A DNA stretch of 64,000 nucleotides, from NCBI GenBank assembly GCA_026770705.1, contig JANJGN010000038.1, positions 7,564,001 to 7,628,000 on the forward strand, given 5' to 3'. The notes under the pieces are model-generated. The model worked only from the letters and a program-made list of their open reading frames with translations, made no database searches and was not told where the DNA came from. Of this stretch, positions 1 to 64,000 are shown in pieces. This DNA comes from Isurus oxyrinchus. Lineage: Eukaryota. A program made the position numbers and the translations under genes. Position 1 is the first letter of the stretch. Each line of letters opens with the position of its first letter.

Positions 1-1250
1 ATAGAGAAATAGTCCATTGTTTTTGTCTGTCATTAGGTTCAGCTATACGCCTCAAAGGAACGTGGGAACATAGTGAGAGTCCCGGGTTTGCGGCAGACAA
101 TGACAATAGGTGATATAGATTCAATTTTATGTAAATTTGATGAGCATAGTGAGTAATTAGTTTCGTGCTATGCATTTAGAATGAAGAGAAAAAATGCAAC
201 CAAAGAGATTGTGCAATGACAACCACAGAAGAGGCAGGACTGATGTGAAGACCGAAGTCACCCAATATAGAAAAACGTGGAAAACCTAGGGGTAAGATGA
301 CGTTTTATGAATGAAAGACAAAGGCACGCACGCGACAGGGCAAGGACACCGCGTAGTCGATGAGAAGCTCCGGCGCGCCACCATGTGGCCAGGCAAATAA
401 TAAACAAATTGTGTTGCAGCAGCATAATTTAATGGGGCACTTCTTGGCCTCGGGAGGAGGCTCAGCAAGTTGTGCATATTGAAACACGAGGTTAAAAGGC
501 GATTGAGATGGATTGAGAAAGTGGGCCAAACTGTCGCAGCTGTAGTTATATGTCAAGAAGCGTGATAGTATCCATTGTGGATTGAATCGAACATTTCTTA
601 AAACTGACAGACTAGGAACCATAGAACGGGAAAGTAATGGAGGTGATCATGAACACAAATCAATAAAAGATAAGGGAAGTCTCAATAGGCGATCAATCAG
701 CTAACATGGACGTTTGTCTTTAGTTCAGTTTGGCTGAAATACGAACGAGAGGAAATTACTTTGATTGTATAGAGCTTTGCTCAGACCCACATGGACTAGT
801 GCGTTGATTTCTGGGCGGCGGATCTCCATTGGCCTGGGAGGCATACCATAGGGGTTTGGCAAAAATTAGTCACCAGAGCTTCGAGAGTTAAATTACGAGA
901 GCACGTTGCAAATGCTTTGGCGTTATTTCCCCCATTTCAGAAAGATGGACAGGGGTCTAATCGAAGTGATTAACTGATAAAGGATTTGATGGAATAGTTA
1001 TGCTGAAACTATTTGTCCGCCTAGGTGAAGCCGCAACACGGCGGCACCAGCATACATATGAAGTTAGGCCATTCAGGATATCAATTGGAAAAATATGTCT
1101 AGATATTTATTTGCTTACGTTATCAGAGAATAGACATCTAAGGCGGGTAAATGCAGGTGAAATGCAGACCAGTCATGGCCTGTATTGAATGGAGAAAAGG
1201 GGATATGCAATCTGAATAGCCTTTTCCCGTTCCTATGATCCTATATTATT
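1..1250 (+). mobile_element. Degenerate CR1-type LINE, 3' part (RT C-terminus and 3' UTR)
   Basis: Decayed homology to the better-preserved CR1 copy at 7826-10259 (e.g. 'tatagagctttgctcagacccacatggactagtgcgttgatttctgg'), ending in a CR1-like tail 'gccttttcccgttcctatgatcctatatt'. Boundaries approximate. Confidence 0.65.
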
Positions 1251-1872
1251 ACAATAACGATAATTGGTCATTAGATGACTCCTAATGCTGTTATATCAAA
1301 TGAAGCTTCTTGGCACAAGTGCATCAAGAACGGTAGATCACAAATACAGTTCTGGCGACACTGGACACATGATCCCTTCTGTTCCACTTCCGGTTAATTT
1401 GATTTGGTTTATTTTTCTTTTTAAATGCCATACATTAAAAATCAGTTGGAGAACGCTTAGGCGTTCTCCCAAATTGCATTTCATTGGTATTTTGTTGCTG
1501 TGTTAACCTTTCCATTTGAAACGTGTGCTTCAACCTCGCTCAGTTATTAAGTTTTGGAAGTTTCTTTGGCGGTATTTCAGGTAATCTGACCGTTAAAAAG
1601 CACGTGAGTGAAAAAGAACAGGCAAATGTATTCTAAGGATGAAATAAATCAACAACATCTTTCAGTGGATTCCCTCCTGCTGTGCCAAGGCTGGAATTGC
1701 ATCGCCTTCAGATTTTAGGCTTGACTTTGCAGCTTTATTTGTTTTCTGGAACTTTATTTACTCCATAGTTTTCTCACTCCGTCATTTTTTGAAAACCACT
1801 GTTGCATTTGCTACCTTCCAACATGTTGGAACCGTTCCTGGATCTCTGGAGGTATGAAAGCTCATAGGTCAA

Positions 1873-1960
1873 GGGGAGGCGATGGCGTAGTAATATAGCT
1901 ACTATGCCATTAATTCCGAGTTAGCATAATGCTCTGGGGAGCCGAGTTCGAATCCTGCCA
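1873..1960 (+). promoter_or_regulatory. tRNA-derived internal Pol III promoter-like head (box A / box B)
   Basis: Box A-like TGGCGTAGTAAT (1883-1894) and box B GAGTTCGAATCC (1944-1955). Confidence 0.65.
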
Positions 1961-2911
1961 CGGGAGAGGATAGGAATTGAATTCAAGGCAAAATCTGGAT
2001 TTAAAAGTCTAATGAAACCATAATGAACCCGACTGTAGCAAAAACCCATCTGGTTTATTAATGTCCTCAAGAGAAAAACGTTTGCTGTCTGACAAGTGAC
2101 TCCAGATCTACAGCAATATGATTGACTTTTAACTGTCCACTGAAAGAGCAGGCCACGCAGTTGTATCAAACTGCTGCAAAGCCTCCAAACAGAAAAGAAA
2201 CCGAACGGACCACAAGGCATCGACCTTGACTCGGCACCGGAAACAACACTGGCAAATTCAGCCGTGTCGAGCCTGCAAAGTCCTCCTTACTAATATCTTG
2301 GAGCTTGTGCCAAATTTGGGAGAGCTGGCTCAGAGGTTAGTCAAGCAGCAGCCTGACATAATCAATCTCACAGAATCATATCTCGCAGATAATGTCCTAG
2401 TTACCACCATCACCATCCCTGGATATGTTCTGCCCCACCGCAGGACTGGCCCAGCAGAATTGGTGGCTCATTGGTATGCAGTCAGGAGGGAGCTGCCTGG
2501 GAGTACTCAATATCGACTCCAGACCCTATGAGATCTCACGGCATCAGGTCAAGGGCAAGGAAATGTCCTGCGGATGAATCAGTGCTTTCTTCCATGTTGA
2601 GCACAACTTGGAGGAAGAACTGAGGGTAGCAAGGATGCGGAATGTAACCTGGATGTTGGGCGTCAATGTCCATGGCCAAAAGTGTGGTGGTAGTACCAGT
2701 ATTCACCGAGCTGGCCGTGTCTTAAACTACATAGCTGCTGTACTGGGAGTGCGGCAGGTGGTGAGGGAACCTACAAGAGGGAAAAATATACTTGACCTCA
2801 TGCTCACCAACCTGCCTGCCGCAGATGCATCTGTCCATGACAGTGTTGGTAGGCGTGACCACCACAGTCGTTCAGGAGATGAAGCCCCTCTTTCACATTG
2901 AGGATACGCCC
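1873..2911 (+). mobile_element. 5' part of an APE-RT LINE with a tRNA-like 5' head, interrupted by the ERV
   Basis: Endonuclease-like peptides LVKQQPDIINLTESYL, IPGYVL and VREPTRGKNILDLMLTNLP. The sequence resumes at 14538 after the ERV and continues to a 3' end near 16850. Confidence 0.8.
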
Positions 2912-3480
2912 TGTTGTGATCACTTTGACAAAGGGACCACAGCAGTCTCAGGTACAGTTCACGATCGTTTATTCGACTAATGCAGCTTGAGATAGAATTC
3001 TGCTAAACTACAGGTTTTCACCATATTTATACACAATTGATCACGTATAAGAACAGTTTCCAGATTCTGATCTCGTCAACATAGAGATTTACACTAAACA
3101 GACATCTCCCTAGTAACAAAAGCACCAAAGTAAAGGCACCATCTGTCCCTACTTTCACCCCCAGCGGAGACCTTCCCTCCCATCTCTACTAGGACCATCT
3201 GCTCTTTCCCTATCTGCTATAAACAGACCCAATCTTGTTTGTTTTTCAAACTAAGGCTCCGGGCTCACTCCTAAGACACCCAGTCTATCATGTTTGCATT
3301 CCTCACTGTTCGGCCTGGCCTTGCTGATGGTCACAGGCTCCGAGGGTGTGCAAGGTTCAGATTCCTCTCTGTCCAGCTTGGCCTTTAACTATACTTGAAG
3401 GCACTGGCTGCTTGGATATTTTAAGTAGTCCACTTCCTTTCAATTAGTTCTTAATGTATCCCCTATAATACCCCCTTACA
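2912..3480 (-). repeat. 3' LTR (569 bp)
   Basis: tgttgtgatcac...cccccttaca, a direct repeat of 13949-14537 (6 mismatches in the first 62 bp). Minus-strand AATAAA near 2970 and TATAAA near 3030. Confidence 0.92.
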
Positions 3481-3492
3481 GTCCCTCCTTTT
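3481..3492 (-). other. Polypurine tract
   Basis: Minus strand AAAAGGAGGGAC immediately before the TG of the 3' LTR. Confidence 0.85.
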
Positions 3493-3649
3493 GGCTCTTG
3501 GCCGAGCCCAAAGTAGCCATTTACAGTGGTGCTGTCCGCCCTCTTTACGAACCGCCACCCATTGAAACAGGCAAGTTATCTAGCTTTGGTGCGTAAAAAG
3601 TACTGGTCAGACCATCTGTATCATACTTTAAACCTTTGACTTTCCAAAT

Positions 3650-5470
3650 TCCTTCTCTACCTGTTAAAACTCCCCCAGCGCCGCATTTTCTCTGACTTCC
3701 GGTTGCAAAGAATCAAGTGTGTTAGATACATAAATAATATCAGTTGAAGTATAACGAAGGCATGGGAGATAATCCGAATCCAGGGGCGTATCTGTACGTT
3801 TGTGCCCCAGTTTCACCACCACCATGTCGAGAAACCTATTTGCTCGATATCCTCTTTTAAGGTTCTGACCTGCCGCTGCAGTGTATGGGAAGTTCTGTAT
3901 ATCTGCTCAGACTGTCTACGAATCGTGGTTAGCTGCTCGGGTAATAAGGGAATTTCAAAGGAGAAATGGTTCAAATGCTGTCAGGTAGTTTTAAGGCTTT
4001 CCTTGATCTGAATAGTAGTCGTTCCTCTCTTGTATATTTCGACCAGTTCCACCTTCCCTACACTTGCTTTCGCCTGTCAGTGTAGGCACACTGAATGATT
4101 ATGGATGGCGCATATCTGGTTGTTCCTGTATTGGATCTTCTGCTGCCACGTGGTTATAGAATATCTCCCAATCCCCGTGTATGCAACAGGGGTCGCTTCT
4201 TTTGCAGCCCATATATTTTCCATTATACACTTTGCTGCTGCTTTAAATCCACTTAGCTTAACGTGTCTCATATATTGAGTGTGCATACCACTGTGGTGGC
4301 CTCTTCCCTACACTCTTCTGATGTGGTGCTAACTGTATACCCTTCTATGTCTAATGCATATGGTAGAATGTCGTGATACCTAATATAATAATCTTCCCAT
4401 ATAGCCCCAATATGTTCTACTTTATATAATGTCCTGCCGGGTGTTGACATAGGTATGACAAATATTACTAATACAATGCCTATTAGCTTATTACTATTCA
4501 CTATACATTCAACATTCATTCTAGGGTCAAGTCATGATCCATTTGTCGTGAAAGATTACATAAATGTTCATTAGTTATCCATAAAGGAGCTACTCTTTCA
4601 TTAATCTGTCTTAAATTCTCTCGGGCTTGTTCCAGTGCCCAAGATCCATAGGTGCTACAAACATCCTTTCTGCTCACTTCGTCTGGAATATGTTTCCCTA
4701 TTTCAATCAGTTTGCTGATTGTCCCCACATTACTTTTGAGCACGGCAGCCAGGCTGTGGATTAATCCTGTCATGTCCTGGTCTGTGTTTAATTGGATGTT
4801 AGGAATTCCCTGTCCCCACTCTAGAACCTCCTTCAGCTTAAATCTCAGGGTCTGGAGCTTCTGGTCAACAGTTGCTAGATTCTGATTCAACCACTGATGT
4901 CCCTATATTGAATATCATAGAGGCATAATTTATCAAGCTACGCTTAACACAGTTCTCTCCCAAGCCTGATCGCATCTCGCCATTGAGCTGAGATGCTTCA
5001 GTCAGCAGCTGGCCCACTAGAGCCGTAAATAGTGCTCGAATATGGGTTGAGCACCACGGGGGCGGGGAAATCCAGGATATGTTCAATACTACGGGTCGTG
5101 GTGTACATTATCATACAAAACCTGTGATTAACCAGTACCAAAGCATTCGTCTGTCGTGGATGCATAGTCGGGCAAGCTGGGTCAGTCGGTGTGATTTGAG
5201 AGGTTTCAATTATCTCCACTCAGACTGTGGAAGTAGATGTGGGAGGTGACTGGCTAGTGGTATTAATCTCCACATTTGGGAGGACCTCCCGCGCCCGATC
5301 GGAAGCAAACCCTTACTATCATTTAAAAGCACTTGTTCTCCTACTGTAACATTTATCATTCCCTGTTGCGTGTCACATTCGGCACTGTCCATGCTGTACC
5401 TAAGTTCCTCCTGTGGTGCGGGATGAGCAGGGATGAACCCCGACCTTTTTGTAAGTACTGATCCGCCCAT
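3650..5470 (-). pseudogene. env: Retroviral env-like glycoprotein remnant (frameshifts and stops)
   Basis: Lies between integrase and the PPT. Fragments: CVKR|SLINYASMIFNIGTSVV (basic cleavage site plus hydrophobic peptide), heptad-like NQNLATVDQKLQTLRFKLKEVL, IGIVLVIFVIPM...LYKVEHIGAIW, and a W-rich segment followed by TM-like WIRIISHAFVILQLILFMYLTHLILC (~3790-3705). Lower boundary approximate. Confidence 0.75.
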
Positions 5471-5499
5471 GATCAGGATCGTGGGCCTGTGGAGACATT

Positions 5500-6150
5500 A
5501 ACATCTGCTCCCATTCTCCGTGTAACCGCCTGGTTAATTGTCATCTATCTTTAACTGTGTGTAATGCCTCCATTTATGTCTCTTTCTCATTTCTACAAGT
5601 GTGCATGTATCACCTGCCTTAATTACCTCGTATGGTCCATGCCTGTGCGCTCCAAGCTCACCTTGACAATCACCTTATTCCCCACTTGGTCCACTTTTGC
5701 TCATCGTATTGGCCTGTTTCCATGTCCTTAATCACCTGTTGGTCTCTGACTTCTTCCTCAACTCATCCAATTGCTTATTTATTTCCCTCAAATAGTCTTG
5801 CAGCTTTCCTTTTTGTGGTCCTACATCTCCCACTACTACTATGATTCCCTAGGGTAACTGCATTGCTCTCATTGTCATTATTTCAAATGGGACGAACCCG
5901 GCTGTCCTACTTGTAGTAGCCCTAAGGCGCATTAGAACATTACGCTGTTCCCTGTCTCTTGAATTGCTTTTGTGATTGATGTTTTCTTTAAAGTATAGTT
6001 TACCATTTCCACCATCCCCGAGCTCTGTGGCTGGTAAGGAATGTAGAATTTCTGTTTATATTAACCTTTATGCATTTCTTTAATAACTCTTCCTGTGAAA
6101 TGAGTTCCCTGATCTGAATTTATCTGGACAGGCACCCTCCACTCCTTCCT
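5500..6150 (-). pseudogene. pol: Integrase core and C-terminal remnant
   Basis: PVQINSDQGTHFTG, KFYIPYQPQSSGMV, VLMRLRATTSRTAGFVPFEIM and the GPY/F motif HGPYEVIK, in shifting frames. Confidence 0.85.
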
Positions 6151-7825
6151 ATCTACTGTCTCCTGCTGCTGTCCCACATCGGACCTTAATTTCTTAAACT
6201 GCCTACACAATTCTACAATGCACCTTCTTATCCTATCTTTCAATGGCTCAGTGTCTTCACTTCCAGTGACAGTTCTCTCTGGGAGCCGCTTAACTTCCTG
6301 TCATCATATTGTTAATTCCATGGTCTTACTTTTTGTTTTTCACGGTCACATTAATACAATCAGTAATACATCTATTTCGCCTTTTACCAGCTTTCCCTTT
6401 ACTTGTATCCTTGTGGTATATTGTTGTTGAGTATTATTTCTCCTTACATCTCAATTCCTGAAATACAGATTCCACATAGTTCTACCTCTAAGTATTTTTC
6501 CCCTGACCATGATCATCCTAAGGTTCTCTTGATGCCAGTTTCTCTATTGTTTTTATCGTTTATAATGTCTCCTTGCTTTTTAGGCCGTATTAACTATTCC
6601 ATATCACCGAGGATATCTGTCTCTAGATCTTTGCTTATTTCTTCCTGTGCGTTTCGAATGTCTCAGCTGATGGCCAGATTATCAATTTCAGTTCCCTTAA
6701 AACAGTTTGTATATAGTGTTCTCTTTCCCTAACCATGTCTCCTACTTGCCTCATGCCATTTTACACATGTAACAGCTACATTATTCTCTTGTTCATGTTG
6801 CCTGGATAGACGTTAAAATAAATAATATATAACAGTTTTAATAACAGAAATTAGGCATTGATATGTTCCTTACCTTCATCTCAACCAGCATTTTATTGTC
6901 TCAAAAGTATCCCACTAAATTGTGTCTGACCCGTTTCTTAGAATTATCCCAGATTCATTAACTCGGCCAAAATTGGATTTCTGCCAAACTTTGTCAAGGT
7001 CTTGAACTTCATATTTGGGAACAGACTTACAAATACAAAAGCTTGCAGCATGTGAATTATATCCAATTGTAGTCAAACTTTTAAAAATTAAAATTCCCTT
7101 TGAGAAATTATCAGGAACCAAATCTCAAAATTTTTAACTTTGTAAGAAATGTAATTTACTTTATCAAAATTAAAACTACCTTTTTCTATGTGTTTTGATT
7201 TGTATCCAAGTTATACCTCCCATATGTTTATCAACACATTCTTTACCTTTGGATAGCATCCTCTTTATTCAAAGTAACCTGTTAAATTACACTGCACTTT
7301 ACAAGTCAAGCCTTGTCTCAACTTTAAATAACAGTGCTGTTGGCATGCAGATTTCCTTTCATATTTAATTAATCTCTTGAAGAGAAACCCCCTTTTATCC
7401 ATTGGAATCACATAGACTGTGTGTTTATGCCTTTTGGTTTTCCTAGAATTCCTTGAAATTTAGGTAACCTTTTTTTACTGCAGAATATTATAACACAAAG
7501 TTGTATGAGTTAATACAACTCGTCTGTATCAATCCCAATCATCTTGGAAGCTGGCGATGCTAGTCTGAAAAGGGGTGGTAGGTACAAAGATTGGTTCATC
7601 TAACCCTGCCTAGCTTCATGATACCTTCAAATTGCGACGCCTTTTGCCAGAAATCTCATCTCAAACCTTATACTCAAAACTTTGGAATGTTTGAGTGTAC
7701 TTTTCCTTTAATGTAACCTGGGGCTTTCAACCCTAACGTGCTAAATTGCACATACACATGACAATTTACAGAAGAAAACACATTAAAGCTCACGTATGTG
7801 AGTAGAACAAATATGTAGGCAAATT

Positions 7826-10259
7826 TCTGTTTGTAAGAACAAGAGGGCAATAGTAGTAGGAGACTTCATCTATCCTAATAACAACTGGGATTCATACAAT
7901 ACAAGGGGCACTGAGGATGAAATATTCAGGCAGTGTGTCCAGGAAAGTTATTTCAACCAATTAGTGACAAACCCAACGAGAGGAGATGTAATACTAGACC
8001 TTGTCTTGGGGAACGAAGAAGTGATCTGACAGTTGGCGACCATATTGAGGACAGTGATCACAATTCAGATAGATTTAGCATTACTATGGAAAAGGACAGA
8101 GATAAGGCAGCAGTATGGGGGAATTCAAATATATCTGAAATGAGAAGGGACTTGGCTGAGGTTGCCTGGACAGCAGTGCTGGAGGGTAAAACAATGGAAA
8201 ACAAGTGGGAAGCACTAAAAAGCGAGATCCTAATTGTACAAAGTAGACATGTCCTTGACAAAAATAAGAGTGGTACTACTAAATCCTGGTTGTCTGGAGG
8301 AATACAGGGGAAGATCAAACAGAAAAAGGAATTGTACGATAGGCACAAAGAACTAAGCACTGCAGATAGCATACACAAACAAAGGAAGTGCAGGGACGAA
8401 GTAAAAAAGGAAATAAGGAAATCAAAGAGAGGGCATGAAAAAAGATTAGCAAGTAAAGTTAATGATAATCCACAGATGTTTTACCAATACATTATTAGTT
8501 AAGAAAAAAGTGGGACCTATCAGAGATGAAGATGGAAATTTCTTTGCAGATGCAGAGGCTGTGGGAAGGGTTTTGAATGAATATTTCGTCTCTGTGTTTA
8601 CAAAGGAAAGGGAGGACGTAGATATAGTAGTCCAGGAGGAACACTGTGAGATATTGGACGGGATAGTCACAAAGAGGGAGGAAGTACTCGAACGATTGAT
8701 ATCCTTGAAAGTTTATAAGTCTCCAGGGCCAGTTTCCGAGGCTGCTGAAGGAAGTCAGTGAGAAGATAATAGATGCTCTGAGGATGATTTTCCAATCTTC
8801 ACTAGATACAGGGGAGGTGCCGGAGGACTGGAGAAATGCAAACATAGGTCCATTGCATGAAAAGGGATAAAACGAAATACCAAACAATCAATGGCCATTT
8901 AGTCTTACATCGGTGGTGAGCAAATTAGTAGAATCAATCCTGAGAGATAGGATTAACTGTCATGTGGAAAAGCATGGGCTAGACAGGGATGGTCAGCATG
9001 GATTTGTCAAAGGAAGGTCTTGCATCACAAATTTGACTGAATTCTTTGAGGAAGTGACAAGATGGGTTGATGAAGGTCGTGCAGAAGACGTTGTGCACAT
9101 GGATTTTAGAAAGGCATTTGACGAGGTCCCACATGGCAGATTGGTCAGGAAGGTAAAAGCCCATGGGATTCAGGGTAATGTGGAAAACTGGATAAAAGGT
9201 TGGCTTTGTAACAGGAAACAAAGGGTAATGGTCGATGGATGCCCTTGCAAATGGTAAGTGGTCTCAAGTGGTGTTTCACATGGCTCGGTGTTGGGACCCT
9301 TGCTGTTTAGACGTGACCCTGGAGGGCACGATTGGGAAATTTGCAGATGATAAAAACATTGGCCGAGTAGTGGATAGTGCAGAAGATAGCCATAATCTCC
9401 AAAATGATATAGATGGGTTGGTGGAGTGGGTGGTAAAGTGGCAGATGGATTTTTACATAGAGAAGTGTGAGGTCATACATTTAGGGAGGTCAAACAGGTA
9501 CAGGGATTTCTAAATAAGTGGGAATATACTAAGAGGGGTAGACGAAGTGAGAGATCTTGGCGTTCAAGTACACAGGTCCCTGAAGGCAGCAGTTCAAGTA
9601 GACAAGGTTGTAAAGAAAGCATATGGAATGATCTCCATCATTAGCAGAGGTATGGACTTAAAAGTAAGGATTTAATGTTGGAATTGCATGAAACACTGGT
9701 GAGGCCACAACTGGAGTACTGTGTGCAGTTCTGGTCACCACATTACAGGAAGGACGTAATAGCTCTGGACAGAGTGCAGAGGAGGTTTACACAAATGTTG
9801 CCTGGGTTAGAAAAGTGTTGCTACGAGGAGAGATTGGATAGGTTGTGGCTATTTTCCTTGGAACAAAGAAGGCTGAGAGGTGACTTGCTTGAGGTGTACA
9901 AAATAATGAGTGGAATAGATAGAGTGGACAGGATAAGATTGTTTCCCTTGGTGGAGAATTCTAGGGCATATAGATTTAAGATAAGTGGCAGAAGGTGTAG
10001 GAGGGACATGAGTAAGAACTTTTTTATGCAGAGGGTAGTGGGTGTCTGGAATTCACTGCCCAAGTTGGTGGTAGAGACAGAAACTTTAAACTGTTTAAAA
10101 AAGTACCTGGATCTGCACCTTAAGTGCTGTAAACTGCAGGGCTATGGGCCGGGTGCAGGAAGGTGGGATTAGAAAGGGCACCTGGGTGTCCTCGGGCTAG
10201 CATGGACAAGATGAGCTGAATGGCCTCCTTCTGTGCTGTAACTTTTATATGTTTCTATA
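7826..10259 (+). mobile_element. CR1 LINE ORF2 (5'-truncated, frameshifted), inserted in the ERV
   Basis: APE motif IVVGDF; QHGFVKGRSCITNLTEFFEEVT; DFRKAFDEVPH; KFADD; LVRPQLEYCVQFWSPHY; 3' tail 'gaatggcctccttctgtgctgtaac'. Confidence 0.92.
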
Positions 10260-10549
10260 CAAATGCTTCATTGCACACAAGCAAACTTACATTTAGAATT
10301 ATGTATTTATATTCCTGTATCCTTAACAACGACTTAAAACTCTCATATTCTAAATGAAACTTCAAATAGCAATGGAGAAATAAAGGGATCTTGAAGGCAC
10401 CACCTTTAAGGACCATCAAACTGACGAAAGCTCACAGTTCCCCTGCTACTGCCTGTCAGTGCTTATTAATCCTCTAGGGGTAGGCCCCTTTTCTCTCTCT
10501 CTCTCTTCAGCACAAGCAGCTCTTGTAACTTAGATCAATTGAATATTAA

Positions 10550-11674
10550 GTTACAGAAAATTCAGTGGTGGACCTATTGGGTACCAATCATCCTTCCAGA
10601 TTTTCAGGAAAATCTGTCATATCGCACCAGACATTATACGCACCCAATTTGTCTCTCCATCCCTCAAGGCTTCCTCAATTGCCTCCTCAAAGTCCCTGTG
10701 CTGGGCTGTCGCCTTCTCCCGATCTGGGATGTGCCCAGGTTTCGCCCAATCTCCGCTTCTAAACTGTATGGCCAATCATCCCCAAATATCCCCTGGCACT
10801 TCGCCTTCACCAGTATGTGGTTATCAAGGGGGTGCATTGCATTTCCCCTAGTTTGGTTCAAAAATCTGGTTTGTTATGCCGAGTTTTAAGTCTCAGCAGT
10901 TCTTTCAGCAAAACCTGCTTCTCCCCCGGGCTTAATGGTACGTGCTGAACTTTCTCCTTAACACTCTCCATCTCCTCGTCCTTCCTCCATTCCTCAGCCT
11001 CCTTTCTCCCTTCGGTTTATTATTAGCCTTTCGTGGCTATACTTTTCCTAACAGTTACTGCCACAGTGGCCATGGGATTCAACGGGCAAAGTGGGGTGGT
11101 TGGTTCGTATGAGGTCGGTTTTGTCGCAACTCCATCATTGGTTTCTGCTTTGGAGCTCTCTCCCTTTTGATCAGTGTCACTACAAGCTGTCGCCACTGCT
11201 CTGATCTGTCCTGATTCTGACCCTGTCTCTCTCTGTCTAATCGACTGGAATTTAAGATTAATCTGCCTACACAACTGCAGGGACAAGATAATAATAACCA
11301 TCACCCCTTTCTTTTCCTTATACTTTTTCTGCTCTATACACCACTGTTTTTGTACTTCGGGGGTTCCCTGTGGATTCCACCCCTCCTTCTGCATTTTTGT
11401 GATTAGTTTGGACTGCTGGTCCACTATGAACCTCCTAATGGAACCCACGGTTCCCCAGTTGAGTTCCATAGCACTGTTCTGTTTCCCTGACGGCACACTG
11501 TTCTTATTCCCATCTATCTCTGCGCGGGACATTTGCACGGCCCTAATAACTTGCTTACTTGTGGTATGTGTGGTTTCATTTATTTCACTTGGGTCTATCC
11601 TCCCTGCGTGGCTTTGGCTCAGGCTGATTTGAAACCTTAACCCGCCAGCACGGATCTGCCTCTCTTTAACTGGG
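10550..11674 (-). pseudogene. gag-like remnant of the ERV (N-terminus continues at 13633-13688)
   Basis: First long frame after the PBS/leader (220-aa ORF 11023-11685 plus downstream fragments). Removing the Penelope-like insertion joins ATG 13688 (MA*NITIIEAAQGDQT-PVKERQ) in frame. The assignment is positional; no diagnostic capsid motif was recognised. Confidence 0.55.
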
Positions 11675-11782
11675 ATAAAAACCAAAAAAAAAAATGCGGA
11701 TCCTGGAAATCCAAAACAGAAACAAAAACAGAATTACCTGGAAAAACTCAGCAGGTCTGGCAGCATCGGCGGAGAAGAAAAG

Positions 11783-11821
11783 AGTTGACGTTTCGAGTCC
11801 TCATGACCCTTCGACAGAACT
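11783..11821 (-). ncRNA. Minimal type I hammerhead ribozyme-like motif (variant core)
   Basis: AGUU-CUGUCGA-A-GGGUC-AUGAG-GACUC-GAAACGUC-AACU: stem I AGUU/AACU, stem II GGGUC/GACUC, GAAA, palindromic ACGU stem III and GUC triplet. The core has U at the conserved A6. Confidence 0.6.
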
Positions 11822-13521
11822 TGCGTTCGAGTCCAAGAAAGAGTTGAAATATAAGCTGGTTTAAGGTGTGTGTGTGAGGGGCGGAGAGAGAGAGAGGTGG
11901 AGTGGGGGTGTGGTTGTAGGGACAAACAAGCAGTGATAGAAGCAGATCATCAAAAGATGTCAACAACAATAATACAAAAGAACACATAGGTGTTAAAGTT
12001 AAAGTTGGTGATACTATCTAAACGAATGTGCTAATTAAGAATGGATGGTAGGGCACTCAAGGTATAGCTCTAGTGGGGGCGGGGAGAGCATAAAAGATGT
12101 AAAAGAAATATAAAATAAATAAATAAATATTTCTTTTTCTTTTTCTCTTTCTATAATGGAAATAGGTGGGAAAAGGAAAATCTACATAATTTATTGGAAA
12201 AAAAAAGAAAAGGAAGGGGGAAACAGAAAGGGGATGGGGATGGGGGAGGGAGCTCACGACCTAAAGTTGTTGAATTCAATATTCAGTCCGGAAGGCTGTA
12301 AAGTGCCTAGTTGGAAGATGAGGTGTTATTCCTCCAGTTTGCGTTGGGCTTCACTGGAACAATGCAGCAAGCCAAGGACAGACACGTGGGCAAGAGAGCA
12401 GGGTGGAGTGTTAAAATGGCAAGCGACAGGGAGGTTTGGGTCATTCTTGCGGACAGACCGCAGGTGTTCTGCAAAGCAGTCGCCCAGTTTACGTTTGGTC
12501 TCTCCAATGTAGAGGAGACCACATTGGGAGCAACGAATGTAGTAGACTAAGTTGGGGGAAATGCAAGTGAAATGCTGCTTCAGTTGAAAGAAGTGTTTTG
12601 GTCCTTGAACGGTGAGGAGAGAGGAAGTGAAGGGGCAGGTATTGCATCTTTTGCGTGGGCATGAGGTGGTGCCATAGGAGGGGGTTGAGGAGTAGGGGGT
12701 GATGCAGGAGTGGACCAGGGTGTCCCAGAGGGAGCGATCCCTACGGAATGCCGATACGGGGGGGGGGGGGGGGTGGTGGGGTGAAGGGAAGATGCGTTTG
12801 GTGGTGGCATTATGCTGGAGTTAGCGGAAATGGCGGAGGATGAACGTAAACTGGGCGACCACTTTGCAGAACACCTGCGGTCTGTCCGCAAGAATGACCC
12901 AAACCTCCCTGTCGCTTGCCATTTTAACACTCCACCCTGCTCTCTTGCCCACATGTCTGTCCTTGGCTTGCTGCAGTGTTCCAGTGAAGCCCAACGCAAA
13001 CTCGAGGAACAACACCTCATCTTCCGACTAGGCACCTTACAGCCATCCGGACTGAATATTGAATTCAACAACTTTAGGTCGTGAGCTCCCTCCCCCATCC
13101 CCACCCCCTTTCTCTTTCCCCCTTCCTTTTCTTTTTTTCCAATAAATTATATAGATTTTCCTTTTCCCACCTATTTCCATTATAAAAAGAGAAAAAGAAA
13201 AAAAATATATTTATTTATTTTATATATGTTTTTACATCTTTTATGCTCTCCCCACCCCCACTAGAGCTATACCTTGAGTGCCCTACCATCCATTCTTAAT
13301 TAGCACATTCGTTTAGATAATGTCACCAACTTTAACTTTAACACCTATGTGTTCTTTTGTATTACTGTCGCTGACATCTTTTGATGATCTGCTTCTATCA
13401 CTGCTTGTTTGTCCCTACAACCACACCCCACTCCACCTCTCTCTCTCTCTCTCTCTCTCCGTCCCCCACACACACACCTTAGACCAGCTTATATTTCAAC
13501 TCTTTCTTGGACTCGAACCCA

Positions 13522-13560
13522 AGTTCTGTGGAAGGGTCATGAGGACTCGAAACGTCAACT
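13522..13560 (+). ncRNA. Minimal type I hammerhead ribozyme-like motif (variant core), inverted copy
   Basis: AGUU-CUGUGGA-A-GGGUC-AUGAG-GACUC-GAAACGUC-AACU. Confidence 0.6.
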
Positions 13561-13888
13561 CTTTTCTTCTCCGCCGATGCTGCCAGACCTGCTGAGTTTT
13601 TCCAGGTAATTCTGTTTTTGTTTTTGTTCTGCTTAACTGGGGTTTGGTCTCCCTGTGCAGCTTCGATTATTGTTATATTTCAAGCCATAATCCGCCTGCA
13701 CGGCTTTGCCTCCTCTGTTTGGTCATGGTCCGGCCTTCCTGTATCTCTTTGGCACCGCTAGCCGGCCTTCGCGGCTCCGCCTCCTACCCTGGCGCCTCCT
13801 ATCTCCTGTCCTGAGTCCTCCTCCAGATTGTTTGATACTTGACCGGACTGTTCTCGGGTAGGCTTACTTACAGGTGGTAAATAAATAT

Positions 13889-13894
13889 ACTCAC
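13889..13894 (-). promoter_or_regulatory. Candidate retroviral major splice donor
   Basis: AGG|GTGAGT about 40 nt after the PBS, with a second GTAAGT at 13871-13866. A matching acceptor 'ttaatgtctccacag|' at 5487 lies just before env ATG 5470. Confidence 0.45.
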
Positions 13895-13931
13895 CCTCTG
13901 TGCAGAGTCGCCCAGAGGATCCGATCCAAGT

Positions 13932-13948
13932 ATCTTGCTGACTACACC
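13932..13948 (-). other. Primer-binding site, tRNA-Ser-like
   Basis: GGTGTAGTCAGCAAGAT directly after the 5' LTR. It matches 14/17 to the complement of the vertebrate tRNA-Ser(AGA/TGA) 3' end (GGCGTAGTCGGCAGGAT, recalled from memory); two of the mismatches are CpG-type transitions. Confidence 0.7.
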
Positions 13949-14537
13949 TGTTGTGGTCACTTTGACAAACGGACCACTGGAGTCTCAGGTACAGGTCATG
14001 ATCGTTTATTGGAGCAATTGAAAGGAGAGAACCATCCCAATGCAGTTTGAGATAGCACTCTGCAAACTTCAAGTGTTAACCATATCTCTACATTATTGAT
14101 CACATATAAGAACAGTTTCTAGATTCCGATCCCATCAACATATAGGTTTACATTAAACAGATGTCTCTCTAGTAACAAAGTTACCAAAGTACAGACATCA
14201 TCTGTCCCTACTTTCACCCTGGCGGAGGCCTTCTCTCCCAACTGAACTAGGACGATCTGTTCTTTCCCTATCTGATATAAACAGGCCCAATCTTGGTTGT
14301 TTTTCAACCAAAGGCTCCGGTCGGACTCCTCCAACACCCAATCTATCACATTTGCATTCCTTTATGTTCGTTCTGGCCTTGCTGATGGTCACAGGCTCTG
14401 AGGGTGTGCAAGGTTCAGCTTCCTCTCTGTCCAGCCTGGCCTTTAACTATACTTTCAGGCACTGGCTTCTTGGATATTTTAAACAGTTCATTCACTTACA
14501 ATAAGTTCTTAATGTACCCCTATATTCTCCCCTAACA
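13949..14537 (-). repeat. 5' LTR (589 bp)
   Basis: tgttgtggtcac...cccctaaca; direct repeat of 2912-3480 with an ~20-bp indel near 14011-14038. Confidence 0.92.
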
Positions 14538-16850
14538 CCCCCCATCGTGTTTTGTGGCACTAGCTTAATGGGGTAGATTTCGAACAGATCCAGCAAGTCA
14601 AAACTGGGCATTCATGCGGTGCTGTGGCCCATTAGCAGCAGCAGAATTGTACTTGAGTACAATCTGTAACCTCATGGTCCAGCATAATAAAGGCATACAG
14701 GAAACTGATTTTATTAGCCCATGCATAGAATACAAGGGCAGGGACTTTAATAGGGAATTGTATAAGACGTTGGTTAGACCACAACTGGAATACTGCATGC
14801 AGTTCTGGTCACATAATGGGAAAGATATAATTGCACTAGAGAGGATCCACTCGGCTGGAGCGTCTGAGCTTGGAGGACAGATTTCATAGGCTGGGTTTGT
14901 TTTGCTTGGAGCAGCAAAGTTTGAGAGGGGACCTGATAGATGAATATAAAATGAAGGGCATAGATAGGGTGGATAGGAAGTCACTTTTTCCATCAGTACA
15001 GGGGTCAAAAACCAGGGGGAATGGATTTAATATAAGAGGTAGAAGGCTGAGACGGGAGTTGAGGAGAAATTCTTTCACCAGAGGGGGTGGGAGTCTGCAA
15101 TTCACTGCCTGAAACGGTGATTGGGTCAGAAAATCGCATAACATTTAAGAAGTATTTAAGTATTCACTTGCGTTGCCTTGGTCTCCGGGGCCATGGGCCA
15201 AGCGCTGGAAAATGGGATTAATGTTGTCAGACCTTCGCCGACTGGCACAGACACGATGGGCCAAATGGCCTCCATCTGTGCTGTCGACTTATATGAGTCC
15301 ACAAGCCTATATCACCCATTCTATCATTACCATCAAACCAGGGTTCCAACTATGGTTCAATGAAGAATTCATGAGGGCATGTCAGGAGCAGAACCAGGCA
15401 CACCTAAAAAAGAGGTGTCAACCTGGTGGAGCGATAACACAGGGTTACATGCGTGCCAAACAGCATAATCAGCAAGTGATAGGCAGAGCTAAGTGGTCGC
15501 GCAACCAATGGATCAGATGTAAGTACTGCAGTCCTGCCACATCCCGTCGTGAATCGTGGTGGACAATTAAACAACTCACTGCAGGAAGAGGCTGCACAAC
15601 CATTCCCATCCTCAATGATGGAGGAACCCAGCACATCAATAAAATAGGCAAGGGTGAAGCATTTGCTACAATCTTCAGCCAGAGGTGCCCAGTGGATGAC
15701 CCATCTTGGTCTCGCCCCAGAATCACATATGCCAGTCTTCAGCCAATTCGATTCACTCCACGTGATCTCAAGAAAAGGCTGAAGGCATTGAATTGTACAA
15801 AGGCGATGGTCCAGGAAAATATTCCGTCAATAGTACTGAAGACTCGTACTCCAAAACTTGCCAAGATGCTCCGGTATGTCTGCAACACTGGGTTCCTCAG
15901 GGTAGTGTCCTCGGCCCAACCATCTTCAGCTGCTTCATCAATAACCTTCCTTTCATCATAAGGCCAGAGGTGGGATGTTTGCTGATGATTCCACAATGTT
16001 TAAACACAATTCGCGACTCCTCTGATGCTGAAGCAGTTCGTGTCAAAATGCAGCAAGACCTGGACAATAACCTGGCTTGGACTGACAAGTAGCAAGTAAC
16101 AATTGCGCCTCTCAAATGACAGGCTATGTCCATCTGCAACAAGGGAGAATCTAGCTTCCGCCTGTTGAGGTGCAATGGCATTGCCATCGCAGACTCCCCC
16201 CCCCCCCCCCCACCCCCCGGTATCAACATCCTGAGGGTTAACAATGTCCAGAAATTGAGCTGCAATAGACATATAAATACTTTGACGACAAGATCAGGCC
16301 GCAGGATGGGAATCCTGGGACGAGAAACTCACCTCCTGACTCCCCAAGGTCTGTCCACCAATCTACAAAGTACAAATCAGGAATGTGATTGGACAATCTC
16401 CATTTGCCTGCATGAGCGCAGCTCCCACAGCACTCAAGAAGCTGGAGACCATCACATCCGCAAACAGTTACCCCCTGCATCACAGTAGCAGTATTGTGCA
16501 CCATCTTCGAGATGCACTGCAGGAATTCAACAAGGCTCCTTCGACAGCATCTTCCAAGCACATAGGCACTGCCATCTAGAAAGACAAGGGAACTAGATAT
16601 AGGGGAACGCCACCATCTGGAAGTTCCCTTCCACGTCACTCACCATTCTGACTTGGAAATATATCGCCTTTCCTTCACTGTCGCTGGGTGAAATACCTCG
16701 AGCTCCCTCCCTAACAGCACGGTGGGTGCACCTACACCACACAGAATGCCAAGTTTCCAGAAGCTCGCTCACTAGCTCAAGAGCAATTAGGAATGGGCAA
16801 TAAATGCTGGCCCAGCCAGCGAAACCCACATCCCGTGAACGCAAATTAAA
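14538..16850 (+). mobile_element. Continuation and 3' end of the tRNA-headed LINE (contains a CR1 fragment at 14686-15300; internally deleted RT)
   Basis: WWTIKQLT, IPILNDGG, VPQGSVLGPTIFSCFINNLP, QQDLDN; 3' end 'gcaattaggaatgggcaataaatgctggcccagccagcgaaacccacatcccgtgaa'. Confidence 0.85.
14686..15300 (+). mobile_element. CR1 LINE 3' fragment
   Basis: ELYKTLVRPQLEYCMQFWS, LRGDLI, and a CR1-type tail 'gatgggccaaatggcctccatctgtgctgt'. Confidence 0.85.
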
Positions 16851-16999
16851 TGCCAGGGCATCCACTGACCCTGGCACTTTTAGGCGCCCAGGTTATATGC
16901 CAACAGGCCCTGGGAACTTGTCGGACTTCCGGGTTTTTTTCTTCAGTAATTTTTCTGCTGATATAACTTACCTTAATTTATTCACTCTTAAAAACACTT

Positions 17000-19900
17000 A
17001 TGTTAACCAATATTTCTGGTGAGCACCTTGTGATTTCCATTGCGCACTGCACACAACTGATGTATTCAGTAACTCTGCCATTTAGTCATTCCCCATAACA
17101 AATTTCCCTGACACTAGTAGGTGTTTACTTCAGCTACTTTTATTTTTTTTAACTTGTCAAAGTTTTTACAATCGTTTTTTATGCTCCTGTCTAGTTTGCT
17201 CTGACTTTGAATACTTTCCCTCCTTTTTAATAACTTTCAGCTGACCCTTTCATGATTTGTAATACAATCTCAATCCTCAGCCTTGCTCCTACTCTTTGCA
17301 GCAATATAAGTTTCTATTTTTAATCTGATGCTATCTTAACTTCCTGCTTAATACTCGGATGTGATTTTTCTTGCTGAGTTTTTGGTTTTTCAATGGAATG
17401 AATTTTTTCGATAAATCTGAATTATTCTTGAAATGGTTTCCACTGTTTATTAGCTTCCATTGCTGTAATTATATTGCCCAAACCACACTTATCCAGCCCT
17501 CTCCCCATTCTAAACAATTGGTTTTGTTTAAATTGAATGTAACTGTTTGGTAGAATATGTCGCACTCATGCTTAAATTGGAACTTAAATGCATTACAGTC
17601 ACAAGTTCCGGCCGATCTTTAACAATGAGATTAATAATTAACTGTGTCTAATTTTCCGCAACACATTGTTCCAAAGAAATATGCATCTACTTGACGACCC
17701 TTGTCACTTTGTTAAGCCCTATTTTTATGAGGATTAAAGTTCGTCAGTTTTATTAAATTGCCTTTGTGACACGTTCCAACAATTTCTTGTTTAATGTTCT
17801 GTGCAACTGTTAGGTTCTCCTAGTAGATGTATAAGCTCCTCCCACCACTCTCTTTGTCCAAAATATTCACCTAACCAGATTCCACTACATGATCTTCTGA
17901 TCGAAGGCCCTTGCTCACTAAGGTCCTTATATCATCATTTACTATCAGTCCCCCTTGGCAATTGAGTCTGCATTTTAGAAATATTGCGTAGCCTGGAATA
18001 TTATTTCACAACCTTGTTCACCGTGCAGCTATGTTTCTGTATTGAAGAATAGCTGTTAATCATTGATCTCGATTTGTGACAATAGTTCATCGACTTATCG
18101 TATTGTGGGTGTTTTTTTTTTGCATCCTGATAAGGATAATTTAATTTCATGTCGGCTACTATTGCCGTTATTTTTTCACTTTCTGATGCAGGATTACTGT
18201 TCAATTCTTTGCACCTTCCTGATCCACTCTGCTGATTTTTAGTTTGTTCCATTGCCTTGAGTTTTATCTTCATATTTCGATATCTCCCTTCACACCGACA
18301 CTGCTCCCACACTACATTTGACGATCTACCTGAAACCCTAGTTATACAGTTCACCATGACACTGCCACCAGCCATGTTTCAGCACAGCCTGTGCCAATTA
18401 AACAATCCTGTCTTTAATGGGTGCTTGTGCCGTTACCCCATGAATTGAGACCCCTTATTCACACACCACTCTTTGCGCCAGGAGATGAATTATCTATTCT
18501 GTTTGAACCTATGCTAATATCATGTCGGTCAGAATGGCTTTGACGTTCTGCATTTTAATTTCAATTCTAACTGCTCTCTTAGAAGAACTTGATTCCTAAT
18601 TCTACCACAATAACTGGATCTCCCCCTTTCCCCATCCCCCATCCCCGAAACTTCACATTTGCCTGAAGCTGCGAGGCAGTGTCCCTCACCCTGGAAACGA
18701 GCAGTTATACGAACGTAAGAATAAGGAGCGGGAGAAGGTTATTTGATCTTCGAAATTGCTTTGCCAATCAATAAGACCATGACTTATCTGATAATAACCT
18801 CAAAACAGCAGCCCACCTACCCGAGATTGCCTAAAACCCCCATACTTTCCAAGAATCTGTCCACCTTAACCATTAAAATGTTGAAATACTCTGCTTCTAA
18901 GGCCTTTTCCAGAAAAGAGTACCAAAGACGTACGACCCCCTTGGAGAAATTAATAATTGAATCACCTCCATTTGAAATGGGCGACTCATTTTTTCTTAAC
19001 AGTTACCTTGAGTTATGGATTCTCCTACAAAAGGAAACATCCTCTCCAAATACACTCTGTCAAGACCCCTCAGTTCCTTCTATGTTTCAGCCCAGTCACT
19101 TCTTACTCTTCTAAACTTCAGCGGATACAAGCCTAGCCTTTCCAACATATCCTCATTAGACAACCCTCCCGTTCCATGTATTAGCCTGGTAAGCCTTCTC
19201 TGAACTGCTTCCAACACATTTACAGCCTTCCTCAAAAAAACGTGATGAACACTGTGTACAGCATTCCTGGTGTGGTGTCACTAGTGTCCTGCATAACTGA
19301 AGCGTAACCTCCCCACTTATGTGATCAATTCCCTCCCAATTAATGATAACATTCTATTAGTTCTCCTAACTACCTGATGTGCTACATACAATCCTTTTAT
19401 GATTCAGGCACTAAGTCACCCAGACCACTCTGCACCTCAAAGTTCTACAGTCTCTCAAAATTTGGATAATGTGCCTGTCTTTTATTCTTCCTGACAGAAT
19501 GGACAATTTCACATTTTCTCACGTTATAGTATATTTGCCAGATCTTTTCCCACTCAGTTAACCTATTTGTATTTTTAGCCTCATTATGTGCTCTTCACAA
19601 CTGTGTTTCTGACTTAACTTTGCAGCATCAGCAAATTTGGCAACATTCCCACCCATCACTTCATCGAAGTTATTTATATAAATTATATATCGTTGAACCG
19701 CCAGCACTGACCCCTGTGGCACAACACTCGATACATCCTGCCAAGCTGAAAGGGCCCATATATGCCTCCTCTCTTCTTCCCGTTAGCCAGTCAATCTTCT
19801 ACCCATGCCAAAATGTTATCCCTTTACCATGAGTGCTTTTATTTTACGCAATAACACCTGATTTAGCACTTTATCAAATGTCTTCTGCAAATCTAAGTAC

Positions 19901-20620
19901 AGAACATTCACCAGTTCCCCTACATCGACAGCACATGTTACTCCCTCAACGATTAAGCACAACCTTCTGAGCTTCAAGCCGCAGCTGCAAATGACAGCGT
20001 CTACACCTAACTGTACATCGCTCAGGCAGTACTACATTTATTTCCACTACACTACTCCGCAGCCCGTTACCACCCCACACCCATTGAATGCTTTCCTGCA
20101 CCCTGGAGCCATCCTCACTTTGTTCTACAAACTACAGTCTTTCTGCTCATTCAAATAGTTTGCAAGCACTTCGGTCTCTTGGGCAAATTCATGGGCTCAG
20201 AACATCCCATCAGTATCCACAGCATCCTGATCCATGCCTATCTCACAGTCATAACCCGCTGTCTCTGGTCATCGAAAGACTCTAACTTTCTACCTGACAT
20301 AAAGGGGTGACAGTGCCTCCTGGAACACAATGTCCAGGGACTAATCCCCCCTCCATGATTCGACACATCATATGGGACTCTGGCTGCTGCTTGCTTTGGA
20401 ATGCCTTTAAGGAGCGTATCTAAAAGTACTATATACCATCAGAGTGATTGTGATGCATATGCTCAATTAATCATCACGCTGAAGATATGAGCAGCTGGAG
20501 AGACAGGACCTGTCAAGGGACTTTCAGAGATAGGCGCATGTGGTTTCACTGCTTGAAATAAAAGCCCACATAATTATGTTACCAATCTTCTTGGTTGAGG
20601 TATCTGTGTAACGCAGAAAC
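17000..20620 (-). mobile_element. Old, highly decayed CR1-like LINE (ORF1/APE region)
   Basis: Residual endonuclease-region and ORF1-like motifs. The homologous copy at ~35500-37400 lacks 18445-20133. Boundaries approximate. Confidence 0.5.
18705..19950 (-). mobile_element. CR1 LINE 3' fragment (present only in unit A)
   Basis: Reverse-strand RT and tail motifs: 'gcactttatcaaatgtcttctgcaaatctaagtac' (DLQKTFDKV), 'gcagcatcagcaaatttgg' (KFADA) and tail 'gaacgtaagaataaggagcgggagaagg'. Confidence 0.8.
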
Positions 20621-21229
20621 CACAACATTGCTTAACAGATCAGAGGTGAGGTCACTCGAAGAGATTTAGTTCTCCAGGATTGCAATCATTCCACAGATTC
20701 TGATGTTTTTGAGTTACAGCACACCAGCATCACTGTCATGTTTGAATAATCATATTTAATTAACCAATAAAATAGATACTAATCGATACAGCTAAACTAA
20801 TAGCAAGCTATGCCCCATAGCGTTTTGGCAGAAGAAAAAACCTACCAGCCACTGAAGGCCCCAGATGGTACAAAAAGGACACCTCCTTCTCCCTTTGCAC
20901 TGATTTCCCACTTACACCAAATTTCCAAATTGGCTTTTTTTCCTCGTTGCAGGAAAGCCTTGTGATCTCACTTTGTCGTCTCACTCTGTATACTTCTCGA
21001 AAGAGAGAGAGCAGATGGCTCAAACCAAAATGCAAATGCTAAGTCAGCTTTCTGCTTTGGTAAATAACATCTATTCGGGTAGCAACATTCAGTTGGCTGA
21101 CTGTTAACTGAACGTGACATAGCCGTTTCTGTTAACTAGGCTTCTTAACTAGCATGCCTAGGTTTCATACCAGACAGTGACTTCTAATCTAAATTCTATC
21201 TTGTGAAACACTTACCAGAGAGATTCCTG

Positions 21230-23365
21230 TTGTATGGCACCTATCACCGTGTTATTGGGATTGATTTCCAATACATCTTGCAACTTTAAACTGGACAGTC
21301 TATGAGGCAATGTGGACCATCACCAACAGTGGATATCTATTCAACCGCAATCTATAACCTCAGGGCCCAGCAAATAGCCCCCTACACCACTACCATCAAA
21401 TCAGTGGATCCAAACTATTTGAACAAAGAGTTGAGGTGGGCATGGCTTTGGCAGAATCAGGCAGGCCTAAAATTGAGGTGTCAACATGGTGAATAGAGAA
21501 CACAAGATACTTGATTGCCAAAGAGCAGAAACAGCATGCGATCGAGAGAAGTAAGTAATCGTGCAACCAACATGTCATATTGAAGGTCTGCAGTCCTGCC
21601 ACATCCAGTTAAAAAAAGGGCTTGGATAAGTCAACAATTAACAAGACGATGAGAATCCATAAATACCCTCATCACCAATAACAGGCGAGCCCAGAACATC
21701 AGTGCAAAAGACAAAGCCGAATCATTTGCAACAATCTTCAGTCAGAAATGCTCAGTGGATGGTTGAACTCTGCCTGCTCTTGAGGTCAGCAGCATCAGAA
21801 GAGAGAGTCTTCAGCCAATTTGATTCACCCCACTTCATGAAAAAGCTGCTGAAGGCTCTGGAAACTGCAAAGGTTTCGGGCCCTGACAACATTCCAGCAA
21901 TTGCGCTGAAGTCTTGTCCTCCGGAATAAGCTGTACCCCTAGCCAAGCTGTTCCAGTGTATTTGGAACGCTGGCATACACCCCGAAAAGTAGAACATTTC
22001 CTATTTTTAGCATGTGCACAAAAGAAGTGACAAATCCAACACGGCCAATTACCCCATCATCAGTTTACTCTTGGTTATCAATAAAGTGATGGGAGGTGTT
22101 TTCAACAGTGTCACAAAGAGGTGTTCATTGACGCTCAGTCTGTGTTGCATCATCGCTACTCAGCTCTGAACGCCATTGCATTCTAGAACCAAATATGAAC
22201 CAGAATTGAACAAAAGAGGTGAGATGAGAATAACTGCTGTTGACATCAGGGCATCCTTTGACCGAGTGTGGCATTAAGGAGCCCTCAAAAAACTGGAGTC
22301 AATGGGAAACTGGTAAGAGTCATACTTAGCACAAAAGAAGATCATTGTGGTTTTTGAAGGTCAAACATCTTCGTCCCAGGATATTCCTGCAGGAGTTCCT
22401 CGGGGTAGTGATCTCGGCCCATAAATCTTCCGCTGCTTCATCAATGACCATCCTTCCATCATCAGGTCAGAAGTGGGGATGTTCGCTATTGATTGTACAA
22501 GGTTAAACAAGAATATCCGCACCACAGATAATGAAGCAGCTCCTGGCCTTGGGCAGCAAGAATAGGACAACATCTAGATTTGGGCTGATAATTTGAAACT
22601 AACATTCGTTCGATACGATTATTAGGCAATGGTCATCTCCAATATGAGAGAATCTAATCATTTCCGTCTGAGAATCAATGACATTACTATCACTGACACC
22701 TCCAGTATCAACATTGTGGGGATTAATATTGGAGAGAATCTGAACTGTACCATCCAGATAAATAATTTGGCGAAAAGAGCAGTTCACAGGTTAGGAACTC
22801 TGCAGTGAGAAACTCACCTCACCCCCACCAAGAACTGTCCACGATCTACAAGGCACAAGACAGGAGTGTGATGGAATATCTGCCCAGATAAATGCAGCTC
22901 CAACAGCACTCACGAAACTCCATAACATCAGGAAATGGAGCCCCCTTCAATCGCAACTTATTCACTCTCTTAAACAGTTACTCCCTCCATCAGCGACAGG
23001 TAGTGACAGCAGCATATACAACACAAAATGAACTTCAGCAATTCACGAAGCGTCCATCGAGAGCAAACAAACGCTTGACCTCTGCCACCTTGAAGGACAA
23101 AGTCTGTAGATGAAATGGAACATCACCGATTGCAAGTTACCCTCCAAACCACACGCCACCCTGACTTGGAAATATGTTGCTGTTGCATCCATGCTGCTGG
23201 GCCAAAGCCCTCTAACTGCCTTCCTGACATAAATGTTTTAGCACATACACCAAGTGGGCAACTGCATTTCATTAAAGCGGCACATCACCAGCTTTCAAGG
23301 GCAATTAGGGATAGTCAATAATAACTTGCGTAACCAGAGAAGCCAACTTGCCATTAATAAATCAA
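21230..23365 (+). mobile_element. Decayed copy of the same APE-RT LINE family as 1873-16850 (5'-truncated)
   Basis: GPDNIPAIALK, 'gcaggagttcctcggggtagtgatctcggccc' (GVP-GS-LGP), and the same 3' end 'gggcaattagggatagtcaataa'. Confidence 0.8.
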
Positions 23366-24329
23366 TAATTCGCAGCTGCTCCAAGTTCAGGACTAAGCTC
23401 TCATTCCTTGTTGCATAACGGCCTATTCATCTCAAGTGATGTTCCCACAGAATGCAGTTAATAAATCTAACTATATTGAATCATAAGCGACGCTTCAATA
23501 AATTGATGATTGTTCATTCAACAAATTAATTATCAGAACATAGCTGCTAAGAGTGAATACTCATTACCTAAAGAATATATGTGGACCTTGTTTAAATTTC
23601 TGATATGTTGCTGAATAATTAGACCTTATAAATTTTCCAGATTATTTCCCAAGTTCTCTTCATTCATCCAAGATAATGTTGTTCTAATCAATTAAATAGC
23701 TGCAATAATAAATGGGGGTTAATAAGCTCATTGTTCAATTGAATTGCATCTCTCGTTATTTCTATTTTTGATGTTTTATATTAATGATATTTACAGGTGA
23801 GTTGCATTAACCTAATAATTGGAGCAATCAGAAACTTGGACAAATTGTATGAGCTAAACAAATGTTAGAAATAAAGATGGGACACTCGTTTTTTTAAAAA
23901 ATAAAAACAACGGTGAATTTCAGCATCACACGTATTCCAACACTTGCGTGTACAGAGTATAAAATAATGACTAAATAATAACACTGTAGCAACATATAAA
24001 ACAAAGATGAATATTAAATGTATTGTTGAGAACATGCAATCTCCACATGACTAGCAACGGGCGTAAGTTCCCAATGTTTCTAACATTTCATTTAGACAAA
24101 TCACTGCAAATATTGCCATTACAGATAAAGTAAACGAAGGACCTTGAGCCAATGTGGAACAACAACGTTAAGGTGCAGATCAACCATGATCTAACTGAAT
24201 GCAAAAAAATACCTGTCCGTATATGTTATAATTTTCACTCAGTTTACGTCGTAATTGTTCAGAACATCAAATATCAGTGTTTGTATCTGAAATAGTATAA
24301 TTCAGAAAATTCACTTTCTAGATTTGGGC

Positions 24330-25790
24330 AACGATGTTTTATGGAAAAGGCTGTGGAATTGCAAGCATTATGCCCCTGTTCAAAAAATGTGGTCAGAATA
24401 ATCCCAGTAATTACAGACCAGGCAGCTTAACTTAAGCGGTGGGCAAGATTCTGGAAAGAAAAATTATTACAGATGGAATTAGCAGTCACATGCAAAAATA
24501 ATGGTTGATAAACAAGAGCCAGCATGGATTTCTCAGGGGGAAATCGTGTTTAACGAACTTGCTGGAGTTATCTGAAGAGGCGACAGAAAAGGTCAATGAG
24601 GGTAATGCTGTTTAAGTGGTGTGTATAGACTTTCAAAAGGCATTTGATACAGTGCTAATCAACAGACATGTGAGAAAAGTTATTGCCCATGGAATAAAAT
24701 GGACAATAACAACGTCGATGCAAAATTATGTGAAAAAAATAGGAGGCAGAGACTAATGGTCAATTGATATTGTACCAGTTGGAGGGAGGTTTGCAGTGGA
24801 GTTCCCCAGGGATCGGCACTGGGACCTTTGCTTGTCCTGATATATTTTAATTATTCAGAGCTTGGTGTGCAGGGGTGAATTTGAATGCTTGCGGATGATA
24901 CTCAGCTTGGGAGTGTTGTAAACAGCGAGGAGGACAGTGCAGAACTTCAAGAGGACATAGCCAAGTTGATGGACTGGGGAGGTAGGTGGCAGATGAAGTT
25001 CAATGCGGAGAAATGTGAAGTGTTGTATTTTATAGGATGACTATTTACAGACAGTCTAAATAAGGGATAAAATTGGAAACAGGGTGCAGAAGCAGAAAGG
25101 CCTCGGGTGTATATGAGCATAGATAGTTGAATGTGACAGGGTGGAGAGAGAAGTTAATGAAGCAAACGGTATACTGGGTTTTGCTAATAGGGGTATAATG
25201 TACAAGAGCACGGAGGTTAGCTGATTTTATATATGACGCTCGCGAGGCCTCAGCTGGAGCATTATGTACAGTTCTTGGCGCAACATTATAGGAAGGATGT
25301 AAACACATTGGAGAGAGTGCAGAGGAGGTTTACAAGAATGGTTCCACGGATGAGAATCTTCAGCTATGTGGATAGATTGAAGAGGTTCAGACTGTTCTCC
25401 TTGGAGAGATGAAGGCTAAGAGGAGATTTAATAGAGATGTTCAAAATCACGAGGAACCTGAACAGATTAGATAAGGAGAAGCTGTTGCTGGTCATTAAAG
25501 GATAAAGAACGAGAGGACAATGAAGCAACTGTGACGTGGGAGAAAACACTTTCAGGCAATAGTGGTTTGGGTCTGGAAGGTGCTACCTGGTATTATAGAG
25601 GAGGCAGTTTCAATGGAGGTTCAAGAAGGCATTGGATATTTGTTTTGAATAGAAACAATGCGCATGGGTACAGGGAAAAGGCAGGAGACTGACACTAGGT
25701 CGTTATGCTCATTTGGGGAGTCGGTGCAGACACGATGGGCCGAAAGGCCTCCTTCTTTGTCATTATGATTTTGTGGTCCTGTTATATTGG
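24330..25790 (+). mobile_element. CR1 LINE RT/3' fragment
   Basis: SQHGFLRGKSCLTNLL, DFQKAFDTV, GVPQGSALGP, LADDT; CR1 tail 'gatgggccgaaaggcctccttct'. Confidence 0.85.
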
Positions 25791-26590
25791 TTCTCCCTTC
25801 TTGTGTCCTTAACGGATTTTCTTTAAACGTGTTAAAACATTGGCTAGAAATAGATCTTCAGTGGAATTGATTTGGAGGCATCAGGGATCACAGAGCAACA
25901 AGCCTCCAGAGTAGTCCACAAACAAGGGTTTTGTTTTTAAACATATGTTTCAGGAATCTATGTAGCTAACAAGCAGTCAGATCTGCCTTTAGTTTCCATT
26001 GGTTCTCTAAAAGGATGTAAGCCCGTGCGACTGTGCCAGAAATCAATGTCTATGTTATTTGCATGATGCTGGTAAGCAAAGATGCAATGCTGTGCTCCTC
26101 TGGGAGCTGTATATGAGATATGCACAAAACGTTTTGAAAATTTGCTCAGCTACGCAGCACTAATTAAATAATTTCCACATTCAAATATGGTCTATTAACA
26201 ATTCTGGAACAAATGCCAGTAGATAAAGTCTTTCCTTAACAAAATGAGATTATCAGTATAAGTGGTGACCAGATGAGTGCTTACTATTACTGCAGATCTT
26301 GTTTCGAGAATGTATTTTTGGGATTATTCACATGTGTGTTTCCATTTCCTAAAGGGAATGCTTGGACCTTCTGTAACAGCTGGCGAGCCTTAACTCATCC
26401 CAGGACAAGGACAGGTTCCACAAGCCTGGTGGGTTGTCTGCGAGCTCACGGACGTGGTAAGGGCGTTTTTCTTGTTAATTTTCAAATTCAAATTGTCATA
26501 AAATATTTTAAAAATGACTGAGACAGGAAACAATCCTACTATTTCAAAAGTAGTACTAACACATAGCGGCATTCAATGTTTTCTTCTCAA

Positions 26591-26596
26591 TTTATT
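26591..26596 (-). terminator. PolyA signal of the duplicated TM2 exon
   Basis: AATAAA about 280 nt after the TM2' stop; conserved in both duplication units. Confidence 0.6.
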
Positions 26597-26877
26597 TTAA
26601 TTGATTAAGTGGGATTTGCTGAACATACTCGGTTGTTGTAATGATGCACAATTCTATTTAGCGCTGCTGCTTAAGAAAAAATGTGTTAATTTATGAGCTA
26701 ATAGAAGTAAATTAAGCAGAGTTGCCACGGATTGGCTGAGGCTATGCAGCAACCACAAGGTGAAGTGGTGTAATGGAGCAGCTGCTAATGCTGATAGAGT
26801 CACACAATCTGTCCCCAAGAGGACTTCGCCACCAAGCTTTGAATATAAAGCTGAAGGGCCCTGTGGTTAAAGAGCTG

Positions 26878-26886
26878 CTATTTCAC
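26878..26886 (-). CDS. Duplicated Ig TM2 exon (VK-stop), distal copy
   Basis: Acceptor 'tttttacactgcag|' followed by GTG AAA TAG; coding sequence identical to 43707-43699. Use in transcripts is unknown. Confidence 0.75.
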   Translation of the reverse strand: MK

Positions 26887-28094
26887 CTGCAGTGTAAAAA
26901 ATCATAGCATTAAAACCCAGTGAGTACCGCAATGAGAAAAATGATATTCAGTTCAACTGTAACGTCCGGGGTATACAACAACAACAATAACAACAATATT
27001 ATGTATAACTATCGTGAAAGATAACAATCATTCTGGGTTTGGGAATTACCCCCCGCCATCAACATTCAGAAGCCTAAGTATGGAGAATATCACTTGTGTG
27101 TCTTCTCGATCTTTAAGTCAATTATTTGTTATGGATGTTAAATACCCCACTATCATTATACAATTTTCAGAAACAAATATGACGATACTCGTGAATCATT
27201 GCTTGACTCCTAGCACACCTAACGTAGTCCATCTGCAGTTCCTATGATTGGAACATTGCATTCCAAATGAAATTTGAACGATAGTGTTTCTTTAAAAATT
27301 ACTGCTTACTCAATATGTTTGGACCAGAAAAACGCCATCCCATTAGTATTTTGATCATCCGCTAGCTTTCAATGAAATATTGACCTGGACAAAAAATTCT
27401 TTTATTCTCATGTATCTGTTCAGAACTTTCCCATTTCCACATTATTACCTTTGACTATCCCTATGCTTCAAAGTCAGTCCTGACATGGTTTTTGCGTGTA
27501 CAAGAATTGTCATTCTTTTACTGGCAAGCTAAATTAAACTGCTTTCTATTGTAATGCCATGTTCTGTTCAAAGTCTATTGCACCCTCTCGGTTAGTATTG
27601 TCAGTGATTGTATATATACTCTGCTCTGTTCCTTCTAATTCCAGTGAATTGCTTTGCAGTATGGTCTCACAAGGTGAGTAAGTATAAGCATTCTCCATTT
27701 TAATATCATGGATCATGACGTAAGGTTTAGAAAATATGTTGTTACATGAACAATATTGTAGCTGAATGGTTAAACCTACTGCAGTTTTGGGAGGAGAGAA
27801 GTGCAGCTGGTTGAAGTATAGACTGTGATCGACAGCATTGTCAGAGAGGACGGGCATGCTGAAAAAACATTGTTGTTAGTTTCTGTTTGTAATCACTACC
27901 TAATAAGCGAATGTTCGCAATCTACATTGCAAATGTGCAGTTAGGAATTTTTAATGCCATGGGGGAAATAAGGACTGAGAAAATGGCTTTGGAATGTGAA
28001 CTGAATAATATCCTTGCTCTAATTATCCTTTGCTTTCCTCATGTGAAAGCAATCTTGCTCCCAATGCTCCCTGTGCAATGCTACAGATTTTCTG

Positions 28095-28122
28095 GTGTGT
28101 GTGTGTGTGTGTATGTGTGTGT
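28095..28122 (+). repeat. (TG)n microsatellite
   Basis: gtgtgtgtgtgtgtgtgtatgtgtgtgt; the homologous position in unit B is the N gap. Confidence 0.9.
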
Positions 28123-28494
28123 ACATGAGAGGAATATTATTAAGTACATACAGATATAAACAGATAGGTGACAGGTACAGAGATGGTTAGTCGGAAAGAG
28201 AGATGGAAAAAAATGAGAGATGAGTGAAATATATCAAGTATGAGACAGAAACAAAAAAAATGTTCACACTTGAATGTGTAATTATTCAGAATTTGATGTT
28301 TAGCAACTTGTTTAATTTGAGACATGTCCGCTGTCTCCAACTCTGTATCAATGTGTCACTCTCCTACTGGACTATACAGAGGGGTCCAACATCAAGTGCA
28401 ACCATGGAATACGTCTTTATTCAAAATGATAGCTAAATAAATGGATAGATACAGTTGGAAAATCATTATAGATAAGAGAGAGAAAAATATTAAT

Positions 28495-28815
28495 AAAAAA
28501 GGAAGAATTGCATTTATGTAGCACTATTCACCACATCAGAACGTCCAGCGCCTTTTCTGTCCAGTGAAATCCTCCTGAGCTGTAATCACTTTTGTAATGT
28601 ATGGAACATGGCAGTCGATTTCCACAAAACAAACTCCGCAAGCTCAATGTGATAATGACCTGATAATCTCCTTTTCATGATGTTGATTGAGTGATAAATA
28701 TTTAACAGGGCTTCGGGTAGAACTTCCCTGTCCTTCTTCGAAATAATGTCACAGGATCGTTTGCTTCTGTCTGAGGAAGCAAACGGGACTTCGGTTTACG
28801 GTCCCACGGCAGAGG
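28495..28815 (-). mobile_element. Old SINE-like repeat, 3' portion
   Basis: 'ttgcatttatgtagcactattcaccac...aatgtgataatgacc...cttcttcgaaata' resembles an abundant shark SINE (recalled from memory). Copy at ~45430-45745. Confidence 0.5.
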
Positions 28816-28999
28816 ACAGCAAAATTTCCCGGATCAAAATTAATAAATAAACATCAAGTTTCCAACATGAATAAAATAATAAACATGAGTAAGGTGCAAA
28901 GGAAATCAATCAACTCATGTATACTAATCGAGGAGCATCTGGAGTTCCTGTGGGCCTGAGAATCTCCTGAAGTGCATTAATCATAGGAGGTTGTCATCC

Positions 29000-31900
29000 T
29001 GTCTATCTAGTGTTCAGGAGGTTAGTAAGTGGTTGGTTATCCGATAGGTTAAGGAAATGCTCACAGAACAGGAATCCTCCAGGATTGTTACATATTCAAA
29101 TCGGTTTGCAGGGCTTTGAGTAGAGCTGTCTAGTAATCATCCACGTCACTAGGGGCCAGATTTAAACAAGTCAGTGAATCATAAAGTGGAGGATTGCAGT
29201 TCTTTAGGGAACTTGACAGTCCGGGGAATTGGCCAGCGCTTCTGCCACCACCAACTTAGTTTCACTTTAGCTCAATTGTGCCAAAGTCAGTTACATCACT
29301 GAGTAGATGAAGAAGATTTTGAAAAGGAAAGGAAAATGACCAAAAGTCACGGTCCATGTTTCAACCAATGATACAGGTAGGGAAAGGATTGAGATTCTAC
29401 CGAAATAATTTCAGCACCTAGAGCACATCCTTCCTGTTGGCAATCTCCCGATTATCCCCAGTGCTACAGAACGGTTAGTGCAAGAGCAGCAAAATAATCC
29501 AGGTTTAATGTACGAATGACGAAACTGTTCAGAAGATGCTTCAAAATATGGGGCCAATGGGACCATTTGAGAGGCTGTTCGGACCTGAAGAATGTGGACG
29601 CATTGCATACAAAGAGGACTGAAATCAATCCATCGCAGGAATATTAATCAAATCGTGGTGGAGGCTTTAAATGAGTATAGCAGAGAAGGCACATCCAACT
29701 CCACTACCCCACCACCACCACCCCCTACCCCCAACACCACCCACCCAACAGATGAAGAACTTGAGGGCAGAGAAAAGTTGCAGAGAGCGTAAAGAAACAA
29801 ATTAGATTTAATTGAGGAACAGCTCCGAATTAGATAGGTTGGTGCACGGAGAATTGCAAAACAATCCAAGATCACATTGTGCCCATGTGTGTTAATTCCT
29901 GGTAAATGTTAATTACATCATTGGGCTGTAGGTACGAGAGACCACGTAGCATTATGTTGTAACTGCAGTAACAGAGACCTAGGGGAAGTGAGGGAAGGCA
30001 TGTCAATTTTGAAATCATGTCGACAACATTTTGAGGAAAGATGAGGAAGGAAAAAAAAGGAGCGAAGGTGGAACATTTACGTAATATACTTTTTAAGCAT
30101 TAGAAAGTGTTGGTGTACTTGAGAGTTCGAACACGGAATTTGTTTCAGTAGAACTGATGAATAGCAAAAACATTATTAGGTGCTAGGTGTATAAAATGGA
30201 CCACAACATAGTGGGGAGGAAATGGAGGAGCAAAACTACAGGAACATCACAGAAATTTGCGAGAAATTCAGCGTATTGGCGATAGGGGGCATCATTTATT
30301 ATACGAGGCTGAATGAAACTGTATCAAACAAAAAGACATGGAGTAACTCGTGCAATGTGGATAAGATAGTTCTCATGGTCTCTGTGTTTTACCCCCAATC
30401 AAGGAAGGAAGCAGTCGTATCTAGTTCTAAGGAATTATGTGAGGCATGTAGCAGATGGAGATAATATGGAAAATAATGATAATATCATTATGTTTAAAGT
30501 ACATATGGATTTGTAGAAGAACTAATCATATGTGAAAATATTCAACGGAAGTGGCGTTAATTTTGGTGAATGGAAAGGTGACGTGCTCCAGATGGATTGA
30601 CGTGAAAGACTAAGCAAATCACTAAATGAACAAGAGGAGGCTCTCTGAGTGGCGATAGTTTATTTTCATAAAGCAGACAAAGGGAATGATAAGAGATCAT
30701 GTAAAAAGTGGCAAAGAGCATTTGGCAATAGATTATCAGGTAATGGAAAGGTGAGTCTAAACCTCTGTTCTAAACATGTAAAGAGAAAACATGTAGCCAA
30801 AATAAGGCTGAGTCAATTAGAAAGCGAAAGTTAACTTTATTCTGGAGGTAGAGGGAGTACGACGTAGGGACTAAGTTAATACTTTGCAAAAGTCTTCAGG
30901 GAAGAAATTAACGCTGGAAATGTCACAGTCAGAAGGTGGCACTGGAAAGAAAATAAAAACAGCGGGGAGAAGCACAGATGCAAGGGAAGAAGTTAATGTT
31001 CTGCCAGTGCACAAGGTGAAAAATTCACCCAGTTGGATGGGATGCATCAGGAACGGATTAGTGAAGTAAGCATTACAATTGCAGATAGTCTGGACACGAC
31101 GTTGCAGTTCTGCTTTGATATGGGCCTAGTTACAGGAGAATGGAAGCTTATCAATAACGTACCCTGTCCAAAAAAAGATAACATTATGCAATTGAACTAC
31201 ACGTCAGCTCCCCTCGCGCCAGAGGTGGGGAATATTCCAGGAACCACAGATCAGTCTTGTCTCCAGTTCTCAGCACTAACCTTCAGGATGAAAAGGCTTA
31301 GCGACAGAAGCAATGAGAATTACTGGTATGGGACCAGGAATAAAACATTCAGTTATGTGTTGGCACTGGAAAACCTAGTATGTTGGAATAGAAACGATTA
31401 TGAGTAGATTTTAGTAAATAATGGAAAGTGCTTCCAGCACAAGAATTGCCAGCTATTTGTCTCTGGGAGGGGGGCCTCTGAATTGGGATGTACTTTATCT
31501 GCTATGCTTGTCAAGGGTTTGAGAAGTCGGAATAGAAAGCAGTACACCTCAATTTGCTGACAATGATAATTTAAGCAGCACAGCAAAGAGTAGAAAGTCG
31601 CAAGTGGTCTTCCTAAAATTAAATCAATGCGGGATTGGGGTAGGCTCTGCACAACGATATGTAAAGTTCCCTATGGAAACGTGAGGTCATCTAGTCTGAA
31701 ATTAAGGAAGATAGACGATTGTTATTTTCTAACAATGAGACGATAAAAACTGTAGAACATCTCGAATAATTAGCTTTCCAACTACGGAAATCCTTAAAGT
31801 TAGTGGGAAAGGAATACAAATAATTAAAGAAGCAAATGGATAGTTGGCTTTAACCCTGGGCATGGGGTAGTTGGAATCCAAAGGGGTAGATACCTTGTCT

Positions 31901-32420
31901 CAGTTGTACAAAGCTCTCGTTACTTTGTTCACTTCTGCGAAGCCCACATCAGGAAGTGCTTGCAGGGATGGAACAGAGATTCACCAGAACAACACCGGTC
32001 ACAAAATGGTTAAAATTATGCCTGCATGATCTTCACCTTCGGATTGTGTTGCCTGGACGATTACAGGGTGATCTAATTGAGTTACTTAAATAATTACTTG
32101 ATATGGCTGTTAATATAGTAATAAACTAAAAACAAAAATCTACCATATGACAACAACACGAAAAAAACCTTAAAAGTAGAGTTTGGTATTTCAGGGACGA
32201 ATCGAGGGAACACTTCTTTACACATTGGCTGGATGACATCTAAGACTCTCCCCTCAGCCCAAAAGGAAATTAAATGTGGAGGTTGGATGCCAATTTAAAT
32301 GCTTACAACTGCGTTTGACAGAGCTTTGTTAGTTAGGCATATTAATAATCATGAAGGTAAGATGTGCTTAATTCGCTAAAGCACAGATCAGCCACAATCT
32401 GAATGAATGAAGGAGGATGG
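29000..32420 (+). mobile_element. Old CR1 LINE, near full span but heavily decayed
   Basis: ORF1 esterase-like VHVSTNDTGR at ~29350, APE-like LGVY..P (clearer in the copy at 47064), SPSWMG..., and a decayed tail near 32400. Boundaries approximate. Confidence 0.65.
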
Positions 32421-33401
32421 TGAGCGCCACAAACTTCCCTTTGTCTTCTTCTTGACATAATATTTACTCTTCGGTTTAATCCTAACCTTAACTGTTGTCA
32501 TTTGCTAAAATTGAAGCCCAGATCTATAGTTTATTTTTCTATGATTGTGGATTTTTGGGCCAACCGACCTTCATCTTGTATCATTTGCTGATCAATTTAA
32601 AAGCTAACATTTTCTCCATTCCTTCCGTCAATCCCCTTCTCACATATTAACAATGCTCCTGTTTGGTAGTCTTCCATAGTAAATGTTTGTTTTCATCTCT
32701 CCAACGGACACATCACCTCCTATTCTTCCCTAGTCACTGCTTTCTTCGTGTCTCCACAATGATCCATTTCCCATCATTTCATAGGGTACGCTTTCCTAAT
32801 CATTTCACAGTGATTAACCTTACATCCTTGTGAGCTAGTGCTTTCCTCAACCCGCACTGTTTTCCACCTCCTAGCAATCATAATAAATGATTTTCCATTC
32901 GATTCACGTTGATCCATCTCCCATCAATCTGCAATCAATAATTTCTTCATCTCTTTACAGTGATCCATGTTTGCATGAAAATGCTTTGCTTGTGCGCTCT
33001 GCTTTCTCTCAGAGAAAACTTCTCGTGACTTCAAAAACCTCATGGTCAATGCTTCAAGGGATTTGCCATCACATCACCAACTGGTTCAGGTCATTACCTA
33101 AAGATCCAGAATCTAGAAACAATGCATCTTTTTTTTCATCATTGACATATTCTTCTGCTTAATGTGGCAATAATATTACTATGCATTAAGCCTTCTCCCC
33201 AATCTTCAAAATAGGGAGGCTTACAAAATATATAGATGGAAATTACTAATGAAACTCAACCTAACGCTGTGGGATAGGTTTAAATTATCCAAATATTGAA
33301 ATGTTTAGTTCTTCATCTGTATCTTTGCTATATCTCGGTAAGAAATTCAACTGTTGAATAAATTTACACATTTTCCCGATACTACTGCGAGCCATCTTGA
33401 C

Positions 33402-33560
33402 CTTAAGGCCTGTCACATATGAGCTGTATATCGTACTTAGAATGAACAAAGTGACGAAAGTGACTACTGTTGATGCCGTGCCTAAATACTCGTCGAAGTT
33501 TTTTTAATCCGTCTTCCTCTACCAATTGGTCTTCCAGACCTTCCATTATTTGAGGGAGTT
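33402..33560 (-). pseudogene. Duplicated Ig TM1 exon, distal copy, with a +1 frameshift
   Basis: 159 nt versus 158 nt for the proximal copy; 13 substitutions plus one extra base in an A7 run. Acceptor intact (ttctag|); donor is GTCAAG instead of GTAAAG. Confidence 0.85.
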
Positions 33561-34015
33561 CTAGAATAAATAAATGGAGTGTGTTATAAATGAGATCAGG
33601 TTGAATATAGACCAGATATAACACAAAGGCGGCAGCTGGCAGGGGTATGCTGCATTGGAAGTCAACGTAAAGGAACATGAAAATACCTTAAGTCGATTAA
33701 TGTAATTTTCCAAAAACATGGGTATGATTGTTGGGTGGTGACATTGGGTGTCATACAGGGTACCTAGGTCATAGGAGTGATTTTAAATGATAATGTGTGC
33801 ATCATTTGCACGTTTCCGTGAAAAATGATCAATCCCATGTGATTGAAGTTTAGTTTTTCTCCTTTAGCAGCCGATAACACCAAAATAATCAAAAATCTAT
33901 TCAGAAGGTTCACTCGGCCCCTATCTGAATAGAAGGGTGGACTCAGGCTCGAATCACTTGCAGTTCACAGGCTAAATAACCTAACAGATCATCAGGAAAA
34001 TGGGGCGGAGTCACA

Positions 34016-35345
34016 GAAGAATTTAGGAGGTCTTGTCAGTAGCAGAACCAGGCACACCAGAAAAAGAGGTGTCAACCTGGGGGAGCTATAACACAGGACT
34101 GCTTGCATGCCAAACAGCATAATCAGTAAGTGATAGGCAGAGCTAAGCGATCCCGCAACCAATGGATCAGTTCTGCCACATGCAGTTGTGAATCACGGTG
34201 GACAATTAAACAACTCACTGAAGGAGGAGGCTACAAAAACATTCCCATCCTCAATGATGGAGGAGCCCAGCACATCAGTGCAATAGATACTGCTGGAGCA
34301 TTTGCTGCAATCATCAACCAGAGTTGCCCAGTGGATGAGCCACCTTGGACTCATCTGTACGTCCCCAGAATCACAGATGCCAGTCTTCAGCCAATTCGAT
34401 TCACTCCACGTGATCTCAAGAAAAGGCTGAAGGCATAGAATTGTACAAATGCGACGGTCCAGGAAAATATTCTGTCAATGATACTGATGACTCGTACTCC
34501 AAACCTTGCCAGGCCACTAGCAAAGTTATGTGCTAGTTCATCTACAACACTGGGTTGCTCAGGATAGTGACCTCGGCCCAACCACCTTCAGCTGCTTCAT
34601 CAATGACCTTCCTTTCATCATAAGCTCAGAGGTGGGGGTGTTTGCTGATGATTCCACAATGTAAATACACAATTCGCGACTCCTCTGATGCTGAAGCAGT
34701 TCGTGTCCAAATGCAGCAAGACCTGTACCGTAACCTGTTTTGGACTGACAAGTAGCAATTAACAATCGTGCTACTCAAATGACAAGCTATGTCCCTCTGC
34801 AACAAGGGAGAATCTAGCCACCAATCATTACCAATGACATTACTATCGCAGAATCCCCCGGTATCAACATCCTGGGGGTTAACATTCACCCGAAATTGAA
34901 CTGGCATATAAATACTTTGACTACAAGATCAGGCCACAGGCTAGGAATCCTGGGACGAGAATCTCACCTCCTGACTCCGCAAAGTCTGTCCACCAATCTA
35001 CAAAGCACAACTCAGGAGTGCCATTGGATACTCTCCACTTGCCTGCATGTGTGCAGCTCTCACAGCACTCAAGAAGCTGGAGAACATCCAGGCAAACCCG
35101 CCCACTTGATTGGCATCACATGTGCGAACATGTACCCCCTACAGCACAGTAGCATCTGTGTGCATCATCTACTAGATGCACTGCAGGAATGCAACAGGAC
35201 TCCTTCGACAGCACCTTCCAAGCACATAAGCTGTGGGTCCACCTACACCACATGGCTGCAAAGCCGCTCACCAGCTCAAGGGCTATTAGGAATGGACAAT
35301 AAATGCTGGCCAAGCCAGCGAAACCCACATCCTGTGACTGAAAAG
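34016..35345 (+). mobile_element. Duplicated 3' part of the tRNA-headed LINE
   Basis: Homologous to 15362-16850 (WTIKQLTEGGG, IPILNDGG, same 3' end). Confidence 0.85.
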
Positions 35346-38029
35346 TATATGCCAGGGAATCCACTGTCTCTGGCACTTTTAGACGCCCAAGTTTAATGCC
35401 ATCACGCCCTGGGAACTTGGCGGATTTCCGTTTTTTTTGTCTTCAGTAATTTTTCTGTTGATATAAATTACCTTAATTTATTCACTCTTATAAGCACTTA
35501 TGTTAACTTATATTCCTGGTGAGCATCTTGTAATTTCCATTGTGAAGGTACTCACCACCTCTCTGTGCAATTTCCATGCCATCTCGTCATTCCTGGTAAC
35601 AATTTCCCCTGACACTAGTAAGTGTTTACTTCAGTTACATTCATTTTTTAACTAGTGAAAGTTTTTACAATCTGTTTTATGCTCCTGTCTAGTGTGCTCT
35701 GCAATTGAATGCTTTCCCCCCTTTTTAACAACTTTTGGCTGATCCTTTCATTCTTTGTAATACAATCTTAATCCTCAGTCTTGCTCCCACTCTTTGCAAC
35801 ATTATACGTTTTTCTTTTTAATCTGATACCATCTTTACTTCCTGAGTAATACTCGGATGTGATTTTTCTTGTTGAGTTTTTGGTTTTACAATCGAATGAA
35901 TTTTGTCCAAAAATATGAATTGTTCCTTGAAATTGTTCCCACTGTTTATTTACTACCATAACTGTAATTCGTTTACCCCAACCACACTTACTCAGTCCTC
36001 TCCTCATTCCTAAATAATTGGTTTTATTTAAATTGAATGTTATTGTTTGGTAGAATATGTCGCTCTCAAGCTTAACGTGGAAGTTAAATGCATAACGATC
36101 AGCAGCTCCCAGTGGATCTTTAATAATGTCCCATTTTCTGCGAAGCATTGTTCCAAGAAATAATCATCTTCTTGACGACCCTTGTCAATTTGTTATGCCT
36201 TATTTTTATGAGGATTAAAATTCCCCAGTTTTATTAAATAGCCTTTGTGACAGGTTCCAATAATTTCTTGTTTAATGCTCTTTGCAACTGTTAGGTTCTC
36301 CTAGTGGATGTATAACCTACTCCCACCAGGGTTTACTGACTCTCTTTGTCCAAAATATTCACCTAACCAGATTCCACTGCATCATCTTCTGATCCAAGGC
36401 CCTTGCTCACTAAGGTCCTTATGCCATCATTTACTATCAGTACCGCTTGGCAATTCAGTCTGCATTTGAAACATATTGCGTAGCCTGGAATACTTATACT
36501 ACAACCTTAGTCACCGTGCAGCTCTGTTTCTGTATTGACGAATAGCTGTTAGTTGTTTATCTCGATTTGTGACAATAGTTCATCGACTTATCGTTTGTGA
36601 GTGTATTTCTGTATCCTGACAAGGATAATTTAGTTTAATTTCGGCGACTATTGCCTGAATGTTATTTTTTCACTTTCTGATGCAGGATTACTGTTCAACT
36701 CTTTGCACCTTCCTGATCTGCTCTGCTGGTTTTTAGTTTGTTCCATTGCCTTGACTTTTATCTTCATATTTCTATACCTCCCTTCACACAGACTCTGCTC
36801 CCACCCTACATTTGACGAAGTAACAGAAACCCTAGTTATACAGTTCACCATGACACTGCCAACAACCATGTTTCAGCACAGCCTGTGCCAATTGAACAAT
36901 CCTATCTTTAATGGGTGCTTGTGCCGCTTCCCCATGAATGCCGTCTTTCGGCTCATTCAAGTAGGCCACAAGCACATCTGTCTCTTGGGCAAATTCAAGG
37001 GCTCTGAACTCACCATCAGTATCTACAGCATACTGATCCCTGCCTATCTCACAGTCATAATCCGCTGTCTCTGGTAATTGCAAGACTCTAACTTTCTACT
37101 TGGCCTAAAGGGCTGAGAGAGGTTCCTGGAACACAATGTCTGGATAGCGATCCCCCTCCCAGACGCTACACAAAGTCTGGGTCTCTGGCTTCTGCTTGTG
37201 GTCGAATGCCTTTAAGGAGCCTATCTATAACTACTGTACACTATCAGAGAGTTTGCGATGTACATGCTCAATTAATCATCACGCTGAAGATATGAGCAGC
37301 TCGAGGGACAGGACCTGTCAGCGCACTTGCAGAGATTGGTGCATGTGGTTTCACCCCATGAAATAAAAGAGCCCACATAATTGTGTTACCAATCTTCTTG
37401 GTTGTGGTATCTGTGTGTCGCAGAAACCAAAACATTGCTCAATAGATCAGAGGCGAAATCTCTTGCCACAGATTTAGTTTTTTGGGATTGCAATCATTCC
37501 ACAGATTCTGATGTTTTTGAATTAAAGCACGCCAGTATGACTGTCATGGCTGAATAATCTTATTTAATGAACAAATCAATTATATACTAATTGATACAGC
37601 TAAACTAGTAGCAAGTTATCCCCCATAGATTTTTGGCAGAAAAAAACCTACCTGCTACTGAAGGCCCCAGAATGGTACAAAAAGTGCATCTCCTTCTTCC
37701 TTTGCACCGATTTCCCACTTAAACCAAATTCCCAAATTGGCTTTTGTTCCTCGTCGCAGGCAAGCCTTGTCATCTCACTTTGTCATCTCACACTGTATAA
37801 TTCTCTCGAGAGAGCAGATGGCGCAAACCAAGATGCAACTGCTAAGTCAGCTGTCTGCTCCAGTAAATAACATCTATTCAGGTAGCAACTTTCAGTTGGC
37901 TGACTGATAACTGAAAGTGACATAGGCGTTTCTGTTAACTATGCCTGTTAACAAGCACACCTAAGTTTCATATCAGAGAGTGACTGCTAATCTGAATTCT
38001 ATCTTGAGAAACACTTAGCGGAGATATTC

Positions 38030-40170
38030 CTGTTGTATGGCACCTACCACCGTGCTCTTTGGGATTGATTTCCAACACATCTTGAAACTTCAAACTGGGC
38101 GTCATGAGGCAATGTGGACCATCAGCAGCAGTGGAATTCTATTCAACCGCAATGTATAATCTCGAGGCCCTGCAAATAGCCCACTGCACCACTACCGTCA
38201 AATCAGTGGATCCACTCTGGTTTAATGAAGAGTGGAGGAGGGCATGAGTTGGGCAGAATCAGGCAGGCCTAATGTAGAGGTGTCAACATGGCGAAGGGAG
38301 AACACAAGATACTTGATTGCCAAAGAGCAGAAACAGCACGCAAGCGAGAGAGGTAAGGGATCCCACAACCAACGTATCATATTGAAGGTCTGCAGTCCAG
38401 CCACATCCAGTCATAAAAGTGCTTAGATAAGTCAACAACTAACAAGACGATGAGAATTCATGAATATCCTCATCACCAATAATCGGTGGGCCCAAATCAT
38501 AAGTGCAAAATACAATGCTGAATAATTTGCAAACATATTCAGCTAGAAATGCCCAGTGGATGCCCAATTTCCCTGCTCTTGAGCTCAGCATCATCAGAAG
38601 AGCCAGTTTTCAGCCAAATGGATTCACGCTACTTCGTGAAGAATCTGCAGAAGGCGCTCGAAAATGCAAAAGGTTTCGGGCCCTGACAACATTCCAACAA
38701 TCGTGCTGAAATCTTTTCCTGCTTAATAAGCTGTACCCTTAGCCAAGCTGTTCCAGTGTATTTGGAACAGTGACATTTACCCTGCAAAGTAGAACATTGC
38801 CCTATTTTAGAGTGTGCACAAAAAGAAGGGACAAAACCAACACAGCCAGTTTTACCACGCCATCAGTTTACTCTTGGTTATCAACAATTTTATGGAAGGT
38901 GCTTTCAACTGTGTAATACAGAGGTGCTCGCTGACCCTCAGTTTGGGGTACATCATCGCTACTCAGCTCTGAACGCCATTGCAGTCTTGATCCAAATATG
39001 AACCAGAATTGAACTCAAGAGGTGAGAATGACTGCTGTGACGTCAGGGCATCATTTGACAGGGTGTGCCATTAAGGAGCCTAAAATAACTGTCGTCAATG
39101 GGAAAATGGTGAGACTCATACTTAGCAAAAAAGATCATTGTCATTTCTCAAGGTCAGTCATCTTGGTCCTAGGATATTCCTGCAGGAGTTCCTCGGGGTA
39201 GTGTCCTCGGACCAAAAATCTTCCCATGGTTCATCAATGACCTTCCTTCCATCATAAGGTCAGAAGTGGGGATGTTAGTGATGATTGTACAAGGTTCAAC
39301 ATGAATATCCGCACCATAGATACTGGAGCAGCTCGTGGCTTTGGGCAGCAAGAATAAGACAAAATCTACACTTGGGCTGATAAGTTGAAACTAACATTCG
39401 TTCGATACCATTATCAGGCAATGGTCATCTCCAGCATGAAAGAATCTGATCATTTCCATTTGACAATCAATGACATGACTATCACTGATTCCCCCCAATA
39501 TCAACATTGTGGGGATTACTATTGGACAGAACCTGAACTGTACCTTCCAGGTGAATAATGTGGCGAAAAGAGCAGTTCACAGACTAGGAACTCTGCAGTG
39601 AAAAGCTCACCTCATTACCCCCCAGGAACTGTCCACGATCTACAAAGCACAAGGCAAGAGTGTGATGTAATATTGTCCACTTGCCCAGATAGATGCAGCT
39701 CCAACAGCACTCAGGAAACGCAGCAATATCCAGGAAATGGTGCCCCCTTCAATGGCACCTTATCCACCGCCTTAAACATTAAGGCCCTCAGTCAGAGACA
39801 GATAGTGACCACAGTATGTACCACACAAAATGAACTTCAGCAACTCACAAAGCCTCCATCGACAGCACGATGCAATCACGTGACCTCTACCACGTTGAAG
39901 GACAAAGGTTGTAGATGAAATGGAACACCACCGACTGCAAGTTCCCCTCCAAACCACACGCCACCCTGACTTGGAAATATGTTGCCGTGCTATCAATGGT
40001 GCTGGCCCAAAGCCCTCTAACCGCCTTCCTGACATAAATGTTTTTACACGTAAACCATGTGGGCAACAGCATTTCATTAAGGCGGCGCATCACCACCTTT
40101 CAAGGGCAATTAGGGATGGTCAATAATAACTGGTGTAACCAGAGGCACCAACTTGCCATTAATAAATCAA
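38030..40170 (+). mobile_element. LINE fragment, duplicate of 21230-23365
   Basis: Colinear homology; 'gcaggagttcctcggggtagtgtcctcggacc'. Confidence 0.8.
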
Positions 40171-41134
40171 TAATTCCCAGCTGCTCCAAGTTCGGGACTT
40201 AGCTCTTGTTCCTTGTTGCACAACCGCCTATTCATCTCAAGCCGTGTTCCCACAGAATGTTGTTAAAAAATCTAAATGTATTGAATTATAACCCTCACTT
40301 TAGTAAATTGCTGACTGTTAATTCAACAAAATAATTATCAGAACATAGCTGCTAAGAATACTCAATCAATAAGAATATATGTGGACTGTGTTTAAGCATC
40401 TGAAATGCTGTAGAATAATTGGACGTAATAAATTTTCCGGATTATTTCCCAAGTTCTCTTTATCCACCAAAGCCTATGTTGCTCTAGTCAATTAAGTAGC
40501 TGCAATAATAAATGGGGGTTAATAAGCTCATTGTTCCATCGAATTGCATCTTTCGTTATTTCTATTTTTGATGTGTTAGAATTAATGATTTTTGCGGGTG
40601 AGTTTCATTAACCTAATAAATGGTGCAAACGGAAACTTGAACAAAGTGCATAAGCAAAACAATCGTTAGAAATAAAGGCGGGACACTCAGATTTTTTTTA
40701 AGAAAAACAACGGTGAATTTTAGAATCACACAGCTTATTTTATTATATTCCAAACCTTTGCATATACAGAGTATAAAATAGTGACTAAATAATAACATCA
40801 TAGCAACAATTTAAACAAAGATGAATATTAAATGTATTGTTGAGAACATGCAATCTCCACATGACTAGCAACGGGCATAAGTTCCCAACGTTTCTAACAT
40901 TTCATTTAGACAAATCACTGCAAAGATTGCAATTACAGATAAAGTCAACAAGGGATCTTGAGCCAATGCAGAACAACGAGGTAAAGGTGCTCATCAGCCA
41001 TGATCTAAATGAATGCAAAAAAACCATATCCGTATATATTTTAATTGTCACTCAACTTACGTCTTAATTGTTGAGAACATCAAATATCAGTGTTTGTATC
41101 TGAAATTGTATAATGGAGAGAATTCACCTTCTAA

Positions 41135-42595
41135 ATTTGGGCAACGATGTTTCATGGAAAGGGCTGTGGAATTGCAAGCTTTACACCCATGTTCAAAAAA
41201 GGTTGTAAGAATAAGCCCACAAATTACAGACCAGTCAGCCTAACTTCAGTGGTGGGCAAGATTCTAGAGAAAAAATTATTACGGATAGAATTAGCAGTCA
41301 CATACAAAAATAATGATTCATAAGTAAGAGCCAGCATGGATTTCTCAGGGGGAAATCGTGTTTAAAGAACTTGCTGGAGTTATTTGAAGAGGCAACAGAA
41401 AAGGTCAATGAGGGTAATGCTGTTGATGTGGTGTACATGGACTTTCAAAAGGCATTTGATACAGTGCCAAACAACAGATCTGTGAGAAATGTTATTGCTA
41501 ATGGAATAAAAGGGACAGTAACAACTTTGATCCAAAATTATGTGAAAAAAATAGGAGGCAGAGACTAATGGTCAATGGATATTTTGGTGGCTGGAGGGAG
41601 GTTTGCAGTGGAGTTCCCCAGGGGTCGGCATTGGTACGTTTGCTTGTCCTGAAATATATTAGCGATCTAAATCTTGGTGTGCAGGGGAGAATTTGAACGC
41701 TTGCAGATGATACTCAGCTTCGGAGTGTTGCAAACAGCGAGGGGGACAGTGCAGAACTTCAAGAGGAGATAGTCAAGTTGATGAACTGTGGAGGTAGGTG
41801 ATGAAATTTAACACAGAAAAGTGTGAAATGTATTTTATAGGATGAACATTTAAAGGCAGTATAAAATAAGGGATAAATTTTAAAGAGGATGCGGAGCAGA
41901 AAGACCTGGGGTGTATATGTGCATAGATAGTTGAATGTGGCAGGACAGGTGGAGAGAGCAGTTAATAAAGCAGATCGTACACTGGGCTTTGTTAATAGGG
42001 GCATAATGTACAGGTTAGCTGATTTTGTATACGGCACTCACTAGGCCTCAGCTGGTGTATTGTGTACAGTTCTGGGCGATAAATTATAGGAAAGGTGTGA
42101 ACTCATTGGAGACAGAGCAGAGGAGTTTTAAAAGAATTGATGAGAATCTTCAGCTATATGGATAGATTAAAGAGGTTGGGACCGTTTTCCTTGGAGAGAT
42201 GAAGGCTAAGAGGGGATTTGATAGAGATGTTCAAAATCACAACGAAACTGAATAGATTAGGTAAAGAGTAGCTTTTGCCGCCGTTAAAGGATAAAGAACG
42301 AGAGGACACAGACTTAAAGTGATTTGCAAATGAAGCAAATGCGATGTGAGAGAAAACGCTTTCACAAAACAATGGTTCGGGTCTGGAAGTTGCTGCCTGG
42401 GAGTATTGTGGAGGCAGGTTCAGTGGAGGTTCAAGAGAGCATCGGATATTTATTTGAATAGAAACAATAGGCAGGGGTACAGGGAAGAGGCAGGACAATG
42501 ACAATAGTTCGTTATGCTCATTTGGGGATCCGGTGCAGGCACGATGGGCCGAATGGCCTCCTTCTGTGCCATTATGATTTTGTGATTCAGTGATA
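41135..42595 (+). mobile_element. CR1 fragment, duplicate of 24330-25790
   Basis: LLELFEEAT..VNEGNAVDVVYMDFQKAFDTVP; CR1 tail. Confidence 0.85.
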
Positions 42596-43411
42596 TGGTT
42601 TCTCCCTTCTTGTGCCCTTAACGATTTTCTTCAAAAATGTTTAAAAAATTGGCCAGAAATAGATCTTCAGAGGAATTGATTTGGAGGCATCAGCGATCTC
42701 AGAGCAAGAAACTTCCAGAGGAATCCACAAACATGTGTTGAAACAAGGGTTTTGTTTTTAAAAATATTTTTCAGGAATCTGTGTAGCTAACAATCAGTCA
42801 GGTCTGCCTTTAGTTTCCATTGGGTCTCTACAAGGATGTAAGCCCGTGCGACTGTGCCTGAAAATAATGTCTCTGTTACTCGCATGGCGCTGGTAAGCAA
42901 AGATGCAATGCTGTGCTCCTCTGGGAGCTGTATGTGAGATATGCACAAAACGTTTTTAAAATTTCCTCAGTTATGCAACACTAATTAAATCATTTCCATA
43001 TTCAGATATGGTCTATTAACAATTCTGGAACATTTGCCAGTGGAGAAAGTCTTTCCTTAACAAAATGGGATTTTCAGTATAAGCCGTGACCAGATGAATG
43101 CTTAGTATTGCTGCATATCTTCTTTCAACAATGTATTTTTGGTATTATTCACATACGTGTTTTCATTTCCTATAGGGAATGCTTTGATCTTCTGTAACAG
43201 CCAGCGAGCCTTAACTCATCCTAGGACAAGGGCAGGTTCGACAAGCCTGGTGGGTTGTCTGCGAGCTCACGGACGTGGTAAGGGCGTTTTTCTTGTTAAT
43301 TTTCAAATTCAAATTGTCATGAAATATTCAACAAATGATTGAGACAGGAAACAAACATACTATTTCAAAAGTAGTACTAACACATAGCGGCATTCAATGT
43401 TTTCTTCTCAA

Positions 43412-43417
43412 TTTATT
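43412..43417 (-). terminator. PolyA signal for membrane-form mRNA
   Basis: AATAAA about 280 nt downstream of the TM2 stop. Confidence 0.65.
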
Positions 43418-43698
43418 TTAATTGATTCTGTGGGATTTGCTGAACATACAGGGTTGTTGTAATGATGCACAATTCTATTTAGCTCTGCTGCTTAAGAAAG
43501 AAAGTGTTAATTTATGAGCTAATAGAAGCAAATTAAGCAGAGTTGCCACGGATTGGCTGAGACTATTGTGCAACCACAAGGTGAAGTGGTGTAATGGAGC
43601 AGCTGCTAACGCTGATAGACTCACACAATCCGGCCCCAAGGGATCTTCGTCAACAAGCTTTGAAGAGAAAGCTGAAGTGACCACTGGTCAAGCAGTTG

Positions 43699-43707
43699 CT
43701 ATTTCAC
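43699..43707 (-). CDS. IgW: Ig heavy chain TM2 exon (VK-stop), proximal copy
   Basis: 'tttttttcactgcag|GTG AAA TAG'; phase 0 matches the TM1 end (AAG|gt) and gives the canonical KVK cytoplasmic tail. Confidence 0.88.
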   Translation of the reverse strand: MK

Positions 43708-44902
43708 CTGCAGTGAAAAAAAGCATAGCATTAAAACTAGTGAGTACCGCAATGAGAAAAATGATGTGCAATTCAACTGACAAGTCCGGGGTATACAACA
43801 ACAACAATACTATGCATAACTATCGTGAAAGATAAGGAGCTTTACGGGTTTGGGTCATTACCCCCCACAATCGACATTCAGGACCCCACGTGCAGATAAT
43901 CTCATTTGCCGTGTGTCTTCTCGATCTTATAAATGAAAAGTGAATTATTTGTTACCTGATTTTAAATACTCCACAATAATTATATAACTTTCGGAAACAA
44001 ATGTGACGAATCAATGCTTGATCCCTAGCGCACCAAATGTACTCCATCTGCAGTTCCATTGATCTGAACATTGCATTCCAAATGAGATTTGAACGATGGT
44101 CTTTAAAAAAAAAATGCTGCTTAATCAATATGTTTGGACCAGGGAAATGCCATCGCATCAGTATTTTGATCACCCGGTACCTTTCCCTTAAATATTGACC
44201 TGGTCAACATTTTTTTGTTGTTCCTGTGTATCTGTTCAGAGCTTTCCCATTTCCACATTATTACCGTTGACTATTCCTACGCATCTAAATCAGGTCCTCA
44301 CATAGTTTATACGTGCACACAAATTGTCATTCATTTACCCGCAAGCTAAATTAAACTGCTTTTTATTGTAATGCCATTTTCTGTTCAAAGTCTAATGCAC
44401 CCTCTCGGTTAGTATTGTCAGTGATTGTATATATACTCTCCTCTGTTCCTTCGAATTCCAGTGAATTGCTTTGCAGTATAATCTCACAAGGTGAGTAAGT
44501 ATATGCATTCCCATTTTAATATCATGGATCATGACGTAAGGTTTAGAAAATACGTTGATGTTACATGAACAATATTGTAGCTGAATGGTTAAACCTACTG
44601 AAGTTTTGGGAGGAGAGAAGTACAGTTGGTTGAAGTATAGAATGTGATCGACAGTATTGTCAGAGAGGATGGGAATGCTGAAAACAACATTGTTGTTAGT
44701 TTCTGTTTGTAATCACTACCTAATAAGCGAATGTTCGCAATCTACATTGTAAATGTGCATTTATGAATTTACAACGCCATGGGGGAAATAAGGACTGAGT
44801 AAATGACTTTGGAATGTGAACTGAATAATATCCTTGCTCTAATAATCCTTTGCTTTCTACATGTGAAAGCATTAGTTGCTCCCGATGCTCCCTGTGGAAT
44901 GC

Positions 44903-45083
44903 NNNNNNNNNNNNNNNNNNNNNNNNNNNNNNNNNNNNNNNNNNNNNNNNNNNNNNNNNNNNNNNNNNNNNNNNNNNNNNNNNNNNNNNNNNNNNNNNNN
45001 NNNNNNNNNNNNNNNNNNNNNNNNNNNNNNNNNNNNNNNNNNNNNNNNNNNNNNNNNNNNNNNNNNNNNNNNNNNNNNNNNNN
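44903..45083. other. Assembly gap (181 N)
   Basis: Run of N; the flanks match the flanks of the (TG)n tract at 28081-28143. Confidence 0.99.
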
Positions 45084-45919
45084 AATACATACAGATATAA
45101 ACAGATAGATGGCTGGGAGATGGTTAGTTGGAAAGAGATGGAAAGCTAGAAAGATGAGTGAAACATATCAAGTGTGAGAGAGAAACTTAAAAATGTTCAC
45201 ACTTGAAGGTGTAAGTTTTCAGATTTTGATGTTTATCAACTTGTTTAATTTCAGACATATCCATTGTCTCCAACTCTACCAAAATGTCGCTCTCCTACTG
45301 GATTATACAGAGGGGTATAAAACCACGTGCAATCTATGGAATAAGTCTTTATTCAAAATTATAGATAAATAAGCAGATAGACAGTTGGAAAATCATTATA
45401 GATAAGTGAGAGAAATATTGAGTAAAAAAGGAAAAACCGAATTTATGGAGCGCTATTACGACCTCAGAACGTCCAGCACGCTTTCTGGCCAGTGAAATCC
45501 TCCTGAGCTGTAATCAGTTTTGTAATGTATGGAACGTGGCAGTCCATTTCCACACAGTAATCTACCAGAAAGCTCAATGTGATAATGACCTGATAATCTG
45601 CTTTCCATGATGTTTATTGAGTGATTTGTTTACCAGAGCACTGGGGAGAACTTCCTTGCCCTTCTTCGAAATAATGTCATAGGATCGTTTGCTTCTGACT
45701 GAGTAAGCAAACGGGACTTCGGTTCACAGTTCCACAGTAGAGAGCACCAAAATTTCCCGGATCAATATTCATAAATAAACATCATGTTTCCAACATGAAT
45801 AAAATAATAAACATGAGTAAGGTACAATGGAACTCAAACAACTCGTGCACATTAACCGAGGAGCAGTTGGAGTTACTGCGGGCCTCAGAATCTCCTGAAG
45901 TGCATTAATTACAGGAGGT

Positions 45920-48900
45920 TGTCATCCTGCCGATCCAGTGTTCAGGATGTTTGTAAATGGTTGGCCATCCGATAGGTTAAGGAAATGCTCACAGTGCAGG
46001 AATCCTCCAGGGTTATTACATATTCAAATCAGTTTGCAGGGCTTTGAGTAGAGCTGTCTAGTAATCATCCACGTGACTATGGGCGAGATTGAAACACGTC
46101 AGTGAATCACAAAGTGGAGGATTGCAGTTTGTTAGGAAACCTGATATTCCACAGAATTGGCCGGCGTTTCTGCCACCACCAACATGAGTTACACTTTACC
46201 TCAATTGTGCCAAAGTCAGTAACATCATTGAGTGGATGAAGAAGATTTTGAGAAGGAAAGGAAAATGACCAAATATCACTGTCCATGTTTCAACCAATGA
46301 TACAGGTAGGGAAAGGATTGAGGTAGACCGAAATAGTTTCAGCACCTAGCGCACAACCTTCATGTTGGCAATCCCCCGATTATCCCCAGTGCTACAGAAC
46401 AGTTAGTGCAAGAGCAGCAACATAAATCAGGTTAATGTACGAGTGGCGAAACTGTTCAGAAGATGCTTCAAAATATGGGGCCAGTGGGGCCATTTGAGGG
46501 GTTGCTGGGACCTGAACAAGGTGGACACCTTGCACACAATGAGGACTGGAATCAATGCCGTCGCAGAAATAATAACCAAATCGTGGCGGAGGGTTTAAAT
46601 GAGAATGGCAGAGGTGGTCCATTCCCCACCAGCAGATGAAGAATTAGAGGGCAGAGAAAAGTTGCAGAGAGCGTAAATACACAAACTGGATTTGATTGAA
46701 GTACAGCTCCGAGTTAGAAGGGTTAATAAAAGAAGAATTGCAAAACAATCCACGATCACGTTGTGTCCATGTGTGTTAATTCCCGGTAAATTTTAATTAA
46801 CATCATTGGGCTGCAGGCACGAGAGGCCATATAGTATTATGTTGTAACGGCAATAACAGAGAACTAGGTGAGATGAAGGAAGAAATAACAATTTTGTGAT
46901 CATGTCGACAATGCTTTGAGGTAAGATGAGGAAGGGAAAAAGGAGGGAGGGTGGTACTTTTATCAAATATATTTTTTAAGTACGAGAAAGTGTTGGTGCA
47001 CTTGAGAGTTCAAACACGGAATTTGTTTCAGTGGAACTGATGAATAGCAGAAAAGACTATTAGGTGCTAGGTGTATACTATGGACCACAACATAGTGGGG
47101 AGGAAATGGAGGAGCAAAACTACAGGAACATCACAGAAATTTGCGAGGCATTCAGCGCATTGGCGATAGGGGGCATCATTTATTATATGAGGCTGAATGA
47201 AACAGTATCAAACAAAAAGACATGGAGGAACTCCTGCAATGTAGAGAAGATAGTTCTCGTGGTCACTGTGTTTTACCTCCCAGCAAGGAAGGAAGCGGTG
47301 GCGAATCTAGTTCTAAGGAATTAAATGAATCATGTAGCAGACGGAGATAATATGGGAAACGACTGATAATATTATTATGTTTAAAGTACATATGGATTCG
47401 TAGGACTAATCATTTGTGAAAATATTCAACGGAGGTGGCGTTAATTTCGTTGAATGGAAAGGTGACGTGCTCCAAATGGATTGAAATGAAAGACTGAAAG
47501 CAAAACACTAAATTAACAAAAGGAGGCTCTCTGAGTGATGAAAGTTTATTTTCATAAAGCAGACAAAGGGAGTGATAAGAGATCATGTAAAAGTGGCAAA
47601 GAGCATTTCGCAATAGATTATCTGGTAACAGAGAGGTGAGTCTAAACCTCTGTTCTAAACTTGTAAAGAGAAAACGTGTAGCCAAAGTAAGAGTGATCCG
47701 ATTAGAAAGTGAAAGGTAACTCTGTTCTGGAGGCAGAGGGAGCGACTTTGGGACTAAGTTAATACTTTGCATATGTCTTCAGGGAAGAAGATAACGCTGC
47801 AAATGTTACAATCAGGAGGTGACACTGGAAAGACAAAACAGAGAGGAGAAACACAGATGCAGGGGAAGAAGATAATGTTCTGCCAGAGCGCAAAGTGAAA
47901 AATTCACCCAGCTGGATGGGATACATCCGAAACAGATTAGTGAAGTAGGATTACAATTACAGATAGTCTGGACACAACGTTCCAGTTCTGCTTTGATATG
48001 GGTCTAGTTACAGGGGAATGGGAGCTTATCAATGACACGCCCTGTCCAAAAATAGGATAACATTATGCAGTTGACCTACACGTCAGCTCCCCTCGCGCCA
48101 GAGGGGGGGAATATTCCACCAACTATGGATCGGTATTGCCTCCAGTTCTGACCACTACCCTGCAGGATGTAAAGGCTTAGTGACAACAGCAATGAGAATT
48201 ACTGGAATGGCATCAGGAATAAAAATGTCAGTTATGTATTGGCACTGGAAAACCTGGTATATTGAGATATAAACTATTATGAGTAGATTTTAGTAAATAA
48301 TGGAAAGAGCTTCCAGTGTTAGAATAGTCAGCTAATTATCTCTGCAAGGGAGTCCTCTGAATTGGGATGTAGATTTTTTGTGATGCTTGTCAGTGGTTTG
48401 TGAAGACGGAATAGAGAGCCATACATCTCAGTTAGCTGACAATGCTAACTTAAGCAGCACAGCAAAGAGCAGAAAGTCACAAACGGTCTTCCTAATATTA
48501 AATCAATGGGGGATTGGGGTAGGCTCTGCACAATGATAGGTAAATTTGCCTGTGGAAACCTGAGATCATCTAGTCTGAAACTAAGGAAGATATACGATTG
48601 CTTTTTTCTAACAATGAGACGATTAAAACTATAGAACATCTGGAATAATTAGCTTTACAACTACAGAAATGCTTAAAGTTAGTGGGAAAGAAATACAAAT
48701 AAGTAAAGAAGCAAATGGACAGTTTGCTTTAATCCCAGGCGTGGGGCAGGTGGAATACAAAGCAGTAGACCTATTTTCTCTGTTGTACAAAGCTTTCGTT
48801 ACTGTGTTCGGTTCTGGGAAGCCCACATCAGGAAGTGCGTGCAGGGATGGAACAGGGATTCACCAGAAAGACACCGGTTATAAAACGGTTAAAATTATGC

Positions 48901-49290
48901 TAACATGATCTTCACATTTGGATTGTGTTGCCTTGAATATTACAGGATGAACTACTTTAGTTGCTTAAATAATTACTTGGTATGGCTGTTAATATAGTAA
49001 TAATTTAAAAACAAAAATCTACCATATGCCAACAACATGAAAAAAAAAACTTAAAAGTAGATTTGGCTACTTCAGGGACAAATCGAGGGAGCACTTCTTT
49101 ACACATTGGCTGGACACAATCTAAGACTTTCCCCACAGCCTAAAAGGAAATTAAAATGTCGAGGTTGGATTCCAATTTAACTGCGTTTGACAGAGCTTTG
49201 TTAGTTAGGCATATTAATAAACATGACGGCAAGGTATGCTTAATTCGCTAAAACACAGATCAGCCACTATCTGAATGAATGAAGGAGGAT
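45920..49290 (+). mobile_element. Old CR1, duplicate of 29000-32420
   Basis: Colinear homology; LGVYYGPQHS at 47064. Confidence 0.65.
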
Positions 49291-49699
49291 GGTGAGCGCC
49301 ACAAACTTCCCTTTGTCTTCTTCTTGACATAATCTTTCCTCTTCGGTTTAATCCTAACCTTAACTGTTGTCATTTGCTAAAATTGAAGCCCAGATCTATA
49401 GTTCATTTTTCTATGATTGTGGATTTTTGTGCCAACCAACCTTAGTATTGTATTATTTGCTTATCGATTGAAAACCTAACATTTTCTTCATTCCTTCCGT
49501 AGTCAATTCCCTTCTCACCTGTTAACAATGTTCCTGTTTGGTAATCTTCCATAGTCAATGTTTGTTTTCATCTCTCCAACGGCCACATCACCTCCTATTC
49601 TTCCTTAGTGACTGCTTTCCTCATCTCTCCACAGTGATCCATTTCCCATCATTTCATATGTTACACTATCCTAATCATTTCACAGTGATTCACCTCACA

Positions 49700-51394
49700 A
49701 CCATAAGACCATAAGACATAGGAGCAGAAATTAGGCCACTCGGCCTATTGAGTCTGCTCCGCCATTCAATCTTGGCTGATAAGTTTCTCAACCATTTCTC
49801 CCGCCTTCTCCCTGCAACCTTTGATCAGCTTACCAATCAAGAACCTATCTATCTCGGTCTTAAATACACTGAATGACCTGGCCTCCACAACCTTCTGTGG
49901 CAATGAATTCCATAGATTCACCACTCTCTGGCTAAAGTAGTTTCTCCTCATCTCTGTTCTGACAGGTCTTCCCTTTACTCTGAGGCTGTGCCCTCGGGTC
50001 CTAGTCTCTCCTACTAATGGAAACATCCTCCGCACGTTCACTCTATCCAGGCCTTTCAGTATTCTGTAAGTTTCAATCAGATCCCCCCTCATCCTGCTGA
50101 ACTCTATAGAGTATAGACCCAGAGACCTCTAATATTCCGCATATGTTAAGCCTTTCATTCCTGGGATCATTTTTGTTAACCTCCTCTGGGCCCTCTCCAG
50201 GGCCAGCACATCCTTCTTGAGATACAGCGCCAAAAATTGCTCAAAATGTTCTAAATGTGGTCTGACCAGAGCGTTATGAAGCCTCAGCAGCACATCCTTG
50301 CTTTTATATTCTAGTCCTCTCAAAATAAATGCCAACATTGCAATTGCCTTATTAACTACGCACTCAACCGGCAAGTTAACCTTAAGAAAATCCCTTTGCA
50401 CTCCAGATTTCTGAATTCTCTCCCCATTTAGAAAATAGTCTATGCCTCTATTCTTCCTACCAAAGTGCATGACCTCGCGCTTCCCCACGTTGTATTCTAT
50501 CTGCCACTTCTTTGCCATTCTCCTAACCTGTCCAAATCCTTCTGCAGCCTCCCCGCCTCCTCAATACTACCTGTCCCTCCATCTATCTTTGTATTATCTG
50601 GAAACCTAGCCAGGATGCCCTCAGTTCCTTCATCGAGTTCATTAATGTATAAAGTGAAAAGTTGTGGTCACAACACTGACCCCTGTGGAACTCCACTAGT
50701 CACCGGCCATCATCCTGAGAAGGATCCCCTTATCCCCACTCTCTGCCTCCTGCCAGACAGCCATCTTCTATCCATGCTAGTAGCTTGCCTCTAACAGCAT
50801 GGGCTTTTATCTTACTGAGCAGCCTCCTGTGCGGCACCTTGTCAAAGGCCTTCTGGAAGTCCAAGTAGATAACATCCATTGGCTCTCCTTTGTCTAACCT
50901 ACTCGTTACAACCTCAAAGAATTCTAACAGATTTGTCAGGCATGACCTCCCCTTGATGAAACCATACTGACTTTGCCCTTTTACCATGCACTTCCAAGTA
51001 TTCTGAAATCTCAACCTTTATATTGGGCTCTAAAATCTTACCAATGACCGAGGTCAGGCTAATCGGCCTGTAATCTCCCATCTTTCGCGTCATTCCCTTC
51101 TTAAACAGAGGGCTTACATTTGCAATTTTCCAGTCCTCTGGGACCCTCCCTGACTCGAGTGGTTCCTGAAAGATCACGAACAACCGCCTCCACTGTCTCT
51201 TCAGCTATCTCCTTCAGAATTCTTTTGTGTAATCCATCTGGTCCAGGACATTTATCCACCTTCAGAACTTTCAGTTTTCCAAGCACCTTCTCCTTGGTAA
51301 TGGCAACATACTCACCTCTGCACCCCCCCCCACCCCCCCCACCCTCCGACTCTCTTGAACTTTGGGGAGGTTACTCGTGTCTTCCACTGTGAAG
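49700..51394 (-). mobile_element. Younger CR1 LINE (5'-truncated), present only in unit B
   Basis: GPDGLH.RILKE, VPEDWKIANV, YRPISLTS, YLDFQKAFDKVPH, MRGDLIETYRIL; (TCTTATGG)n 3' tail; flanked by ACA/ACA. The empty site is at ~32822 in unit A. Confidence 0.93.
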
Positions 51395-51966
51395 ACATCA
51401 TTGTGAGCTAGAGCTTTCCTCAACCCCACTGTATCCCACCTCCCAGCAATCATAATAAGTGATTTTCTCATCTATTCACATTGATCCATCAACCATCAAT
51501 TTGCAATCAATACTTTCTTCAACTCTTTACAGTGATCCAGGTTTACATGCAAATGCTTTGCTTGTGCTTTCCCCTTTCTCTCAGACAAAACTTCGCATGA
51601 CTTCAGAAACCTCATGCTCAATACACGAGATTTGTCATCACATCACCAATTGTTTCTGATCATTAGCTTAAAGATCCAGAATCTAGAAACAATGCACCTT
51701 TTTTCATTATTAACATATTCCGCTCCTTAATGTGGCAATAATATTACTATGCATTAGGTCTTCTCCTCAATCTTCTGAATAGGGAGGCTTATAAAATATG
51801 TAGATGGAAATTAGTAATGAAACTCAACCTGACACTGTGGGAAAGGTTGAAATTATGCAAATATTGAAATCTTTAGTTCATCTGTATCTTTGCTATATCT
51901 CAGTAAGAAGCTCAACTGCTGAATAAATTTACACATTTTCTCAATACTACTGTGAGCCATCTTTAC

Positions 51967-52124
51967 CTTAAGGACTGTCACGTACGAGCTGTATATCATA
52001 CTTAGAATGAACAAAGTGACGAAAGCGACTACTGTTGATGCAGTGCCTACATCCTCATCGAAGTTTTCTAATCCGTCTTCCTCTACTAATTGGTCGTCCA
52101 TACCTTCCATTATTTGAGGGAGTT
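51967..52124 (-). CDS. IgW: Ig heavy chain TM1 exon (acidic spacer and transmembrane helix), proximal intact copy
   Basis: ttctag| acceptor and AAG|gtaaag donor; 158 nt, phase 1 to 0. Encodes ELPQIMEGMDDQLVEEDGLENFDEDVGTASTVVAFVTLFILSMIYSSYVTVLK, with the conserved antigen-receptor TM pattern F..LF.LS..YS..VT..K. Confidence 0.93.
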
Positions 52125-55117
52125 CTAGAATAAATAAACGGAGTGTGTTATAAATGAGGTCAGGTTGAATATAGACTCGATATAACATAAAGGCGGCAGC
52201 TGGCAGGGCACATGAAAAGACCTTAAGTCGATTGAAGTAATTTTCTGAAAACACGGTATGATTGTTGGGGGTGACAATCGAGGTCATACAGCGCACCTTG
52301 GATAGAGGAGTTATTTTAAATGATAATGTTTGCATTATTTGCACCGTTCCATGAAAAATGATCATTCACCTGTGACTGAAGTTTATTTTTACTCTTTTAG
52401 CAGCCGCTAACAGCAAAATAATCAAAAATTTATTTAGAAGGCGAATTCGGCACTGATCTGAATAGAAAGGTGGACTCAGGCTCGAATCACTTGCATTTCA
52501 CAGGCTACACTAACCAGGAGATCATCAGGCAAATGAGGGCGGAGTCACATTTCAACTCAAGATTCAGCTGCACCTCATCGGCACAGTTTATGTTCACCGC
52601 TTAGGAGTTATTGACATTTTACGGCAAAGATCATACGTCGGTAGAAACAAATGATTTCACAGTATTTAAACCGGTTAAGGTGCATATATATTGACAGTAT
52701 AATCTGAACAGCAGCATTACTCTTTACCCAATGTCATCAGATTGGATTGTTATTGATGACGTCAGCATTGCAGTATCAACATCTTTGCTATGACTATCGC
52801 GATATATTATGTTTACAATTCTCTGGTTACACGGTTACTAAGGTCCTGTGAATTCTGTAATACATTGTGTCGTATATTTCCCTATGGCAGCTCCAGCATT
52901 ATGTCACAATAGCACCATAGGGATGGTTACCCTGTGGGGTAGAACTGTGAGCGCCTGGTTAAAAGTGACGTTAACAATTCCCTCAATCCCCTGAACGTGT
53001 CACTACTAACTCTCTAATTCTGCAAGCTATCCCACTGGCTGATTTTTCGATTTGTATTGAGCGCAGGTGGCTTAAGTGAATGCAGAAGCATCGTAATTTT
53101 ATGTGTACCTGCACCAAAAGAATAAACATTGTCATATTTTATCAAATTCATCGTTCTCATCAAATGCTTGTTTCCCCTCTATGAGAGTTGAATGATTGAC
53201 AAGCCTTGTTTTCTAAACAACCAAACAAGACCTTCCAATTTTACAATTCGAAAAAATTGTCGATCCTACAATACCTACTCTACCTTGAATTCTACCAGGC
53301 CATGAGCCCTTCATATATATGAGCTGATGAAGCATTGTAGGATCAGGCAATCTACAGAAATATCTGTACTGGAGTAAGACCAGCTGTTTAAGCTGTTCAA
53401 CCGGATTCGAGTCAACGCAACTGAATAGTACCGAGATAATTCAAAGACTGACATTGTGCAGGACACGGATATAAGTTGTGTTCACTTACCTATTGCACTT
53501 GAACGTGTGCCAGGTAGGGGATATTACGTGTAATATCCACAGCTTCACCAAACACTCGGCAGATAGATAGGCCGAATGGCCTCCTTCTTTTCCTGGATAA
53601 CTGCCACTCTATGAGCATCCAACATCGATAGCTGCCAGACCCTTTAGAAGACTGCTTCCTTCACTCAGCGAGATATTTTCCAGCATGGAGTGATCCCACA
53701 AGACATAAAAGAGCAGCTCCAACTACTGGAGGTTCAGAGACTCAGCAACATTTGCTTAACTCTGGGCAGGTACATCAATACAGTCACCTGGGCATATATT
53801 CTCTACATGGCCATGCATACATTTTTCGATGACATGGCTGAGATTTCAGATCAACAGTGGATGAAGTATTGTACTCCTGCTATGTTTCTCACTTAGTAAA
53901 CCCAGTATAACAGAAAGTTATGCGAGAATGCACTGTCCAGAAGGTGAATTGTGCAATGATCCCTGGTTGACACGTTTTTGTTTGCCCATCGAAACTTTAT
54001 TGGGTCTTTTTCAGATTCCGAGGATGTTTGTGGACTGCCTGGTAAGGCGACCTACCAACCAACTCTCTGATCTGCGCCTTTAATTTTAGTGTGCTTTTCA
54101 ACAGGGCACAATGAATAGTGGCCTGATGCACGTAAACAAGGGGGAAGAAAAAACAGCACAACTATTGGCGACAAGAATGCTACCAGTTGATTTACTGCAG
54201 ATTGAGATTCTCCTTGAAAAATCAGTTCTTGGTGCCTCCGCTTCGCATTGGACATACGGACAGATTGTGTGCTAAATTATGTGAGCTGAGCAATGTTGAC
54301 GATGGTGGCAACAAAGTCATGCCCTGCTTCATAGGTAACCTTTCACTGATTCAGAATTTCCCAAATACTTCATGGGGAAATAATAATACTTTTTCAAAAA
54401 TTTAAATACTTTAGTGTTTGAGTCCACAGCAAGTTAAACTAAAATAACACCCCGAAAAAAACTAAAGGAGCAAATAGGAAGACAGTCTATATAATGCTGT
54501 GTCTGGATATAATCGAGATAACAGACTCTGGAAGATATCACTGCTCCTGCAATTCTGCATGGAGTCTTCAACATGCGCCGGAACTATCGGATCGGGTCAA
54601 GAATATGCTTTTCAAATGAAACACAGCAGCACTGAGACTTCACGACCCTTCACACTGTTCGACTGCAATATGAGCCTCGATCAAGTGCCAGAATTGTGGA
54701 AAGGAGATTAATCCACAACCTTCTGATTCAGAAGCCAGGGAAATGTTAATGATGTCCGCTATGACTAAAAATTAAAATACGGGGATAATTTCAAATCAAT
54801 GCGTATCTCCGAATGCGATCTTTGGAAATTATACATATCGATCATTCATTGCACAACAACATCAAGTTGCAGTTTTGCAGCACGATAAACGTGGGGAAAA
54901 AGCCTCGAGGTGCTTTATAGCAGCAAAATCAGACAGCACCTGATGCCAAGTGAAGGAAGATCCAATCAGGTCAAGTAAACAAATCTTTGTAAAATATCGT
55001 TTCTTTAATGCGCTTCTTGAAGTAGCAGAGATAGGTAAAAGCAGCGCACAGGTTTAATGATGCATGTGTAGAGCTTAGTGTTTGGGCAGTTGACACCCAT
55101 ATTCTATAAGTGATGTA

Positions 55118-55385
55118 GGGAGCTGGTGGCCTAACGGTGATGTCAGTGAACAAGTAATAGTAGAAATCGCCTTAGTAATGGTGACCACGAAACTGCCACC
55201 GAACGCTGTAAACCAGATCTGCTTCACTAATGCCCCTGACGGAAGGAAATCTGAAATCCGTACATGGACCATGCCAGTTTCATTGACTTTTAAGCTGTCC
55301 TCCACCATGACTTAGAAATACATCAGCTCATGGGCAATTCGGCAACAAGTGCTGGCCTTGCCAGCGACATCCCATGAAATAATTA
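55118..55385 (+). mobile_element. Decayed SINE sharing its head/body with the LINE 5' end and its tail with the LINE 3' end
   Basis: Box A-like TGGCCTAACGG; 'catctg.ttcactaatg.cc'-like and 'ttgactttta' blocks match 2041-2141; the tail 'gggcaatt...tgctggccttgccagcgacatcccatgaa' matches 16771-16840. Confidence 0.6.
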
Positions 55386-55399
55386 GGACAAAATAAAGA

Positions 55400-55905
55400 A
55401 AATTGAGCATGCACACGAGATCTGAATTGGAGGCACGTGGGGATCCGGGAGGGCAGGCTGACTGGAGCAATAGCCAGCATAAAGCTTCCCGCTTTGTCGG
55501 CAACATGTTAAACTTTTTCAACATTTCTTTCTTCACTCCCGATGCACAGTGGCAACAGTGTGACCCATCTATAAGAGACCCTCCAGCCACTCCCTAACGC
55601 TACTTTGACAGCACTTTCCAAGCGCGGAACCACTACAATCTAGAAAGAAAAGGACAGCAGATGCGTAGGAACACGATCATCTGAAAAGGCTCCTCCAAGT
55701 TGCACACCATCTTTACTTGCCGCTAAATCATCATTCCATCATTATTTCTGGGTCTAAATCCTGTAATCCCCTAAAGTATTGTGCGTGTCATACGCCACGT
55801 GGTTTGCAACGGTTCAAGAGAAAAGGTCACCGCCATCTTCTCCAGGACAATTAGAGACAATACATGACCTTGCCAGCGACCCAAAAACTAGCCGAATGAA
55901 TACTT
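55400..55905 (+). mobile_element. Decayed 3' fragment of the same LINE family
   Basis: 'gcacagtggcaacagtgtgacccatctataaga...ggacaattagagacaatacatgaccttgccagcgacc'. Confidence 0.65.
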
Positions 55906-56721
55906 TAAAAAGAAACAGTTGATCGAGGAGAAAAGCCATGCAGGTATTTAAAAAACAGGAATAAGAATTTTCAAACGGTGTAGTTATTTGACTTGGAGCC
56001 AGCACAAGAGTAATGGTTAAATGGGGACATGTCGTGAATTGGGCCAACGGCTCAATAATTTTGGATGATTCTTGTTTGAAAGTGAAGGTGTGGAGATGGA
56101 GTGTATGGCGGGATTCAAAGATGATAGCTTTGCGATTCTCGAGGAGACAACCTGTACTCGCTTAATATTGACTGTCTAGACATGCAGCGGAAAAGTGAGA
56201 GGCAGTGGAGAATACAGAGAATGGGCAGTGAGGTAGCCCATTGTCAGTGGCCAAATGGGATAAAGAATTGCGATTTAGAAATATGTGGTTGAGGGGCATC
56301 ATCGGGTTGAAACATGGAAGATGAGTAAATAGTCAGAAGCTAGAAGACTCTCAATGTTAGGTGTCTTTCTGGCTGGAATTGATTTATCAGAGTGAAACCA
56401 TTCAAAAATCAGTTTTGGTGAATGTTGTCACTATATAGGTTGAGCGTAACTTCCTCCAATTTATTCAATCCGCCCTCTAGGTAAATACCTTATTGCGAAA
56501 CAGTAAATCACAGTAACTCTGAAAGAACGCTGATGCTTTGTGTAATCTGCTTGAAAGCACACCAAGTATTTCTAAAAGTGGAGGAACAGACGTGTGTTGC
56601 ACATTTTGGGTATTAGAGCATATATATCTTATACATTTTCTTCAAAGCATTAATGATCACCACGAAGATATCACACACAGACAAACCATGAATAAGCAAG
56701 GCAACCAATTTTCATTTTGCT

Positions 56722-56727
56722 TTTATT
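56722..56727 (-). terminator. PolyA signal for secretory-form mRNA
   Basis: AATAAA about 225 nt after the tailpiece stop, with a downstream GT-rich element 'ggtttgtctgtgtgtg' near 56672-56687. Confidence 0.75.
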
Positions 56728-56952
56728 GCAATCAGTTGTGCCACATACAGACAAACTAACCATGCGTCACTACACCCTTCATGAGTTTTTGATAATATGG
56801 CAACTTGTATAAAATGCGAACAGTCATTCGCTGCCCTGGAGGGTGATTGTGAGGTCAGATGATTGGGAGATTTGTTGATTCCAATGTTGAAATAATTAGG
56901 AACCTCACAGCGGTGACATTTCTACAGGAAAGGCCTGGTCAATCATGGCGGG

Positions 56953-57335
56953 TTATGTACACGATTTAACACTGTCAGTTAGGAGAAGCGAAACATTAAC
57001 TAAAGTAGGTTTACCGTGGGATTTATTAATACTTCGGATTAAATTCCTCTCGAGGGACGGGTGGCCCACTAAACAGGAGTAAGTGGTGCCAGTGTTCCAC
57101 TCGGCTGCGGTGAGTCTCAATCTGCCGGCTAAGAAGCTGGAACCATTTCCCTTCTCACTCTCCAGTTGGCTCGGATGACCTGAATCCAGAAGGGTGTCAT
57201 TGGCCATCCAAGCGATGTAAATCTCAGCAGGATAAAAACCGGTGGCGAGACACACCAGCGTTGCCGTATTCTCAGTGTCGATCTCATCCTCTGACGGAGA
57301 CAGAATGTAGACTTTGGGACTAATCATTGTGCCAA
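56953..57335 (-). CDS. IgW: Terminal constant exon plus secretory tailpiece (IgW CH6 / IgNAR C5 homologue)
   Basis: ctctttacag| acceptor; C1-set motifs TLVCLATGFYP, W and YSCLVGH; tailpiece GKPTLVNVSLLLTDSVKSCT* with an NVS sequon and penultimate Cys. An internal donor CAC G|GT AAA at 57015/57014 is in phase with TM1. IgW is preferred over IgNAR from remembered sequence similarity only. Confidence 0.93.
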
Positions 57336-57779
57336 CTGTAAAGAGAGAAATATACAAATATTTTTTAAACTGACTCTGTCTATTGTTTGGTCTTCACTAT
57401 ACATTTTCTTCTCTTAGAAGTACCATATGTTTGGAAATGTGGAATATTTCCTATCTCATAGGTTTAAAAATCTTTTTCCTTGCACATGGCTCTCATTCAT
57501 ATGTTTTCTTTTTATTGTTTGCATTGTGGCCCTATTTTTTTCCCCATAGAGTTGGGGAAAGCATTTTAAAGAAATGCTGACACTGTTGGACTTGGGGATG
57601 CAGCAGTTTCAGATTTCTTACATTTTCTTTACCATAGTTTTCATCAACGTGGTGACTGGTTGGACCCGGGACTGTATTTCATTGATTATACTAGAATTTA
57701 ACGTTTGGCCTGCTTTTTATTTTCGTTTGGGGCCATTGGCAATTGGACCAGTCCCTGAACGAGTGTTATCTGTGCTTAC

Positions 57780-58100
57780 CCTTTAATTTCCTCGTTGAGC
57801 GTCTCTTTGGTGTTGGTAATTCACTTCCTTCTACAAGACAGACATATTCCACCCCACTGTCCCACTCTGCCGCAGTGACCGTCAGTTTGCTCACAATGGC
57901 CAAATTGCTTCCACTCCACTCAGGATTCTGGGTCTCAACTCCTTCCGTTCTCATTCTCCCATCCACTTGCCAGGACACGCTGACGCTTTCTAAATCACTG
58001 TAAAGGATTTCACAAGCAATGGTCGCTGTCTTTTGAACCCATATCTCTTCAAACGGAGGGTTCAATATATTGACAGAAATGTCTGACTCAGGGCAATCAG
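57780..58100 (-). CDS. IgW: Constant exon (IgW CH5 / IgNAR C4 homologue)
   Basis: ctttccag| ... G|gtaagc; 321 nt, phase 1/1; ADCPESDISVNILNPPFEEIW..ATIACEI..SWQVDG..EYVCLV, with an extra N-terminal Cys (candidate inter-chain disulfide). Confidence 0.93.
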
Positions 58101-58874
58101 CTGGAAAGAAAAGCGAACGGTTGTTTCAAACTCTCATGTTGAAATCACGGACGACAAACACTGCAGAATGCTAGAAAATGTGAAACAGTACTTACTGAAA
58201 AGTGATTGAGTTGTTATTATCCTGTTGCTGGTTGAGATAACATGATGCTGCGCTCTCCTAGACTTATTGTTTTCATTCCTATGGCTTCCATGGATCATGT
58301 TCTGAATAATATTCACTGCAATTCTTTCCAGGCTCGCCGATTACTCTGACAGGGACTGAATATTTGATTGTATTTGCGCTGATTCTGGAGGTCGAACGCT
58401 GTCTAGTGGCCTGTAGGTGCCCGATTCTTTTCCCACTCATGTAACGTAATTAAAAGTTCCCTCTATTTATGACCCAATGTTTAGTTAATTTTCCCAGGAC
58501 TGATCAAAGGGCGGACGCGTGCCCTGAGCAAAACTTTATAGACGTTCTGCATGATTTGACACCAAGTTCACTCACTCAATTGGAGAGTCGAATGTTTTAG
58601 AGAGAGTGAAATATCATCCAATTTGGAAGGACTGCCGCTGGAACTTTGAGTTTAAGCAATTGTTTTGCAGAATGTAAAGTGAGGAAATGTGTAGTTTTAC
58701 CATGATATACCTGACCCAGAGGTACACAAATTTTAAATTAGTAACAATGGACAGGCCTTCTATACTATCCGTGCACTGAGAGCAATAACAGGTTTACCAA
58801 CAAAAATGGGGCGGGGGAGGGAGGCGGTGGGGTAGTTTTAAAAAAAATAAAATTCTGCTTCTGGTCAGGGAAAT

Positions 58875-59475
58875 AAAAACGTAAGAAATCGGAGCCGCAG
58901 CAGGCCATTCGATCCCTGAAGGCTCGCCGGCCATTCAATACAAGCATGACCTTCGCCTCTATCTCCAGCTCCCCACCCACTGCACATATTCCTTGATTCC
59001 CTGAAAGACCAACATTTATCCAGACTGTCAGATGTGACCACTTACTTGCCTGTTGGGTTGTCTGATTTAATCAATCACTTAACAAATCTCCTCTCAACCT
59101 CCTCTTATCCAAAGAGAACAGCCCTTCCCTTTAGAATCTACCTACGTAACTGATTCCCGTAACCCTGGAATAATTCTCACAATCCCTTTCTGCAGTCTCT
59201 CGAAACTTTTCATATTCTTGCTAACTTGTGGTGCCCAGAAATGGACACATTATAAAATACTGATTTGACCTAAACTGGAATAAAGTATGAACATAATCTC
59301 CTTGTTTTGGAACTCTCTGCCTCTGTTTGTACAGCCCAGGTTCTCATTGTTTAACCATTATCTCCAGCTTCCCCACGCTCATCAATGATTTGTACAGGTA
59401 TAAGGCCACGTATCCCTGTACTTGCAACCCGTTCGGAATTGCAGCCTTTAGTTTATATTGTCTCTCCTCATTTGG
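58875..59475 (-). mobile_element. CR1 3' fragment (intronic, decayed)
   Basis: Reverse tail 'aagaaatcggagccgcagcaggccattcg' and 'gtggtgcccagaaatggacaca' (VHFWAP). Confidence 0.7.
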
Positions 59476-59834
59476 CAGCAAAAGAAAATATTTGGAGGGG
59501 ATGAGGAAATTTTATAAAATAATAATGACAGTGTAATAAAACGAGCCATCTCAATGAGTTTAAACAGGATAAAACGTGGCAACGAGAAGGAATTTTGCAA
59601 CCAATTGACAAAAAATGTCCCCAAGTTTTAAAGGGGCTGATTTCAACATTGCAAAGCTCAGATCATCCTTCCAGCAAAGAAAATGGGATGTTTTAGATTA
59701 TTTTCTAACGGTTTCCTTGTAACTATTTGAACCAACATGAGACATTTAACTGTATCACATAAACATTATTTTCTGGTATAAGATCTAACAGGGAAGGTCA
59801 CTTTGAGTATCTCTGTCAAATGTCGATTGTTTAT

Positions 59835-60240
59835 CATGCAGAGAATGTGGGCCTCGCTGGCCGGGCCAGCACTTGTTGCCCATCCATAACTGCGCTCGAG
59901 AAGATGGTGGTGAGCTGCCTTCTTGAACCACTGCAGTCTATGTTTTATTGGTACACCCACAATGCTGTTAGGAAGGGTGTTCCTGGATTTTGACCAGCGG
60001 CAGTGAAGCAAACGACAAATATATTTCCAACTCAGGATTGTGTCTTGGAAATATATTGCCTTCCCTTCATTGTTGTCTGATAAAAATCCTGAAGCTCCCT
60101 TCCTAACAGCGCTGTGGGTAAACCTACACCACGTGGACTGGAGCGGTTCAAGAATGCAGCTCACCACCACCTTCTCACGGGCCACTAGGGATGGGAAGTA
60201 AGTGCTGGCCCAGCCAGCGAAGACCACATCCCGTTATGAG
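59835..60240. repeat. Fold-back (inverted) pair of LINE 3' ends
   Basis: Minus arm ~59835-60030 and plus arm 60045-60240, both homologous to the LINE tail at 16630-16840; perfect 13-bp central stem AATATATTTCCAA/TTGGAAATATATT. Confidence 0.8.
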
Positions 60241-61587
60241 TGGGTCAGCAGGGACAGAGTGCATCAGCAGCCTATTTTACCGAGAATGCATCACAGCCCA
60301 GTCGACTCTTGCCATCAGCAGATGTCCAAACATGTCGACTCCGACGATGGCCACTCAGGCCGTAGGAGGAGCAAAGAAAGTGTCCCTCACCTGTTACCAG
60401 ATACGCCCGGACCACTGTACCTTCCAAGAGTCACCGGTTCAGTGTGGTTAACCCAGTGATGAAAAACAGCCTCATTGAGGGAACATTATTATGAGTTGGT
60501 TCACATTACAGTGCATAGGTGCTCAGCGATCAGATGGAGCTCGAGCTTTAAGAGGCTGGGGCTCCGTCAGTCGAAGTATTTGCCCTGTTATTGCCACTGC
60601 TCACTATTGAGTTCTGTTCGTCACCTCTCGAACCTCAGCTAATGGTTGTTCCCAATGAACCCACATAGGCAGAAAATATCAGCAAGTTATTATGCCCTGA
60701 ATGCATCGCACCCAATTTTAACATTCATTCCAAACTGGCACATCGGTAGCTACCGTAGATTGGGAATCAAACCAATGACCATTCCTACTGCACAAACAAA
60801 GAGATACCGAGGCCAATTATCAGGACCCAGACACCAAAGGTCAATATCAACGAACTCAGCAAAGTACCTCCAGCTTCCTGGGAAATCTGAGAATTCCTAG
60901 CCAATCACTGAGGCGCTGGGCAATTATTGTGCAGGGTTTTTTTAGCCTTCACTTAAAAAATACTACACCGCCGGAAATGAAAATGTTGATCAGAGGAGAT
61001 TAAATTGATCAAAATAAATTGTCACTTCATTAGGTTCAGTCCATGAGGACGTTATTTGCCCAGGCCTGTGACCTCTAATGCATTTGTTGCAGTAGCTTTC
61101 AAGACTCGAAACATACAAAACGGCTTCGATTGTTCAACTCCCTGGTGACTGGCTGCTTCTGGTTCTGAACTCACTGCTGAAAAGCAGTCACTGTTGTTTT
61201 CTAAAAAAGAAATGAAACAGGGAAGTGGACCGCGCAAAGTCTTAACCCCACTTTGTGGAACAGAGTGTCCCTTAAGGTGTGCTTAGCACCATCTAAATAA
61301 AGCGCTCATTTCCAGAAAACTGAGAAGTTAAGTCTCAGACATTCTTATCCTTCCCCTTATCATCACTGGATTCTCAAATTGCTTGTGTAGGCGGACATAT
61401 TGAGTGCTGAGCACTGTACCATCTCTGTGCTGTCTGGGAGATCAGGCCACATTAATTGGTTCCCATACGTTATTTAATCCCTGCAACCTGGAGGGATGTG
61501 CTTGCTAGTGTGGTGGTTCTTCGGTGTTGCTGTCAATTTAAGTACAAACCTTGAATGTGGAAATGCAATCTGAGAAACTGTTTTTAC

Positions 61588-61905
61588 CTTTCGTGTTGCT
61601 GATGGTCATATTTTCTGTGGATTGTGTAGGTGGGTGTGAGGCGGCACAGGTGTATCTTGCTCCTGACTTCCATTCCGCTTCAGGTAAAATGAGGAGGCTC
61701 TTTGAACTGAAGGTCTGGTCCTGTTCAAGGGCCGTGGGGAAACTGTTGATGTTCGACCTCAAAGCAGCTCCGTTCTTCTGCCAGGAAATTATTATTTTGT
61801 CCGGGTAGAATCCTCTTATCAAACAAGTGAGGGTTGCGGCTTTGGTGCTTTGAATTTCTTCTGGTGATGGAGGCAAGAGCCGGAGCTTTGGCTCCACTGG
61901 CTCGA
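61588..61905 (-). CDS. IgW: Constant exon (IgW CH4 / IgNAR C3 homologue)
   Basis: ttgttacag| ... G|gtaaaa; 318 nt, phase 1/1; LRLLPPSPEEIQ..ATLTCLIRGFYP..SWQK..YTCAASH. Confidence 0.93.
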
Positions 61906-61994
61906 CTGTAACAAAAGTTCAACCACTGTTAGTCTTAACTTCATTGTCATTGGTAAACGTATATATATATATATGTAGGCATGTATAAGCTTAC

Positions 61995-62300
61995 CTCGTT
62001 GTTTCTTTCGTGTGCCTTTTGATACCGGAGTCGATGATAGATTGTCCTGTGCTGAACATGAGTATTCAGCCCCGCTCTCCCACTCTTCCACGCTGCTTGT
62101 CAAGCGGCTGATGGTCAGGTACTGGTTACCATCTTGGGTACCGGTTTCGATTTGAACACCTTCAGCCCTCACCTTTCCATTCACCTTCCAGGAGATCACA
62201 ACCTCATTGGGAGCTGTGGACACCACTTCACACACTAGGATGGCAGTTTTATTGATCCAAATATCTTCAACTGTGGGATCTCTGAGAAGTACTGTGATAT
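61995..62300 (-). CDS. IgW: Constant exon (IgW CH3 / IgNAR C2 homologue)
   Basis: cacttgtag| ... G|gtaagc; 306 nt, phase 1/1; ITVLLRDPTVEDIW..ILVCEV..SWKVNG..EYSCSA. Confidence 0.93.
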
Positions 62301-63412
62301 CTACAAGTGAGCAACAAAAACAAAAAAAAATAAAATCACGAGGAGGCTTTAATGCTGACAGTTCTACTTATTAACAATAATTTTTATATCAGTGACAATC
62401 TGTGGGCAGACATGTCAACACGTGGCATGCAGGACGTTTTAACCTGTAAGGAGGAAGGTCGCCTTCAAGGCTCTCAGTGCCTGGTGGAGGGACCCATGAT
62501 CATGAAGGGGGTGCTGCGCTGTGAGTCACCCCCAGCAGGCAAAACCCCTTCCACCATTCCTCAGATGTGGCCTGGGTCACCCCTTTTCTACATTGGACGA
62601 CACGTCCCAAGGACATTACCCTCCATCACACTTTCCTAGCACCAACATGCCCTTTCTACATCGGACGCCCTCCCAAAGACTTCCAACCACAGATGCTCGC
62701 TTCCTTCCACCCCAGCCTCTCCATAAGGACTACTTAATCATATCTGCACACACCCGGCATCATCTCCCTTGTCAGCTTTGAAACACCCAACACTTACATG
62801 ACCCTGGAATCCGAGATTCAGACGCAGTGGACTTGTTGTGTCCCCAGACCTGCCCACTGCTGCCGCTGGTGCTGCTGGGTAAATAGCGCTGCCAGCCAGT
62901 CAGATTGGCTAGCAGGTCCGAGTTGGAACATCCACCTGAGTTCGAGACACAAGTCCGGATCAAGCCAATTATTACTCCTGATTCAGGGGCTGCTGCGATT
63001 GGCGGGGATGTGATCCAACCACCAACCTCCCCTGCTCTGCACAACCCCCCCTAAAACCTTGCCCAGCCCCCACACTTCACCCCGATTCTGTGGATGGCAG
63101 TGCTGGGGTCTCCTGATCCGGAACTTCCTGCCAGTGACAGGTTAATTCCACTGTCTATTTCTCTGCCCTTGCTTTCTCTCTGCTCCATTCTTCCGTTTCA
63201 TCTTACATGCACATTTTTGTACCGATACTCAGCAGCAAATAGAATCCACTCTGGCAATTGGAACGATTTTCTCAATGAGGCTTTACAGTTTGACAGATTT
63301 TGTTGAAAATATATCCATTTGCTGTAATTCTCTGTTCTATTTTGCCTGCAGAAATTTGGCGAATTCAGTGGGCAGGGTGTGTCAACATTTTTTTTATCGT
63401 ACTATCAAAATA

Positions 63413-64000
63413 GGTTATAAGAACATGAGAACGAGGAGCAGGAGTTGGCAATTCAGTCCCTCGAGCCTGCCCCGCCATTCAATACGATCATGGCCGATCT
63501 CATTTTGGCCTCAACTCCAATTTCCCCCCTCTCCCCATAACCTTTAAACCCATTACTAATTAAAGATCTGTCTATCTCTTCCTTAAATTTATTCAGCGTC
63601 CCAGCATCAACTGTACTCTGAGGTGGTGAATTCCACAGGTTCACGACATTTTGAGAAAAGTAATTCCTCCTCATCTCTGATTTAACACTACCACCCGTTA
63701 GGCAAAAGCTATGGTCTCCTGTTCTGGAAAGCCCCAGAAAGAGAAACATCCGCTCCATGTCTACTTTGTCTATCCCCGTTAGCATCTTACATACCTCAAT
63801 TAGATCTCCTGTCATCCTTCTAAACTCTAGCGAGTATTGGCCTAAATCTCTCAATCTCTCCTGTTAAGACAAGCCCCGCATCGCTGGAATCAATCGAATG
63901 AACCTCCTCTGAACCACATCCAGTGCAGCTATATCCTTCCTCAAGTAAGTGTGAATCTGTGCACCATACCCCAGGTGCAGTCTCACCAATGCCTTGCCTA
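63413..64000 (-). mobile_element. CR1 LINE 3' end (runs off the window)
   Basis: LGQYSLEFRRMTGDLIEV, RRNYFSQNVVNLWNS; reverse tail 'ataagaacatgagaacgaggagcaggag'. Confidence 0.9.

Follow-up and report, generated by a model that had tools for sequence, protein, structure and literature searches.

The window analysed here, a stretch of 64,000 nucleotides, contains a minus-strand provirus at 2912..14537 in the order LTR, PBS, gag, pol, env, PPT, LTR. The preliminary description of this DNA had supposed a chondrichthyan host, and we agree that the host is a cartilaginous fish because IgNAR-like constant exons lie near the provirus. The features are listed below in window coordinates.

2907..2911, unstranded: target-site duplication, left copy (5 bp; CGCCC/CCCCC, 4/5 positions agree)
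2912..3480, minus strand: 3′ LTR, 569 bp, TG...CA ends, AATAAA at LTR position 508
3481..3492, minus strand: polypurine tract AAAAGGAGGGAC, adjoining the 3′ LTR
3660..4238, minus strand: last env segment, interrupted by stops; carries a beta-rich stretch, a long helix (predicted), the TM helix and a short tail
4232..4531, minus strand: env segment with a Y-K-V-x-x-I-G-x-x-W anchor and a C-x8-C pair, which align with loki Env by eye
4516..4902, minus strand: env segment that follows the fusion peptide, with a stretch resembling a heptad repeat and an anchor that can be likened by eye to loki G-R-I-P-x-Y-L-V
4865..5497, minus strand: N-terminal env segment, with internal stops; cleavage site, then fusion peptide
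5549..6141, minus strand: frameshifted integrase, with catalytic core and GPY-bearing C-terminal domain
6142..7608, minus strand: heavily decayed pol-side interior, including an AT-rich stretch at 6800-7500
7609..10327, plus strand: LINE inserted in the provirus
10470..11480, minus strand: gag remnant
11712..13631, unstranded: inverted Penelope-like pair (GIY-YIG) in the leader
13932..13948, minus strand: Ser-type PBS, directly adjoining the 5′ LTR
13949..14537, minus strand: 5′ LTR, 589 bp, TG...CA ends, AATAAA at LTR position 528
14538..14542, unstranded: target-site duplication, right copy (5 bp)

The LTRs had been described as a pair of roughly 570–590 bp, which their measured lengths bear out, and they are identical at 484/566 aligned bases (42 transitions and 40 transversions; K2P 0.16), with 488/567 in a local alignment and a blastn E-value of 9e-170. 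Conversion of this divergence to time gave 37, 162 or 368 My under three borrowed rates and was not accepted as an age. The polypurine tract and Ser-type PBS of the preliminary description were likewise found, at 3492-3481 and 13948-13932 respectively, and we take the PBS to be the complement of the tRNA-Ser 3′ end. By eye, it agrees at 14/17 positions with the printed PBS of elephant-shark CmiERV scaffold 2; a Ser-type PBS is thus common to a published SnRV-like shark ERV and is therefore not the mark of an unknown lineage. The 5-bp target-site duplication was absent from the earlier feature list. Paired LTRs, PBS, PPT, duplication and gag-pol-env order make the element an endogenous retrovirus (Retroviridae in the wide sense).

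Some 4.6 kb of the 11.6-kb provirus is inserted LINE and Penelope DNA. The LINE (RVT_1, E 4e-14), presumably of a CR1/L2-like family, is spanned by joining contigs in 4/4 runs, and the Penelope-like copies are 94% alike over 795 bp. Searches for Rfam families and tRNA genes were negative. Related copies of this multi-copy family occur in two organisms, A and B; differing contigs at one listed site numbered up to 42 in run X1 and 52 in run X7. The copy described here is a dead, decayed fossil that bears no sign of function, and its value is as a pointer to that family.

A metagenome scan with the integrase core yielded seven loci from 169 pattern matches, and the best two, L001 and L002 (60% identity), are intact retroviruses with a gag-stop-pol layout; L003-L007 and L009-L012 gave weak matches and were dropped. 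The N-terminal 66 codons of the gag remnant (11475-11284) match L001 Gag with an E-value of 0.008 over the window and 7.6e-5 in a 1.45-kb subregion, and the score of 68, one among 24 region-frame tests, was reached by 0/200 shuffles. Capsid remnants near 10935 and 10697 gave weak matches (6/200 shuffles, and 1/40 in a second test). The integrase does carry the GPY motif previously ascribed to it: its core matches HIV-1 IN (E 5e-8), and the C-terminus of the L001 integrase matches 5656-5549 with a score that 0/200 shuffles reach. The remainder of pol is scarcely legible, with no RT detectable in the provirus and no tether in 6142..7608, where searches for a tether and second RNase H gave scores reached by 22/30 and 23/40 shuffles. 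Neither a candidate integrase CxxC near 6375-6329 nor a candidate RNase H end near 6800-6750 stood clearly above chance, and the AT-rich stretch at 6800-7600 is bounded by no terminal inverted repeat. We discarded a zinc knuckle near 6775 (score reached by 96/200 shuffles), a protease at 6360-6170 (unsupported in the shuffle test) and another at 7088-6942 (a weak score of 34 against a shuffle maximum of 33).

What the fragments lack can be read in L001, whose Gag-Pol has a zinc knuckle and a gag-stop-pol arrangement in one frame, and whose Pol comprises protease, RT, tether, RNase H, integrase and MLVIN_C domains; no env was present in the 370 bp 3′ of pol. Its Pol scores best in the PDB with MLV-type RT (276 bits, versus 216 for Ty3 and 193 for foamy Pol), although among PDB integrases its integrase scores best with that of PFV (136 bits). 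The RT and RNase H motifs of L001 appear SnRV-like when read by eye: TRLPQG, FHQ, TGWA and SAQVAELVA are shared with SnRV, while loki RT has CPFGYxNSP. The one protein match (1/1 candidate) is a turtle ERV protein (P0007) with 61% identity over the integrase core. Identities counted by eye over that core were 32/53 with L001, 26/53 with one loki integrase and 25/53 with CmiERV lineage I, so that it separates lineages only modestly. Scans of viral contigs with integrase and Pol found nothing, and no resemblance to four published loki Gags was seen by eye. The best matches of Gag and integrase are thus L001 and P0007, in pairwise, tree-free comparison with few references, and these two genes likely belong to the SnRV-like group (clade Huo, class III in the wide sense); the placement is provisional because RT is absent from this copy.

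The env gene is broken: it is spread over four or more frame segments and contains internal stops. From a likely splice acceptor near 5487, some 182 codons precede a KR|S cleavage site (4945-4937; KR|SLINY at 4945-4925), and the TM helix lies at about 3779-3705 (hydropathy 2.29). The ectodomain between them, estimated beforehand at roughly 380 codons, measures 387, and gamma-type TM ectodomains are far shorter. The reported lack of CX6CC and immunosuppressive-domain (ISD) motifs was upheld: C-x6-CC, QNR and LQN are absent from all three minus-strand frames of 3600-5560. This env therefore has neither ISD nor CX6CC and has an overlong ectodomain for a gamma/epsilon-type Env, with decay as a caveat. 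The long helix predicted in 3660..4238 may be HRB-like. A single C-x5-CC occurs at 4206, in a frame off the env path.

Comparison by eye with Loki-Bsp Env brought out eight anchors in the same order, at an offset of 6 to 27 codons: fusion-peptide F-x-I-G, an I-P-x-(Y/W)-L/I motif, P, Y-K/R, G-x-W, a C-x8/9-C pair, a later C and G-x-x-W/Y. Seven of the eight loki Envs displayed are of sufficient length to show the anchors. The distance from cleavage site to TM is also close to that in Loki-Bsp Env (about 402 residues, counted by eye). Similarity to loki Env is nonetheless distant, although loki Envs are clearly alike among themselves. Searches with the env sequence found no relative: Pfam Fusion_gly matched none of four env pieces or three whole frames; four PDB sequence queries returned nothing relevant; 200 candidate Env relatives among proteins included none that was significant; the variable N-terminal piece had 0 matches among 1.84 billion representatives; viral contigs held no Env relatives, genome contigs gave one chance bacterial match only and the Atlas no usable match; and exact look-ups of Env were absent in 5/5 cases. 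Single-sequence AlphaFold models were poor (pLDDT 53 and 37), and fold searches with them returned only generic helices and were uninformative. Some 65 extra N-terminal codons relative to Loki-Bsp are predicted to form beta-strands (pLDDT 50-57), with no Ig match by Pfam or fold search. From the anchors, the product of env is likely a fusion protein of the paramyxovirus F type and a homologue of lokiretrovirus Env. The earlier interpretation thus holds in part: the env anchors are co-linear by eye with loki F-type Envs, but membership of a loki- or spuma-like lineage is not supported, the backbone best matching the SnRV-like L001 and the turtle ERV.

On balance, we favour an SnRV-clade backbone carrying an F-type Env, acquired by env exchange or retained from an ancestor. 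That the element is instead a true lokiretrovirus (lokiortervirus), extending that group to cartilaginous fishes, is unlikely, judged from the Gag and integrase matches of a copy without RT. The co-linear env anchors and the integrase core (26/53 identical to one loki integrase by eye) would suit it, and published screens, in the parts available, covered only six chondrichthyan genomes, all negative; however, Gag matches an SnRV-like virus and by eye is unlike the four loki Gags displayed, the integrase is nearer to L001 and P0007 (60-61%), and the env similarity is distant for a group whose Envs are clearly alike. We think it quite unlikely that env encodes some other class I envelope, decayed or unrelated, and that its by-eye match to F-type proteins is due to chance. 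Every tool search for the fold was blank, motifs could have been erased by decay, and Ovex1, an SnRV-related ERV, has a long ORF3 lacking ISD and CX6CC whose identity is left open in the text available (PMC2717909). The shared order and steady spacing of the eight anchors argue against chance, as do the similar length of the ectodomain and the far shorter TM ectodomain of the gamma type (general knowledge; compare CmiERV).

It seems very doubtful that the element is a cartilaginous-fish ERV of the foamy-like clade Tu, whose F-type core would be shared with foamy Env. Foamy Env is structurally F-like (PMC11468914, as far as seen), foamy-like shark ERVs have been published (including, by its title, PMC9972966) and the L001 integrase favours PFV. 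The roughly 182 codons before cleavage nevertheless leave little space, given that the foamy receptor-binding segment alone occupies residues 225-555 in the same partly seen source (PMC11468914). There was no foamy Gag or Env Pfam match, and the nearest relative has a one-frame gag-stop-pol, a zinc knuckle and an RT-RNase H nearer MLV. Foamy viruses typically prime on tRNA-Lys, and the PBS here is Ser-type. Least probable of all is a Ty3/gypsy errantivirus with an F-type env: such env genes are widespread in invertebrate Ty3/gypsy elements and GPY is found in gypsy integrases, but the nearest relatives have the retroviral layout of tether, second RNase H and MLVIN_C, and a candidate RNase H end, though not above chance, lies just before the integrase.

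If an SnRV-clade backbone does carry an F-type Env, the ancestral virus would have used tRNA-Ser as primer, read through a stop codon to produce Gag-Pol, as L001 may do, and expressed Env from a spliced mRNA. Cleavage at KR|S would have freed the fusion peptide, and Env may then have used two heptad repeats, set around a nested core rich in beta structure, to refold in the manner of F proteins, so that no gamma-type ISD or CX6CC link would be needed. The pairing could have arisen by env exchange with a loki-like virus; alternatively, an ancestral F-type Env was retained here and sisters such as CmiERV lineage I took a gamma-type env. More tentatively, and with slightly more doubt than belief, we place the element in a lineage within the canonical retroviruses (SnRV/Huo) that has a loki-type, F-like Env and a Ser-primed elephant-shark relative with a gamma-type Env.

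We found no report in the literature of an SnRV-type backbone paired with an F-type Env. Wang and Han, in the available part of their paper, set out four ways in which retroviral Env could have originated and favour independent acquisitions, on the ground that Env is F-like in loki but not in canonical retroviruses (PMC7947760); an F-like structure has since been demonstrated for foamy Env (Fernandez et al., 2024, PMC11468914, seen in part). Should the pairing be real, either whole classes of fusion protein were exchanged inside a single retroviral clade in cartilaginous fishes, or the F-type Env goes back to the ancestor of retroviruses and survives in the loki, foamy and Huo lineages; both options would contradict the published account, in which loki and canonical retroviruses independently acquired Envs that are unrelated. 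The F-type fusion machine would then extend beyond lokiretroviruses and foamy viruses to a third such lineage, and the origin of Env could be tested by setting RT trees of shark ERVs against their Env trees.

The comparisons that follow draw on the parts of the cited sources that were available. SnRV and clade Huo ERVs (PMC6001957, PMC12193657) have gag-stop-pol, a zinc knuckle, SnRV-type RT and RNase H and a GPY-like integrase, features attributed to our element through L001; the SnRV cytoplasmic tail has 136 residues, whereas the tail here is short and no accessory ORFs were seen after env. ERV4 of crocodilians and turtles (Chong et al., 2014, PMC4299795) resembles the element in its 5-bp target duplication and env but lacks GPY/F, which the element has as GPY, and is reported there only from those hosts; the best protein match of the element comes from a turtle ERV of unassigned class. 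Foamy virus Env (PMC11468914) has an F-like fusion core and a long post-cleavage part to which the env here is comparable, but its large receptor-binding domain has no room here, no foamy Pfam match was found and the backbone differs.

Lokiretroviruses (PMC7947760; PMC9040795), reported from 0/6 chondrichthyan genomes in those papers, share by eye the cleavage site, fusion peptide, heptad repeats, long beta-rich ectodomain and TM. Their Gag is unlike the element's, whose nearest relatives have SnRV-type RT and RNase H, Loki-Bsp has about 65 fewer codons before cleavage, and the KR|S site of this copy lacks the full RXKR of lokiretroviruses. Ovex1 ORF3 (PMC2717909), like the env here, has neither ISD nor CX6CC. 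CmiERV lineage I of the elephant shark (SnRV-like; Han, 2015, PMC4422223) is alike in its cartilaginous-fish host, SnRV-like backbone and Ser-type PBS (14/17 positions), with a similar PPT end (GAGGAC/GAGGGAC); by eye, its gag N-terminus differs and its integrase core is 25/53 identical, and the scaffold 2 env has the gamma-type LQNRMALD and C-x6-CC, neither of which the element here possesses.

The retroviral features claimed in the preliminary description (paired LTRs, a PBS, a PPT and an integrase with a GPY motif) were all found in the minus-strand endogenous retrovirus at 2912–14537, hereafter the provirus. This element integrated with a 5-bp target-site duplication (CGCCC / CCCCC, one mismatch) and then decayed, lost its reverse transcriptase (RT) and took secondary insertions. 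The features of the window are as follows.

13949–14537, minus strand: 5′ LTR, begins TG, ends CA
Adjoining the 5′ LTR, minus strand: PBS
11712–13631: Penelope-like inverted pair, 94% alike, a 1.9-kb near-palindrome within the viral leader
7609–10327: LINE with an RVT_1 match, inside the provirus
~5487 to 3660, minus strand: env, broken into four or more frame segments that contain stops
Adjoining the 3′ LTR, minus strand: PPT AAAAGGAGGGAC
2912–3480, minus strand: 3′ LTR, begins TG, ends CA
56953–62367, minus strand: four Ig C1-set exons

Alignment of the two LTRs gave 484 identities over 566 bases (K2P 0.16; 488/567 by local alignment) and the integrase core matched HIV-1 integrase (E 5e-8). 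The PBS, which we take to be of tRNA-Ser type, agreed by eye at 14 of 17 positions with that of CmiERV scaffold 2, an elephant-shark element resembling snakehead retrovirus (SnRV, clade Huo). Transitions and transversions between the LTRs were nearly equal in number (42:40), with only five CpG transitions. In contrast to the LTR divergence, an env contig from a second organism was identical to the provirus at 282 of 289 bases; this discrepancy could mean that the insertion is old or that copies exchanged an LTR.

For exon 61541–61918, shark IgNAR (4q9c, 160 bits) was the top single-domain match in the PDB, which identifies the host as a cartilaginous fish, and the four Ig exons probably make up the constant part of an IgNAR gene some 42 kb away from the provirus. 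An imperfect inverted repeat (59845–60229; 153-bp arms, 78% complementary) lies between these exons. The window also carries a tandem segmental duplication (15362–34015 versus 34016–52549; ~17–18.5 kb, 81–86% identical), within which no frame of at least 105 codons held a Pfam-positive host ORF. Part of 3400–6400 was found in 20 of the 24 runs listed, from two organisms and six studies, the best-matching run possibly being the source sample itself. In the four runs examined, gag, integrase and env were covered by many differing contigs, reaching 42 in one run and 52 in another at a single listed site, although contig depth is no measure of family copy number, and contigs spanning 5855–6410 showed 81–85% identity. 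The family is multi-copy in both organisms. As contigs in all four of these runs join across the LINE site, other copies lack the LINE.

The provirus itself is dead. Neither RT nor tether was detectable by tblastn, frame-wise alignment or frameshift-aware alignment with shuffles. Between the capsid remnant and the possible RNase H end there is only ~1.1 kb of DNA besides the LINE, where L001, the nearest intact relative, needs ~2.8 kb, so RT has been deleted. The place where protease and RT should lie (6800–7608 and 10328–10470) is AT-rich and looks non-coding. Since many contigs from both organisms extend over it, this stretch may be a further repeat or a trait common to an RT-less subfamily.

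The preliminary description of an env with a long post-cleavage ectodomain and no gamma-type motifs holds: 387 codons separate the KR|S cleavage site from the TM helix, and C-x6-CC, QNR and LQN are absent from all three env-region frames, the one C-x5-CC lying off the env path. By eye, eight anchors are co-linear with those in the Env of Loki-Bsp, a lokiretrovirus (loki): a fusion-peptide F-x-I-G, an equivalent of G-R-I-P-x-Y-L-V, a Pro, Y-K, G-x-W, a C-x8/9-C pair, a later Cys and G-x-x-W/Y. The offset between the two proteins rises from 6 to 27 codons along this series; in Loki-Bsp, ~402 residues separate the cleavage site and the TM. The anchors are present in seven of the eight displayed loki Envs, the eighth being truncated; loki Env is reported to match PF00523 at 2.2e-7 (available text of PMC7947760). 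The broken env pieces gave no F-type match in Pfam, PDB sequences, protein databases or the Atlas, nor did fold searches with poor models of them. From the by-eye comparison we infer that this Env is very probably F-type, resembling paramyxovirus F. The provirus has ~65 more codons before the cleavage site than Loki-Bsp, predicted with low confidence to form beta-strands; Pfam and fold searches returned no Ig-like domain.

Scanning metagenomes with the integrase core yielded 169 pattern matches, of which seven loci were confirmed. The best two (60%), L001 (664–6012) and L002 (1112–6460), are near-identical intact gag-TAG-pol retroviruses with SnRV-like motifs from metagenome assemblies, with no env within their available sequence; the other five were set aside as weak matches. 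A protein search gave a turtle ERV protein (61%) as its sole candidate. The L001 Gag cluster has 32 unnamed members; its Pol carries protease, RT, tether, RNase H, integrase and MLVIN_C domains, scores highest in the PDB with MLV-type RT and has Pro-Pol as its nearest Atlas cluster (0.98).

The preliminary description suggested that the provirus may belong to a loki- or foamy-like lineage; its env observation stands, but the Gag and integrase matches make an SnRV-like lineage more likely than loki or foamy membership. Outside the scan query, L001 Gag matched 11475–11284 and the L001 integrase C-terminus matched 5656–5549, each with a score reached by 0/200 shuffles; capsid matches were weak (6/200 and 1/40 shuffles reaching the score). 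Read by eye, with RT/RNase H motifs compared against the Wang and Han alignments (available parts of PMC7947760), L001 and SnRV have TRLPQG, FHQ, TGWA and SAQVAELVA in common and L001 lacks the loki CPFGYxNSP; the window Gag likewise showed no likeness by eye to four loki Gags. A point on the other side is the integrase core, whose identity to L001 (32/53) exceeds that to one loki integrase (26/53) or CmiERV lineage I (25/53) by a modest margin only.

Retroviral biology and L001 suggest that the ancestral virus would have primed on tRNA-Ser, made Gag-Pol by stop read-through and expressed Env from a spliced message, with acceptor-like sequence near 5487. Given the F-type match, cleavage would release the fusion peptide, and the protein would refold through its two heptad repeats about a nested core built from both subunits, the arrangement reported for F and foamy Env (available text of PMC11468914); such refolding would explain the long ectodomain and the absence of ISD and CX6CC. 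The provirus would pair a very probably F-type Env with a probably SnRV-like backbone, a moderately likely reading that is based on by-eye comparison and on a copy from which RT is missing. The combination may go back to an exchange of env with a loki-like virus, or an ancestral F-type Env may have been kept; it is relevant to the question of how retroviral Env originated.

Neither the pairing of an F-type Env with an SnRV-clade backbone nor loki in sharks turned up in the literature that could be searched; the available parts of PMC12440569, PMC11521997, PMC13709493, 10.1101/2024.03.17.585361, PMC12193657, PMC9040795 and PMC11089739 do not describe the pairing. In the sources as available, loki are reported from five vertebrate classes and 0/6 chondrichthyan genomes (PMC7947760), clade Huo infects all vertebrate lineages, elephant shark carries SnRV-like ERVs (PMC4422223), a catshark ERV is classed as foamy-like with its Env not analysed, and invertebrate gypsy elements also carry F-type env. 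From similarly partial sources, Ovex1 resembles the provirus in its long ORF3 without ISD/CX6CC motifs; ERV4 has the 5-bp duplication too but not the GPY found here (PMC4299795); and CmiERV scaffold 2, though its PBS is the same, carries a gamma-type env in which LQNRMALD and C-x6-CC occur.
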